In this document: positions 1 to 64,000 of the stretch, piece by piece
Numbering within the stretch: the stretch's first letter is position 1
Layout of the letters: every line of letters begins with the position of its first letter
Origin: Schmidtea polychroa
Lineage: Eukaryota
Reading direction: 5' to 3'
NCBI GenBank assembly: GCA_044892525.1
Contig: CM097885.1
Location: 13,518,001 to 13,582,000, forward strand
Length of the DNA stretch: 64,000 nt
Notes under the pieces: generated by a model
Told to the model about the DNA's origin: nothing
What the model saw: only the letters and a program-made list of their open reading frames with translations
The model's database searches: none
Made by a program: the position numbers and the translations under genes

Positions 1-228
1 ATAAAGCAATATGACCAAATTTTATTTAACTTTTGTAATAAAATAAATAACTATTTTCTATGAATAATAAGAAAAAAACATTAAATGGATTAATATTTTA
101 TTTTGAAAAATTAAACATTAAAATTTAAAATATATTCTTTAAATTTATAAAAATTGTTTATTTAAAGTAAATTGTAAATAAATAAACTTCCTAAATTATT
201 TGTACATTAAAATATTTATTTTTGAATT

Positions 229-906
229 ATGGCAGAACGCGATAACGATCTTGAATATGAAAATCCAGTTGGATACAAAGCTCCTGAAAAGAAAACTCTT
301 GAAGACATAGTTAAAATGGATCAAGAGGATGAAAGCTTACAAAAATATAAGGCCGCTTTATTGGGAAGTAATCCTTCTGACATTAAACCTCCGTGTAAGT
401 GATTTTATTATTTAGTATATTTTAAAATTTAATTTAGATCCCAATGACAAAAGAAACGTAATTGTTCAAAAATTAGCTATTTGTCCAGTAGGACGACCAG
501 ACATCGAAATTGATTTAATGGGCGATGTCTCCAACCTTACTAAATCACCTATTGTTATAAAAGAAGGAACAAAATACTTTGTTAAAATTTATTTTTTTAT
601 ACAACGAGAATTGGTAAGTGGTCTCAGATACCTAATGGCGTCTTATCGTTTGAAAATTCGAGGTTATTAATTGATTTAGTTATTAATTTAAAATGCAATG
701 AATTTTTAGTCGACAAAGATACGATAATGCTCGGAAGCTATGCTCCTAAAGCCGAAGCACATTCTTATAAAAGCACTGAAGAAGAAGCTCCAACTGGTGC
801 TCTAACAAGAGGAACTTATATCATTAAAAGCAAATTTACAGATGACGATAACAATGATTATTTAAGCTGGAACTGGGCTATAGATATTAAAAAAGATTGG
901 GAATAA
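229..906 (+). CDS. RhoGDI: Rho GDP-dissociation inhibitor, 3 exons (229-394, 438-662, 710-906), 195 aa
   Basis: Manual splice and translation: MAERDNDLEYENPVGYKAPEKKTLEDIVKMDQEDESLQKYKAALLG...IKEGTKY...RELVSGLRY...VDKDTIMLGSYAP...EEAPTGALTRGTYIIKSKFTDDD...WAIDIKKDWE*. GT-AG introns 395-437 and 663-709 keep the frame. Confidence 0.95.
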
Positions 907-2954
907 TTTCATGAATGGAAATTAATTATCTGTTTGCTTAACTTTATAACTTTGCTATATATTTAAATTTTTTTGTAATTAAATGATTTTAAAAGACCGA
1001 GACAACCAAATGGTTTGATAAATTTGAGTATTTTTTTAATGAAATCAAAAAAAATAATTAGTATGACATTATTTTGGTTTTTATTCGTTTGTGTGCATGC
1101 GTGATTATGATAATTATGTCAATTTTAAATACATTTTTATATTGTAATTTTCTTGGCATTAGTAAAATTTAAATAAATTCTTATTTTGGATTTTAATTGA
1201 ATTTTATGTAATTGATAGTGCGTAATTATAAAATTAACATTTTATATGGTTTGTTGATTTTTTCTATTTAATGCTAATTAGGTTGATTTAATTTTTTAGC
1301 ATAAAATTTAAATGTTGAATTGTTTATTAATTAACTTTAACAATTTATTTCTTTTTTTAAACGAAAGATTTAGAATGTAATATTTAAAGTTTAAAAATTT
1401 ACATTGATAAAATTATATTTTTATTATAATCTTTAAAGTTATTAGTAATTTTTTATGTTTTTTTAGGTTATATATAAATGTTAGATAAATAATTTAACCT
1501 AGTGTCAAAATATTTCCATTTATTTGAATATGAAAATTCAACAAATTTCTACATTTTCAAATATCTTTAGTCATGATCTTCAAAGATGATATTGTGTTGT
1601 TTGATTTTTTCATTTAACCATTTCGCTGCTCAAACTGTATGTACTCGTAAAATTGAAATATTGATCATGTGCTGCGTGGTTTTAAGTGGTCCCTGTACAA
1701 CATGATTATTCACGTTAGTTACCCAACAAGCCATGTTTGAAACTGAGGAGGTGGTGTTCGTTTTTAGTATAGTAAAACAAATTTTATGCATATTTACACG
1801 AAAAACATATTTGTAAATAGGGAAATATGTGCACATATCTAGTACGAAAGCGTACCATGCAGTGATAGGGTTATATATTAATGGTCTACCCTAGTTGCCT
1901 TTTCAATGCAGCATACTTACATAAATTGCGATCGTCAAGTAAATTATGTAAAGTTTACGACAGAAATAATTTATTTAGTACCTTATCAATGAATTATCAC
2001 AAACGTACTATTGGTCGTTTACGTACGTGGAGATTCTTTCACTTCTGGATGTTTATCTGTTCAACACTTTCGTTATATAACAGCCACCGTGCATATTTAT
2101 TTTAGTCGGCCTAAAGTGAGTTCAACAATAGGAACTGCCATTTTTTCTTGTCCTTTCGTCGTTTTACATTTCACTTCATTTTCTAGTTGTTGCCATGGAC
2201 TTGTATGTGACGAGATTCAAAGATTCTTTCGGTAGAAACATCGGCGATTATAATAGAGTTACACAGATATTGATTTATAGAGTCGCTATTAATTTATAAT
2301 CAGTACATTTTTATGGTTTTAATTGTTCCAAGATTATAAATCTCTTGACTTCAAGATGTCTATCTTTCAAAACTTCCAACTCCTGCGTCCATGTTGATCC
2401 CGGAACGAAGCTGGATAATCTTCTGTGTCTGGTCTCGGATCGTGATCTTGAGATCGCATATGATTTCTTTATCCTTGACCGGAGGGTTCTCAAGAAATAA
2501 ATTTTTATAAAATGTAGGTTGAAAATTTAAATAAAATTTAGGTTGAATGAAAAGGCAAATAAAAGCGAAATCATGCACAAAATTGATAGTAAAGAAAAGT
2601 ATGATAGAAACAGTATTAGGAAATGGCAAAAGCAGTAGCGAAAGGCAAGAATCCGGAAAATCGTTAATTAATTAATTAATTAATTGGCTAATAGAAAATC
2701 CGAGAAATGAAGGAAACCCGAGCTCGATTAACATGAAAGGTAAACAAAATGAGAATCTCGGAAGGCCATTATTATGACAGCATGATTAATGGAGACAAAG
2801 AAGTAGGACTATTACAAAGGAGTAGCAAAGGGAGCCAATTAATCACGATATGGTTCAAACAACATTCAAGGAGCCGGTTGTCAAACAATTGTCAGATAGG
2901 AGCAATCCGGTCAAAAACCAATTAATCAAAGTGACTATTCTAGTTTGCTTTCAT

Positions 2955-2993
2955 ACTTTGCTTTTATACTAGAATCTAGTATAAAAGCAAAGT
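2955..2993. repeat. Perfect inverted repeat, 19-bp arms with 1-nt loop
   Basis: actttgcttttatactaga-a-tctagtataaaagcaaagt. Confidence 0.9.
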
Positions 2994-5900
2994 CGAAATC
3001 CAAAATAATCGGCATTTTGCCACAGCTTGGGTTAGAAGAAAACTAGTTTAGGAAACAAGAGAAAGATGAATTAGGAAGTTTGAGGAGAAGGAAATATAGA
3101 ATCAGGAGATACGTAAAAAGTGGAAAGGGATCAAATCAAATAGAAAAGGAAAACGTTGGTCAAGAGAAGCTAGGGAATAAAAAGGTGAAGCATCAACACC
3201 GAGCGGAGAATTGGTCAAACTTGTAAAACTCTGGTTATTGATTATTTATTGTCGAGAGAAATATATTTTTATGATTCAAATATACGTTGGGTAGTTTATT
3301 GTTTTGATTAAAAGGACACGTGAATTCAGAGATTACCGATTTGAATTAGTGAAAACCCAACAAATTGTTATCTGTTCCTATTTCTCCTCTTGAAGCCAAT
3401 ATATTTTTATTGGTTTTGTTGGACCAAGAAGGAAAAGAATCTCCTTTCTTATCTAATTTCTTTTTATTGTTCTTAATTGAGCATAGACGTTATATTTCTT
3501 AAATAGGAATTTCCGCATTGGAAGACGTAATTAAAAATATTGTAACAAAAAATAGGAAACAAACAATTAAATTAGGAAGGGGTAATAAGTAAAATTAAAA
3601 TTAACCTTAAAGGATTAAAAATAAATGCAATTTGAGCAAGTAAATCAGGAAAATGCACCAAGATAAACACTCTCTAACCAAGATTAAAACGAAATAAAGT
3701 AGATTAAGGCAAAAATATTTAATTTAATTAAACTAATAAATAAAAAACAGGAAAATACAAGAATTAAAGCCAGATTTGAAAACAAAACAGAAATTCTACC
3801 AAATTACACTCATACTTAATCCTGATTGGGCGAAGCACCAGTAAAAATAATATAAATAAGGCCATGATAATTACATTTTCCAATGCCATTTTTAAATCTT
3901 ATCGGTTTGTTAGGTAAACCTTATTTATAGCCAATGGAATTCAATTCATCAATTTGTAAACCATATTTAAGAATTTTTTGATCGGGAATTTTATCAATAA
4001 GAAGTCAATGTAAAATTTATATTTGTATTTAGTAATTCTTTTTGAAGTATGGAAATAATAATAATTGTATATGTATTATAAAAATTAAACATTCAATAAT
4101 TTAAGAGCGTTTTCTTTTTCCTCAACTATTATAGATAACCATTTTGATTTTTATGATTGATTTTTTTTGGAATGTCGCTGGATTTGACGGTGTTTATGAG
4201 GTGTTGGCGCTATACGATGATGCCGGATCGGATGCTTGATAGTTCTTGATATTGGTTTAAAGAAGCTTTAATAGGCTTATAGATTTTGGAACAAAGGGCC
4301 CTTGGAAAAGGGCCCCCTGTCTGCATGAGCCACTAGGCATTGGCTACTTTTGCCATATGGTAGCTACGCCACTCGACTTATCCTTCATCACATTTCCCTC
4401 TTGTTGGAGGATTTACAAATTTTTGCATTTTTGTCATTTTTATGTAGTGAAGCTCGGGATGAAAAATTATTCTCTATAGTGGACTTTGAAATTGCTTACG
4501 TGCCATTCGATACTCTCATGGTTTCCATCTAGACGATCTTGACAATATTTTACCCGCCGTTGAGGGGTTTTTACAACTCTTATGTTATATAGCGTATTGA
4601 AAATTTGATTTGTTTTATCCCATATGGTAAAACATAATTTTCAAATTTTTAGTGTAAATAAAATGTGTCGTGGGTTCTTCTTAATTGTTCAATAAATAAC
4701 CAGTCGAATAATAATGATTACAATTTTCTAGATCATATCACATTACCATATATATATATTATTATTATATTATATTATAATATATCGTACGTATTTATAT
4801 TATATTATATTATCTTGTTTTATATTAATATTATTCTTTATGTTACACTATACTACCCTTGGCTTGACGTTGTTTTCGATTTTTCTTAAGTCGTGATGCG
4901 CTAAAGGCTCGATGATGTTTGGGTTCGAGGCCTCATTAAAGAATGCGATAAATATTTTAAAGTGGTACAAATGCCTACTTCAAGACAAGAAGTGATATAC
5001 AAGAGTTGACCAAACTATCAAATGCTATAAGGAAAGATTGCGGAAGGCATTCATCAAGAAAACAAGTTTGGCAGAGGATTTACAATATGCTAATTTTCAG
5101 TAATATTATCTCTATTTAATGTGATTTATTTTTCAAAAATAATTGTTTGAGAAAGATAATGGATTAAATGTGAAAAGTATAATCATATTGGGATTGACTA
5201 ATTATGTTACCAGTGATCATATAATATATTAGTCAGTTCTTGAATATTATATTACAAACATTGCCAAATTTTTATTTCTCTTTCCTGGATTTTACAAGCA
5301 TTTATTCAGTTTGATCTGTCTGTTACATTCATATATTGTGATTTAATTTTCACCTGATTCAAACAACTTTTAAATTTGCATGATTATGTTGGGCTAGAAC
5401 TGAAGCGTAGACAAAAAGTTTTATCCAAATCCGGATGGTGCATATATGGGGCACTTGTCAAACTGTGTTTTAATTTAACAAAAGCTCCATCATATTTAGT
5501 TTTCCTTTCAATACTTTTGTTCTGCCACCCAGAAAAGGTGCCAATCGTTTAGCGTTCTTTGAATCATTTTGAATAAATTTTGAATAAAGAAACTACAAAA
5601 ATGTTTTAATAATTAGGCTTTTTCACGCTTTTATTTGTTTCAGTCTAAATGCCGTTGTCATTAATTATGTGAACAAGAAACCTTAATTGAGATACTACAA
5701 ACTTTTATTTTTCAAAGTTAACTTTAAGTTCAAATTTTCTAACTCGAAATAAATTGATAAATTATTTTCTTGTGTGTAAATCTTTCTTGATAATATCAGG
5801 ATGTCATGTCTTCAATTATCAATGTCATGCGTCTTTGAGACTTTGATGGTGCAACAGGTATTCCAAAAGGAATCCTATTAAAGCAAAACTGACCATTTCT

Positions 5901-7086
5901 CGAAGAAAATGCCATCTTCAATTTACTTCCTCATCCAATTGAACTTGGTTAAAAAAATTTCCTAAATCTATTAATGAAAATTATTCGGTCCCATTCAGAG
6001 AATTTAGAATATCGTCAATACTAGAATTCGGAAAAGCTGCTATAACCAAATTTGAAAACGGGCCCTATTTTTAAAGTCGATTTGACCTACATAAAAACTG
6101 AGAAATTTCGTGAAAAAATCATCAGCACGATGGGTATATGAGATATCGAAACTCTATCAGTGTACTTCTACAGCATTTTTTGTTAAAACTTAATTTTCAA
6201 TTTATTATTTTCGAACGAATTTATGAAGAGGTAGTAATCAGAAAGAAATTGAGAAACATTCCCATAAATTGTCCATAGAAGCTTCAAAGGAAGACTTTAT
6301 TCCGATATAGATCAATTTTAAATATATTATTAAATTTTAAAATTATTGTTAAAAATATATTAATTTAACTACTTTCAACATATAGTAGTAGTTATATTTA
6401 TTATTATTTATATAGTTTTTAAAACACAAATCCGAGGCAGGCATAGCCAAGTGGTTACTTCTCAATGGAAAATGGATTTCTAATCATTTGACCATTGGCG
6501 CGATCCTGCCTTTTACAATTTTTTTAAATAAATTATTTTTAATCTAAAAAATGATTTTTTTATATTTTTGTATTAAAATTATTATCAAATAATTTTGTAT
6601 AAAATGTGCAATTCAATAAAAAATAGCAGCGGTTCAATATTACATCGATATATATTTTTTAAAAATTTTTTTCTTTTTAAATAATTAAGTTTGATTTTTA
6701 AAATATACAAATAATTTGCAAATGTTAATTATTAATTTATTATATAATTTATTATATTAATTAATTTATTAATAATAGACCTACTGTTATCGGCATGTGT
6801 ATTTGATGATGCCTTATATGGGTAGGTAAATTCGCTTCAAAGTCTGCGTATATTACAAAAGGAGGGGTAATAACTTCGAGTGATCTCGAAATATTAAATT
6901 TATATTTTTTGGGAGCATGTATCGGGTTGTTCCTGTTTGATCTTTTATGTACAATGCAACATGCGCGTCAAATGTCTTATCTAGTCTTAGACCATGGGGA
7001 CACCAGTTAACTTTTATTCTGGTGTTGCGATCTCTATTAGAATGGCAGTTCATTAGTTTCTTTAAATTAAAAATGATGTAAAAGAT

Positions 7087-8712
7087 TTGATTGGATATTT
7101 AACAATTTCTACAATTTCTACAAACGAGGATTTGCTTGAACGCCGACATTTAGATTCGAAACATAAGGATTATGTAAACAAACCGGTTGAATATTTTAAA
7201 ATGAAATTACATGAACTACAAGCAAGCCAAAAATTGATTAAAAAAACCATCACAAGAAGTAATAATGAACAAGTGGTACATCATTTCAAGTGTCTCTCCT
7301 AGTAGCCAAATCTGGAAAACCCCACACTATCGCTGAAAATTTAATTCTTCCAGCCGCTAAAGCAATAGTCTCAACAATGATAGGAAGCAAAGCTGCCCAA
7401 GACCTTAATTTAATCCCGCTTTCAAACGACACAATTAAAAATAGAATCAGTGAGATGTTCCAAAATATTAAGGACCAATTGATTGAACGGGTTTTGAAGA
7501 GTCAATTTTACTCATTGCAACCGGATGAAACTACAGATATTGCGAGCAAACCAAATTTGCTATTATTCATTCGATAAAAATTTAGCGGTAAGATTTATGA
7601 AGATTTTTTGTTTTGCAAGTTGCTTCCAACACGGACAACTGGGGCTGAAATATTTCGCTGCTTGAACAACTTTATAACAAACAATAAAATGGAGTGGTCA
7701 AAATGTATTGGAATGAGCACTGACGGCGCTCGAGCTATGAGTGGAACAATTCAGGGTCTTATGAATTTTGTTAAAACTGTAGAATCTAATGTAGTTTGGA
7801 CAGATTGTTGAAGACATCGCGAAGCACTTGCCGCAAAGAAAATGCCAGATATTTATAAACTACTTTAAATGAAATTGTATCTGTGGTAAATTTTATTAAA
7901 GCGCGTCCAATAAATCATCGCCTTTTTCAAGTTTTATGCGAAGAAATGGGGAGTCAGCATAAAAATCTTCTTCTTCATGCAGAAGTACGCTGGTTGTCTC
8001 GTGGAAAGGTAATAAATAGAATTTTTGAACTGCAAGATGAAGTACAATTAATTTTGATGGAGAATGATAATTTCTATTTAAAAGATCGTTTTTCGACTTT
8101 TCCTGGTTAGCTAAGGTGGGTTATTTGGCTTTATTTGGTAGAATCAGTTTACAAGGTACTTCAATAAATATTTTTAAAGTAGAAGATAAAATAAAAGCAA
8201 TAATGAAAAAAATGGATTTGTGGATAAGCAGATTAACAAAAGGAATTATTGAATCCTTTCCAACACTTCATGAATTTGTAGAAAGTTCTGATAACAAACT
8301 GTCTGTCGAAGAAATTCAGATTTTAATTGAACGTATAAAAATGTTAAAAGAATCTTTTAGAAATTATTTTCCTTCTACCACATCAGACCATGAATGGGTT
8401 CGAGATCCATTTTGTTGCAAAAATATCGAAGTACAAAATTTGACAATTTCAGAGCAAGATGAACTTGCAGAATTATCCTGTGACAGCTCCTACAGGTTGG
8501 TTTTTAATGAGCATACTGTTGAAGAGTTTTGAAGAGTATTTCCATTTTGTACAACGTATTTATGTGAAAGAGCTTTCTCGATGCTATTATACAGAAAGAT
8601 TAAATATCGAAATCGGTTGGATGTTGAACCAGAATTAAGGATAAACATATCAAATATAGATCCTAATATTGCAATTCTAGTGTCACAAAAGCAACACGAT
8701 CCTTCACATGGT
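7087..8712 (+). pseudogene. Decayed hAT transposase (Buster/ZBED5/SCAND3-like)
   Basis: Successive frameshifted ORFs with IPLSNDTIKNRI, FYSLQPDETTD, STDGARAM, HREAL, HAEVRWLSRG and C-terminal TTYLCERAFS. Several stops and frameshifts; no TIRs recognised. Confidence 0.9.
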
Positions 8713-9219
8713 AAAAATTAAATATACATAATTTTATATGTTATATCCAAATATTTTATTACTTTATTTTATTTGTTATTTATATATTGTGTTGCATCTC
8801 AGTGAATTATAAAAGTACAGTAGATAAAAGTACAGTAGACCTCTAATGACAATCTATTTTTAAGAGAAACTTGGATGCATTATTAGAAGTTGATTTGCGA
8901 CAAAAATTTTTACTGGTAATAAATTCAAGTTTATCGTCTTTAAGACAGGCGACGATGTGAAAAGAAGAACCATTTTGAAGTTAATTTGATCCGATGAGGT
9001 CGAGTAAGTGACAACGGAGGAAATTTACGGATGCTTGTTTACCGATTTGTTGGACACATTTTCAAAGTCATTAAAGAGGATTGAATCACAGCGGCGAAAT
9101 ATGCATAGCCAAGATTACCCGCAGTAGGGTATTGGAAAATATTCCTGGCTCATAGTACACTGTTGGCTTTCGAACATATAATTCTCAACAATTTCCAATT
9201 TCGATGAATGAAAAGCAAC

Positions 9220-9775
9220 GTTCCATTTTTTTGTTGTATTGTGTAAAGAAAATGATGAAGAATTCGATCGACTTATCTTACATACAGAAGTAAGATGGCT
9301 ATCGAAAGGAAATTTTTTAAAAAGATTTTATTCACTATTTGATACAATTGTGGAGTTTTTGGATCCAAACAATGAAGGCATAAAAATAAAATTATTACGA
9401 AATGATGTGACCTATCTCTCGGATATATTCAGAAAGTTGAATGAAAATCTCCTGAAGTTTCAAGGAAACAATATTAGCCTTGTTAAAGCCAAAGGAGTTG
9501 TACTGAATTTTATCAACAAACTCAAATTATATAAAAATAATCTTTGTCTGCGAGAACTCCATCAGGTTCCTTCTTTACAACAATTAAAACAAGCTCAAGT
9601 ATTCTGATTTGGAAACATACTGTAGCCACATTGACGCCCTTATTGAAGATATGATAATACGATTCAAAGACTTGCATGAACTTTCTATACTGGATTGGAT
9701 AATTAATTCATTTTTATCAGATGTAGAAAGTGTCAGTCAAAATTTAAAAGAGCAGTTTATTGATATACAAAATTT
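9220..9775 (+). pseudogene. Second hAT transposase fragment (different subfamily)
   Basis: LILHTEVRWLSKGNFLKRF...YLSDIFRKLNE; degenerate continuation to ~9775. Confidence 0.85.
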
Positions 9776-10256
9776 TCTCTAAATTGTTCCATTAATACTC
9801 TGACTGCTTCCGATGTCCTTCCTTTTTTTATACCTCGTCACTTTGTGGCACTTCAGTTTATCTTTAATTTCCCATCTTTTTCTCCAACATAATTTCACAA
9901 TTTTTACCTGCAATCTTTAATATTTTCAAATATTCTAATGTTTTTATATTTTATTTTGAGTGCGTATAATGATGGGTATGAGTGTTATGTGTTGAAGCAC
10001 TCCGACACAATCTTAACTTTGGGTCTAAAAATCAGTTTTTGCCCAACAATAATAATTATTATTAATTCATAAAAATTTATCTATATCAATAATGTTCATA
10101 AATATATTCAAACAATCCATCAATTCTTATTACTTCTCAGTGGGTCCAATTCTGTGTTACGGAACTAAAAAGCCATAATAAATTTGCATGAATTTTTCAT
10201 TATGTGTTTTGTGTTGGTATGTTCAATTATTTTTCTCTCACCTTCACAAATCCTAT

Positions 10257-11449
10257 AATAAAGTTATTAAATTTCGGAACAATAAATTTCTACACACAGG
10301 TAAGTTTGTGTGTTCCTATACTATAAATTTATTGATTTTTTTAGATTATAGAAGTTACTAAATTTCGGAATTAGGTGTACAACGCAGAATGAGCATGCAT
10401 GCAAATGAAGAACGTTAAAAGTCTCTATAATACACGTTGGTGTGTTCATCAGTCGATGACTCACCATTTTTGAGAATGTGAAGTTATTTACTTCATTTCA
10501 TTTATTCAATTTTACAAGTAAGTTTTTTTAATTTAAGTAACTTTTAAGGTTTGAATTTTGATTTTATAAAATTATGAGATCATTATTCAAGCTCTTAAAT
10601 ATTACTTGTAGTCAACATTTTGATTATAAATTATTTTTTAATTAATTTTCAGGGCTTTTTTTAGGATGTTTATGACTATTAATTTATTTGGAATTATTTC
10701 GATAAAATGTAAGTTAGTTATATTTTTAACTTTAAATAAATAAAGATATCACCAAGCACATTTATTTTTAAGACATTTAAGAAAGAAGCGAAATAATTTT
10801 TTAAGTTTTTGTAATCTTCTTTCTCCAGCTCATTTATATTGCGAATTTTGTCATTTTATGTAGTACTATGAAATTATTATTTTTTATACAAGTTATTAAA
10901 ATTTACGATTTTCGAATTCTTTTCTGCAAATGTCGATGGACCTTGTTGAATATTAGAAATACTACCTTCACACAAAGTCGTTTGGCAAGAAATATCTGAT
11001 ATACTTTAAAATATTTTAATTATTATTAATTAAATGAAAAAATTCTTACATTATCAAATCATCACCTTCTCAAAAAGATAGCGTTTCCAGAGAAATATCT
11101 AAAAATCAAAAAAAATAATAACTTCAAAAAATAGAGTTCTCCGATTGAAAATCCAAAATTTTTTCCGCCATGAATTTTAATATATTAAAAATAATGATAT
11201 GTAAACAATATGTTAATTACTTTTAACTTTCGGAATAAAAAAGCTATATTAATTTTGCGTGTATTTTATATTATGTGTGCTTGTTTGTATGTAAAATTAT
11301 ATTTCTGTCACTTTCTCAATTCTTATAATAAAACTTTTAACTTTCGGAAATTTAAATTTTTGCACACAGGTAAGTTTGTGTGTTTCTATATTGTAATTTT
11401 ATCGATTTTTTTAGATTATAGAAACTTTTAACTTTCGGAATTAAGTGTA
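10257..11449 (+). repeat. Diverged ~120-bp direct repeat pair (about 10257-10378 and 11328-11449)
   Basis: Shared tttcggaa...cacacaggtaagtttgtgtg...gatttttttagattatagaa...tttcggaatta(a/g)gtgta. Confidence 0.7.
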
Positions 11450-12645
11450 ATTACTTTGTCAACTAGCAATACCTGTCAAGTCAAATTTTGTGTATGTTAA
11501 AATTAAAAAATCATTATTTTACAGCAACTCGGGTACCGAAACCCTGCTTTAGATCATTTAGAAAATCATAAGATTTGCAACGAAAACGTGTTATATATTT
11601 ACTAAAATTATTTACAGCAAAAAGAGAAATATAATGTAACCATTTCTTTTTTATATTCTCTATTTCTATTCTGAAAATATTCTTTTTTTATTAGATATTT
11701 AAATAAATTCATGAAAATAGATTTTTCACAATAAATAAAATTTTAAATAGTATTATCGAATTATTTTTCAGAAATTATTTTGTTTTAATATTAATTTTAA
11801 CTTCCATTTTATTATCAATTTAGAGTTTATGAAGGGCAGAATTATTTTTTATTTTAATTGTTTCGAAACTTTGGATTAGAATTTTCAATGCTATGGTAAG
11901 ATTGATTCTATTTTATTTAATTATGATAACTTTCAATTAAATAAGAATATTCATTACTTAAACAGTTTTTTTAAATGATCTAAACGAAACTAAAGTTTTA
12001 GATTCTATATTGGAAAACTAAGGAAAATGATAAAATTCATAATTCAGTTACTGAACAACTAAACACGTTTGAATATTTCTTTCATAATAAATGTCTTGCT
12101 TTAGAAGTTACATTAGTTAAAATTTTGTGACAATAACATTTTAAAATTATATCCTTTTTGTCGTATTTTATTTATTAATGTTAATTAATTAATCAGAACT
12201 TTCTAGAACTTAGGTGAAAATCCTATCAAACTAAAAATAAATGATCATTTGAAATCCGACGCTAATACATTACATCATAACGTTTTTTTGTAGTGTTGTT
12301 TCACAATTTCCTTCATATTGTCGATTTATTTGATATTTAATTTGACATTGAGGAAAATCGATTCGATGGGAGTTTCAATTTTATTTAGACTTCTAAATTG
12401 TCAATTTAAACTAATTTTACTAAATCATTATTTATATATGATATTAAATTAGGATTAGTCAAATCTTATAATGAAAATTCACAAAATGGAAAAAAAAATT
12501 CATTGAAATTCACTCAGAAATTGAAATTCCTATAAAAAACAATTATATTTATATTTTAATGTTATACAATTGTTTATGTATAAGTGTGTTATATAAGAGA
12601 TTCTTGAGAGCCCAGTCAAACGTGTTTCGGGGCTGCTGGGCTGTA

Positions 12646-12969
12646 ATTAATTCCAGCTTTGAATTGATTGAAAAAGTCCAAAATAGCTTGAGTTGATTGC
12701 AATTGATATTGGAATAATTTCTGAAATTTCTTCATACCAATTGCATTATTACACAATACATCTGCAGTCATTAATTGAACTTCAGTGTGCATATCTTGTT
12801 GATGCATTGCGTCAGGCGATTGCGTCATCTTGTTCATTTGATATTCTTGATAGATTTCGTATGATTGTATTAGAAATTGCTTCCATTGCGCCACTGAGAC
12901 TCTAAAGAAATCCACTCACTTCACTTTATCTACATTGGCATTTAAAAAATTGTCAATTTGACTCTTGTC
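12646..12969 (-). mobile_element. Orphan 5' junction of the tRNA-targeting element: ORF1 N-terminus, tRNA-Arg nt 1-19 (12882-12900) and array upstream spacer
   Basis: Translates to MNKMTQSPDAMHQQDMHTEVQL..., homologous to ORF1 at 63407. Followed on + by tccattgcgccactgagactctaaagaaatcc...actcttgtc, identical to the array unit. Confidence 0.9.
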
Positions 12970-13260
12970 TAAATTCATATTTTCATTAGCTTTATTATCT
13001 TTAAATTGAAGAGAATTTTTATTTAACGAAAATTTATCAAAATCTATATTAAAATCCTTATTAACATCAATATTTATATTTTTATCAAAATATGAATTAT
13101 TAATATTAGAATTATCTAAATTTGTAATTTCATTACTTTTTTTATCTTTAAATTGCAAAGAATTTTTATTTAAAGAAAATTTATCAAAATTATTATAATT
13201 ATAAGAGAAATCAAAATTCAAAGATAAAAATTCTAACCTTTCGAGCATCTTTGAAAACAT
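12970..13260 (-). pseudogene. Diverged ORF1 fragment of the same retroelement family
   Basis: MFSKMLERLEFLSLNF...FDKFSLNKNSLQFKD matches ORF1 FSKMLERLECLSLNF...FDKFSLNKD; internal duplication present. Confidence 0.85.
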
Positions 13261-13459
13261 TTTCTGAATTTTCTGAATTTCTTGTTTTCTCTTTGTGGTG
13301 GTAGAGAATGTCGTCTCTGGTTACCTACGTTTTACAGGATCCTTGGGTAATGTATCCGATGAAGTTTTCTTTTTAAATCAAAGAGACTAATGCTGGAGTC
13401 AGAGATCCTCCTGTTTTTTTCTTCGGTCAACTGGGTAATAAATAAGTGAAAATGCAAAT

Positions 13460-13711
13460 AAGTGATTTTTTTGCAATAAACAAATAGGATCCAATGTGAA
13501 ATATTAATGTCAATGTCAGAATTGGTTATAGTTTAAGGAATTGAAACAATTTCTTCTGTAATATTCGAGGAAAGAATATTGACTAGAAAGTATTTGAGGT
13601 ATCCATGCATCGGATTGTCTATATGCCAGTCAATATCGCTGTCCGTAAACCACATTTCAAGATCACGATCATCAATTGTGATGTTAGTAGCTTTTAATGT
13701 GGTCTCTGCAT
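13460..13711 (-). pseudogene. Diverged Ulp1-like protease fragment of the same retroelement family
   Basis: Manual translation ITIDDRDLEMWFTDSDIDW..HIDNPMHGYLKYFLVNILSSNITEEIVSIP*..INISHWILFVYCKK aligns to ORF2 LTIDDFDSEMWFSDNDIDW..HIDNPMHGYIKCF..NSHWILFVYCKK; stop and deletions present. Confidence 0.88.
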
Positions 13712-14176
13712 AGAATAATAAATAAATACAATAATAATAATAAATACAATAATAATAATAATAAATAAAATAAAACCGAGAGCAAAAAAAGGTTATCCAA
13801 ACAATTTGAAAAATGAATTTTCAGTCGGTATTAATACTAATTTGTGATGTTCTCCCACGTGTTTATCATTGAGTTATTATCATCATTAAAGTTAGATATT
13901 TTATTTTCATTTACAAAAATATTATTTAAATCTGATAAACTATGATAAAATTCAAAAAGAAACACTCTAAACTTTGTTCAATTTTCACAATAGAATTCAA
14001 ATGAGTCTAAACGTCGTAGGATTGAAGTATAACCTTAGAAACACCAATTTTCAGTCGTTATTTATACTGATTTGTGATGTCCTCCCACGTATTTGCTGCC
14101 ATTCTGTGAAATCAGAGAGAAAATTCAGAGCTGCAGCGCACACTTACTCTAGTGCTGCACGATTAGTTTAATTTAG

Positions 14177-15177
14177 TGAATCACATATGGGCTCATCTTT
14201 TATTGGACATTTTCTTTTTTTCTTGTAATGTAATAGAAATTGATTTAAATTAATTTCCGTCGAATCCAGAATTCCATTGTTTCTTGTTTCTTGTGCCCAG
14301 AACACCAAGTCATAAAGATAGTCTGGGTACAGTTGTACCATCTTATTAATGAGAGCTTGGTACATTCTTTCTAAAATAAATTTCAAATTAAAAATGAAAC
14401 TTACTATCAATTGATTGTGATAAATTCATCCATTTGTTTGTTTATTTATTTACTTATACATTAACTTTTTTTATTTTCCGAGGACGAAAAAAACAGGGGT
14501 CCGTTCACATAATTTATTTAATCCAATTGATTGAGCTCACCCTCATCCTCCGATTCCTCCGACACTCCTACCTTCATCCGAAACATTATAAAATCCGCTT
14601 CATGTTGAAATAGTAAAATCTCCATGCGATCCAACCGCTTTCTCAGATGGAAGTTTTCTTCCTCGAAATCCGTTATCCTACCATGCATACTTCGAAACTT
14701 CCGCTTCAATTCTTGTTTATTCGTTTTGCATTCTTTACATGACATTTCCGAGGCTTCTTGCATTTTCTGAAATTAAATGATCAAGCATCAACACCTTGCC
14801 TTGAATCCTATCAAACAAATCGCACAGCTCATACTATGATACTTATAAAACATGAACTTTGTCTATATAATGCAATATATTTATACATTATTTATAGCAT
14901 GCAGATCACAAATTTATAGTCTTTCGATGGTGTAAGCTAATTCTTGTTTATTTCTTGAGATTCTCCAATTTCCGCAGCATACACATTGTGAATCACATAT
15001 GGGCTCATCTTTTATTGGACATTTTTTCTTGTAATGTAATAGAAATTGATTTAAATTAATTCACGTCGCATCCAGAATTCTATTGTTTATTGTTTCTTGT
15101 GCCCAGAACACCAAGTCATAAAGATAGTCTGGGTACAGTTGTACCATCTTATTAATTAGAGCTTGGTACATTCTTTT
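14177..15177. repeat. ~190-bp direct repeat pair (about 14177-14368 and 14989-15177)
   Basis: gtgaatcacatatgggctcatcttttattggac...gagcttggtacattcttt occurs twice with few differences. Confidence 0.85.
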
Positions 15178-15724
15178 TGACATAACATTTGATAATGAAA
15201 TAAATAAATAATGTACTTGTATTTGATGGAAGCTTCAATTTTATTGGCATTTAAAAATTGTCAATCTAAACTAATTTTGCTAAATCTTTTCCCTCCTCGT
15301 TTATCTATGGGTTCTCCTTTGAGTCTGGGACATTTCTCGTTTAAATTTCGCTAATGTTGTGTTGAGTGTCCAGATTATGTATGTGATTAAAAAAATCAGA
15401 TTAATTAAAATTTACCTACTTTCCCGACTACAGTGAGTATGGTACGATATGCTCGCTTGTGATTTGAAGCCACATAAATATCCCATAATTGATTCGTCCG
15501 CATAGCCCCTGTAACTATGCCGACTACCGAGATGGATTTACGTGCCCTACTCCTGGTTGAACACCATTTGTTCGTGGTGACCTCTGGTAGTTAATATCAT
15601 TTTACTGCATGTAGGATCGTAAAACCCTAATCATTGTGAGATGTGCAATCAAGCTTGGATGCAGGAATGGTTAACGTCACGTGCAATGTTATGCTCACGA
15701 CGACTTTAATCACTCTTTAATCAC

Positions 15725-15762
<38 letters not shown>

Positions 15763-16070
15763 TACAAAAATATTATTTAAATTAACATTCATGATTGCAG
15801 TTAGCAACCATGAATGCTAACAAAGACATCATGTGTTTAATGCGTGATCAGCGCATAAAGACAATGATTAATGACAAAGACAGTGCATGATCAGTGCATG
15901 TCACATAAAGAAACATAATGAAATTAAAATTCCTATAGAAAAAAGATTTAAAATTATCTAAACCTAAAGGATTGGCATTTAATTCCTCCCCAGATAAAAA
16001 TTTATTTAATTTTAAGTATTTATTCTTTGATTCCTTAATTTTAGTTAAAGGAATCAAATTTGGAAACTTA

Positions 16071-16589
16071 TTATAGAGCTGTTTTCGCTCTTTTTTTAGT
16101 TAAAATACGAATATAAGTTTTAAAATCAAATATTTTATTACTTATTTTCGGTTTGGAAATAAAAACTTTAGGATTTAAAGAACTTTTATTATCGTCTGTG
16201 CTCTCCTCAGGTCTCCCCGATTCCCGCAATGACTCCACCAATGCGATGAACGCTGCCTTCTTTAGCTGTCCCCTAATGGACTCGGCTGTTCGACCCTGAC
16301 CGTGAACTTGTGACAATACCTTCGGATCCCGACCATTCACCACTACTTCCCTCACTAGGATCTGAATTTCTTCCTCTAGCCACCTTCTCGTCACCACCCT
16401 TTCACCCCGCTCTTTCTCCAAAAGAGCATCTGTCTTCTCCCTGTGGGCACTCCTCTGGTGCACGCCTCTGCCAAAATTTGTAGCGAAATCCTTCTCACAA
16501 AAATTGCATTTGAACTTCTCAACTTCGGCCGTGAAATCCCGGACCGCACCATTCACCGATAAATTATTATTTATTGTGTTGATTTCCAT
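16071..16589 (-). CDS. Chimeric 172-aa ORF: R2 C2H2+Myb fused in frame to an ORF1 fragment of the tRNA-targeting element (4 copies: +2229, +4458, +6689)
   Basis: ATG at 16589 (MEINT...); junction RPEES(T/I)DD|NKSSLNPKVFISKPKISNK at ~16192; expression unknown. Confidence 0.55.
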   Translation of the reverse strand: MEINTINNNLSVNGAVRDFTAEVEKFKCNFCEKDFATNFGRGVHQRSAHREKTDALLEKERGERVVTRRWLEEEIQILVREVVVNGRDPKVLSQVHGQGRTAESIRGQLKKAAFIALVESLRESGRPEESTDDNKSSLNPKVFISKPKISNKIFDFKTYIRILTKKRAKTAL

Positions 16590-16977
16590 GGTGTATTTAG
16601 GCGACGACGGTTTTGTGGACCGAAGTGCCCGTTGATAGCTTCCCAGAAGCACTTGCCGAGGTGAGACATTCCTCTGCTTAACTTTGTTATCGATCTGTCC
16701 CTGACCGCTCCAGATAGGAGTTGCCTCCTTTTGGCTCTATAGGTTACCCTACAGTTTCCCTAAGCTTCCAGCCGTTCGAAAAGAATACATTTGGTTGTCA
16801 CTCTTGGAGGAGTGGGTAACAGGAGTAACCACGAGAAGGTAGTATTTCTTTTCTTTCACCTCGCGCAGAAGAGATCTTCTGCCAGGGACGCTAGCCTGCT
16901 GCACCTTGGCCATCCTTCACAGGACGGACTGATCAAGGGCATTGGAACCAGATTACCATGACCACGATTAAGAGAGT
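16193..16977 (-). mobile_element. 5' fragment of an R2 retrotransposon (copy 1; others 18422-19206, 20651-21435, 22882-23666)
   Basis: GC-rich block. Starts with ACTCTCTTAA (28S sequence directly 5' of the canonical R2 site), then an HDV-like ribozyme core, then C2H2 finger CNFCEKDFAT..GRGVHQRSAH and Myb-like RWLEEE..GRTAESIRG. Confidence 0.85.
16778..16853 (-). ncRNA. HDV-like ribozyme core of the R2 5' UTR (also 19007-19082, 21236-21311, 23467-23542)
   Basis: Minus strand: P2 GAAAAGAAATAC, P3 ACC, L3 TTCTCGT, P3' GGT, P1' TACTCCT (complementary to 28S GGGAGTA with G-U at +1), P4 GTT..CACTC/GAGTG..AAC, J4/2 CAAAT, P2' GTATTCTTTTC. Folded by eye. Confidence 0.75.
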
Positions 16978-19900
16978 GCAATCAAGCTTGGATGCAGGAA
17001 TGGTTAACGTCGCGTGCAATGTTATGCTCACGACGACTTTAATCACTCTTGCATAATCATAAATAAATATCAAAGACAAAAAATTTGGTTATGCATCTAA
17101 AATATTGAATTTAAGAATCATACTAACAATAACAATAAATAAAAATATTGAATTGAAGAATCATAATAACAATAACATTACATCATAAACAATGATAATA
17201 ATGAAACTAATGATCAAATCCTACTTCCAATTACAAATTCTTCTGTGGACAGAGAAGAATAAAAATTTGGCACTGTTTGAATACCATTGGAAGCTTTTTT
17301 TTCCTTTTGTTTGATACATTTATAATTGTACACATTCATCTTAAAGACCTTATTTATACTAAATTGCGCACATGTTCAACCAATCAAATTTGCATAAACT
17401 AAAAAGTTCATTAAATTAAACTTATAAACAAAATAAAATTTTATCTAATTAAATAAAATTACATAAATAAAATGTTAAGAACAATAAATGATAATCTAAA
17501 ATAATTTATTATTATCACACCACCATCTATTTTTATTATTAAGATTTGTAGAATTATTATTTGTACTATTGTTTGTATAAGTTTTATTATTAACATGGTT
17601 CTTGGCCATAATTCTATTTAGCAACATATTTTTATTCAAAATAAACTGGTTTAGGTGTGCATAGTGTTCGGTGTAAAAAACTGAATTTTTTAATTTCTGG
17701 GCAGTTTCGCATTTAGCGCATATAAAAAAGCGGGTGCCGTAGAATTTACGACCATAGTACTTTTCCAATTATTTATGACATGCCAAGCTATGACCAATCG
17801 TCGACTGACAGTACTTCTTATACAGTTTGCTTGATAAAATATATATATATATAAATTATAGCATCATGTATCATCCATAATCATCTTAAATATTATCATT
17901 ATATTATTATTTAATTCATTTAAAAATTATTGATAAATGAATTAAATATTAAATTAAATTAAAAATTATTATTATTATTATTATTATTTACAAAAATATT
18001 ATTATTTAAATTAACATTCATGATTGCAGTTAGCAACCATGAATGCTAACAAAGACATCATGTGTTTAATGCGTGATCAGCGCATAAAGACAATGATTAA
18101 TGACAAAGACAGTGCATGATCAGTGCATGTCACATAAAGAAACATAATGAAATTAAAATTCCTATAGAAAAAAGATTTAAAATTATCTAAACCTAAAGGA
18201 TTGGCATTTAATTCCTCCCCAGATAAAAATTTATTTAATTTTAAGTATTTATTCTTTGATTCCTTAATTTTAGTTAAAGGAATCAAATTTGGAAACTTAT
18301 TATAGAGCTGTTTTCGCTCTTTTTTTAGTTAAAATACGAATATAAGTTTTAAAATCAAATATTTTATTACTTATTTTCGGTTTGGAAATAAAAACTTTAG
18401 GATTTAAAGAACTTTTATTATCGTCTATGCTCTCCTCAGGTCTCCCCGATTCCCGCAATGACTCCACCAATGCGATGAACGCTGCCTTCTTTAGCTGTCC
18501 CCTAATGGACTCGGCTGTTCGACCCTGACCGTGAACTTGTGACAATACCTTCGGATCCCGACCATTCACCACTACTTCCCTCACTAGGATCTGAATTTCT
18601 TCCTCTAGCCACCTTCTCGTCACCACCCTTTCACCCCGCTCTTTCTCCAAAAGAGCATCTGTCTTCTCCCTGTGGGCACTCCTCTGGTGCACGCCTCTGC
18701 CAATTTTTGTAGCGAAATCCTTCTCACAAAAATTGCATTTGAACTTCTCAACTTCGGCCGTGAAATCCCGGACCGCACCATTCACCGATAAATTATTATT
18801 TATTGTGTTGATTTCCATGGTGTATTTAGGCGACGACGGTTTTGTGGACCGAAGTGCCCGTTGATAGCTTCCCAGAAGCACTTGCCGAGGTGAGACATTC
18901 CTCTGCTTAACTTTGTTATCGATCTGTCCCTGACCGCTCCAGATAGGAGTTGCCTCCTTTTGGCTCTATAGGTTACCCTACAGTTTCCCTAAGCTTCCAG
19001 CCGTTCGAAAAGAATACATTTGGTTGTCACTCTTGGAGGAGTGGGTAACAGGAGTAACCACGAGAAGGTAGTATTTCTTTTCTTTCACCTCGCGCAGAAG
19101 AGATCTTCTGCCAGGGACGCTAGCCTGCTGCACCTTGGCCATCCTTCACAGGACGGACTGATCAAGGGCATTGGAACCAGATTACCATGACCACGATTAA
19201 GAGAGTGCAATCAAGCTTGGATGCAGGAATGGTTAACGTCGCGTGCAATGTTATGCTCACGACGACTTTAATCACTCTTGCATAATCATAAATAAATATC
19301 AAAGACAAAAAATTTGGTTATGCATCTAAAATATTGAATTTAAGAATCATACTAACAATAACAATAAATAAAAATATTGAATTGAAGAATCATAATAACA
19401 ATAACATTACATCATAAACAATGATAATAATGAAACTAATGATCAAATCCTACTTCCAATTACAAATTCTTCTGTGGACAGAGAAGAATAAAAATTTGGC
19501 ACTGTTTGAATACCATTGGAAGCTTTTTTTTCCTTTTGTTTGATACATTTATAATTGTACACATTCATCTTAAAGACCTTATTTATACTAAATTGCGCAC
19601 ATGTTCAACCAATCAAATTTGCATAAACTAAAAAGTTCATTAAATTAAACTTATAAACAAAATAAAATTTTATCTAATTAAATAAAATTACATAAATAAA
19701 ATGTTAAGAACAATAAATGATAATCTAAAATAATTTATTATTATCACACCACCATCTATTTTTATTATTAAGATTTGTAGAATTATTATTTGTACTATTG
19801 TTTGTATAAGTTTTATTATTAACATGGTTCTTGGCCATAATTCTATTTAGCAACATATTTTTATTCAAAATAAACTGGTTTAGGTGTGCATAGTGTTCGG

Positions 19901-22900
19901 TGTAAAAAACTGAATTTTTTAATTTCTGGGCAGTTTCGCATTTAGCGCATATAAAAAAGCGGGTGCCGTAGAATTTACGACCATAGTACTTTTCCAATTA
20001 TTTATGACATGCCAAGCTATGACCAATCGTCGACTGACAGTACTTCTTATACAGTTTGCTTGATAAAATATATATATATATAAATTATAGCATCATGTAT
20101 CATCCATAATCATCTTAAATATTATCATTATATTATTATTTAATTCATTTAAAAATTATTGATAAATGAATTAAATATTAAATTAAATTAAAAATTATTA
20201 TTATTATTATTATTATTTACAAAAATATTATTATTTAAATTAACATTCATGATTGCAGTTAGCAACCATGAATGCTAACAAAGACATCATGTGTTTAATG
20301 CGTGATCAGCGCATAAAGACAATGATTAATGACAAAGACAGTGCATGATCAGTGCATGTCACATAAAGAAACATAATGAAATTAAAATTCCTATAGAAAA
20401 AAGATTTAAAATTATCTAAACCTAAAGGATTGGCATTTAATTCCTCCCCAGATAAAAATTTATTTAATTTTAAGTATTTATTCTTTGATTCCTTAATTTT
20501 AGTTAAAGGAATCAAATTTGGAAACTTATTATAGAGCTGTTTTCGCTCTTTTTTTAGTTAAAATACGAATATAAGTTTTAAAATCAAATATTTTATTACT
20601 TATTTTCGGTTTGGAAATAAAAACTTTAGGATTTAAAGAACTTTTATTATCGTCTATGCTCTCCTCAGGTCTCCCCGATTCCCGCAATGACTCCACCAAT
20701 GCGATGAACGCTGCCTTCTTTAGCTGTCCCCTAATGGACTCGGCTGTTCGACCCTGACCGTGAACTTGTGACAATACCTTCGGATCCCGACCATTCACCA
20801 CTACTTCCCTCACTAGGATCTGAATTTCTTCCTCTAGCCACCTTCTCGTCACCACCCTTTCACCCCGCTCTTTCTCCAAAAGAGCATCTGTCTTCTCCCT
20901 GTGGGCACTCCTCTGGTGCACGCCTCTGCCAATTTTTGTAGCGAAATCCTTCTCACAAAAATTGCATTTGAACTTCTCAACTTCGGCCGTGAAATCCCGG
21001 ACCGCACCATTCACCGATAAATTATTATTTATTGTGTTGATTTCCATGGTGTATTTAGGCGACGACGGTTTTGTGGACCGAAGTGCCCGTTGATAGCTTC
21101 CCAGAAGCACTTGCCGAGGTGAGACATTCCTCTGCTTAACTTTGTTATCGATCTGTCCCTGACCGCTCCAGATAGGAGTTGCCTCCTTTTGGCTCTATAG
21201 GTTACCCTACAGTTTCCCTAAGCTTCCAGCCGTTCGAAAAGAATACATTTGGTTGTCACTCTTGGAGGAGTGGGTAACAGGAGTAACCACGAGAAGGTAG
21301 TATTTCTTTTCTTTCACCTCGCGCAGAAGAGATCTTCTGCCAGGGACGCTAGCCTGCTGCACCTTGGCCATCCTTCACAGGACGGACTGATCAAGGGCAT
21401 TGGAACCAGATTACCATGACCACGATTAAGAGAGTGCAATCAAGCTTGGATGCAGGAATGGTTAACGTCGCGTGTAATGTTATGCTCACGACGACTTTAA
21501 TCACTCTTGCATAATCATAAATAAATATCAAAGACAAAAAATTTGGTTATGCATCTAAAATATTGAATTTAAGAATCATACTAACAATAACAATAAATAA
21601 AAATATTGAATTGAAGAATCATAATAACAATAACATTACATCATAAACAATGATAATAATGAAACTAATGATCAAATCCTACTTCCAATTACAAATTCTT
21701 CTGTGGACAGAGAAGAATAAAAATTTGGCACTGTTTGAATACCATTGGAAGCTTTTTTTTCCTTTTGTTTGATACATTTATAATTGTACACATTCATCTT
21801 AAAGACCTTATTTATACTAAATTGCGCACATGTTCAACCAATCAAATTTGCATAAACTAAAAAGTTCATTAAATTAAACTTATAAACAAAATAAAATTTT
21901 ATCTAATTAAATAAAATTACATAAATAAAATGTTAAGAACAATAAATGATAATCTAAAATAATTTATTATTATCACACCACCATCTATTTTTATTATTAA
22001 GATTTGTAGAATTATTATTTGTACTATTGTTTGTATAAGTTTTATTATTAACATGGTTCTTGGCCATAATTCTATTTAGCAACATATTTTTATTCAAAAT
22101 AAACTGGTTTAGGTGTGCATAGTGTTCGGTGTAAAAAACTGAATTTTTTAATTTCTGGGCAGTTTCGCATTTAGCGCATATAAAAAAGCGGGTGCCGTAG
22201 AATTTACGACCATAGTACTTTTCCAATTATTTATGACATGCCAAGCTATGACCAATCGTCGACTGACAGTACTTCTTATACAGTTTGCTTGATAAAATAT
22301 ATATATATATATAAATTATAGCATCATGTATCATCCATAATCATCTTAAATATTATCATTATATTATTATTTAATTCATTTAAAAATTATTGATAAATGA
22401 ATTAAATATTAAATTAAATTAAAAATTATTATTATTATTATTATTATTTACAAAAATATTATTATTTAAATTAACATTCATGATTGCAGTTAGCAACCAT
22501 GAATGCTAACAAAGACATCATGTGTTTAATGCGTGATCAGCGCATAAAGACAATGATTAATGACAAAGACAGTGCATGATCAGTGCATGTCTCATAAAGA
22601 AACATAATGAAATTAAAATTCCTATAGAAAAAAGATTTAAAATTATCTAAACCTAAAGGATTGGCATTTAATTCCTCCCCAGATAAAAATTTATTTAATT
22701 TTAAGTATTTATTCTTTGATTCCTTAATTTTAGTTAAAGGAATCAAATTTGGAAACTTATTATAGAGCTGTTTTCGCTCTTTTTTTAGTTAAAATACGAA
22801 TATAAGTTTTAAAATCAAATATTTTATTACTTATTTTCGGTTTGGAAATAAAAACTTTAGGATTTAAAGAACTTTTATTATCGTCTATGCTCTCCTCAGG

Positions 22901-24840
22901 TCTCCCCGATTCCCGCAATGACTCCACCAATGCGATGAACGCTGCCTTCTTTAGCTGTCCCCTAATGGACTCGGCTGTTCGACCCTGACCGTGAACTTGT
23001 GACAATACCTTCGGATCCCGACCATTCACCACTACTTCCCTCACTAGGATCTGAATTTCTTCCTCTAGCCACCTTCTCGTCACCACCCTTTCACCCCGCT
23101 CTTTCTCCAAAAGAGCATCTGTCTTCTCCCTGTGGGCACTCCTCTGGTGCACGCCTCTGCCAATTTTTGTAGCGAAATCCTTCTCACAAAAATTGCATTT
23201 GAACTTCTCAACTTCGGCCGTGAAATCCCGGACCGCACCATTCACCGATAAATTATTATTTATTGTGTTGATTTCCATGGTGTATTTAGGCGACGACGGT
23301 TTTGTGGACCGAAGTGCCCGTTGATAGCTTCCCAGAAGCACTTGCCGAGGTGAGACATTCCTCTGCTTAACTTTGTTATCGATCTGTCCCTGACCGCTCC
23401 AGATAGGAGTTGCCTCCTTTTGGCTCTATAGGTTACCCTACAGTTTCCCTAAGCTTCCAGCCGTTCGAAAAGAATACATTTGGTTGTCACTCTTGGAGGA
23501 GTGGGTAACAGGAGTAACCACGAGAAGGTAGTATTTCTTTTCTTTCACCTCGCGCAGAAGAGATCTTCTGCCAGGGACGCTAGCCTGCTGCACCTTGGCC
23601 ATCCTTCACAGGACGGACTGATCAAGGGCATTGGAACCAGATTACCATGACCACGATTAAGAGAGTGCAATCAAGCTTGGATGCAGGAATGGTTAACGTC
23701 GCGTGTAATGTTATGCTCACGACGACTTTAATCACTCTTGCATAATCATAAATAAATATCAAAGACAAAAAATTTGGTTATGCATCTAAAATATTGAATT
23801 TAAGAATCATACTAACAATAACAATAAATAAAAATATTGAATTGAAGAATCATAATAACAATAACATTACATCATAAACAATGATAATAATGAAACTAAT
23901 GATCAAATCCTACTTCCAATTACAAATTCTTCTGTGGACAGAGAAGAATAAAAATTTGGCACTGTTTGAATACCATTGGAAGCTTTTTTTTCCTTTTGTT
24001 TGATACATTTATAATTGTACACATTCATCTTAAAGACCTTATTTATACTAAATTGCGCACATGTTCAACCAATCAAATTTGCATAAACTAAAAAGTTCAT
24101 TAAATTAAACTTATAAACAAAATAAAATTTTATCTAATTAAATAAAATTACATAAATAAAATGTTAAGAACAATAAATGATAATCTAAAATAATTTATTA
24201 TTATCACACCACCATCTATTTTTATTATTAAGATTTGTAGAATTATTATTTGTACTATTGTTTGTATAAGTTTTATTATTAACATGGTTCTTGGCCATAA
24301 TTCTATTTAGCAACATATTTTTATTCAAAATAAACTGGTTTAGGTGTGCATAGTGTTCGGTGTAAAAAACTGAATTTTTTAATTTCTGGGCAGTTTCGCA
24401 TTTAGCGCATATAAAAAAGCGGGTGCCGTAGAATTTACGACCATAGTACTTTTCCAATTATTTATGACATGCCAAGCTATGACCAATCGTCGACTGACAG
24501 TACTTCTTATACAGTTTGCTTGATAAAATATATATATATATATAAATTATAGCATCATGTATCATCCATAATCATCTTAAATATTATCATTATATTATTA
24601 TTTAATTCATTTAAAAATTATTGATAAATGAATTAAATATTAAATTAAATTAAAAATTATTATTATTATTATTATTATTTACAAAAATATTATTATTTAA
24701 ATTAACATTCATGATTGCAGTTAGCAACCATGAATGCTAACAAAGACATCATGTGTTTAATGCGTGATCAGCGCATAAAGACAATGATTAATGACAAAGA
24801 CAGTGCATGATCAGTGCATGTCTCATAAAGAAACATAATG

Positions 24841-25689
24841 AAATTAAAATTCCTATAGAAAAAAGATTTAAAATTATCTAAACCTAAAGGATTGGCATTT
24901 AATTCCTCCCCAGATAAAAATTTATTTAATTTTAAGTATTTATTCTTTGATTCCTTAATTTTAGTTAAAGGAATCAAATTTGGAAACTTATTATAGAGCT
25001 GTTTTCGCTCTTTTTTTTAGTTAAAATACGAATATAAGTTTTAAAATCAAATATTTTATTACTTATTTTCGGTTTGGAAATAAAAACTTTAGGATTTACA
25101 GAACTTTTATTATTGTTTATTGAAATTTTAAAATTTTCGAAATTTTGACTATCGATATTAAAATCGTTATTAACATTAATATTGAGAATTTTATCACAAG
25201 TCGAATTATTAACATTACAATTATCTATATTTACAATTTCATTAGCTTTAGAATTTTTATTTAAAGAAAATTTATCAAAATTATTTAAATTATTAGAGAA
25301 ATTTTCAAAATTTAAAGATAAACATTCTAACCGTTCGAACATCTTTGAAAATAAAATCTCCATTGAATCCAAACGTTTCTCGAAATTCTGAAACTGATTG
25401 TCTGGCTTGTTTGGAAGGACATTGTTCATCGAATGATTCTCCATGGAAGTCATATTAATTCCAGCTTTGAATTGATCGAAAAAGTCCAAAATAGCTTGAG
25501 TTGATTGCAATTGATATTGGAATAATTTCTGAAATTTCTTCATACCAATTGCATTATTACACAATACATCTGCAGTCATTAATTGAACTTCAGTGTGCAT
25601 ATCTTGTTGATGCATTGCGTCAGGCGATGGCGTCATCTTGTTCATTTGATATTCTTGATAGATTTCATATGATTGCTTTAGAAATTGCT
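24841..25689 (-). mobile_element. 5' portion of tRNA-targeting element (frameshifted ORF1 N-terminus), joined to tRNA-Arg nt 1-19 (25690-25708)
   Basis: 249-aa and 69-aa ORFs homologous to ORF1; junction gaaattgct|tccattgcgccactgagac. Confidence 0.92.
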
Positions 25690-25896
25690 TCCATTGCGCC
25701 ACTGAGACTCTAAAGAAATCCACTCACTTCACTTTATCTACATTGGCATTTAAAAAATTGTCAATTTGACTCTTGTCAAGTCAAAACAAATTTCTCATGC
25801 TTTTGATATTCTTGATAGATTTCGTATGATTGCATTAGAAATTGCTTTGACGATTTTTCGTTGTTGAAAACAAAATTTTGTCAAAGACAATTCTGT

Positions 25897-25901
25897 AAAA
25901 A
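25897..25901 (-). terminator. Pol III oligo-T terminator (TTTTT) 2 nt after each tRNA
   Basis: Minus strand ...CTGAGATG CA TTTTT ACAG, repeated through the array. Confidence 0.85.
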
Positions 25902-25903
25902 TG

Positions 25904-25976
25904 CATCTCAGGTGGGACTCGAACCCACAACCTCCGGATTAGAAGTCCGACGCGCTATCCATTGCGCCACTGAGAC
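25904..25976 (-). tRNA. tRNA-Arg-TCT: tRNA-Arg(UCU), intronless, 73 nt; representative copy
   Basis: GTCTCAGTGGCGCAATGGATAGCGCGTCGGACTTCTAATCCGGAGGTTGTGGGTTCGAGTCCCACCTGAGATG. Acceptor GTCTCAG/CTGAGAT, anticodon arm TCGGA-CTTCTAA-TCCGG, A and B boxes intact. Confidence 0.97.
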
Positions 25977-28924
25977 TCTAAAGAAATCCACTCACTTCAC
26001 TTTATCTAGATTGGCATTTAAAAAATTGTCAATTTGACTCTTGTCAAGTCAAAACAAATTTCTCATGCTTTTGATATTCTTGATAGATTTCGTATGATTG
26101 CATTAGAAATTGCTTTGACGATTTTTCGTTGTTGAAAACAAAATTTTGTCAAAGACAATTCTGTAAAAATGCATCTCAGGTGGGACTCGAACCCACAACC
26201 TCCGGATTAGAAGTCCGACGCGCTATCCATTGCGCCACTGAGACTCTAAAGAAATCCACTCACTTCACTTTATCTACATTGGCATTTAAAAAATTGTCAA
26301 TTTGACTCTTGTCAAGTCAAAACAAATTTCTCATGCTTTTGATATTCTTGATAGATTTCGTATGATTGCATTAGAAATTGCTTTGACGATTTTTCGTTGT
26401 TGAAAACAAAATTTTGTCAAAGACAATTCTGTAAAAATGCATCTCAGGTGGGACTCGAACCCACAACCTCCGGATTAGAAGTCCGACGCGCTATCCATTG
26501 CGCCACTGAGACTCTAAAGAAATCCACTCACTTCACTTTATCTACATTGGCATTTAAAAAATTGTCAATTTGACTCTTGTCAAGTCAAAACAAATTTCTC
26601 ATGCTTTTGATATTCTTGATAGATTTCGTATGATTGCATTAGAAATTGCTTTGACGATTTTTCGTTGTTGAAAACAAAATTTTGTCAAAGACAATTCTGT
26701 AAAAATGCATCTCAGGTGGGACCCGAACCCACAACCTCCGGATTAGAAGTCCGACGCGCTATCCATTGCGCCACTGAGACTCTAAAGAAATCCACTCACT
26801 TCACTTTATCTACATTGGCATTTAAAAAATTGTCAATTTGACTCTTGTCAAGTCAAAACAAATTTCTCATGCTTTTGATATTCTTGATAGATTTCGTATG
26901 ATTGCATTAGAAATTGCTTTGACGATTTTTCGTTGTTGAAAACAAAATTTTGTCAAAGACAATTCTGTAAAAATGCATCTCAGGTGGGACTCGAACCCAC
27001 AACCTCCGGATTAGAAGTCCGACGCGCTATCCATTGCGCCACTGAGACTCTAAAGAAATCCACTCACTTCACTTTATCTACATTGGCATTTAAAAAATTG
27101 TCAATTTGACTCTTGTCAAGTCAAAACAAATTTCTCATGCTTTTGATATTCTTGATAGATTTCGTATGATTGCATTAGAAATTGCTTTGACGATTTTTCG
27201 TTGTTGAAAACAAAATTTTGTCAAAGACAATTCTGTAAAAATGCATCTCAGGTGGGACTCGAACCCACAACCTCCGGATTAGAAGTCCGACGCGCTATCC
27301 ATTGCGCCACTGAGACTCTAAAGAAATCCACTCACTTCACTTTATCTACATTGGCATTTAAAAAATTGTCAATTTGACTCTTGTCAAGTCAAAACAAATT
27401 TCTCATGCTTTTGATATTCTTGATAGATTTCGTATGATTGCATTAGAAATTGCTTTGACGATTTTTCGTTGTTGAAAACAAAATTTTGTCAAAGACAATT
27501 CTGTAAAAATGCATCTCAGGTGGGACTCGAACCCACAACCTCCGGATTAGAAGTCCGACGCGCTATCCATTGCGCCACTGAGACTCTAAAGAAATCCACT
27601 CACTTCACTTTATCTACATTGGCATTTAAAAAATTGTCAATTTGACTCTTGTCAAGTCAAAACAAATTTCTCATGCTTTTGATATTCTTGATAGATTTCG
27701 TATGATTGCATTAGAAATTGCTTTGACGATTTTTCGTTGTTGAAAACAAAATTTTGTCAAAGACAATTCTGTAAAAATGCATCTCAGGTGGGACTCGAAC
27801 CCACAACCTCCGGATTAGAAGTCCGACGCGCTATCCATTGCGCCACTGAGACTCTAAAGAAATCCACTCACTTCACTTTATCTACATTGGCATTTAAAAA
27901 ATTGTCAATTTGACTCTTGTCAAGTCAAAACAAATTTCTCATGCTTTTGATATTCTTGATAGATTTCGTATGATTGCATTAGAAATTGCTTTGACGATTT
28001 TTCGTTGTTGAAAACAAAATTTTGTCAAAGACAATTCTGTAAAAATGCATCTCAGGTGGGACTCGAACCCACAACCTCCGGATTAGAAGTCCGACGCGCT
28101 ATCCATTGCGCCACTGAGACTCTAAAGAAATCCACTCACTTCACTTTATCTACATTGGCATTTAAAAAATTGTCAATTTGACTCTTGTCAAGTCAAAACA
28201 AATTTCTCATGCTTTTGATATTCTTGATAGATTTCGTATGATTGCATTAGAAATTGCTTTGACGATTTTTCGTTGTTGAAAACAAAATTTTGTCAAAGAC
28301 AATTCTGTAAAAATGCATCTCAGGTGGGACTCGAACCCACAACCTCCGGATTAGAAGTCCGACGCGCTATCCATTGCGCCACTGAGACTCTAAAGAAATC
28401 CACTCACTTCACTTTATCTACATTGGCATTTAAAAAATTGTCAATTTGACTCTTGTCAAGTCAAAACAAATTTCTCATGCTTTTGATATTCTTGATAGAT
28501 TTCGTATGATTGCATTAGAAATTGCTTTGACGATTTTTCGTTGTTGAAAACAAAATTTTGTCAAAGACAATTCTGTAAAAATGCATCTCAGGTGGGACTC
28601 GAACCCACAACCTCCGGATTAGAAGTCCGACGCGCTATCCATTGCGCCACTGAGACTCTAAAGAAATCCACTCACTTCACTTTATCTACATTGGCATTTA
28701 AAAAATTGTCAATTTGACTCTTGTCAAGTCAAAACAAATTTCTCATGCTTTTGATATTCTTGATAGATTTCGTATGATTGCATTAGAAATTGCTTTGACG
28801 ATTTTTCGTTGTTGAAAACAAAATTTTGTCAAAGACAATTCTGTAAAAATGCATCTCAGGTGGGACTCGAACCCACAACCTCCGGATTAGAAGTCCGACG
28901 CGCTATCCATTGCGCCACTGAGAC
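25904..28924 (-). tRNA. tRNA-Arg-TCT: Sub-array 1: 12 complete tRNA-Arg(UCU) genes
   Basis: First 25904, last 28852; difference is 11 x 268. Confidence 0.95.
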
Positions 28925-29122
28925 TCTAAAGAAATCCACTCACTTCACTTTATCTACATTGGAATTTAAAAAATTGTCAATTTGACTCTTGTCAAGTCAA
29001 AACAAATTTCTCATGCTTTTGATATTCTTGATAGATTTCGTATGATTGCATTAGAAATTGCTTTGACGATTTTTCGTTGTTGAAAACAAAATTTTGTCAA
29101 AGACAATTCTGTAAAAATGCAT

Positions 29123-30363
29123 TACTTTTCCAATTATTTATGACATGCCAAGCTATGACCAATCGTCGACTGACAGTACTTCTTATACAGTTTGCTTGAT
29201 AAAATATATATATATATAAATTATAGCATCATGTATCATCCATAATCATCTTAAATATTATCATTATATTATTATTTAATTCATTTAAAAATTATTGATA
29301 AATGAATTAAATATTAAATTAAATTAAAAATTATTATTATTATTATTATTATTTACAAAAATATTATTATTTAAATTAACATTCATGATTGCAGTTAGCA
29401 ACCATGAATGCTAACAAAGACATCATGTGTTTAATGCGTGATCAGCGCATAAAGACAATGATTAATGACAAAGACAGTGCATGATCAGTGCATGTCTCAT
29501 AAAGAAACATAATGAAATTAAAATTCCTATAGAAAAAAGATTTAAAATTATCTAAACCTAAAGGATTGGCATTTAATTCCTCCCCAGATAAAAATTTATT
29601 TAATTTTAAGTATTTATTCTTTGATTCCTTAATTTTAGTTAAAGGAATCAAATTTGGAAACTTATTATAGAGCTGTTTTCGCTCTTTTTTTTAGTTAAAA
29701 TACGAATATAAGTTTTAAAATCAAATATTTTATTACTTATTTTCGGTTTGGAAATAAAAACTTTAGGATTTACAGAACTTTTATTATTGTTTATTGAAAT
29801 TTTAAAATTTTCGAAATTTTGACTATCGATATTAAAATCGTTATTAACATTAATATTGAGAATTTTATCACAAGTCGAATTATTAACATTACAATTATCT
29901 ATATTTACAATTTCATTAGCTTTAGAATTTTTATTTAAAGAAAATTTATCAAAATTATTTAAATTATTAGAGAAATTTTCAAAATTTAAAGATAAACATT
30001 CTAACCGTTCGAACATCTTTGAAAATAAAATCTCCATTGAATCCAAACGTTTCTCGAAATTCTGAAACTGATTGTCTGGCTTGTTTGGAAGGACATTGTT
30101 CATCGAATGATTCTCCATGGAAGTCATATTAATTCCAGCTTTGAATTGATCGAAAAAGTCCAAAATAGCTTGAGTTGATTGCAATTGATATTGGAATAAT
30201 TTCTGAAATTTCTTCATACCAATTGCATTATTACACAATACATCTGCAGTCATTAATTGAACTTCAGTGTGCATATCTTGTTGATGCATTGCGTCAGGCG
30301 ATGGCGTCATCTTGTTCATTTGATATTCTTGATAGATTTCATATGATTGCTTTAGAAATTGCT
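29123..30363 (-). mobile_element. 1.24-kb cassette (AT-rich flank, hairpin module, ORF1 5' part) replacing most of one tRNA
   Basis: Copy of ~24447-25689; left junction aaaatgcat|tacttttcc, right junction at tRNA nt 19. Confidence 0.92.
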
Positions 30364-30577
30364 TCCATTGCGCCACTGAGACTCTAAAGAAATCCACTCA
30401 CTTCACTTTATCTACATTGGCATTTAAAAAATTGTCAATTTGACTCTTGTCAAGTCAAAACAAATTTCTCATGCTTTTGATATTCTTGATAGATTTCGTA
30501 TGATTGCATTAGAAATTGCTTTGACGATTTTTCGTTGTTGAAAACAAAATTTTGTCAAAGACAATTCTGTAAAAATG

Positions 30578-33500
30578 CATCTCAGGTGGGACTCGAACCC
30601 ACAACCTCCGGATTAGAAGTCCGACGCGCTATCCATTGCGCCACTGAGACTCTAAAGAAATCCACTCACTTCACTTTATCTAGATTGGCATTTAAAAAAT
30701 TGTCAATTTGACTCTTGTCAAGTCAAAACAAATTTCTCATGCTTTTGATATTCTTGATAGATTTCGTATGATTGCATTAGAAATTGCTTTGACGATTTTT
30801 CGTTGTTGAAAACAAAATTTTGTCAAAGACAATTCTGTAAAAATGCATCTCAGGTGGGACTCGAACCCACAACCTCCGGATTAGAAGTCCGACGCGCTAT
30901 CCATTGCGCCACTGAGACTCTAAAGAAATCCACTCACTTCACTTTATCTACATTGGCATTTAAAAAATTGTCAATTTGACTCTTGTCAAGTCAAAACAAA
31001 TTTCTCATGCTTTTGATATTCTTGATAGATTTCGTATGATTGCATTAGAAATTGCTTTGACGATTTTTCGTTGTTGAAAACAAAATTTTGTCAAAGACAA
31101 TTCTGTAAAAATGCATCTCAGGTGGGACTCGAACCCACAACCTCCGGATTAGAAGTCCGACGCGCTATCCATTGCGCCACTGAGACTCTAAAGAAATCCA
31201 CTCACTTCACTTTATCTACATTGGCATTTAAAAAATTGTCAATTTGACTCTTGTCAAGTCAAAACAAATTTCTCATGCTTTTGATATTCTTGATAGATTT
31301 CGTATGATTGCATTAGAAATTGCTTTGACGATTTTTCGTTGTTGAAAACAAAATTTTGTCAAAGACAATTCTGTAAAAATGCATCTCAGGTGGGACTCGA
31401 ACCCACAACCTCCGGATTAGAAGTCCGACGCGCTATCCATTGCGCCACTGAGACTCTAAAGAAATCCACTCACTTCACTTTATCTACATTGGCATTTAAA
31501 AAATTGTCAATTTGACTCTTGTCAAGTCAAAACAAATTTCTCATGCTTTTGATATTCTTGATAGATTTCGTATGATTGCATTAGAAATTGCTTTGACGAT
31601 TTTTCGTTGTTGAAAACAAAATTTTGTCAAAGACAATTCTGTAAAAATGCATCTCAGGTGGGACTCGAACCCACAACCTCCGGATTAGAAGTCCGACGCG
31701 CTATCCATTGCGCCACTGAGACTCTAAAGAAATCCACTCACTTCACTTTATCTACATTGGCATTTAAAAAATTGTCAATTTGACTCTTGTCAAGTCAAAA
31801 CAAATTTCTCATGCTTTTGATATTCTTGATAGATTTCGTATGATTGCATTAGAAATTGCTTTGACGATTTTTCGTTGTTGAAAACAAAATTTTGTCAAAG
31901 ACAATTCTGTAAAAATGCATCTCAGGTGGGACTCGAACCCACAACCTCCGGATTAGAAGTCCGACGCGCTATCCATTGCGCCACTGAGACTCTAAAGAAA
32001 TCCACTCACTTCACTTTATCTACATTGGCATTTAAAAAATTGTCAATTTGACTCTTGTCAAGTCAAAACAAATTTCTCATGCTTTTGATATTCTTGATAG
32101 ATTTCGTATGATTGCATTAGAAATTGCTTTGACGATTTTTCGTTGTTGAAAACAAAATTTTGTCAAAGACAATTCTGTAAAAATGCATCTCAGGTGGGAC
32201 TCGAACCCACAACCTCCGGATTAGAAGTCCGACGCGCTATCCATTGCGCCACTGAGACTCTAAAGAAATCCACTCACTTCACTTTATCTACATTGGCATT
32301 TAAAAAATTGTCAATTTGACTCTTGTCAAGTCAAAACAAATTTCTCATGCTTTTGATATTCTTGATAGATTTCGTATGATTGCATTAGAAATTGCTTTGA
32401 CGATTTTTCGTTGTTGAAAACAAAATTTTGTCAAAGACAATTCTGTAAAAATGCATCTCAGGTGGGACTCGAACCCACAACCTCCGGATTAGAAGTCCGA
32501 CGCGCTATCCATTGCGCCACTGAGACTCTAAAGAAATCCACTCACTTCACTTTATCTACATTGGCATTTAAAAAATTGTCAATTTGACTCTTGTCAAGTC
32601 AAAACAAATTTCTCATGCTTTTGATATTCTTGATAGATTTCGTATGATTGCATTAGAAATTGCTTTGACGATTTTTCGTTGTTGAAAACAAAATTTTGTC
32701 AAAGACAATTCTGTAAAAATGCATCTCAGGTGGGACTCGAACCCACAACCTCCGGATTAGAAGTCCGACGCGCTATCCATTGCGCCACTGAGACTCTAAA
32801 GAAATCCACTCACTTCACTTTATCTACATTGGCATTTAAAAAATTGTCAATTTGACTCTTGTCAAGTCAAAACAAATTTCTCATGCTTTTGATATTCTTG
32901 ATAGATTTCGTATGATTGCATTAGAAATTGCTTTGACGATTTTTCGTTGTTGAAAACAAAATTTTGTCAAAGACAATTCTGTAAAAATGCATCTCAGGTG
33001 GGACTCGAACCCACAACCTCCGGATTAGAAGTCCGACGCGCTATCCATTGCGCCACTGAGACTCTAAAGAAATCCACTCACTTCACTTTATCTACATTGG
33101 CATTTAAAAAATTGTCAATTTGACTCTTGTCAAGTCAAAACAAATTTCTCATGCTTTTGATATTCTTGATAGATTTCGTATGATTGCATTAGAAATTGCT
33201 TTGACGATTTTTCGTTGTTGAAAACAAAATTTTGTCAAAGACAATTCTGTAAAAATGCATCTCAGGTGGGACTCGAACCCACAACCTCCGGATTAGAAGT
33301 CCGACGCGCTATCCATTGCGCCACTGAGACTCTAAAGAAATCCACTCACTTCACTTTATCTACATTGGCATTTAAAAAATTGTCAATTTGACTCTTGTCA
33401 AGTCAAAACAAATTTCTCATGCTTTTGATATTCTTGATAGATTTCGTATGATTGCATTAGAAATTGCTTTGACGATTTTTCGTTGTTGAAAACAAAATTT

Positions 33501-36500
33501 TGTCAAAGACAATTCTGTAAAAATGCATCTCAGGTGGGACTCGAACCCACAACCTCCGGATTAGAAGTCCGACGCGCTATCCATTGCGCCACTGAGACTC
33601 TAAAGAAATCCACTCACTTCACTTTATCTACATTGGCATTTAAAAAATTGTCAATTTGACTCTTGTCAAGTCAAAACAAATTTCTCATGCTTTTGATATT
33701 CTTGATAGATTTCGTATGATTGCATTAGAAATTGCTTTGACGATTTTTCGTTGTTGAAAACAAAATTTTGTCAAAGACAATTCTGTAAAAATGCATCTCA
33801 GGTGGGACTCGAACCCACAACCTCCGGATTAGAAGTCCGACGCGCTATCCATTGCGCCACTGAGACTCTAAAGAAATCCACTCACTTCACTTTATCTACA
33901 TTGGCATTTAAAAAATTGTCAATTTGACTCTTGTCAAGTCAAAACAAATTTCTCATGCTTTTGATATTCTTGATAGATTTCGTATGATTGCATTAGAAAT
34001 TGCTTTGACGATTTTTCGTTGTTGAAAACAAAATTTTGTCAAAGACAATTCTGTAAAAATGCATCTCAGGTGGGACTCGAACCCACAACCTCCGGATTAG
34101 AAGTCCGACGCGCTATCCATTGCGCCACTGAGACTCTAAAGAAATCCACTCACTTCACTTTATCTACATTGGCATTTAAAAAATTGTCAATTTGACTCTT
34201 GTCAAGTCAAAACAAATTTCTCATGCTTTTGATATTCTTGATAGATTTCGTATGATTGCATTAGAAATTGCTTTGACGATTTTTCGTTGTTGAAAACAAA
34301 ATTTTGTCAAAGACAATTCTGTAAAAATGCATCTCAGGTGGGACTCGAACCCACAACCTCCGGATTAGAAGTCCGACGCGCTATCCATTGCGCCACTGAG
34401 ACTCTAAAGAAATCCACTCACTTCACTTTATCTACATTGGCATTTAAAAAATTGTCAATTTGACTCTTGTCAAGTCAAAACAAATTTCTCATGCTTTTGA
34501 TATTCTTGATAGATTTCGTATGATTGCATTAGAAATTGCTTTGACGATTTTTCGTTGTTGAAAACAAAATTTTGTCAAAGACAATTCTGTAAAAATGCAT
34601 CTCAGGTGGGACTCGAACCCACAACCTCCGGATTAGAAGTCCGACGCGCTATCCATTGCGCCACTGAGACTCTAAAGAAATCCACTCACTTCACTTTATC
34701 TACATTGGCATTTAAAAAATTGTCAATTTGACTCTTGTCAAGTCAAAACAAATTTCTCATGCTTTTGATATTCTTGATAGATTTCGTATGATTGCATTAG
34801 AAATTGCTTTGACGATTTTTCGTTGTTGAAAACAAAATTTTGTCAAAGACAATTCTGTAAAAATGCATCTCAGGTGGGACTCGAACCCACAACCTCCGGA
34901 TTAGAAGTCCGACGCGCTATCCATTGCGCCACTGAGACTCTAAAGAAATCCACTCACTTCACTTTATCTAGATTGGCATTTAAAAAATTGTCAATTTGAC
35001 TCTTGTCAAGTCAAAACAAATTTCTCATGCTTTTGATATTCTTGATAGATTTCGTATGATTGCATTAGAAATTGCTTTGACGATTTTTCGTTGTTGAAAA
35101 CAAAATTTTGTCAAAGACAATTCTGTAAAAATGCATCTCAGGTGGGACTCGAACCCACAACCGCCGGATTAGAAGTCCGACGCGCTATCCATTGCGCCAC
35201 TGAGACTCTAAAGAAATCCACTCACTTCACTTTATCTACATTGGCATTTAAAAAATTGTCAATTTGACTCTTGTCAAGTCAAAACAAATTTCTCATGCTT
35301 TTGATATTCTTGATAGATTTCGTATGATTGCATTAGAAATTGCTTTGACGATTTTTCGTTGTTGAAAACAAAATTTTGTCAAAGACAATTCTGTAAAAAT
35401 GCATCTCAGGTGGGACTCGAACCCACAACCTCCGGATTAGAAGTCCGACGCGCTATCCATTGCGCCACTGAGACTCTAAAGAAATCCACTCACTTCACTT
35501 TATCTACATTGGCATTTAAAAAATTGTCAATTTGACTCTTGTCAAGTCAAAACAAATTTCTCATGCTTTTGATATTCTTGATAGATTTCGTATGATTGCA
35601 TTAGAAATTGCTTTGACGATTTTTCGTTGTTGAAAACAAAATTTTGTCAAAGACAATTCTGTAAAAATGCATCTCAGGTGGGACTCGAACCCACAACCTC
35701 CGGATTAGAAGTCCGACGCGCTATCCATTGCGCCACTGAGACTCTAAAGAAATCCACTCACTTCACTTTATCTACATTGGCATTTAAAAAATTGTCAATT
35801 TGACTCTTGTCAAGTCAAAACAAATTTCTCATGCTTTTGATATTCTTGATAGATTTCGTATGATTGCATTAGAAATTGCTTTGACGATTTTTCGTTGTTG
35901 AAAACAAAATTTTGTCAAAGACAATTCTGTAAAAATGCATCTCAGGTGGGACTCGAACCCACAACCTCCGGATTAGAAGTCCGACGCGCTATCCATTGCG
36001 CCACTGAGACTCTAAAGAAATCCACTCACTTCACTTTATCTACATTGGCATTTAAAAAATTGTCAATTTGACTCTTGTCAAGTCAAAACAAATTTCTCAT
36101 GCTTTTGATATTCTTGATAGATTTCGTATGATTGCATTAGAAATTGCTTTGACGATTTTTCGTTGTTGAAAACAAAATTTTGTCAAAGACAATTCTGTAA
36201 AAATGCATCTCAGGTGGGACTCGAACCCACAACCTCCGGATTAGAAGTCCGACGCGCTATCCATTGCGCCACTGAGACTCTAAAGAAATCCACTCACTTC
36301 ACTTTATCTACATTGGCATTTAAAAAATTGTCAATTTGACTCTTGTCAAGTCAAAACAAATTTCTCATGCTTTTGATATTCTTGATAGATTTCGTATGAT
36401 TGCATTAGAAATTGCTTTGACGATTTTTCGTTGTTGAAAACAAAATTTTGTCAAAGACAATTCTGTAAAAATGCATCTCAGGTGGGACTCGAACCCACAA

Positions 36501-39500
36501 CCTCCGGATTAGAAGTCCGACGCGCTATCCATTGCGCCACTGAGACTCTAAAGAAATCCACTCACTTCACTTTATCTACATTGGCATTTAAAAAATTGTC
36601 AATTTGACTCTTGTCAAGTCAAAACAAATTTCTCATGCTTTTGATATTCTTGATAGATTTCGTATGATTGCATTAGAAATTGCTTTGACGATTTTTCGTT
36701 GTTGAAAACAAAATTTTGTCAAAGACAATTCTGTAAAAATGCATCTCAGGTGGGACTCGAACCCACAACCTCCGGATTAGAAGTCCGACGCGCTATCCAT
36801 TGCGCCACTGAGACTCTAAAGAAATCCACTCACTTCACTTTATCTACATTGGCATTTAAAAAATTGTCAATTTGACTCTTGTCAAGTCAAAACAAATTTC
36901 TCATGCTTTTGATATTCTTGATAGATTTCGTATGATTGCATTAGAAATTGCTTTGACGATTTTTCGTTGTTGAAAACAAAATTTTGTCAAAGACAATTCT
37001 GTAAAAATGCATCTCAGGTGGGACTCGAACCCACAACCTCCGGATTAGAAGTCCGACGCGCTATCCATTGCGCCACTGAGACTCTAAAGAAATCCACTCA
37101 CTTCACTTTATCTACATTGGCATTTAAAAAATTGTCAATTTGACTCTTGTCAAGTCAAAACAAATTTCTCATGCTTTTGATATTCTTGATAGATTTCGTA
37201 TGATTGCATTAGAAATTGCTTTGACGATTTTTCGTTGTTGAAAACAAAATTTTGTCAAAGACAATTCTGTAAAAATGCATCTCAGGTGGGACTCGAACCC
37301 ACAACCTCCGGATTAGAAGTCCGACGCGCTATCCATTGCGCCACTGAGACTCTAAAGAAATCCACTCACTTCACTTTATCTACATTGGCATTTAAAAAAT
37401 TGTCAATTTGACTCTTGTCAAGTCAAAACAAATTTCTCATGCTTTTGATATTCTTGATAGATTTCGTATGATTGCATTAGAAATTGCTTTGACGATTTTT
37501 CGTTGTTGAAAACAAAATTTTGTCAAAGACAATTCTGTAAAAATGCATCTCAGGTGGGACTCGAACCCACAACCTCCGGATTAGAAGTCCGACGCGCTAT
37601 CCATTGCGCCACTGAGACTCTAAAGAAATCCACTCACTTCACTTTATCTACATTGGCATTTAAAAAATTGTCAATTTGACTCTTGTCAAGTCAAAACAAA
37701 TTTCTCATGCTTTTGATATTCTTGATAGATTTCGTATGATTGCATTAGAAATTGCTTTGACGATTTTTCGTTGTTGAAAACAAAATTTTGTCAAAGACAA
37801 TTCTGTAAAAATGCATCTCAGGTGGGACTCGAACCCACAACCTCCGGATTAGAAGTCCGACGCGCTATCCATTGCGCCACTGAGACTCTAAAGAAATCCA
37901 CTCACTTCACTTTATCTACATTGGCATTTAAAAAATTGTCAATTTGACTCTTGTCAAGTCAAAACAAATTTCTCATGCTTTTGATATTCTTGATAGATTT
38001 CGTATGATTGCATTAGAAATTGCTTTGACGATTTTTCGTTGTTGAAAACAAAATTTTGTCAAAGACAATTCTGTAAAAATGCATCTCAGGTGGGACTCGA
38101 ACCCACAACCTCCGGATTAGAAGTCCGACGCGCTATCCATTGCGCCACTGAGACTCTAAAGAAATCCACTCACTTCACTTTATCTACATTGGCATTTAAA
38201 AAATTGTCAATTTGACTCTTGTCAAGTCAAAACAAATTTCTCATGCTTTTGATATTCTTGATAGATTTCGTATGATTGCATTAGAAATTGCTTTGACGAT
38301 TTTTCGTTGTTGAAAACAAAATTTTGTCAAAGACAATTCTGTAAAAATGCATCTCAGGTGGGACTCGAACCCACAACCTCCGGATTAGAAGTCCGACGCG
38401 CTATCCATTGCGCCACTGAGACTCTAAAGAAATCCACTCACTTCACTTTATCTACATTGGCATTTAAAAAATTGTCAATTTGACTCTTGTCAAGTCAAAA
38501 CAAATTTCTCATGCTTTTGATATTCTTGATAGATTTCGTATGATTGCATTAGAAATTGCTTTGACGATTTTTCGTTGTTGAAAACAAAATTTTGTCAAAG
38601 ACAATTCTGTAAAAATGCATCTCAGGTGGGACTCGAACCCACAACCTCCGGATTAGAAGTCCGACGCGCTATCCATTGCGCCACTGAGACTCTAAAGAAA
38701 TCCACTCACTTCACTTTATCTACATTGGCATTTAAAAAATTGTCAATTTGACTCTTGTCAAGTCAAAACAAATTTCTCATGCTTTTGATATTCTTGATAG
38801 ATTTCGTATGATTGCATTAGAAATTGCTTTGACGATTTTTCGTTGTTGAAAACAAAATTTTGTCAAAGACAATTCTGTAAAAATGCATCTCAGGTGGGAC
38901 TCGAACCCACAACCTCCGGATTAGAAGTCCGACGCGCTATCCATTGCGCCACTGAGACTCTAAAGAAATCCACTCACTTCACTTTATCTACATTGGCATT
39001 TAAAAAATTGTCAATTTGACTCTTGTCAAGTCAAAACAAATTTCTCATGCTTTTGATATTCTTGATAGATTTCGTATGATTGCATTAGAAATTGCTTTGA
39101 CGATTTTTCGTTGTTGAAAACAAAATTTTGTCAAAGACAATTCTGTAAAAATGCATCTCAGGTGGGACTCGAACCCACAACCTCCGGATTAGAAGTCCGA
39201 CGCGCTATCCATTGCGCCACTGAGACTCTAAAGAAATCCACTCACTTCACTTTATCTACATTGGCATTTAAAAAATTGTCAATTTGACTCTTGTCAAGTC
39301 AAAACAAATTTCTCATGCTTTTGATATTCTTGATAGATTTCGTATGATTGCATTAGAAATTGCTTTGACGATTTTTCGTTGTTGAAAACAAAATTTTGTC
39401 AAAGACAATTCTGTAAAAATGCATCTCAGGTGGGACTCGAACCCACAACCTCCGGATTAGAAGTCCGACGCGCTATCCATTGCGCCACTGAGACTCTAAA

Positions 39501-42500
39501 GAAATCCACTCACTTCACTTTATCTACATTGGCATTTAAAAAATTGTCAATTTGACTCTTGTCAAGTCAAAACAAATTTCTCATGCTTTTGATATTCTTG
39601 ATAGATTTCGTATGATTGCATTAGAAATTGCTTTGACGATTTTTCGTTGTTGAAAACAAAATTTTGTCAAAGACAATTCTGTAAAAATGCATCTCAGGTG
39701 GGACTCGAACCCACAACCTCCGGATTAGAAGTCCGACGCGCTATCCATTGCGCCACTGAGACTCTAAAGAAATCCACTCACTTCACTTTATCTACATTGG
39801 CATTTAAAAAATTGTCAATTTGACTCTTGTCAAGTCAAAACAAATTTCTCATGCTTTTGATATTCTTGATAGATTTCGTATGATTGCATTAGAAATTGCT
39901 TTGACGATTTTTCGTTGTTGAAAACAAAATTTTGTCAAAGACAATTCTGTAAAAATGCATCTCAGGTGGGACTCGAACCCACAACCTCCGGATTAGAAGT
40001 CCGACGCGCTATCCATTGCGCCACTGAGACTCTAAAGAAATCCACTCACTTCACTTTATCTACATTGGCATTTAAAAAATTGTCAATTTGACTCTTGTCA
40101 AGTCAAAACAAATTTCTCATGCTTTTGATATTCTTGATAGATTTCGTATGATTGCATTAGAAATTGCTTTGACGATTTTTCGTTGTTGAAAACAAAATTT
40201 TGTCAAAGACAATTCTGTAAAAATGCATCTCAGGTGGGACTCGAACCCACAACCTCCGGATTAGAAGTCCGACGCGCTATCCATTGCGCCACTGAGACTC
40301 TAAAGAAATCCACTCACTTCACTTTATCTACATTGGCATTTAAAAAATTGTCAATTTGACTCTTGTCAAGTCAAAACAAATTTCTCATGCTTTTGATATT
40401 CTTGATAGATTTCGTATGATTGCATTAGAAATTGCTTTGACGATTTTTCGTTGTTGAAAACAAAATTTTGTCAAAGACAATTCTGTAAAAATGCATCTCA
40501 GGTGGGACTCGAACCCACAACCTCCGGATTAGAAGTCCGACGCGCTATCCATTGCGCCACTGAGACTCTAAAGAAATCCACTCACTTCACTTTATCTACA
40601 TTGGCATTTAAAAAATTGTCAATTTGACTCTTGTCAAGTCAAAACAAATTTCTCATGCTTTTGATATTCTTGATAGATTTCGTATGATTGCATTAGAAAT
40701 TGCTTTGACGATTTTTCGTTGTTGAAAACAAAATTTTGTCAAAGACAATTCTGTAAAAATGCATCTCAGGTGGGACTCGAACCCACAACCTCCGGATTAG
40801 AAGTCCGACGCGCTATCCATTGCGCCACTGAGACTCTAAAGAAATCCACTCACTTCACTTTATCTACATTGGCATTTAAAAAATTGTCAATTTGACTCTT
40901 GTCAAGTCAAAACAAATTTCTCATGCTTTTGATATTCTTGATAGATTTCGTATGATTGCATTAGAAATTGCTTTGACGATTTTTCGTTGTTGAAAACAAA
41001 ATTTTGTCAAAGACAATTCTGTAAAAATGCATCTCAGGTGGGACTCGAACCCACAACCTCCGGATTAGAAGTCCGACGCGCTATCCATTGCGCCACTGAG
41101 ACTCTAAAGAAATCCACTCACTTCACTTTATCTACATTGGCATTTAAAAAATTGTCAATTTGACTCTTGTCAAGTCAAAACAAATTTCTCATGCTTTTGA
41201 TATTCTTGATAGATTTCGTATGATTGCATTAGAAATTGCTTTGACGATTTTTCGTTGTTGAAAACAAAATTTTGTCAAAGACAATTCTGTAAAAATGCAT
41301 CTCAGGTGGGACTCGAACCCACAACCTCCGGATTAGAAGTCCGACGCGCTATCCATTGCGCCACTGAGACTCTAAAGAAATCCACTCACTTCACTTTATC
41401 TACATTGGCATTTAAAAAATTGTCAATTTGACTCTTGTCAAGTCAAAACAAATTTCTCATGCTTTTGATATTCTTGATAGATTTCGTATGATTGCATTAG
41501 AAATTGCTTTGACGATTTTTCGTTGTTGAAAACAAAATTTTGTCAAAGACAATTCTGTAAAAATGCATCTCAGGTGGGACTCGAACCCACAACCTCCGGA
41601 TTAGAAGTCCGACGCGCTATCCATTGCGCCACTGAGACTCTAAAGAAATCCACTCACTTCACTTTATCTACATTGGCATTTAAAAAATTGTCAATTTGAC
41701 TCTTGTCAAGTCAAAACAAATTTCTCATGCTTTTGATATTCTTGATAGATTTCGTATGATTGCATTAGAAATTGCTTTGACGATTTTTCGTTGTTGAAAA
41801 CAAAATTTTGTCAAAGACAATTCTGTAAAAATGCATCTCAGGTGGGACTCGAACCCACAACCTCCGGATTAGAAGTCCGACGCGCTATCCATTGCGCCAC
41901 TGAGACTCTAAAGAAATCCACTCACTTCACTTTATCTACATTGGCATTTAAAAAATTGTCAATTTGACTCTTGTCAAGTCAAAACAAATTTCTCATGCTT
42001 TTGATATTCTTGATAGATTTCGTATGATTGCATTAGAAATTGCTTTGACGATTTTTCGTTGTTGAAAACAAAATTTTGTCAAAGACAATTCTGTAAAAAT
42101 GCATCTCAGGTGGGACTCGAACCCACAACCTCCGGATTAGAAGTCCGACGCGCTATCCATTGCGCCACTGAGACTCTAAAGAAATCCACTCACTTCACTT
42201 TATCTACATTGGCATTTAAAAAATTGTCAATTTGACTCTTGTCAAGTCAAAACAAATTTCTCATGCTTTTGATATTCTTGATAGATTTCGTATGATTGCA
42301 TTAGAAATTGCTTTGACGATTTTTCGTTGTTGAAAACAAAATTTTGTCAAAGACAATTCTGTAAAAATGCATCTCAGGTGGGACTCGAACCCACAACCTC
42401 CGGATTAGAAGTCCGACGCGCTATCCATTGCGCCACTGAGACTCTAAAGAAATCCACTCACTTCACTTTATCTACATTGGCATTTAAAAAATTGTCAATT

Positions 42501-44854
42501 TGACTCTTGTCAAGTCAAAACAAATTTCTCATGCTTTTGATATTCTTGATAGATTTCGTATGATTGCATTAGAAATTGCTTTGACGATTTTTCGTTGTTG
42601 AAAACAAAATTTTGTCAAAGACAATTCTGTAAAAATGTATCTCAGGTGGGACTCGAACCCACAACCTCCGGATTAGAAGTCCGACGCGCTATCCATTGCG
42701 CCACTGAGACTCTAAAGAAATCCACTCATTTCACTTTATCTACATTGGCATTTAAAAAATTGTCAATTTGACTCTTGTCAAGTCAAAACAAATTTCTCAT
42801 GCTTTTGATATTCTTGATAGATTTCGTATGATTGCATTAGAAATTGCTTTGACGATTTTTCGTTGTTGAAAACAAAATTTTGTCAAAGACAATTCTGTAA
42901 AAATGCATCTCAGGTGGGACTCGAACCCACAACCTCCGGATTAGAAGTCCGACGCGCTATCCATTGCGCCACTGAGACTCTAAAGAAATCCACTCACTTC
43001 ACTTTATCTACATTGGCATTTAAAAAATTGTCAATTTGACTCTTGTCAAGTCAAAACAAATTTCTCATGCTTTTGATATTCTTGATAGATTTCGTATGAT
43101 TGCATTAGAAATTGCTTTGACGATTTTTCGTTGTTGAAAACAAAATTTTGTCAAAGACAATTCTGTAAAAATGCATCTCAGGTGGGACTCGAACCCACAA
43201 CCTCCGGATTAGAAGTCCGACGCGCTATCCATTGCGCCACTGAGACTCTAAAGAAATCCACTCACTTCACTTTATCTACATTGGCATTTAAAAAATTGTC
43301 AATTTGACTCTTGTCAAGTCAAAACAAATTTCTCATGCTTTTGATATTCTTGATAGATTTCGTATGATTGCATTAGAAATTGCTTTGACGATTTTTCGTT
43401 GTTGAAAACAAAATTTTGTCAAAGACAATTCTGTAAAAATGCATCTCAGGTGGGACTCGAACCCACAACCTCCGGATTAGAAGTCCGACGCGCTATCCAT
43501 TGCGCCACTGAGACTCTAAAGAAATCCACTCACTTCACTTTATCTACATTGGCATTTAAAAAATTGTCAATTTGACTCTTGTCAAGTCAAAACAAATTTC
43601 TCATGCTTTTGATATTCTTGATAGATTTCGTATGATTGCATTAGAAATTGCTTTGACGATTTTTCGTTGTTGAAAACAAAATTTTGTCAAAGACAATTCT
43701 GTAAAAATGCATCTCAGGTGGGACTCGAACCCACAACCTCCGGATTAGAAGTCCGACGCGCTATCCATTGCGCCACTGAGACTCTAAAGAAATCCACTCA
43801 CTTCACTTTATCTACATTGGCATTTAAAAAATTGTCAATTTGACTCTTGTCAAGTCAAAACAAATTTCTCATGCTTTTGATATTCTTGATAGATTTCGTA
43901 TGATTGCATTAGAAATTGCTTTGACGATTTTTCGTTGTTGAAAACAAAATTTTGTCAAAGACAATTCTGTAAAAATGCATCTCAGGTGGGACTCGAACCC
44001 ACAACCTCCGGATTAGAAGTCCGACGCGCTATCCATTGCGCCACTGAGACTCTAAAGAAATCCACTCACTTCACTTTATCTACATTGGCATTTAAAAAAT
44101 TGTCAATTTGACTCTTGTCAAGTCAAAACAAATTTCTCATGCTTTTGATATTCTTGATAGATTTCGTATGATTGCATTAGAAATTGCTTTGACGATTTTT
44201 CGTTGTTGAAAACAAAATTTTGTCAAAGACAATTCTGTAAAAATGCATCTCAGGTGGGACTCGAACCCACAACCTCCGGATTAGAAGTCCGACGCGCTAT
44301 CCATTGCGCCACTGAGACTCTAAAGAAATCCACTCACTTCACTTTATCTACATTGGCATTTAAAAAATTGTCAATTTGACTCTTGTCAAGTCAAAACAAA
44401 TTTCTCATGCTTTTGATATTCTTGATAGATTTCGTATGATTGCATTAGAAATTGCTTTGACGATTTTTCGTTGTTGAAAACAAAATTTTGTCAAAGACAA
44501 TTCTGTAAAAATGCATCTCAGGTGGGACTCGAACCCACAACCTCCGGATTAGAAGTCCGACGCGCTATCCATTGCGCCACTGAGACTCTAAAGAAATCCA
44601 CTCACTTCACTTTATCTACATTGGCATTTAAAAAATTGTCAATTTGACTCTTGTCAAGTCAAAACAAATTTCTCATGCTTTTGATATTCTTGATAGATTT
44701 CGTATGATTGCATTAGAAATTGCTTTGACGATTTTTCGTTGTTGAAAACAAAATTTTGTCAAAGACAATTCTGTAAAAATGCATCTCAGGTGGGACTCGA
44801 ACCCACAACCTCCGGATTAGAAGTCCGACGCGCTATCCATTGCGCCACTGAGAC
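30578..44854 (-). tRNA. tRNA-Arg-TCT: Sub-array 2: 54 complete tRNA-Arg(UCU) genes
   Basis: First 30578, last 44782; difference is 53 x 268. Confidence 0.95.
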
Positions 44855-45052
44855 TCTAAAGAAATCCACTCACTTCACTTTATCTACATTGGAATTTAAA
44901 AAATTGTCAATTTGACTCTTGTCAAGTCAAAACAAATTTCTCATGCTTTTGATATTCTTGATAGATTTCGTATGATTGCATTAGAAATTGCTTTGACGAT
45001 TTTTCGTTGTTGAAAACAAAATTTTGTCAAAGACAATTCTGTAAAAATGCAT

Positions 45053-46293
45053 TACTTTTCCAATTATTTATGACATGCCAAGCTATGACCAATCGTCGAC
45101 TGACAGTACTTCTTATACAGTTTGCTTGATAAAATATATATATATATAAATTATAGCATCATGTATCATCCATAATCATCTTAAATATTATCATTATATT
45201 ATTATTTAATTCATTTAAAAATTATTGATAAATGAATTAAATATTAAATTAAATTAAAAATTATTATTATTATTATTATTATTTACAAAAATATTATTAT
45301 TTAAATTAACATTCATGATTGCAGTTAGCAACCATGAATGCTAACAAAGACATCATGTGTTTAATGCGTGATCAGCGCATAAAGACAATGATTAATGACA
45401 AAGACAGTGCATGATCAGTGCATGTCTCATAAAGAAACATAATGAAATTAAAATTCCTATAGAAAAAAGATTTAAAATTATCTAAACCTAAAGGATTGGC
45501 ATTTAATTCCTCCCCAGATAAAAATTTATTTAATTTTAAGTATTTATTCTTTGATTCCTTAATTTTAGTTAAAGGAATCAAATTTGGAAACTTATTATAG
45601 AGCTGTTTTCGCTCTTTTTTTTAGTTAAAATACGAATATAAGTTTTAAAATCAAATATTTTATTACTTATTTTCGGTTTGGAAATAAAAACTTTAGGATT
45701 TACAGAACTTTTATTATTGTTTATTGAAATTTTAAAATTTTCGAAATTTTGACTATCGATATTAAAATCGTTATTAACATTAATATTGAGAATTTTATCA
45801 CAAGTCGAATTATTAACATTACAATTATCTATATTTACAATTTCATTAGCTTTAGAATTTTTATTTAAAGAAAATTTATCAAAATTATTTAAATTATTAG
45901 AGAAATTTTCAAAATTTAAAGATAAACATTCTAACCGTTCGAACATCTTTGAAAATAAAATCTCCATTGAATCCAAACGTTTCTCGAAATTCTGAAACTG
46001 ATTGTCTGGCTTGTTTGGAAGGACATTGTTCATCGAATGATTCTCCATGGAAGTCATATTAATTCCAGCTTTGAATTGATCGAAAAAGTCCAAAATAGCT
46101 TGAGTTGATTGCAATTGATATTGGAATAATTTCTGAAATTTCTTCATACCAATTGCATTATTACACAATACATCTGCAGTCATTAATTGAACTTCAGTGT
46201 GCATATCTTGTTGATGCATTGCGTCAGGCGATGGCGTCATCTTGTTCATTTGATATTCTTGATAGATTTCATATGATTGCTTTAGAAATTGCT
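45053..46293 (-). mobile_element. Second copy of the 1.24-kb cassette
   Basis: Same junctions and ORFs as 29123-30363 (offset 15930). Confidence 0.92.
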
Positions 46294-46507
46294 TCCATTG
46301 CGCCACTGAGACTCTAAAGAAATCCACTCACTTCACTTTATCTAGATTGGCATTTAAAAAATTGTCAATTTGACTCTTGTCAAGTCAAAACAAATTTCTC
46401 ATGCTTTTGATATTCTTGATAGATTTCGTATGATTGCATTAGAAATTGCTTTGACGATTTTTCGTTGTTGAAAACAAAATTTTGTCAAAGACAATTCTGT
46501 AAAAATG

Positions 46508-49500
46508 CATCTCAGGTGGGACTCGAACCCACAACCTCCGGATTAGAAGTCCGACGCGCTATCCATTGCGCCACTGAGACTCTAAAGAAATCCACTCACT
46601 TCACTTTATCTACATTGGCATTTAAAAAATTGTCAATTTGACTCTTGTCAAGTCAAAACAAATTTCTCATGCTTTTGATATTCTTGATAGATTTCGTATG
46701 ATTGCATTAGAAATTGCTTTGACGATTTTTCGTTGTTGAAAACAAAATTTTGTCAAAGACAATTCTGTAAAAATGCATCTCAGGTGGGACTCGAACCCAC
46801 AACCTCCGGATTAGAAGTCCGACGCGCTATCCATTGCGCCACTGAGACTCTAAAGAAATCCACTCACTTCACTTTATCTACATTGGCATTTAAAAAATTG
46901 TCAATTTGACTCTTGTCAAGTCAAAACAAATTTCTCATGCTTTTGATATTCTTGATAGATTTCGTATGATTGCATTAGAAATTGCTTTGACGATTTTTCG
47001 TTGTTGAAAACAAAATTTTGTCAAAGACAATTCTGTAAAAATGCATCTCAGGTGGGACTCGAACCCACAACCTCCGGATTAGAAGTCCGACGCGCTATCC
47101 ATTGCGCCACTGAGACTCTAAAGAAATCCACTCACTTCACTTTATCTACATTGGCATTTAAAAAATTGTCAATTTGACTCTTGTCAAGTCAAAACAAATT
47201 TCTCATGCTTTTGATATTCTTGATAGATTTCGTATGATTGCATTAGAAATTGCTTTGACGATTTTTCGTTGTTGAAAACAAAATTTTGTCAAAGACAATT
47301 CTGTAAAAATGCATCTCAGGTGGGACTCGAACCCACAACCTCCGGATTAGAAGTCCGACGCGCTATCCATTGCGCCACTGAGACTCTAAAGAAATCCACT
47401 CACTTCACTTTATCTACATTGGCATTTAAAAAATTGTCAATTTGACTCTTGTCAAGTCAAAACAAATTTCTCATGCTTTTGATATTCTTGATAGATTTCG
47501 TATGATTGCATTAGAAATTGCTTTGACGATTTTTCGTTGTTGAAAACAAAATTTTGTCAAAGACAATTCTGTAAAAATGCATCTCAGGTGGGACTCGAAC
47601 CCACAACCTCCGGATTAGAAGTCCGACGCGCTATCCATTGCGCCACTGAGACTCTAAAGAAATCCACTCACTTCACTTTATCTACATTGGCATTTAAAAA
47701 ATTGTCAATTTGACTCTTGTCAAGTCAAAACAAATTTCTCATGCTTTTGATATTCTTGATAGATTTCGTATGATTGCATTAGAAATTGCTTTGACGATTT
47801 TTCGTTGTTGAAAACAAAATTTTGTCAAAGACAATTCTGTAAAAATGCATCTCAGGTGGGACTCGAACCCACAACCTCCGGATTAGAAGTCCGACGCGCT
47901 ATCCATTGCGCCACTGAGACTCTAAAGAAATCCACTCACTTCACTTTATCTACATTGGCATTTAAAAAATTGTCAATTTGACTCTTGTCAAGTCAAAACA
48001 AATTTCTCATGCTTTTGATATTCTTGATAGATTTCGTATGATTGCATTAGAAATTGCTTTGACGATTTTTCGTTGTTGAAAACAAAATTTTGTCAAAGAC
48101 AATTCTGTAAAAATGCATCTCAGGTGGGACTCGAACCCACAACCTCCGGATTAGAAGTCCGACGCGCTATCCATTGCGCCACTGAGACTCTAAAGAAATC
48201 CACTCACTTCACTTTATCTACATTGGCATTTAAAAAATTGTCAATTTGACTCTTGTCAAGTCAAAACAAATTTCTCATGCTTTTGATATTCTTGATAGAT
48301 TTCGTATGATTGCATTAGAAATTGCTTTGACGATTTTTCGTTGTTGAAAACAAAATTTTGTCAAAGACAATTCTGTAAAAATGCATCTCAGGTGGGACTC
48401 GAACCCACAACCTCCGGATTAGAAGTCCGACGCGCTATCCATTGCGCCACTGAGACTCTAAAGAAATCCACTCACTTCACTTTATCTACATTGGCATTTA
48501 AAAAATTGTCAATTTGACTCTTGTCAAGTCAAAACAAATTTCTCATGCTTTTGATATTCTTGATAGATTTCGTATGATTGCATTAGAAATTGCTTTGACG
48601 ATTTTTCGTTGTTGAAAACAAAATTTTGTCAAAGACAATTCTGTAAAAATGCATCTCAGGTGGGACTCGAACCCACAACCTCCGGATTAGAAGTCCGACG
48701 CGCTATCCATTGCGCCACTGAGACTCTAAAGAAATCCACTCACTTCACTTTATCTACATTGGCATTTAAAAAATTGTCAATTTGACTCTTGTCAAGTCAA
48801 AACAAATTTCTCATGCTTTTGATATTCTTGATAGATTTCGTATGATTGCATTAGAAATTGCTTTGACGATTTTTCGTTGTTGAAAACAAAATTTTGTCAA
48901 AGACAATTCTGTAAAAATGCATCTCAGGTGGGACTCGAACCCACAACCTCCGGATTAGAAGTCCGACGCGCTATCCATTGCGCCACTGAGACTCTAAAGA
49001 AATCCACTCACTTCACTTTATCTACATTGGCATTTAAAAAATTGTCAATTTGACTCTTGTCAAGTCAAAACAAATTTCTCATGCTTTTGATATTCTTGAT
49101 AGATTTCGTATGATTGCATTAGAAATTGCTTTGACGATTTTTCGTTGTTGAAAACAAAATTTTGTCAAAGACAATTCTGTAAAAATGCATCTCAGGTGGG
49201 ACTCGAACCCACAACCTCCGGATTAGAAGTCCGACGCGCTATCCATTGCGCCACTGAGACTCTAAAGAAATCCACTCACTTCACTTTATCTACATTGGCA
49301 TTTAAAAAATTGTCAATTTGACTCTTGTCAAGTCAAAACAAATTTCTCATGCTTTTGATATTCTTGATAGATTTCGTATGATTGCATTAGAAATTGCTTT
49401 GACGATTTTTCGTTGTTGAAAACAAAATTTTGTCAAAGACAATTCTGTAAAAATGCATCTCAGGTGGGACTCGAACCCACAACCTCCGGATTAGAAGTCC

Positions 49501-52500
49501 GACGCGCTATCCATTGCGCCACTGAGACTCTAAAGAAATCCACTCACTTCACTTTATCTACATTGGCATTTAAAAAATTGTCAATTTGACTCTTGTCAAG
49601 TCAAAACAAATTTCTCATGCTTTTGATATTCTTGATAGATTTCGTATGATTGCATTAGAAATTGCTTTGACGATTTTTCGTTGTTGAAAACAAAATTTTG
49701 TCAAAGACAATTCTGTAAAAATGTATCTCAGGTGGGACTCGAACCCACAACCTCCGGATTAGAAGTCCGACGCGCTATCCATTGCGCCACTGAGACTCTA
49801 AAGAAATCCACTCACTTCACTTTATCTACATTGGCATTTAAAAAATTGTCAATTTGACTCTTGTCAAGTCAAAACAAATTTCTCATGCTTTTGATATTCT
49901 TGATAGATTTCGTATGATTGCATTAGAAATTGCTTTGACGATTTTTCGTTGTTGAAAACAAAATTTTGTCAAAGACAATTCTGTAAAAATGCATCTCAGG
50001 TGGGACTCGAACCCACAACCTCCGGATTAGAAGTCCGACGCGCTATCCATTGCGCCACTGAGACTCTAAAGAAATCCACTCACTTCACTTTATCTACATT
50101 GGCATTTAAAAAATTGTCAATTTGACTCTTGTCAAGTCAAAACAAATTTCTCATGCTTTTGATATTCTTGATAGATTTCGTATGATTGCATTAGAAATTG
50201 CTTTGACGATTTTTCGTTGTTGAAAACAAAATTTTGTCAAAGACAATTCTGTAAAAATGCATCTCAGGTGGGACTCGAACCCACAACCTCCGGATTAGAA
50301 GTCCGACGCGCTATCCATTGCGCCACTGAGACTCTAAAGAAATCCACTCACTTCACTTTATCTACATTGGCATTTAAAAAATTGTCAATTTGACTCTTGT
50401 CAAGTCAAAACAAATTTCTCATGCTTTTGATATTCTTGATAGATTTCGTATGATTGCATTAGAAATTGCTTTGACGATTTTTCGTTGTTGAAAACAAAAT
50501 TTTGTCAAAGACAATTCTGTAAAAATGTATCTCAGGTGGGACTCGAACCCACAACCTCCGGATTAGAAGTCCGACGCGCTATCCATTGCGCCACTGAGAC
50601 TCTAAAGAAATCCACTCACTTCACTTTATCTACATTGGCATTTAAAAAATTGTCAATTTGACTCTTGTCAAGTCAAAACAAATTTCTCATGCTTTTGATA
50701 TTCTTGATAGATTTCGTATGATTGCATTAGAAATTGCTTTGACGATTTTTCGTTGTTGAAAACAAAATTTTGTCAAAGACAATTCTGTAAAAATGCATCT
50801 CAGGTGGGACTCGAACCCACAACCTCCGGATTAGAAGTCCGACGCGCTATCCATTGCGCCACTGAGACTCTAAAGAAATCCACTCACTTCACTTTATCTA
50901 CATTGGCATTTAAAAAATTGTCAATTTGACTCTTGTCAAGTCAAAACAAATTTCTCATGCTTTTGATATTCTTGATAGATTTCGTATGATTGCATTAGAA
51001 ATTGCTTTGACGATTTTTCGTTGTTGAAAACAAAATTTTGTCAAAGACAATTCTGTAAAAATGCATCTCAGGTGGGACTCGAACCCACAACCTCCGGATT
51101 AGAAGTCCGACGCGCTATCCATTGCGCCACTGAGACTCTAAAGAAATCCACTCACTTCACTTTATCTACATTGGCATTTAAAAAATTGTCAATTTGACTC
51201 TTGTCAAGTCAAAACAAATTTCTCATGCTTTTGATATTCTTGATAGATTTCGTATGATTGCATTAGAAATTGCTTTGACGATTTTTCGTTGTTGAAAACA
51301 AAATTTTGTCAAAGACAATTCTGTAAAAATGCATCTCAGGTGGGACTCGAACCCACAACCTCCGGATTAGAAGTCCGACGCGCTATCCATTGCGCCACTG
51401 AGACTCTAAAGAAATCCACTCACTTCACTTTATCTACATTGGCATTTAAAAAATTGTCAATTTGACTCTTGTCAAGTCAAAACAAATTTCTCATGCTTTT
51501 GATATTCTTGATAGATTTCGTATGATTGCATTAGAAATTGCTTTGACGATTTTTCGTTGTTGAAAACAAAATTTTGTCAAAGACAATTCTGTAAAAATGC
51601 ATCTCAGGTGGGACTCGAACCCACAACCTCCGGATTAGAAGTCCGACGCGCTATCCATTGCGCCACTGAGACTCTAAAGAAATCCACTCACTTCACTTTA
51701 TCTACATTGGCATTTAAAAAATTGTCAATTTGACTCTTGTCAAGTCAAAACAAATTTCTCATGCTTTTGATATTCTTGATAGATTTCGTATGATTGCATT
51801 AGAAATTGCTTTGACGATTTTTCGTTGTTGAAAACAAAATTTTGTCAAAGACAATTCTGTAAAAATGCATCTCAGGTGGGACTCGAACCCACAACCTCCG
51901 GATTAGAAGTCCGACGCGCTATCCATTGCGCCACTGAGACTCTAAAGAAATCCACTCACTTCACTTTATCTACATTGGCATTTAAAAAATTGTCAATTTG
52001 ACTCTTGTCAAGTCAAAACAAATTTCTCATGCTTTTGATATTCTTGATAGATTTCGTATGATTGCATTAGAAATTGCTTTGACGATTTTTCGTTGTTGAA
52101 AACAAAATTTTGTCAAAGACAATTCTGTAAAAATGCATCTCAGGTGGGACTCGAACCCACAACCTCCGGATTAGAAGTCCGACGCGCTATCCATTGCGCC
52201 ACTGAGACTCTAAAGAAATCCACTCACTTCACTTTATCTACATTGGCATTTAAAAAATTGTCAATTTGACTCTTGTCAAGTCAAAACAAATTTCTCATGC
52301 TTTTGATATTCTTGATAGATTTCGTATGATTGCATTAGAAATTGCTTTGACGATTTTTCGTTGTTGAAAACAAAATTTTGTCAAAGACAATTCTGTAAAA
52401 ATGCATCTCAGGTGGGACTCGAACCCACAACCTCCGGATTAGAAGTCCGACGCGCTATCCATTGCGCCACTGAGACTCTAAAGAAATCCACTCACTTCAC

Positions 52501-55500
52501 TTTATCTACATTGGCATTTAAAAAATTGTCAATTTGACTCTTGTCAAGTCAAAACAAATTTCTCATGCTTTTGATATTCTTGATAGATTTCGTATGATTG
52601 CATTAGAAATTGCTTTGACGATTTTTCGTTGTTGAAAACAAAATTTTGTCAAAGACAATTCTGTAAAAATGCATCTCAGGTGGGACTCGAACCCACAACC
52701 TCCGGATTAGAAGTCCGACGCGCTATCCATTGCGCCACTGAGACTCTAAAGAAATCCACTCACTTCACTTTATCTACATTGGCATTTAAAAAATTGTCAA
52801 TTTGACTCTTGTCAAGTCAAAACAAATTTCTCATGCTTTTGATATTCTTGATAGATTTCGTATGATTGCATTAGAAATTGCTTTGACGATTTTTCGTTGT
52901 TGAAAACAAAATTTTGTCAAAGACAATTCTGTAAAAATGCATCTCAGGTGGGACTCGAACCCACAACCTCCGGATTAGAAGTCCGACGCGCTATCCATTG
53001 CGCCACTGAGACTCTAAAGAAATCCACTCACTTCACTTTATCTACATTGGCATTTAAAAAATTGTCAATTTGACTCTTGTCAAGTCAAAACAAATTTCTC
53101 ATGCTTTTGATATTCTTGATAGATTTCGTATGATTGCATTAGAAATTGCTTTGACGATTTTTCGTTGTTGAAAACAAAATTTTGTCAAAGACAATTCTGT
53201 AAAAATGCATCTCAGGTGGGACTCGAACCCACAACCTCCGGATTAGAAGTCCGACGCGCTATCCATTGCGCCACTGAGACTCTAAAGAAATCCACTCACT
53301 TCACTTTATCTACATTGGCATTTAAAAAATTGTCAATTTGACTCTTGTCAAGTCAAAACAAATTTCTCATGCTTTTGATATTCTTGATAGATTTCGTATG
53401 ATTGCATTAGAAATTGCTTTGACGATTTTTCGTTGTTGAAAACAAAATTTTGTCAAAGACAATTCTGTAAAAATGCATCTCAGGTGGGACTCGAACCCAC
53501 AACCTCCGGATTAGAAGTCCGACGCGCTATCCATTGCGCCACTGAGACTCTAAAGAAATCCACTCACTTCACTTTATCTACATTGGCATTTAAAAAATTG
53601 TCAATTTGACTCTTGTCAAGTCAAAACAAATTTCTCATGCTTTTGATATTCTTGATAGATTTCGTATGATTGCATTAGAAATTGCTTTGACGATTTTTCG
53701 TTGTTGAAAACAAAATTTTGTCAAAGACAATTCTGTAAAAATGCATCTCAGGTGGGACTCGAACCCACAACCTCCGGATTAGAAGTCCGACGCGCTATCC
53801 ATTGCGCCACTGAGACTCTAAAGAAATCCACTCACTTCACTTTATCTACATTGGCATTTAAAAAATTGTCAATTTGACTCTTGTCAAGTCAAAACAAATT
53901 TCTCATGCTTTTGATATTCTTGATAGATTTCGTATGATTGCATTAGAAATTGCTTTGACGATTTTTCGTTGTTGAAAACAAAATTTTGTCAAAGACAATT
54001 CTGTAAAAATGCATCTCAGGTGGGACTCGAACCCACAACCTCCGGATTAGAAGTCCGACGCGCTATCCATTGCGCCACTGAGACTCTAAAGAAATCCACT
54101 CACTTCACTTTATCTACATTGGCATTTAAAAAATTGTCAATTTGACTCTTGTCAAGTCAAAACAAATTTCTCATGCTTTTGATATTCTTGATAGATTTCG
54201 TATGATTGCATTAGAAATTGCTTTGACGATTTTTCGTTGTTGAAAACAAAATTTTGTCAAAGACAATTCTGTAAAAATGCATCTCAGGTGGGACTCGAAC
54301 CCACAACCTCCGGATTAGAAGTCCGACGCGCTATCCATTGCGCCACTGAGACTCTAAAGAAATCCACTCACTTCACTTTATCTACATTGGAATTTAAAAA
54401 ATTGTCAATTTGACTCTTGTCAAGTCAAAACAAATTTCTCATGCTTTTGATATTCTTGATAGATTTCGTATGATTGCATTAGAAATTGCTTTGACGATTT
54501 TTCGTTGTTGAAAACAAAATTTTGTCAAAGACAATTCTGTAAAAATGCATCTCAGGTGGGACTCGAACCCACAACCTCCGGATTAGAAGTCCGACGCGCT
54601 ATCCATTGCGCCACTGAGACTCTAAAGAAATCCACTCACTTCACTTTATCTACATTGGCATTTAAAAAATTGTCAATTTGACTCTTGTCAAGTCAAAACA
54701 AATTTCTCATGCTTTTGATATTCTTGATAGATTTCGTATGATTGCATTAGAAATTGCTTTGACGATTTTTCGTTGTTGAAAACAAAATTTTGTCAAAGAC
54801 AATTCTGTAAAAATGCATCTCAGGTGGGACTCGAACCCACAACCTCCGGATTAGAAGTCCGACGCGCTATCCATTGCGCCACTGAGACTCTAAAGAAATC
54901 CACTCACTTCACTTTATCTACATTGGAATTTAAAAAATTGTCAATTTGACTCTTGTCAAGTCAAAACAAATTTCTCATGCTTTTGATATTCTTGATAGAT
55001 TTCGTATGATTGCATTAGAAATTGCTTTGACGATTTTTCGTTGTTGAAAACAAAATTTTGTCAAAGACAATTCTGTAAAAATGCATCTCAGGTGGGACTC
55101 GAACCCACAACCTCCGGATTAGAAGTCCGACGCGCTATCCATTGCGCCACTGAGACTCTAAAGAAATCCACTCACTTCACTTTATCTACATTGGCATTTA
55201 AAAAATTGTCAATTTGACTCTTGTCAAGTCAAAACAAATTTCTCATGCTTTTGATATTCTTGATAGATTTCGTATGATTGCATTAGAAATTGCTTTGACG
55301 ATTTTTCGTTGTTGAAAACAAAATTTTGTCAAAGACAATTCTGTAAAAATGCATCTCAGGTGGGACTCGAACCCACAACCTCCGGATTAGAAGTCCGACG
55401 CGCTATCCATTGCGCCACTGAGACTCTAAAGAAATCCACTCACTTCACTTTATCTACATTGGCATTTAAAAAATTGTCAATTTGACTCTTGTCAAGTCAA

Positions 55501-55692
55501 AACAAATTTCTCATGCTTTTGATATTCTTGATAGATTTCGTATGATTGCATTAGAAATTGCTTTGACGATTTTTCGTTGTTGAAAACAAAATTTTGTCAA
55601 AGACAATTCTGTAAAAATGCATCTCAGGTGGGACTCGAACCCACAACCTCCGGATTAGAAGTCCGACGCGCTATCCATTGCGCCACTGAGAC
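46508..55692 (-). tRNA. tRNA-Arg-TCT: Sub-array 3: 35 complete tRNA-Arg(UCU) genes
   Basis: First 46508, last 55620; difference is 34 x 268. Confidence 0.95.
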
Positions 55693-55887
55693 TCTAAAGA
55701 AATCCACTCACTTCACTTTATCTACATTGGCATTTAAAAAATTGTCAATTTGACTCTTGTCAAGTCAAAACAAATTTCTCATGCTTTTGATATTCTTGAT
55801 AGATTTCGTATGATTGCATTAGAAATTGCTTTGACGATTTTTCGTTGTTGAAAACAAAATTTTGTCAAAGACAATTCTGTAAAAATG

Positions 55888-55941
55888 CATCTCAGGTGGG
55901 ACTCGAACCCACAACCTCCGGATTAGAAGTCCGACGCGCTA
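55888..55941 (-). pseudogene. 3' part (nt 20-73) of the interrupted tRNA-Arg
   Basis: Array sequence stops at ...ccgacgcgcta|ataaaacattt. Confidence 0.95.
55903..55941. repeat. 39-bp target duplication, left copy (right copy 63414-63452)
   Basis: tcgaacccacaacctccggattagaagtccgacgcgcta on both sides of the element. Confidence 0.92.
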
Positions 55942-56288
55942 ATAAAACATTTATTAAATATAACAAATTTGAATATTGTTTTTAACAGATAATCAGCTCT
56001 ACATGGAGTTGTCCATAAGCAAATATTCACATATTTCTTCATCTGCTGGAATCTCTGATCAATTTCATCGGAATTTATTATCCGGCATTGCGACTTGTCT
56101 TTGGTAGATTGAAGTTCTAAATTAATAAATTTGCTCTGTCGCAGAATATTTATCTCCAAAAAATGAAAGTTTCTCTAATAATTAGTTTATTTTTTTAATG
56201 AAATATAAATTTAGTTTGTTTAAATAATCAAATTAATAAAAGTTTTAAATTTAATTATTTATTTAAGTTGAAAACCAATTTATTTTAA

Positions 56289-59200
56289 TTATGCAAAATT
56301 TGGAAGCTTTCCATTACAATGAAAATACCAAATCTTTGCCGAGTGTGCAATGTTACTTATTGCGCATTCCTTCATCAAACCTTTGATTTTTGTTTGTGGA
56401 ATTCCCATTTTTAATAAAAGATCAGAAGTTTTTGGTTCAATTGACCCCAAGGAACCCATGATGCATGTAAACAATTCAACCTTGTAATCAGGTTTAACTG
56501 TTTGTATATCTGATTTTAATTTATCATATTTTTCCAAATTTAATTTGTCGACTCGCTCAAAATTAATTACAGAATCAATTGGACATTTCATGTCTACTAG
56601 CAGAATCGTCTTTTTCTCGGTATTTGTTATTAAAAGATCAACCCGTTCGTTGGAATTTGGTACAAGAGAACATTTGTGATCAGTGACAACCAAGAGTTCA
56701 GGATTTTTAAGCGCATCTTTAATTTTTTCTAAGCAAGCATTATGTCGATTAGTTGCTAATGATTGATTGATTCTACAAGTTTGGAGTACATGTAAAATTG
56801 TCTCATCTTCAGATTTACATCTACGACAAAGGCGGTCTTCGCCAGTTTTATGTGGCTTAGCAAATGTAGAGAGTGTATTTGTTCGAGCTCGATGAATGAA
56901 ATTCCATTCAAAGTCTGTCAAGTCACTACGGAAAATTAGTTTGTTGACAAATGGACAAAGTTTGAGAGCAGACACAATTAGATTACTTTGATTACTTTTC
57001 TCCCACTTTTCGAGATACGAATCTTGAAGAGCAGAATGGAGAATCTTTGATAATGCTTTTCTTAATTTTGGTAATAATATGCGAGTGCCAGTTAATGAAG
57101 TAGTGAGCCGAATCGAAGGATTTTGTTTGAAAGTTTCGAACGAAATTTTAATGTTGTGAACTCGATTGAAATATGCAATTGATGCACGCAATCGGTAGAA
57201 GCGAGTTTTACTACCACTATGATTTAATTTGCTTTCTTTTCCATTAACCCATTCCAAGCTTTGACTGAGAGTTGGTTCTTTGATTCCGAGTCTTGGACTT
57301 GTCACAGACAAGAGTGAAAAAGTGTTTATCTTTTTTGAGTAGTCGCAAGTTGATGTTAGTAAACGGAAAAAGTAAACAATCGACTGTGTGTGATACTCAT
57401 CAAGAAGGTCAATACAGCCAGCTCCACCATTTTCAGTGGCATTATAGAAATAACTTATTTCAGAGTGGTTTGGTAAATTTAATATTTTCCTCAAATGGCT
57501 CCTCAATTGGCTAGTACTATTTACATTTATCCTTGAGTTACTACTAGGAGATGTTAATGAACTAGTTTTAATTTCCCTAGTTCTAAATGGGAAAATAAGG
57601 CGCGAATGCAGGAAGATTTTATAAGCTTTGAGCTTTTGCCAACCATAGAGATCAGAGTTAGCAATCTTTTTAGTATCTTCAATGACTTGGCTGACGATTT
57701 CATAGGGACTTTGATCATTATTATCACCTATTGGCACTCCTAAGTATTGGTAAAATTCATTATCAGCAAGTTTTTTAATTAAATCATTGTTGACAACGAT
57801 TTCACTGACCGTTTCTAGTTTTGGGTATTGTATATATGCACATTTTTCAGGGCGATATTCAAATCCAATATTATTGGCAGTTTTTACAGCTACGCCAATT
57901 AGCTTTTGGAGGTCAGTTGAGCTAGTTGCAATAAGTGCAATGTCATCAGCATAAGCTAACACTTGTACTTGAGAAGAGCCTATCATAAAAGGTGTAATGT
58001 TAGATGCGGTAATAGCTTCAAGAACCGGATTAATAGCTATTGCAAACAGAATCATAGAGATCGGGCAACCTTGTTTTACACCTTTCTTAATTGGAATATT
58101 CGGTGTCTGCATTTTGTTGCAGCGATAAAACGAGCTCGTATCTGTATAAAGTAATTTCAGGATATTCACAAAGTTTTCACCAACGTTCATATGTCTTAAC
58201 AATGTCCACATGTATTCGTGTGGAACACTTCCGAAAGCGTCTTTGATGTCAAGCCAGGCTATTGCTAAAGGTGAAGATTTACTATATTTTGAATGCTCGA
58301 CAATCGCAGAGAGAATTGAGTTGTGTTCAATACATCCTTCGTATTCTGAACCACCCTTTTGGCCAATATGCAGCAGATTATTTTCTTTAATCCATAAACT
58401 AAGACGAGTTGCAAGAACTGAAGCGAAAACTTTGTAAATCACTGACAGTAATGCGATTGGTCGCCATGAAGATACTTTATGGTATTGGTCATTTTTATCA
58501 GGTTTCGGAATTAATATTGTTTTAAAAGTTTTCCAACTTGTAGGGATAGATTTCAGTTGAATGATTTTGTTGAAAAGTAACGCTAGAAGCTTACAATCTG
58601 GATCGAGTAACAGAAGATCTTTATAATATACATTATCAAGTCCGGGCGTAGAATTATCAGCTTCCTGAAGATTGGAAAGAATTTCCATTGGCGTAGTAAT
58701 TTCTAATTCAAGTAAGCTTTTCGAGATTTTACTAAAGTTTAAAACGTTGTTCCAACTTCCAGGTAAAGTATCTTGATGAGTGAAAGTGTTTATAATTTCC
58801 TGAAATGGTGGTTCAGCTTTTTCGCTCTGATTACCTAAAATTCTGTTTACAGTCTTTTTCATATTTTTCAGAAATTCAGTAGAATTGTTGAATTTTTTAG
58901 GTTTATTGTGATTTTTCCCAAGATATGGCTCTCGAAATTCTTGATCCTGCAAATTTTCTAGATGAGGAATATTTGCCAGAATAGTAGAGATAATTTCATC
59001 AACATTAGAGTTAGACAATGTAGTTAAAAGCTCATCAATTCTATCTTTGCGTTGCTTCAAAGTTAGTTTCAAAGAATTAGCAATTTTCAATTTTCCACGT
59101 CTCTCAATTTTGACAATGTCATTATTATCAACTATTGGAACTAGAGAGTTGATTATTTCAGAAATTTCAGTCAAGTTAATATTTTCAAGAGATTTATCTT

Positions 59201-60890
59201 GAGTGTAGTTTCTGATAAATGCACAAATTAATATTTTGCTAAATAAACCAGAACCTCTTATATCATGTGGGCAGTGGCCAATTGTCATTGAACGCCCTTT
59301 ACTTTGTCTTAGCTCATTAATTTTGAGCACAATGTTATAAGAGAAAGCTTTAGAAAACACATTCAAATCATTGGTCACTGGACTAAGAAAATAATGTTCG
59401 TCTGTGTCGTAATCAATTACCAACAGCAATTCATGGGCCTTGGGAGGAGAAATTATTGCAAAGATTACATTTGCCTTCATCATGTCCTCAATGTTTAAAA
59501 AATCATTTAAGTATTGAGTACAATCATCTGAAATTGCAGCAGACAAAGTTCTGTTTAGGAGAATATAATTATTCGATAATTTTAGGTTCATAAAATATTC
59601 ATTAATAATTTTATCAGTTATTTTACCGTTGATTAAATTAAAGTTGGGAGAAATTTCAATGCACGACTGAGATTTTAATTCACCAAGTGTATCATATACT
59701 TTATCATAATCCAAGAGTCTTTCAAAGACAAATTTCTCAAAAAACACAATAAAGGAACTTGCAAAGTATTGATTGTCATTAGAGTGAAAGGAAGGATGCG
59801 AGATTCGATGATCAGCTATGAATTTAATTTTTCGATTAAGACAAAATTGATTGAGATAATCGGTCATCTTTTCACCAATTTCAATCAATCTCTCATCAAT
59901 ATTTCTATAATTAAAATCAAAAATGTAGCTACGGTTAAGCTTACTGGAGTATATGAAAAGACACCAATCTTTAAATTTTGGAATGACACCAAGAATGTGA
60001 TCGATTCCTTTAAATTGTTTAAAGGTGACATTGTCGGCTATAAAAGAGTCATTTTGCGCAATTAAATTGGATGTTAAATTGGCAGATAAAACCAAGATTT
60101 TAGAATTCTCTTTATAATATTTATCAATTAGTGATGACACACATGGCGCTTGGTTGTTGAGAACTTTAGTAATGTTTAAATTATTATTTGTAGTTTTAGA
60201 TTTAGCGATAGCCTTCTTGAAATTGATTGTTGCCATATCTAAATTGTTTTTAGCACCTCCAATTAAATTTGGTGAACCATTAACCAAGTGTTTCTGATAT
60301 CGATGAACATTTCGTCTTATTTCTTCAATGAATCCATCAGGAAAGCTGTTCCAATCTTTACTGATTATCACTGCATAAGCGCAAGTGAATGGACCACAGT
60401 CAAAATTGTTATTTTGATATTGAAGATTTGTATGCGGATGATATGACACTGCTATCTTGAGGTTGAAAAATCTATTTAGTGCAATATTCATTTTAAGAGC
60501 CATTTGTTTGTTGATTAGATTATTTCTGTTATTAAAAATTGGATCAATAAAGTAAGATGAATTCGATTTCTTACAGTATACAAAAAGAATCCAATGGGAA
60601 TTGTTTATATTAAGTGGACAAAAAATCATTTCAGCATTGGTAATTGACTGTGGAATTGCAACAATTTCTTCTTGAATATTCGAGCATAGAATATTAACGA
60701 TGAAACACTTGATGTATCCATGCATTGGATTGTCGATATGGTTTTCAAGATACCAATCAATATCATTATCAGAGAACCACATTTCACTATCAAAATCGTC
60801 AATTGTTAAATAGTAATTATCTATTGTGCTCTCTGCATCAGTCTCATTAAAGGGAACGGCAGACGCTTGAGCTGATGCAGGCACACATCT
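56289..60890 (-). CDS. ORF2: Ulp1/C48-like protease(s), reverse transcriptase, CCHC knuckle, restriction-like endonuclease
   Basis: Ulp1: NSHWIL, FIDP, QNNNFDCGPF. RT: STPGLD, WRPIAL, WLDIKDAFGSV, GVKQGCPIS, LAYADDI, YLG. Knuckle: CRRCKSEDETILHVLQTC. RLE: RHN, RVDLLI..VDMK..KY. No ATG at the start of the open frame. Confidence 0.95.
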   Translation of the reverse strand, partial: RCVPASAQASAVPFNETDAESTIDNYYLTIDDFDSEMWFSDNDIDWYLENHIDNPMHGYIKCFIVNILCSNIQEEIVAIPQSITNAEMIFCPLNINNSHWILFVYCKKSNSSYFIDPIFNNRNNLINKQMALKMNIALNRFFNLKIAVSYHPHTNLQYQNNNFDCGPFTCAYAVIISKDWNSFPDGFIEEIRRNVHRYQKHLVNGSPNLIGGAKNNLDMATINFKKAIAKSKTTNNNLNITKVLNNQAPCVSSLIDKYYKENSKILVLSANLTSNLIAQNDSFIADNVTFKQFKGIDHILGVIPKFKDWCLFIYSSKLNRSYIFDFNYRNIDERLIEIGEKMTDYLNQFCLNRKIKFIADHRISHPSFHSNDNQYFASSFIVFFEKFVFERLLDYDKVYDTLGELKSQSCIEISPNFNLINGKITDKIINEYFMNLKLSNNYILLNRTLSAAISDDCTQYLNDFLNIEDMMKANVIFAIISPPKAHELLLVIDYDTDEHYFLSPVTNDLNVFSKAFSYNIVLKINELRQSKGRSMTIGHCPHDIRGSGLFSKILICAFIRNYTQDKSLENINLTEISEIINSLVPIVDNNDIVKIERRGKLKIANSLKLTLKQRKDRIDELLTTLSNSNVDEIISTILANIPHLENLQDQEFREPYLGKNHNKPKKFNNSTEFLKNMKKTVNRILGNQSEKAEPPFQEIINTFTHQDTLPGSWNNVLNFSKISKSLLELEITTPMEILSNLQEADNSTPGLDNVYYKDLLLLDPDCKLLALLFNKIIQLKSIPTSWKTFKTILIPKPDKNDQYHKVSSWRPIALLSVIYKVFASVLATRLSLWIKENNLLHIGQKGGSEYEGCIEHNSILSAIVEHSKYSKSSPLAIAWLDIKDAFGSVPHEYMWTLLRHMNVGENFVNILKLLYTDTSSFYRCNKMQTPNIPIKKGVKQGCPISMILFAIAINPVLEAITASNITPFMIGSSQVQVLAYADDIALIATSSTDLQKLIGVAVKTANNIGFEYRPEKCAYIQYPKLETVSEIVVNNDLIKKLADNEFYQYLGVPIGDNNDQSPYEIVSQVIEDTKKIANSDLYGWQKLKAYKIFLHSRLIFPFRTREIKTSSLTSPSSNSRINVNSTSQLRSHLRKILNLPNHSEISYFYNATENGGAGCIDLLDEYHTQSIVYFFRLLTSTCDYSKKINTFSLLSVTSPRLGIKEPTLSQSLEWVNGKESKLNHSGSKTRFYRLRASIAYFNRVHNIKISFETFKQNPSIRLTTSLTGTRILLPKLRKALSKILHSALQDSYLEKWEKSNQSNLIVSALKLCPFVNKLIFRSDLTDFEWNFIHRARTNTLSTFAKPHKTGEDRLCRRCKSEDETILHVLQTCRINQSLATNRHNACLEKIKDALKNPELLVVTDHKCSLVPNSNERVDLLITNTEKKTILLVDMKCPIDSVINFERVDKLNLEKYDKLKSDIQTVKPDYKVELFTCIMGSLGSIEPKTSDLLLKMGIPQTKIKGLMKECAISNIAHSAKIWYFHCNGKLPNFA

Positions 60891-63407
60891 TCATTTGGAT
60901 TTCGATGATTGTTTTTTTAGTGTCGTAGTTCGCGATTTTGTACCAGATTTCTTTGTGAGAGGTTCTTCAATAGTCTCTGTAGGGATTGGATTGACTTGAC
61001 TAGAATTTGATTGATCAGTGGAAATGGCGTCAAATAAACAGTTTTCACAAATGTTAACATTCATTCCTTCTCTGACCAAAATGAATTTTTCAAGGATGTT
61101 ATTACATTTCATACAGTTGATTTCTTCAATGACAACGATAGGGTCCATAACATTACTGTTGGTAGTTTGATTGTCAATATCGCAATTGGTTTCGGCTGTT
61201 TCTGTTACATTGATTTGGTTAACAATTAATTTTAATTTAGTTATTATTAGAGAAATTTGCTGGCACATCTCTGGAGTGCAATATTTATTGCTTGTTTCAA
61301 ACAGACGGAATTTCTGGTTTTTATCCTTAAATTTCTTTGTATCTCTCAACAAAAAATAAATAAATCGCTTCGCTTTAACGCCATATGTGTCATCTATTAA
61401 TTTCTCATTATTAATTGTTTCCATTAATTTAGTAAGGATATTATTGTTTTGAAATTTATTGGGAAAGGTTTCGTCAACAAGATCAAGAAAACTATTAACA
61501 CATGCTATTGTTTCTGGAGAAATTACGTTATGGATCTTTTTAATTTCCCCAGAAATTTTCCATTGTTTTAATTTCAAGAGTTTTTCTTGACAATTTGTAT
61601 AATAAAAAGACGAGTTTGGAATCCTTTGAATAATTTCAGAAGCCCAACATTCAAAATTTTCAAGTGAGAGAAGAGAAAGATCTTCAAGCGAACAGAGTGA
61701 ATTTAATAAACAACAATTTCGAATATAGTTCACAACATAATCAGAATAAGTTTGATTTTGAGAAAATTTTAAGGATCCAACCAAACCCAAGTAATTTAGA
61801 TAAAATACTATCTCAACAATTTTAAAGTGACAATCTGTTTTAGTCAAAATTGATTTTAATTCAACATCATCTTTTGCCATGTTTATTAGATCAAATAACC
61901 CAAGATTAAACATTATGTCAGGAAATGAATTGGGTTCTTTGTGTTTAATATCAGATTGAAAGAATTTACCCCCTTCAAAAAAGATATCTTCAGGAAACAC
62001 ATTATCGATTTTTAAAGATTCAATCAACTTAATAATTGAAGATGATTTTGAGTCAGGATTCTCAACAAACATAATCTCTTTAAGAGAAGGATAAGATGAG
62101 TAGAGAGTTTTCATCTGGGTACGAGATAGTTCGGAAAATGTTGATGATGTGAAATCGTTATTTATCTTGGATGTTATATTTGGGTTTGTCAAATCTAACA
62201 ATATAAACTCACCCTTTTGATATTTAATTTTTGATTTAACCAGATAATTTGGGAGCTTTTCTTGTTTAATCAAAGAAGAAATGATTTTATTAATTTTATT
62301 TTCTCTATGATTACAGTCTGTAATAGAAACTGTTTCAGAAAGCTCAGGCGAAAGGTTAAATAAAAATCTTTTAATTGCAGTTGGTGCTGCTATATAATTA
62401 GAAAAATTAGGAAAAGTCTTTACAATATTATGTTCAGACAGAAAAAGTTTCTTTTTATAAGAGACAGGTTTAACGGTTGAGTTTTCATTTAAAAAACTAT
62501 CTATATAAAACTCAACACAGAAATTAAAATTCCTATAAAAAAAACATTTAAAATTATCTAAGCCTATAGGATTGGCATTAAATTCCTCCCCAGATAAAAA
62601 TTTATTTAATTTTAAATATTTATTCTTTGATTCCTTAATTTTAGTTAAAGGAATCAAAGTTGGAAACTTATCATAGAGCTGTTTTCGCTCTTTTTTTGTT
62701 AAAATACGAATAAAAGTCTTAAAATCAAAACTTTTATTACTTATTTTCGGTTTGGAAACCAACACTTTAGGATTGTCAAAACGTGTATTATTATTTATTG
62801 AAATTTTAATATTATCGAAATTTTGACTATCCTTATTTAAATCGTTATTCACATTAATATTAAGATTTTTATCAGAAAGCGAATTATTAACATTACAAGA
62901 ATTTTTATTTAAAGGAAATTTATCAAACTCTATATTAAAATCCTTATTGACATTTGATGAATTATTAAAATTACAATTATCTAAATTTGAAATTTCATTA
63001 ATTTTATTATCTTTAAAATGGAAAAAATCTTTATTTAAAGAAAATTTATCAAAATTATTTAAATTATTAAAGAAACTCTCAAAATTTAAAGATAAACACT
63101 CTAACCTTTCAAGCATCTTTGAGAATGAAATCTCCATTGAATCCAAACGTTTCTCGAAATTCTGAAACTGATTTTCCGGCTTGTTTGGAAGGACATTGAT
63201 CATTGAATTCTCCATGGAAGGCATATTAAATCCAGCTTTGAATTGACTGAAGAAATCCAAAAGAGCCTGATTTGATTGCAATTGAAATTGGAATAATTTC
63301 TGAAGTTTCTTCATATCAATTGCATAATTACATAATCCTTCTGCAGTCGTTGATTGAACTCCAGTGTGCATATCTTGTTGATGCATTGCATAAGGCGATT
63401 GCATCAT
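60891..63407 (-). CDS. ORF1, 838 aa from first ATG; Asn/Lys-rich with a C-terminal Cx2C-x18-Cx2C motif; function unknown
   Basis: Long open frame in AT-rich DNA, homologous fragments elsewhere in the window, in frame with ORF2. Confidence 0.85.
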   Translation of the reverse strand: MMQSPYAMHQQDMHTGVQSTTAEGLCNYAIDMKKLQKLFQFQLQSNQALLDFFSQFKAGFNMPSMENSMINVLPNKPENQFQNFEKRLDSMEISFSKMLERLECLSLNFESFFNNLNNFDKFSLNKDFFHFKDNKINEISNLDNCNFNNSSNVNKDFNIEFDKFPLNKNSCNVNNSLSDKNLNINVNNDLNKDSQNFDNIKISINNNTRFDNPKVLVSKPKISNKSFDFKTFIRILTKKERKQLYDKFPTLIPLTKIKESKNKYLKLNKFLSGEEFNANPIGLDNFKCFFYRNFNFCVEFYIDSFLNENSTVKPVSYKKKLFLSEHNIVKTFPNFSNYIAAPTAIKRFLFNLSPELSETVSITDCNHRENKINKIISSLIKQEKLPNYLVKSKIKYQKGEFILLDLTNPNITSKINNDFTSSTFSELSRTQMKTLYSSYPSLKEIMFVENPDSKSSSIIKLIESLKIDNVFPEDIFFEGGKFFQSDIKHKEPNSFPDIMFNLGLFDLINMAKDDVELKSILTKTDCHFKIVEIVFYLNYLGLVGSLKFSQNQTYSDYVVNYIRNCCLLNSLCSLEDLSLLSLENFECWASEIIQRIPNSSFYYTNCQEKLLKLKQWKISGEIKKIHNVISPETIACVNSFLDLVDETFPNKFQNNNILTKLMETINNEKLIDDTYGVKAKRFIYFLLRDTKKFKDKNQKFRLFETSNKYCTPEMCQQISLIITKLKLIVNQINVTETAETNCDIDNQTTNSNVMDPIVVIEEINCMKCNNILEKFILVREGMNVNICENCLFDAISTDQSNSSQVNPIPTETIEEPLTKKSGTKSRTTTLKKQSSKSK

Positions 63408-63413
63408 CTTGTT

Positions 63414-63471
63414 TCGAACCCACAACCTCCGGATTAGAAGTCCGACGCGCTATCCATTGCGCCACTGAGAC
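63414..63471 (-). pseudogene. 5' part (nt 1-58) of the interrupted tRNA-Arg
   Basis: Minus strand GTCTCAG...GGGTTCGA|AACAAGATGATG. Confidence 0.95.
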
Positions 63472-63666
63472 TCTAAAGAAATCCACTCACTTCACTTTAT
63501 CTACATTGGCATTTAAAAAATTGTCAATTTGACTCTTGTCAAGTCAAAACAAATTTCTCATGCTTTTGATATTCTTGATAGATTTCGTATGATTGCATTA
63601 GAAATTGCTTTGACGATTTTTCGTTGTTGAAAACAAAATTTTGTCAAAGACAATTCTGTAAAAATG

Positions 63667-63739
63667 CATCTCAGGTGGGACTCGAACCCACAACCTCCGG
63701 ATTAGAAGTCCGACGCGCTATCCATTGCGCCACTGAGAC
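63667..63739 (-). tRNA. tRNA-Arg-TCT: tRNA-Arg(UCU), complete copy (next copy from 63935 is cut by the window end)
   Basis: Identical to array consensus. Confidence 0.95.
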
Positions 63740-64000
63740 TCTAAAGAAATCCACTCACTTCACTTTATCTACATTGGCATTTAAAAAATTGTCAATTTGA
63801 CTCTTGTCAAGTCAAAACAAATTTCTCATGCTTTTGATATTCTTGATAGATTTCGTATGATTGCATTAGAAATTGCTTTGACGATTTTTCGTTGTTGAAA
63901 ACAAAATTTTGTCAAAGACAATTCTGTAAAAATGCATCTCAGGTGGGACTCGAACCCACAACCTCCGGATTAGAAGTCCGACGCGCTATCCATTGCGCCA

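Follow-up and report, generated by a model that had tools for sequence, protein, structure and literature searches.

Among the closest described systems, LIN15_SM and LIN25_SM belong to the R5/LIN lineage of the NeSL clade, and in the available part of the paper that describes them neither has leaders taken from spacer, long duplications or any transduction (Kojima and Jurka, 2015, PMC4640811). R2 RNA keeps upstream 28S sequence and its uniform 5′ junctions form by annealing, with occasional inherited duplications of upstream or downstream 28S, mostly of 13–28 nt, recorded in the junction data (Eickbush et al., 2013, PMC3774820). For R9 of Adineta vaga, a 126-bp stagger in 28S is cited in PMC6895275. 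How site-specific LINEs that lack a ribozyme are transcribed, and how they complete the 5′ joint, is still an open question. In SVA and L1, 5′ transduction from upstream promoters is known. No published account of LIN-element leaders was found in the literature covered, which did not extend to Repbase reports and subscription journals.

The window analysed here is a 64,000-nt stretch of the Schmidtea polychroa genome (assembly GCA_044892525.1, contig CM097885.1, positions 13,518,001 to 13,582,000), numbered from its first letter; every feature given below as a start..end range lies on its reverse (−) strand. A tandem tRNA-Arg(TCT) array with a 268-bp unit (102 genes in the window, and 101 intact genes in 25690..55941) is interrupted by two cassettes. 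Its tRNA gene is identical to a planarian one in S6 Fig of PMC4640811, and the trailers of the two diverge after ~14 nt.

A young, near-full-length non-LTR retrotransposon of 7.5 kb lies at 55942..63413. Its ORF1 (60891..63407, from the first remaining ATG to a single TGA) matches no Pfam family. ORF2 (56289..60890) continues in frame past the TGA and encodes an Ulp1-like protease (Peptidase_C48, E 1.5e-09, plus a match to an Ulp1 structure), as in NeSL and Utopia-1_TSP, and a reverse transcriptase of the RLE non-LTR type (Pfam RVT_1, E 1.8e-29) for which R2 proteins are the closest relatives of solved structure (E 6.7e-53). A C-terminal CCHC knuckle and a restriction-like endonuclease motif were read by eye and have no profile match. 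The TGA that splits the single frame (window 60891–60893, context AAA TGA AGA TGT) is a candidate for readthrough: 29 of 35 full-length copies have it at codon 838, and the remaining six are frameshifted ahead of that codon.

This family and LIN15_SM occupy nearly the same D-arm position in tRNA-Arg genes, including the identical tRNA-Arg(TCT), and the one 5′ junction listed for LIN15_SM duplicates ~40 nt of tRNA much as the window copy does (PMC4640811). In contrast, the 3′ end and the sequence behind the 5′ junction differ from those given for LIN15_SM, and the window family uses at least seven kinds of tRNA. On the evidence of its ends it is a relative and not LIN15_SM itself.

At the 5′ end of the full-length copy, tRNA nt 1–58 adjoins AACAAGATG at 63414/63413, and the 3′ side picks up at tRNA nt 20/21. 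Because tRNA nt 21–58 is present on both sides (5′ copy 63414..63451, 3′ copy 55903..55940), it is a 38-bp target-site duplication. The sibling frame opens ATG ACT AAC G(G/A)A GAA AAC AAG ATG, and the window copy starts 14 nt inside it, without ATG ACT AAC G(G/A)A GA; genome-wide, the ACTAAC segment is present in 82/94 copies and the ATG ahead of it is kept in 80/94. In the same array, a copy 5′-truncated at element position 1950 joins at tRNA nt 59–63 and another full copy joins at tRNA nt 39. The truncated copy is an ordinary one, and its junction is of the same kind as that of the full-length copy. The original prediction had read this junction as a tRNA-derived leader: tRNA does adjoin the element, but nt 21–58 are duplicated target beside a slightly truncated copy. 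It had also placed the start of element-specific sequence at the first codon or two, which holds insofar as host sequence adjoins the ATG, but not for the full-length copy, which lacks its siblings' first 14 nt.

The second type of junction carries a 46-nt piece of the array spacer. Perfect copies of this piece number 106 in the window, for example at 25802–25847; it corresponds to positions 130–175 of the 268-bp unit, 56–101 nt past the tRNA 3′ end. At four window junctions the order is tRNA nt 1–19, spacer nt 130–175, then TG AAC AAG, the last base of the 46-mer doubling as the A of ATG AAC AAG ATG, a start found in the divergent subfamily only. In one of them, tRNA nt 1–19 (25690..25708) shares one A with the 46-mer (25645..25690, 2 mismatches) and ends 1–2 nt short of the family insertion point at nt 20/21. 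Behind it lies the relic 5′ part of a divergent-subfamily copy (24840..25644, ~0.85 kb, 86–90% identical to the young element, 3′ part lost). Junctions with 2 mismatches recur in the duplicated cassettes at 30319..30364 (relic 29514–30318) and 46249..46294 (relic 45444–46248). The fourth, at 12837..12882 with 1 mismatch, belongs to a shortened, rearranged duplicate (relic 12646–12836) in which unit 200 through tRNA nt 19 occupies 12882–12969. The 1–2 mismatches at all four sites bear out the spacer-type junctions as first described. Of 46 positions, 44 are identical to the array unit, and since the best of 300 shuffles reached 27/46, the match to the spacer is not due to chance.

All seven occurrences of the junction string in the genome lie within 88 kb (C1:13.53–13.62 Mb). 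The seven copies differ mutually at 0–2 of 181 nt and from the young element at 19–21. The six longer copies all end on the 3′ side at one breakpoint, near element position 894, followed by one common foreign flank; the private changes of the six also mark the seventh, a shortened duplicate. One copy outside the window carries the 46-mer without a mismatch, so the mismatches arose later. These seven copies almost certainly stem from one event. The 46-mer is, on this comparison, the scar of one old divergent-subfamily insertion that was multiplied by DNA duplication, and not a recurring leader. The window junctions had been taken to show how a leader is built; the spacer type instead reduces to one event present seven times, not a set of independent ones, and the tRNA type to a target duplication.

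Four repeats of a 2.23-kb unit occupy window positions 15920–23425, each with element positions 623–894; within the unit this segment falls inside an open frame of 221 aa, whose weak match to Myb stays below the Pfam cut-off.

A genome-wide search with a 21-nt pattern gave 94 sites, and all 94 junctions were read. Small contigs may repeat chromosomal arrays, so the following are counts of copies and not of events. Thirty-three copies join directly to Asn-array spacer at unit 199 and 32 to Met-array spacer at unit 208–210; the Arg 46-mer accounts for 7. Asn spacer is also borne by 12 copies (8 events) outside the Asn array, and a shortened Asn form by 2 divergent copies at the edge of that array. 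Two copies in the His array bear 13 nt of Met spacer, 1 dispersed fragment bears 55 nt of Ile spacer, and at 5 ends the leader is absent or at most 8 nt long. No element-specific 5′ UTR, whether long and unique or of any other kind, was found among the 94 ends, as originally predicted, and the 25 junction strings that represent all 94 pattern sites have no non-host sequence in common upstream of the ATG. Twenty extra loci located by their 3′ ends added four Met-type junctions and a full-length copy whose lead-in is short and rich in A, and no long UTR. The family thus has no front end of its own: host spacer adjoins the start codon. The broader prediction therefore holds at family level, though on grounds other than those first offered.

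The 56 3′ ends that were read lie in the D-arm of Asn, Met, iMet, Arg, His, Cys and Ile genes, plus one tRNA-like motif; the family inserts its 3′ end before A21–G22 of many tRNA genes. An intact tRNA gene stands within 300 nt upstream in 66/94 copies. A high-copy repeat with several tRNA-like A/B-box motifs is also targeted (L141, L143 and L162–L172; 486 candidates), and similar targets in Polintons are shown in S6 Fig of PMC4640811. Unit 204–215 of the Met array (L002, L015) contains the 12 nt AAAATGAACAAG, identical to the start of the divergent subfamily, by chance or through an old capture.

The 5′ side joins at variable host positions, often on short microhomologies. Duplications in the family measure 19, 38, 39–43, 107 and 149 bp, and many sites have none. 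Thirteen loci with a non-array 5′ flank were compared over 400 by 700 nt: two have long duplications, one has a captured piece, and ten, two of them mutual duplicates, have no duplication in that span. The two duplications, of 149 bp (149/149) in L145 (C1:267.06 Mb) and 107 bp (98%) in L152 (C3:91.2 Mb), sit at tRNA-like motifs inside other repeats; 5′ joining can thus extend far downstream. In L141, the 5′ junction contains 156 nt that match DNA of the same locus 551–687 nt downstream, with 1 mismatch and a 19-nt difference in AT-repeat length; a paralogue matches this piece at 98% as well. The L141 piece is the closest parallel to the 46-mer. Jumps and microhomology at the junctions agree with the earlier proposal that 5′ joining uses template jumps or annealing.

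Within arrays, junctions 126–235 nt past the nick can be read either as a duplication or as a deletion into the previous unit. The host segments 5′ and 3′ of the element carry different alleles in most Met copies; His, Ile and Cys each show one such differing site. The comparison gives no support to the idea that every array copy has its own long duplication. Met allele 102T, found in 13/36 element-adjacent units vs. 6/169 whole units, rides with elements and was therefore spread by descent.

For the 46-mer itself, the reading we put first is a local double template jump. The reverse transcriptase would run off the element RNA, jump to target DNA ~155 nt downstream of the nick, copy 46 nt and then rejoin at the nick. 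The left break lies 1–2 nt from the nick and the 46-mer is collinear with the unit; both points, the downstream DNA captured in L141 and the 149- and 107-bp duplications argue for such a jump, to which we give about an even chance, as the sequence alone does not separate it from an RNA-borne leader or a later deletion. Precedents are the R2 junctions that repeat pieces of upstream or downstream 28S (PMC3774820) and the 126-bp stagger of R9 (PMC6895275). An RNA-borne origin is possible although doubtful: a lost Arg copy with its 5′ junction at unit 175 would have been transcribed from about unit 130 and its RNA re-inserted at a tRNA-Arg nick without annealing, much as in R2 junctions that duplicate upstream 28S. 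The length of 46–47 nt fits the long class of transduced leaders described below (46 and 50 nt of Asn, 55 nt of Ile; 55–58 nt), and in R2 the length of a duplication can record the RNA 5′ end, according to the junction data of PMC3774820. Yet neither the 94 sites nor the 7 junction matches include a source copy whose spacer runs on unbroken to unit 175, no other catalogued array junction lies at the nick itself, and re-insertion into the same array is required. We regard as unlikely a third course, in which the element joined at unit 175, its endonuclease re-cut the regenerated tRNA and repair removed nt 20–129. Collinear pieces, a left break at the nick, the heavy rearrangement of the relic and the 66/94 copies with an intact tRNA within 300 nt upstream all suit it, but none of the seven copies is an undeleted sister and no such deletion stands ahead of the 65 Asn and Met junctions.

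Recurring leaders are found elsewhere, in the copies that carry spacer of another array. Asn spacer precedes the ATG in copies of the Met, iMet, Cys and Ile arrays, with lengths of 50, 46, 23, 21, 21, 19, 19 and 18 nt in the eight events. Six of the eight leaders begin 18–23 nt upstream, a 6-nt window (p 0.002–0.006 against uniform lengths up to 50–60), which suggests that the RNA begins ~20 nt upstream of the ATG. When the first 400 nt are compared, no difference separates Asn-array copies from three iMet copies or from the Met copy with 46 nt of Asn spacer, nor Met-array copies from the two His copies that bear a Met leader. A donor flank was found for the 8 Asn events and 1 Met event, with alleles that match in most but not all. 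The foreign leaders are thus probably the product of RNA-borne transduction, a reading drawn from junction sequences and from a small number of events. The Ile leader of 55 nt is weak evidence because it sits on a rearranged, duplicated fragment without a 3′ end.

Some copies are discordant: the 5′ haplotype is of Met type in the iMet copy with 23 nt of Asn spacer and of Asn type in two copies with a Met junction, and the 50-nt Asn junction occurs on two haplotypes. A tree of 35 full copies is mosaic, so whole-element trees were uninformative as tracers of lineage. Such mosaicism, together with a spacer allele 106 nt upstream that hitchhikes in the Met array, is what ectopic gene conversion would leave if it had shifted the leaders between copies without an RNA intermediate. 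We find this improbable, since the copies with foreign leaders are whole insertions with exact 3′ ends at another tRNA's nick, and conversion would not halt six times inside 6 nt. The Met junction itself lies on a 7-nt match between the element head and the Met unit, the longest such match (tied with one other), and may therefore recur.

The tight cluster of leader starts also speaks for a different reading, not exclusive of the others, in which the ~20-nt leader is the element's ancestral UTR, deposited in the Asn spacer by an old insertion and homogenised via the Asn array. The leader is common to the young and divergent subfamilies, an 8-nt direct repeat flanks the ~20-nt stretch in the Asn spacer, and the only LIN15_SM 5′ end in S6 Fig of PMC4640811 starts with a similar 8 nt. 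Against this, two events reach 46 and 50 nt of continuous spacer, all 157 of the 157 complete Asn units read contain the stretch, leaving no unit without it, and Met and Ile spacers fill the same role in other copies. The chance that it is correct seems small. An ancient piece of UTR within the spacer had been offered earlier as an alternative for the Arg junctions; the Arg 46-mer does not fit it, and it survives as an outside chance for the 20-nt Asn stretch.

Under RNA-borne transduction, source copies in the Asn array would be transcribed from a start ~20, sometimes ~50, nt upstream of the ATG, within the spacer. Transcription would probably be by Pol II, given an AATAAA near the 3′ end and T runs in the element. 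An RNA that starts inside host spacer would make that spacer a borrowed 5′ UTR and carry it to new arrays, and unequal crossover and conversion would afterwards multiply and shuffle the junctions. Initiator and downstream-promoter motifs near the leader starts, sought by eye, were too weak to claim. Contigs of run X1, whose RNA origin is a guess, cover 28/30 bins of an Asn-array copy and not the leader bin; as contigs cannot show a transcript start, this coverage supports no inference. Spliced-leader trans-splicing was rejected because leaders vary by array and the spacer is contiguous in 65 copies; the available part of PMC2770079 yielded no planarian spliced-leader sequence, and the judgement rests on junction anatomy.

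The original prediction favoured co-transcription from the array, or processing right at the ATG; in this model transcription would come from the tRNA gene and both window junctions would be functional leaders. Host sequence does adjoin the ATG, and in the full-length copy tRNA nt 1–58 together with AACA looks like an entire A and B box by the usual consensus. Nevertheless, T runs at unit 74–79 terminate every tRNA and 20 runs of at least five T lie within the element, which makes Pol III co-transcription unlikely; no foreign leader holds tRNA sequence or passes 58 nt; and tRNA nt 21–58 in the full-length copy is duplicated target. As for processing, a comparison of 4 junction loci with Rfam gave no ribozyme at any E up to 1, and no stable fold or hairpin was found at the 5′ end in 5/5 junction stretches (z-scores +0.2 to −1.6); nothing resembling a ribozyme was thus found near the ATG, although a fold of an unknown kind may be present. 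We consider this model very unlikely.

Overall, a local jump that left the 46-mer as a scar, combined with borrowed and transduced spacer leaders elsewhere, is the explanation we favour, by a modest degree. A more far-reaching version is tentative and, to us, rather doubtful: a LINE without any 5′ UTR, whose ORF1-internal promoter would start transcription ~20 nt upstream, in any host DNA that happens to precede it, and whose leader would thereby tag the source array. Joins 100–230 nt past the nick would then rebuild an intact tRNA gene and terminator ahead of the element, so that insertion would do almost no damage and the target would be renewed.

The borrowed leader is a variation on behaviour already known from R2, R9 and LIN elements. 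Like R2, the family would have target-derived sequence at the RNA 5′ end, deduced here from DNA junctions; Pol I co-transcription and an HDV-like ribozyme in a real 5′ UTR are described for R2 (PMC3774820), whereas here there is no UTR, no ribozyme was found and leaders probably move between host arrays. R9 is a restriction-like endonuclease element, as the window family appears to be, and has a target duplication above 100 bp, but one length is cited for it (PMC6895275) and the window family has varied lengths and many sites without duplication. With variable duplications that reach 149 bp, the family would stand beside R9 as a second case of far-reaching 5′ joining, and such joins would explain how intact tRNA genes stand upstream of an element that cuts inside them. 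As in SVA and L1, the 5′ host flank marks the source copy; in those elements, which have a head of their own, such a flank is added only occasionally, whereas here it is apparently the sole leader. Each leader would act as a natural barcode that identifies the source array, and together they predict where the RNA starts with an accuracy of a few bases.

Several arrangements of copies were noted in passing. In L066 (C1:13638533-13639461), an element 5′ fragment stands directly behind another copy's 3′ fragment, without a leader. In L028, L039 and L092, elements lie head to tail, and the only sequence between them runs from tRNA nt 21 to the junction point; either re-insertion at a regenerated target or unequal crossover would give this arrangement. 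The Met array at C2:87.77–88.16 Mb (L081–L093, L155–L160) is dense in elements and changes strand several times, and two of its inversion points coincide with element 5′ ends; the inverted Met spacer at these two ends was left out as evidence for jumps. Finally, another element has its 3′ terminus at ~nt 5 of tRNA-His in L026 (~830) and L075; LIN25_SM occupies the same position in tRNA-Glu (PMC4640811).

Follow-up and report, generated by a model that had tools for sequence, protein, structure and literature searches.

The window analyzed in this study is a 64,000-nt stretch of the Schmidtea polychroa genome (GCA_044892525.1, CM097885.1:13,518,001-13,582,000, forward strand; positions below are window-relative). 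ARAGORN identified 102 tRNA-Arg(tct) genes in it, all on the minus strand and spaced at 268 bp wherever the array is unbroken, in agreement with the array of about 100 tRNA-Arg(UCU) copies reported in the initial annotation. One 268-bp unit is broken by a 7,473-bp retrotransposon copy (55941..63413, minus strand), which has the same sense as the tRNA and was delimited by junction reads and by 98.2-99.8% full-length identity to copies in five other arrays. Upstream, nt 1-58 of a partial tRNA-Arg(UCU) are fused to the element 5' end (63414..63471, minus strand; Rfam partial tRNA at 63410-63471, 29.2 bits). Downstream, a second partial tRNA-Arg(UCU) extends from A21 to the tRNA 3' end (55887..55940, minus strand; Rfam partial tRNA at 55888-55948, 38.4 bits). 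The extent first assigned to the element, 55888-63471, does contain it but takes in both partial tRNAs.

The 3' junction of the window copy reads ...TTTTATT|AGCGCGTCGG and corresponds to tRNA T20|A21, within the tolerance of the position proposed earlier (nt 19/20, +/-1). The 5' junction, ...GGGTTCGA|AACAAGATGATG, follows tRNA nt 58. With the two junctions at A21 and nt 58, tRNA nt 21-58 are present on both sides of the element and form a 38-bp duplication (55903-55940 = 63414-63451). Compared with the family, this copy lacks approximately 17 nt of the 5' end (TGACTAACGGAGAA...).

The coding region consists of two stop-to-stop frames of 852 and 1533 codons, which lie in one reading frame and are parted by a single TGA (60891..60893, minus strand) that is kept in 10/10 copies read. 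By reading-frame analysis, ORF1 has 838 codons from the first ATG (60894..63407, minus strand) and carries a Cys-x2-Cys...Cys-x2-Cys motif close to its C-terminus. It had no significant Pfam match, no homologues at E <= 0.001 among 7,998 near-length candidates scored, and no usable match in an Atlas search. A 221-codon frame in a neighboring 2.2-kb repeat has a 40-residue stretch in common with ORF1 and nothing more; its sub-threshold Myb match (E 6.7e-4) was not taken to indicate a DNA-binding domain in the element.

Over about 2,370 codons the TGA is the only stop in frame, and TAA closes ORF2; genome-wide recoding is therefore unneeded, and a variant genetic code for TGA was set aside. A GC-rich hairpin begins 3 nt past the TGA (60825..60887, minus strand). 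Its predicted folding energy is -34 kcal/mol with a modest z of -2.39, and 3/200 shuffles fold equally well. Since its sequence is invariant in 10/10 copies, covariation support is nil; the hairpin can be regarded as a candidate structure for stimulating readthrough or reinitiation. An Rfam E-value scan of 55600-64000 revealed no 5' ribozyme, HDV-like or other. Besides tRNAs, it gave only two weak matches (E 0.0057), which lie antisense to two intact tRNAs and belong to an unrelated 5' UTR family of plastids. The idea that Pol III transcribes the entire element from the upstream partial tRNA was also set aside, because a TTTT occurs within the first ~150 nt of ORF1.

ORF2 (56289..60890, minus strand; 1533 codons and a TAA stop) was characterized by its frame, Pfam searches, and alignment with R2. 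A Ulp1/C48 cysteine protease occupies residues 21-179 (60354..60830, minus strand). Within it, Pfam Peptidase_C48 (PF02902) matches residues 82-179 with E 1.5e-9, and alignment with yeast Ulp1 (1euv, E 8.7e-7) matches the SHW, D, and Q..DCG motifs; the corresponding residues H99, D116, Q159, and C165 are invariant in 11/11 aligned relatives. Two-sequence BLASTP searches detected two more degenerate Ulp1-like repeats at residues ~231-690 (58821..60200, minus strand; E 1e-5 and 7e-5), both without the catalytic Cys, so ORF2 may tentatively be described as holding three Ulp1-like repeats, two of them degenerate. A reverse transcriptase (RT) follows at residues 794-1053 (57732..58511, minus strand; Pfam RVT_1, E 1.8e-29), and its YADD motif is invariant among aligned relatives. 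The best solved relatives of ORF2 are R2 proteins (9nl2, E 6.7e-53), followed by LINE-1 ORF2p. A second stretch aligned with R2 spans the CCHC and endonuclease region. It includes a CRRC...H...C motif at residues 1355-1372 (56775..56828, minus strand) and a restriction-like endonuclease (RLE) core, RVD...VDMK, at residues 1416-1437 (56580..56645, minus strand); C1355, C1358, H1367, and C1372 of the former and D1418, D1433, and K1435 of the latter are invariant in 11/11 relatives. Pfam detected no AP endonuclease (PF03372) in ORF1 or ORF2 and no zinc-finger or Myb DNA-binding domain in ORF2. The closest database proteins are unnamed and 40-61% identical, and PF02902 is present in 10/12 of the closest relatives.

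The Pfam domains, the R2 alignment, and the minus-strand frames bear out the earlier description of a Ulp1-RT-CCHC-RLE element in tRNA orientation. The element has a non-LTR RT, a C-terminal CCHC motif with a PD-(D/E)xK endonuclease, and one defined target, as RLE-type elements do; like NeSL-clade elements, it has Ulp1 upstream of the RT and targets a multicopy RNA gene. Judged by its predicted domains and its target, it is an RLE non-LTR retrotransposon of the R2/NeSL type with a Ulp1 domain. A Ulp1-like protease upstream of the RT is described in PMC4640811 as a feature of NeSL and Utopia-1_TSP and not of all NeSL-clade members.

The element ends in a 348-nt 3' UTR without poly(A) (55941..56288, minus strand; ...AATAAATGTTTTATT), and a genome-wide junction search was keyed on its last 20 nt. 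This sequence occurs 46 times in the genome; 44 occurrences are element ends and two are chance matches without element homology. For 42 flanks the anticodon could be read, and all 42 of these 3' ends lie at tRNA A21: 26 in elongator Met (eMet), nine in Asn, three in Arg-UCU, two in initiator Met (iMet), and two in Ile tRNA genes. Such constancy excludes chance. All 30 of the fetched 3' ends likewise adjoin A21 (19 eMet, 7 Asn, 2 Arg, 1 Ile, 1 iMet), and an additional end, beyond the 42, lies in tRNA-Cys. Three further ends (L063, L064, and L065) adjoin sequence without an Rfam tRNA call, one of them in a tRNA-like dispersed repeat. Every flank, including these three, begins AG(C/A). In the Ile and Cys genes the flank reads AGAGC, so the AG is supplied by the target and the site is fixed 5' of A21. 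The tandem tRNA arrays that hold the family have units of 241-454 bp.

The constant flanks at genomic 3' junctions, which had been proposed as a check, support the initial annotation's idea of an element that is site-specific for a position in the tRNA D-arm and resides in tRNA arrays. They do not support its specificity for tRNA-Arg(UCU). In favor of that version, in which this single array serves as the haven of the family, the copy described here, three other young copies, and an old rearranged cassette all lie in the Arg(UCU) array; however, Arg accounts for only 3/42 junctions. The same position is used in 26 eMet, nine Asn, two iMet, and two Ile genes, i.e., at the other 39/42 junctions, and in one Cys gene, and this version is refuted, with practically no probability left to it.

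The copy in the tRNA-like repeat, designated C4, gives further information on the site. The repeat contains a T-run terminator and motifs that resemble the A and B boxes, and its uninterrupted paralogues read ...AATAGAT|AGCGG, resembling the Arg site AATGGAT|AGCGC. It is a high-copy repeat with >1,000 candidate copies, among which a single insertion was seen.

The 5' junctions are variable, and at least nine distinct ones across the family show independent insertion events. Inside tRNA genes they fall at nt 58 (window copy), nt 38 (Arg_d), nt 59-64 (Arg_c), and ~nt 37 (Cys); others lie in the eMet, Asn, iMet, and Ile spacers and in the C4 repeat. The Arg array by itself has four different 5' junctions. 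Joins often occur at microhomologies of 3-7 nt, and target duplications are 15-44 bp long. A 5' junction located in the spacer of a tandem array can be read in two ways, as a deletion or as a long duplication. Within an array the 5' junction is uniform in the eMet (10/10 loci) and Asn (16/16 loci) cases, and in the eMet region pairs of inverted copies recur at a fixed 1.2-kb spacing.

Directly 5' of the element, copies in other arrays carry sequence identical to the Asn-array spacer: 50 nt in the iMet copy, 19 nt in Ile, and 18 nt in Cys. Merely 3-5 nt are in common with the Asn spacer in the Arg_d, C4, and eMet copies. Asn-array copies bearing the matching sequence variant were found. Stretches of Asn-array spacer, 18-50 nt long, have thus reached the iMet, Ile, and Cys arrays.

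The Arg array also holds an older insertion. The rearranged copy at 29128..30382 (minus strand), recognized by sequence comparison, begins with tRNA nt 1-19 and continues with 45 nt resembling Arg spacer, a diverged 5' part of ORF1 (to about element position 952; 68% protein identity in the ORF1 fragment), and ~390 bp of unrelated sequence, before it rejoins the tRNA close to its 3' end. The same cassette with the nt-19 junction is present at 25690 and 46294, and a fourth copy of the old 5' junction (tRNA nt 1-19, the spacer piece, and the element 5' end) is found in the sequence at 12648..12900 (minus strand). The diverged copies at 12882, 25690, 30364, and 46294 do begin directly after tRNA nt 19, as originally noted, but they are not independent evidence for the site: the junction and the 45-nt segment are common to all four, which therefore trace to a single old insertion later copied within the array.

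The younger copies are 98.2-99.8% identical over 7,473 bp, although they occupy six unrelated arrays on four chromosome-size contigs, and both frames are open in 8/8 full-length copies. Five copies of equal length have 47 synonymous and 28 non-synonymous variable sites in ORF2 (on 953 and 3,646 sites, respectively). The resulting pN/pS is ~0.16 for ORF2, which is under purifying selection, and ~0.41 for ORF1. The identity, the open frames, and the ORF2 ratio strengthen the earlier suggestion of recent activity. Uniform 5' junctions within the eMet and Asn arrays, together with the inverted pairs at constant spacing, suggest that array or segmental duplication, instead of transposition, may have supplied a large share of the copies. 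In its extreme form, this explanation holds that there has been no recent transposition and that the present copies descend from one or a few old insertions through unequal crossing-over and segmental duplication of the arrays. It accounts for the identical junctions inside each of the two arrays, but it is contradicted for the family overall by the near-identity of copies among unrelated arrays, the four 5' junctions of the Arg array, the transport of Asn spacer into three other arrays, and purifying selection on ORF2. We regard it as very improbable as a general account, and as partly true for copy number inside a single array.

The observed anatomy, constant 3' junction, multiple 5' junctions, spacer transduction, copy identity, open frames, and selection are best described by the following model, in which we have high confidence. 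The family is a young, probably active RLE non-LTR retrotransposon of the R2/NeSL type that inserts into tRNA genes, in tRNA orientation, through target-primed reverse transcription. The endonuclease would nick the tRNA template strand opposite T20|A21, at the D-loop/D-stem boundary beside the A box, and the freed 3'-OH would serve as primer for copying the RNA of the element, starting at its ...UUUUAUU end. The target would be a short D-arm sequence common to many tRNAs, roughly GC(G/T)CA(A/G)T..GG(N)|AG(C/A)G, presumably recognized directly in DNA, and not one tRNA species; such a target would explain why tandem arrays of at least six isotypes have been colonized. Insertions appear to be tolerated in these arrays. 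The point of 5' joining would vary: it may lie inside the tRNA, 15-44 bp downstream of the nick, which would create the duplications, or in the array spacer. Some source transcripts may begin upstream in the Asn-array spacer, so that a piece of spacer travels to new sites. ORF2 could be made by UGA readthrough or by reinitiation at a GUG two codons on, and the Ulp1 protease probably processes the ORF2-containing product.

A different mode of targeting would be tethering to Pol III factors (TFIIIB, or TFIIIC bound at the A and B boxes), with a cut at a fixed distance and the D-arm itself unread. Ty3, TRE5-A, and DGLT-A provide precedents for it. The six isotypes have differing D-stems (GCGC/AGCGC versus GCTC/AGAGC) and yet are entered at the same structural position, the one characterized off-target repeat carries the box-like motifs and T-run terminator described above, and ORF2 lacks a zinc-finger or Myb domain detectable by Pfam, all of which would fit tethering. 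The single-nucleotide precision at 42/42 junctions is instead typical of sequence-reading RLE elements, and the flanks begin AG(C/A) even at the three ends without an Rfam tRNA call. In addition, one insertion among >1,000 candidate copies of the tRNA-like repeat is little for a tethered element, and the Pol III-tethered elements known to date integrate outside the gene. We therefore consider tethering unlikely and prefer direct reading of the D-arm.

Direct reading can be extended to a bolder proposal, which we offer tentatively as possible but doubtful. The enzyme may be a generic D-arm/A-box reader, a "pan-tRNA" writer of at least six isotypes; spacer-started transcripts may guide 5' joining upon re-entry into the same array and tag foreign arrays; expression of ORF2 may rely on UGA readthrough aided by the hairpin, or on a restart at the stop-GUG; and Ulp1 may be live and process the product. 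If a co-transcribed spacer does guide 5' joining on same-array re-entry, this would produce the uniform junctions within arrays. A transcript start at least ~50 nt up in the Asn spacer would favor read-in, and a start only at TGACTAACGG would favor an internal promoter.

This family provides an unusually clear natural record of a site-specific element: its copies are intact, nearly identical, and number in the dozens, a single presumed nick site serves six isotypes, several 5' junctions are independent, and the spacer tag suggests that Asn-array copies gave rise to the insertions in three other arrays. R2 enzymes are already under development for gene writing into rDNA, and a related enzyme that recognizes a conserved sequence in tRNA genes would add a second class of multicopy safe-harbor site. 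As the D-arm sequences in question are conserved across animals, the enzyme could, if D-arm reading is true, act as a tool for insertion into tRNA-gene safe harbors. On the host side, large tandem tRNA arrays bear a standing load of dead units.

The caution in the initial annotation that families of this kind might already be catalogued was well placed. LIN15_SM of Schmidtea mediterranea, a Repbase family of the R5/LIN lineage in the NeSL clade, is described in tRNA-Arg genes (Kojima & Jurka 2015, PMC4640811), and section 10 and S6 Fig of that paper list other tRNA-gene families, planarian LIN25_SM (tRNA-Glu) and NeSL-1_TV (tRNA-Pro, Trichomonas). Compared by description and by 26 printed 3' nt of LIN15_SM, the element reported here appears closely akin to a planarian family in print since 2015 (PMC4640811) and is not a new kind of element. 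The account found there, one paragraph and a supplementary figure, is here widened from "tRNA-Arg-specific" to multi-isotype D-arm specificity. New relative to what is described in PMC4640811 are this multi-isotype range and the carriage of 18-50 nt of Asn spacer to other arrays. In full-text literature searches, no RLE element that targets tRNA genes of several isotypes came up; an identical family may be catalogued in Repbase or Dfam. In a 2018 review of Pol III-gene targeting (PMC5911963), the terms NeSL, restriction-like, Kojima, and Dada are all absent.

As described in PMC4640811, LIN15_SM is also a planarian RLE-type element that sits inside the tRNA, in tRNA orientation, at the D-loop/D-stem boundary, and accepts several tRNA sequences (four Arg isoacceptors). 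One listed tRNA-Arg-TCT target and the first 16 trailer bases are the same as those of the window tRNA, and the sole printed 5' boundary, near tRNA nt 64, implies a duplication of ~41 bp, compared with 38 bp for the window copy. The printed LIN15_SM junction is C23|G24 (...tttttaaa|GCGTC; PMC4640811), whereas the junction here, ...TTTTATT|AGCGCGTC at T20|A21, is 3 nt upstream. LIN15_SM is reported there in Arg only, whereas this family occurs in Arg, eMet, iMet, Asn, Ile, and Cys genes. The 31-nt LIN15_SM boundary motif had no matches in the S. polychroa genome at <=2 mismatches. When 7,443 windows were tried, the AT-rich LIN15_SM 3' end (26 nt printed, PMC4640811) aligned best to the very 3' terminus of the element; as 125/2000 shuffles score as high, this is suggestive and not significant.

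Other members of the clade, as described in PMC4640811, target multicopy small-RNA genes, including C. elegans NeSL-1 and Utopia-1_TSP, both with Ulp1, and NeSL-1_TV, which likewise sits inside a tRNA gene. Their targets are the spliced leader (NeSL-1), U2 (Utopia-1_TSP), and the tRNA-Pro T-arm (NeSL-1_TV), in contrast to the D-arm here, and they are described with one ORF, whereas here an ORF1 of 838 codons stands apart, followed by an in-frame stop, and ORF2 shows three apparent Ulp1-like repeats. Dada elements likewise find a safe haven by inserting within multicopy small-RNA genes, tRNA genes among them (PMC3706591, PMC8869645), but are described as DNA transposons with a DDE transposase and no RNA intermediate, specific for tRNA, U1, and U6 genes.

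The closest likeness among solved structures is to R2 (E 6.7e-53), in which the RT is similarly followed by CCHC and RLE. R2 is also site-specific in a tandem RNA gene and has variable 5' junctions and evidence for transcripts that start in upstream host sequence. The element differs from R2 in having a tRNA target instead of 28S and in possessing Ulp1 and ORF1, and neither a zinc finger or Myb domain in ORF2 nor an HDV-like ribozyme was found in the Pfam and Rfam searches. It duplicates 15-44 bp of target, whereas the target-site change of R2 amounts to a few bp. Finally, Ty3, TRE5-A, and DGLT-A similarly use tRNA genes as landmarks for safe integration. These elements integrate upstream or downstream through contacts with TFIIIB or TFIIIC and leave the gene intact; the family described here inserts inside the gene at A21, with an RLE-type endonuclease, and destroys it.

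The window holds 102 tRNA-Arg(tct) genes called by ARAGORN, all on the minus strand and spaced 268 bp apart where the array is uninterrupted. This tRNA-Arg(UCU) array is interrupted at 55693-63665, and its phase is preserved around the element: the step from 63739 to 63471 is 268 bp, and so is the distance between a virtual tRNA start, 55960, and position 55692. The break contains two long minus-strand frames in one common reading frame, with a single TGA between them. The element proper, a non-LTR retrotransposon, occupies 55941-63413 (7,473 bp, minus strand); the range in the initial annotation, 55888-63471, contains it but also takes in both partial tRNAs. At the 3' end the window copy reads ...AATAAATGTTTTATT|AGCGCGTCGG, i.e., tRNA T20|A21, which lies inside the margin of the earlier placement at nt 19/20 (+/-1). 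At the 5' end it reads ...GGGTTCGA|AACAAGATGATG; here tRNA nt 1-58 abut the element, which begins six bases ahead of the ORF1 ATG. Thus, tRNA nt 21-58 are present on both flanks as a 38-bp duplication.

ORF1 (838 codons counted from the first ATG, minus strand) has no recognizable family in Pfam or in homologue searches, including Atlas. Pfam identified two domains in ORF2 (1533 codons, minus strand): Ulp1/C48 protease, residues 82-179 (E 1.5e-9), and reverse transcriptase (RT), residues 794-1053 (E 1.8e-29). ORF2 matches R2 retrotransposon proteins best among solved structures (9nl2, E 6.7e-53), and an additional alignment segment takes in the CCHC motif as well as the restriction-like endonuclease (RLE); the SHW, D and Q..DCG motifs are retained in alignment with yeast Ulp1. 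These domains and alignments bear out the Ulp1-RT-CCHC-RLE anatomy of the initial annotation. Tentatively, residues 231-690 represent two further, degenerate Ulp1-like repeats. The closest database proteins (40-61% identity) are unnamed, and 10 of the top 12 likewise combine Ulp1 and RT.

The TGA between the frames and a GC-rich hairpin beginning 3 nt downstream are invariant in 10/10 copies, so these copies carry no covariation evidence for the hairpin, which folds at -34 kcal/mol (z -2.39; 3 of 200 shuffles fold equally well). ORF2 has its first Met at residue 37, within the Ulp1-aligned region. The called proteins of nine out of ten relatives begin with MPA or, in one case, MHA, which aligns here to V(GTG)PA, two codons past the stop. 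ORF2 may be translated by UGA readthrough or by reinitiation at this GUG. Diagnostic variants near the 5' end (CCTTATG versus CCTGACG) and directly before the TGA (AATCC versus AGACC) occur in mixed combinations among copies, which suggests recombination or template switching between element subfamilies; the copy in tRNA-Cys, for example, has the second 5' variant together with the first 3' variant.

The element had initially been considered specific for tRNA-Arg(UCU). A 3'-UTR search of the 781-Mb assembly yielded 162 candidates, 40 of which were scored, each at 94-100% identity. At 30/30 loci examined, the sequence past the element end is tRNA from A21 on: elongator Met (eMet) in 19, Asn in 7, Arg-UCU in 2, and Ile-AAU and initiator Met (iMet) in one each. 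The element's 3'-terminal 20 nt matched at 46 genomic sites (reversed control, 0), comprising 44 element ends and 2 chance matches without element homology. An anticodon-reading pattern gave 79 matches (reversed control, 26), i.e., 42 tRNA-flanked junctions (26 eMet, 9 Asn, 3 Arg, 2 iMet and 2 Ile) and 37 in unrelated AT-rich sequence. An additional copy, whose element end is 2 nt shorter, is located in tRNA-Cys-GCA. The proposed specificity was wrong, as only 3/42 junctions are in Arg genes; the family appears to read a D-arm site common to at least six isotypes. Because the Ile and Cys flanks are AGAGC and not AGCGC, the AG is target sequence, which places the site 5' of A21.

Three element ends (loci L063, L064 and L065) adjoin sequence not called tRNA by Rfam, and all three flanks start with AGC. 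The full-length copy at L065, designated C4, is flanked by a dispersed repeat (1,105 candidates; 40/40 scored at 99-100% identity). Two uninterrupted paralogues of this repeat (L076, C2:112625300-112625600; L077, C3:10085260-10085560) read ...TGGCGCAGTGGG...CAAATAGAT|AGCGGTTCAAATCC...TTTTTTTT, and the bases around the insertion site are similar to AATGGAT|AGCGC, the Arg target. They contain a T8 run as well as motifs resembling the A and B boxes. ARAGORN made no tRNA call in the repeat, nor did Rfam in the interrupted copy next to C4. The flank is apparently a tRNA-like Pol III-type unit, and this high-copy repeat, which has received one element insertion, looks like a tRNA-derived SINE-like unit.

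The element-bearing tRNAs stand in tandem arrays, with units of 241 bp (eMet), 254 bp (Asn), 268 bp (Arg-UCU), 322 bp (Ile) and 454 bp (iMet); at the tRNA-Cys target a single additional gene was seen downstream of the insertion. Large arrays of this single-gene type are located at C2:87.77-88.13 Mb, C179, C87, C192, C361, C3:22.9-23.1 Mb, C1:79.35-79.44 Mb and C2:38.48-38.54 Mb. In the eMet region (~360 kb), element copies occur in both orientations and 1.2-kb tail-to-tail pairs recur, which indicates large inverted segmental duplications.

Nine more copies, fetched whole and named by array or site, were compared with the window copy at their 5' junctions. Full-length Arg_d is joined after tRNA nt 38, the Cys copy at ~nt 37, and Arg_c, truncated at element position 1950, at nt 59-64 with 5-nt microhomology. 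Arg_b (L067, C1:13621000-13630000), truncated at position 193, is joined to non-array sequence, a repeat of short period with many ATGACCTTGA-like units. The eMet and Asn copies are joined to array spacer 31 and 54 bp, respectively, ahead of the next tRNA, and the iMet copy lies inside its own array spacer. The Ile copy may be joined to spacer of its array and the C4 copy to its repeat; no duplication was seen at C4. Junctions within tRNA correspond to 15- to 44-bp duplications. Where the junction is in the spacer of a tandem array, the sequence is compatible with both a deletion and a long duplication, so these junctions do not fix the position of the second-strand cut. Full-length copies Arg_d, C4, eMet and Asn start with the same bases, (AA)TGACTAACGGAG, which argues for an element RNA with a defined 5' end; the window copy is without the first ~17 nt of this end. 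Within the eMet and Asn arrays the 5' junction is uniform (10/10 eMet loci, 16/16 Asn loci), and inverted copy pairs recur at constant spacing; therefore, array or segmental duplication probably accounts for much of the copy number.

Directly before the element 5' end, sequence identical to the Asn-array spacer extends for 50 nt in the iMet, 19 nt in the Ile and 18 nt in the Cys copy; Arg_d, C4 and eMet share merely 3-5 nt with it at this place. The stretch is native to each uninterrupted Asn unit examined (5/5 in locus L011, 2/2 in L042), and Asn-array copies carry the internal sequence variant of the iMet, Ile and Cys copies (5/5 loci). Most simply, some transcripts from Asn-array copies started within the spacer upstream of the element, and reverse transcription then placed them in the three other arrays; the tag is direct sequence evidence of movement via RNA and identifies the Asn-array copies as the source. 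On re-entry into the Asn array, the co-transcribed spacer might guide 5' joining, from which the uniform Asn-array junction would follow.

Four diverged copies in the window (30364, 25690, 46294 and 12882) share one structure: tRNA nt 1-19, 45 nt resembling Arg-array spacer, and a diverged element 5' end. Their ORF1 fragment has 68% protein identity; past it the cassette continues into unrelated sequence and rejoins the tRNA close to its 3' end. The initial annotation had correctly placed their junction at nt 19. With one junction common to all four, they record a single old insertion, later multiplied by the array, and are not independent evidence. This insertion is informative in that its 5' junction coincides with the proposed nick site. 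Elsewhere in the window, at least four copies of a ~2.23-kb repeat, which exceeds the longest period of Tandem Repeats Finder (500), adjoin the tRNA array (15920-23425, minus strand). Each has a 221-codon open frame (16071-16736, 18300-18965, 20529-21194 and 22760-23425) with a Myb-like match below the Pfam cut-off (E 6.7e-4), together with a 273-bp piece that matches element positions 681-952 at 92% identity. Old element pieces form a mosaic at the array edge: a fragment at 13467-13711 (minus strand), with ~70% identity to the part of ORF2 that encodes Ulp1 (element positions 2634-2905), stands out of order, upstream of ORF1-like fragments.

Over 7,473 bp, identity to the window copy is 98.2-99.8% for full-length copies taken from six arrays. 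ORF1 and ORF2 are open in 8/8 full-length copies, and ORF2 in both truncated ones. Five copies of exactly 7,473 bp were used to examine selection (Arg_d, Ile and Cys, with 1-2 bp indels, were excluded) and differ at 134 columns. ORF2 varies at 47 of 953 synonymous and 28 of 3,646 non-synonymous sites (crude pN/pS 0.16); for ORF1 the figures are 20 of 483 and 35 of 2,037 (pN/pS 0.41). These ratios indicate that the lineage was selected for working ORF2 during its spread. The initial observation is confirmed: this is a genuine, young retrotransposon with site-specific insertion.

Elements of this kind are already known (Kojima & Jurka 2015, PMC4640811). NeSL-1_TV is specific for tRNA-Pro; two planarian families of the R5/LIN lineage (NeSL clade) also use tRNA genes, LIN15_SM those for tRNA-Arg (-CCG, -CCT, -TCG and -TCT; S6 Fig) and LIN25_SM those for tRNA-Glu. 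A search of full-text literature found no further report of RLE elements within tRNA genes, and the relevant terms are absent from a 2018 review on Pol III-gene targeting. We compared LIN15_SM by its printed boundary and 26-nt end (PMC4640811). The printed tRNA-Arg-TCT and first 16 trailer bases are identical to those of the window's tRNA, as would suit a planarian near Schmidtea. The 3' boundary, ...tttttaaa|GCGTC, is 3 nt downstream of the site used here; a motif search did not find this boundary in the S. polychroa genome. One printed 5' boundary near nt 64 implies a ~41-bp duplication, compared with 38 bp in the window copy. With all positions tried, the 26-nt end aligns best to the element's extreme 3' terminus, but 125 of 2000 shuffles score equally, so homology of the two ends is only suggested. 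Over prior reports, the present family adds a multi-isotype target range, an Asn-spacer tag that traces source copies, and an ORF1-stop-hairpin-ORF2 layout with three Ulp1-like repeats, two of them tentative.
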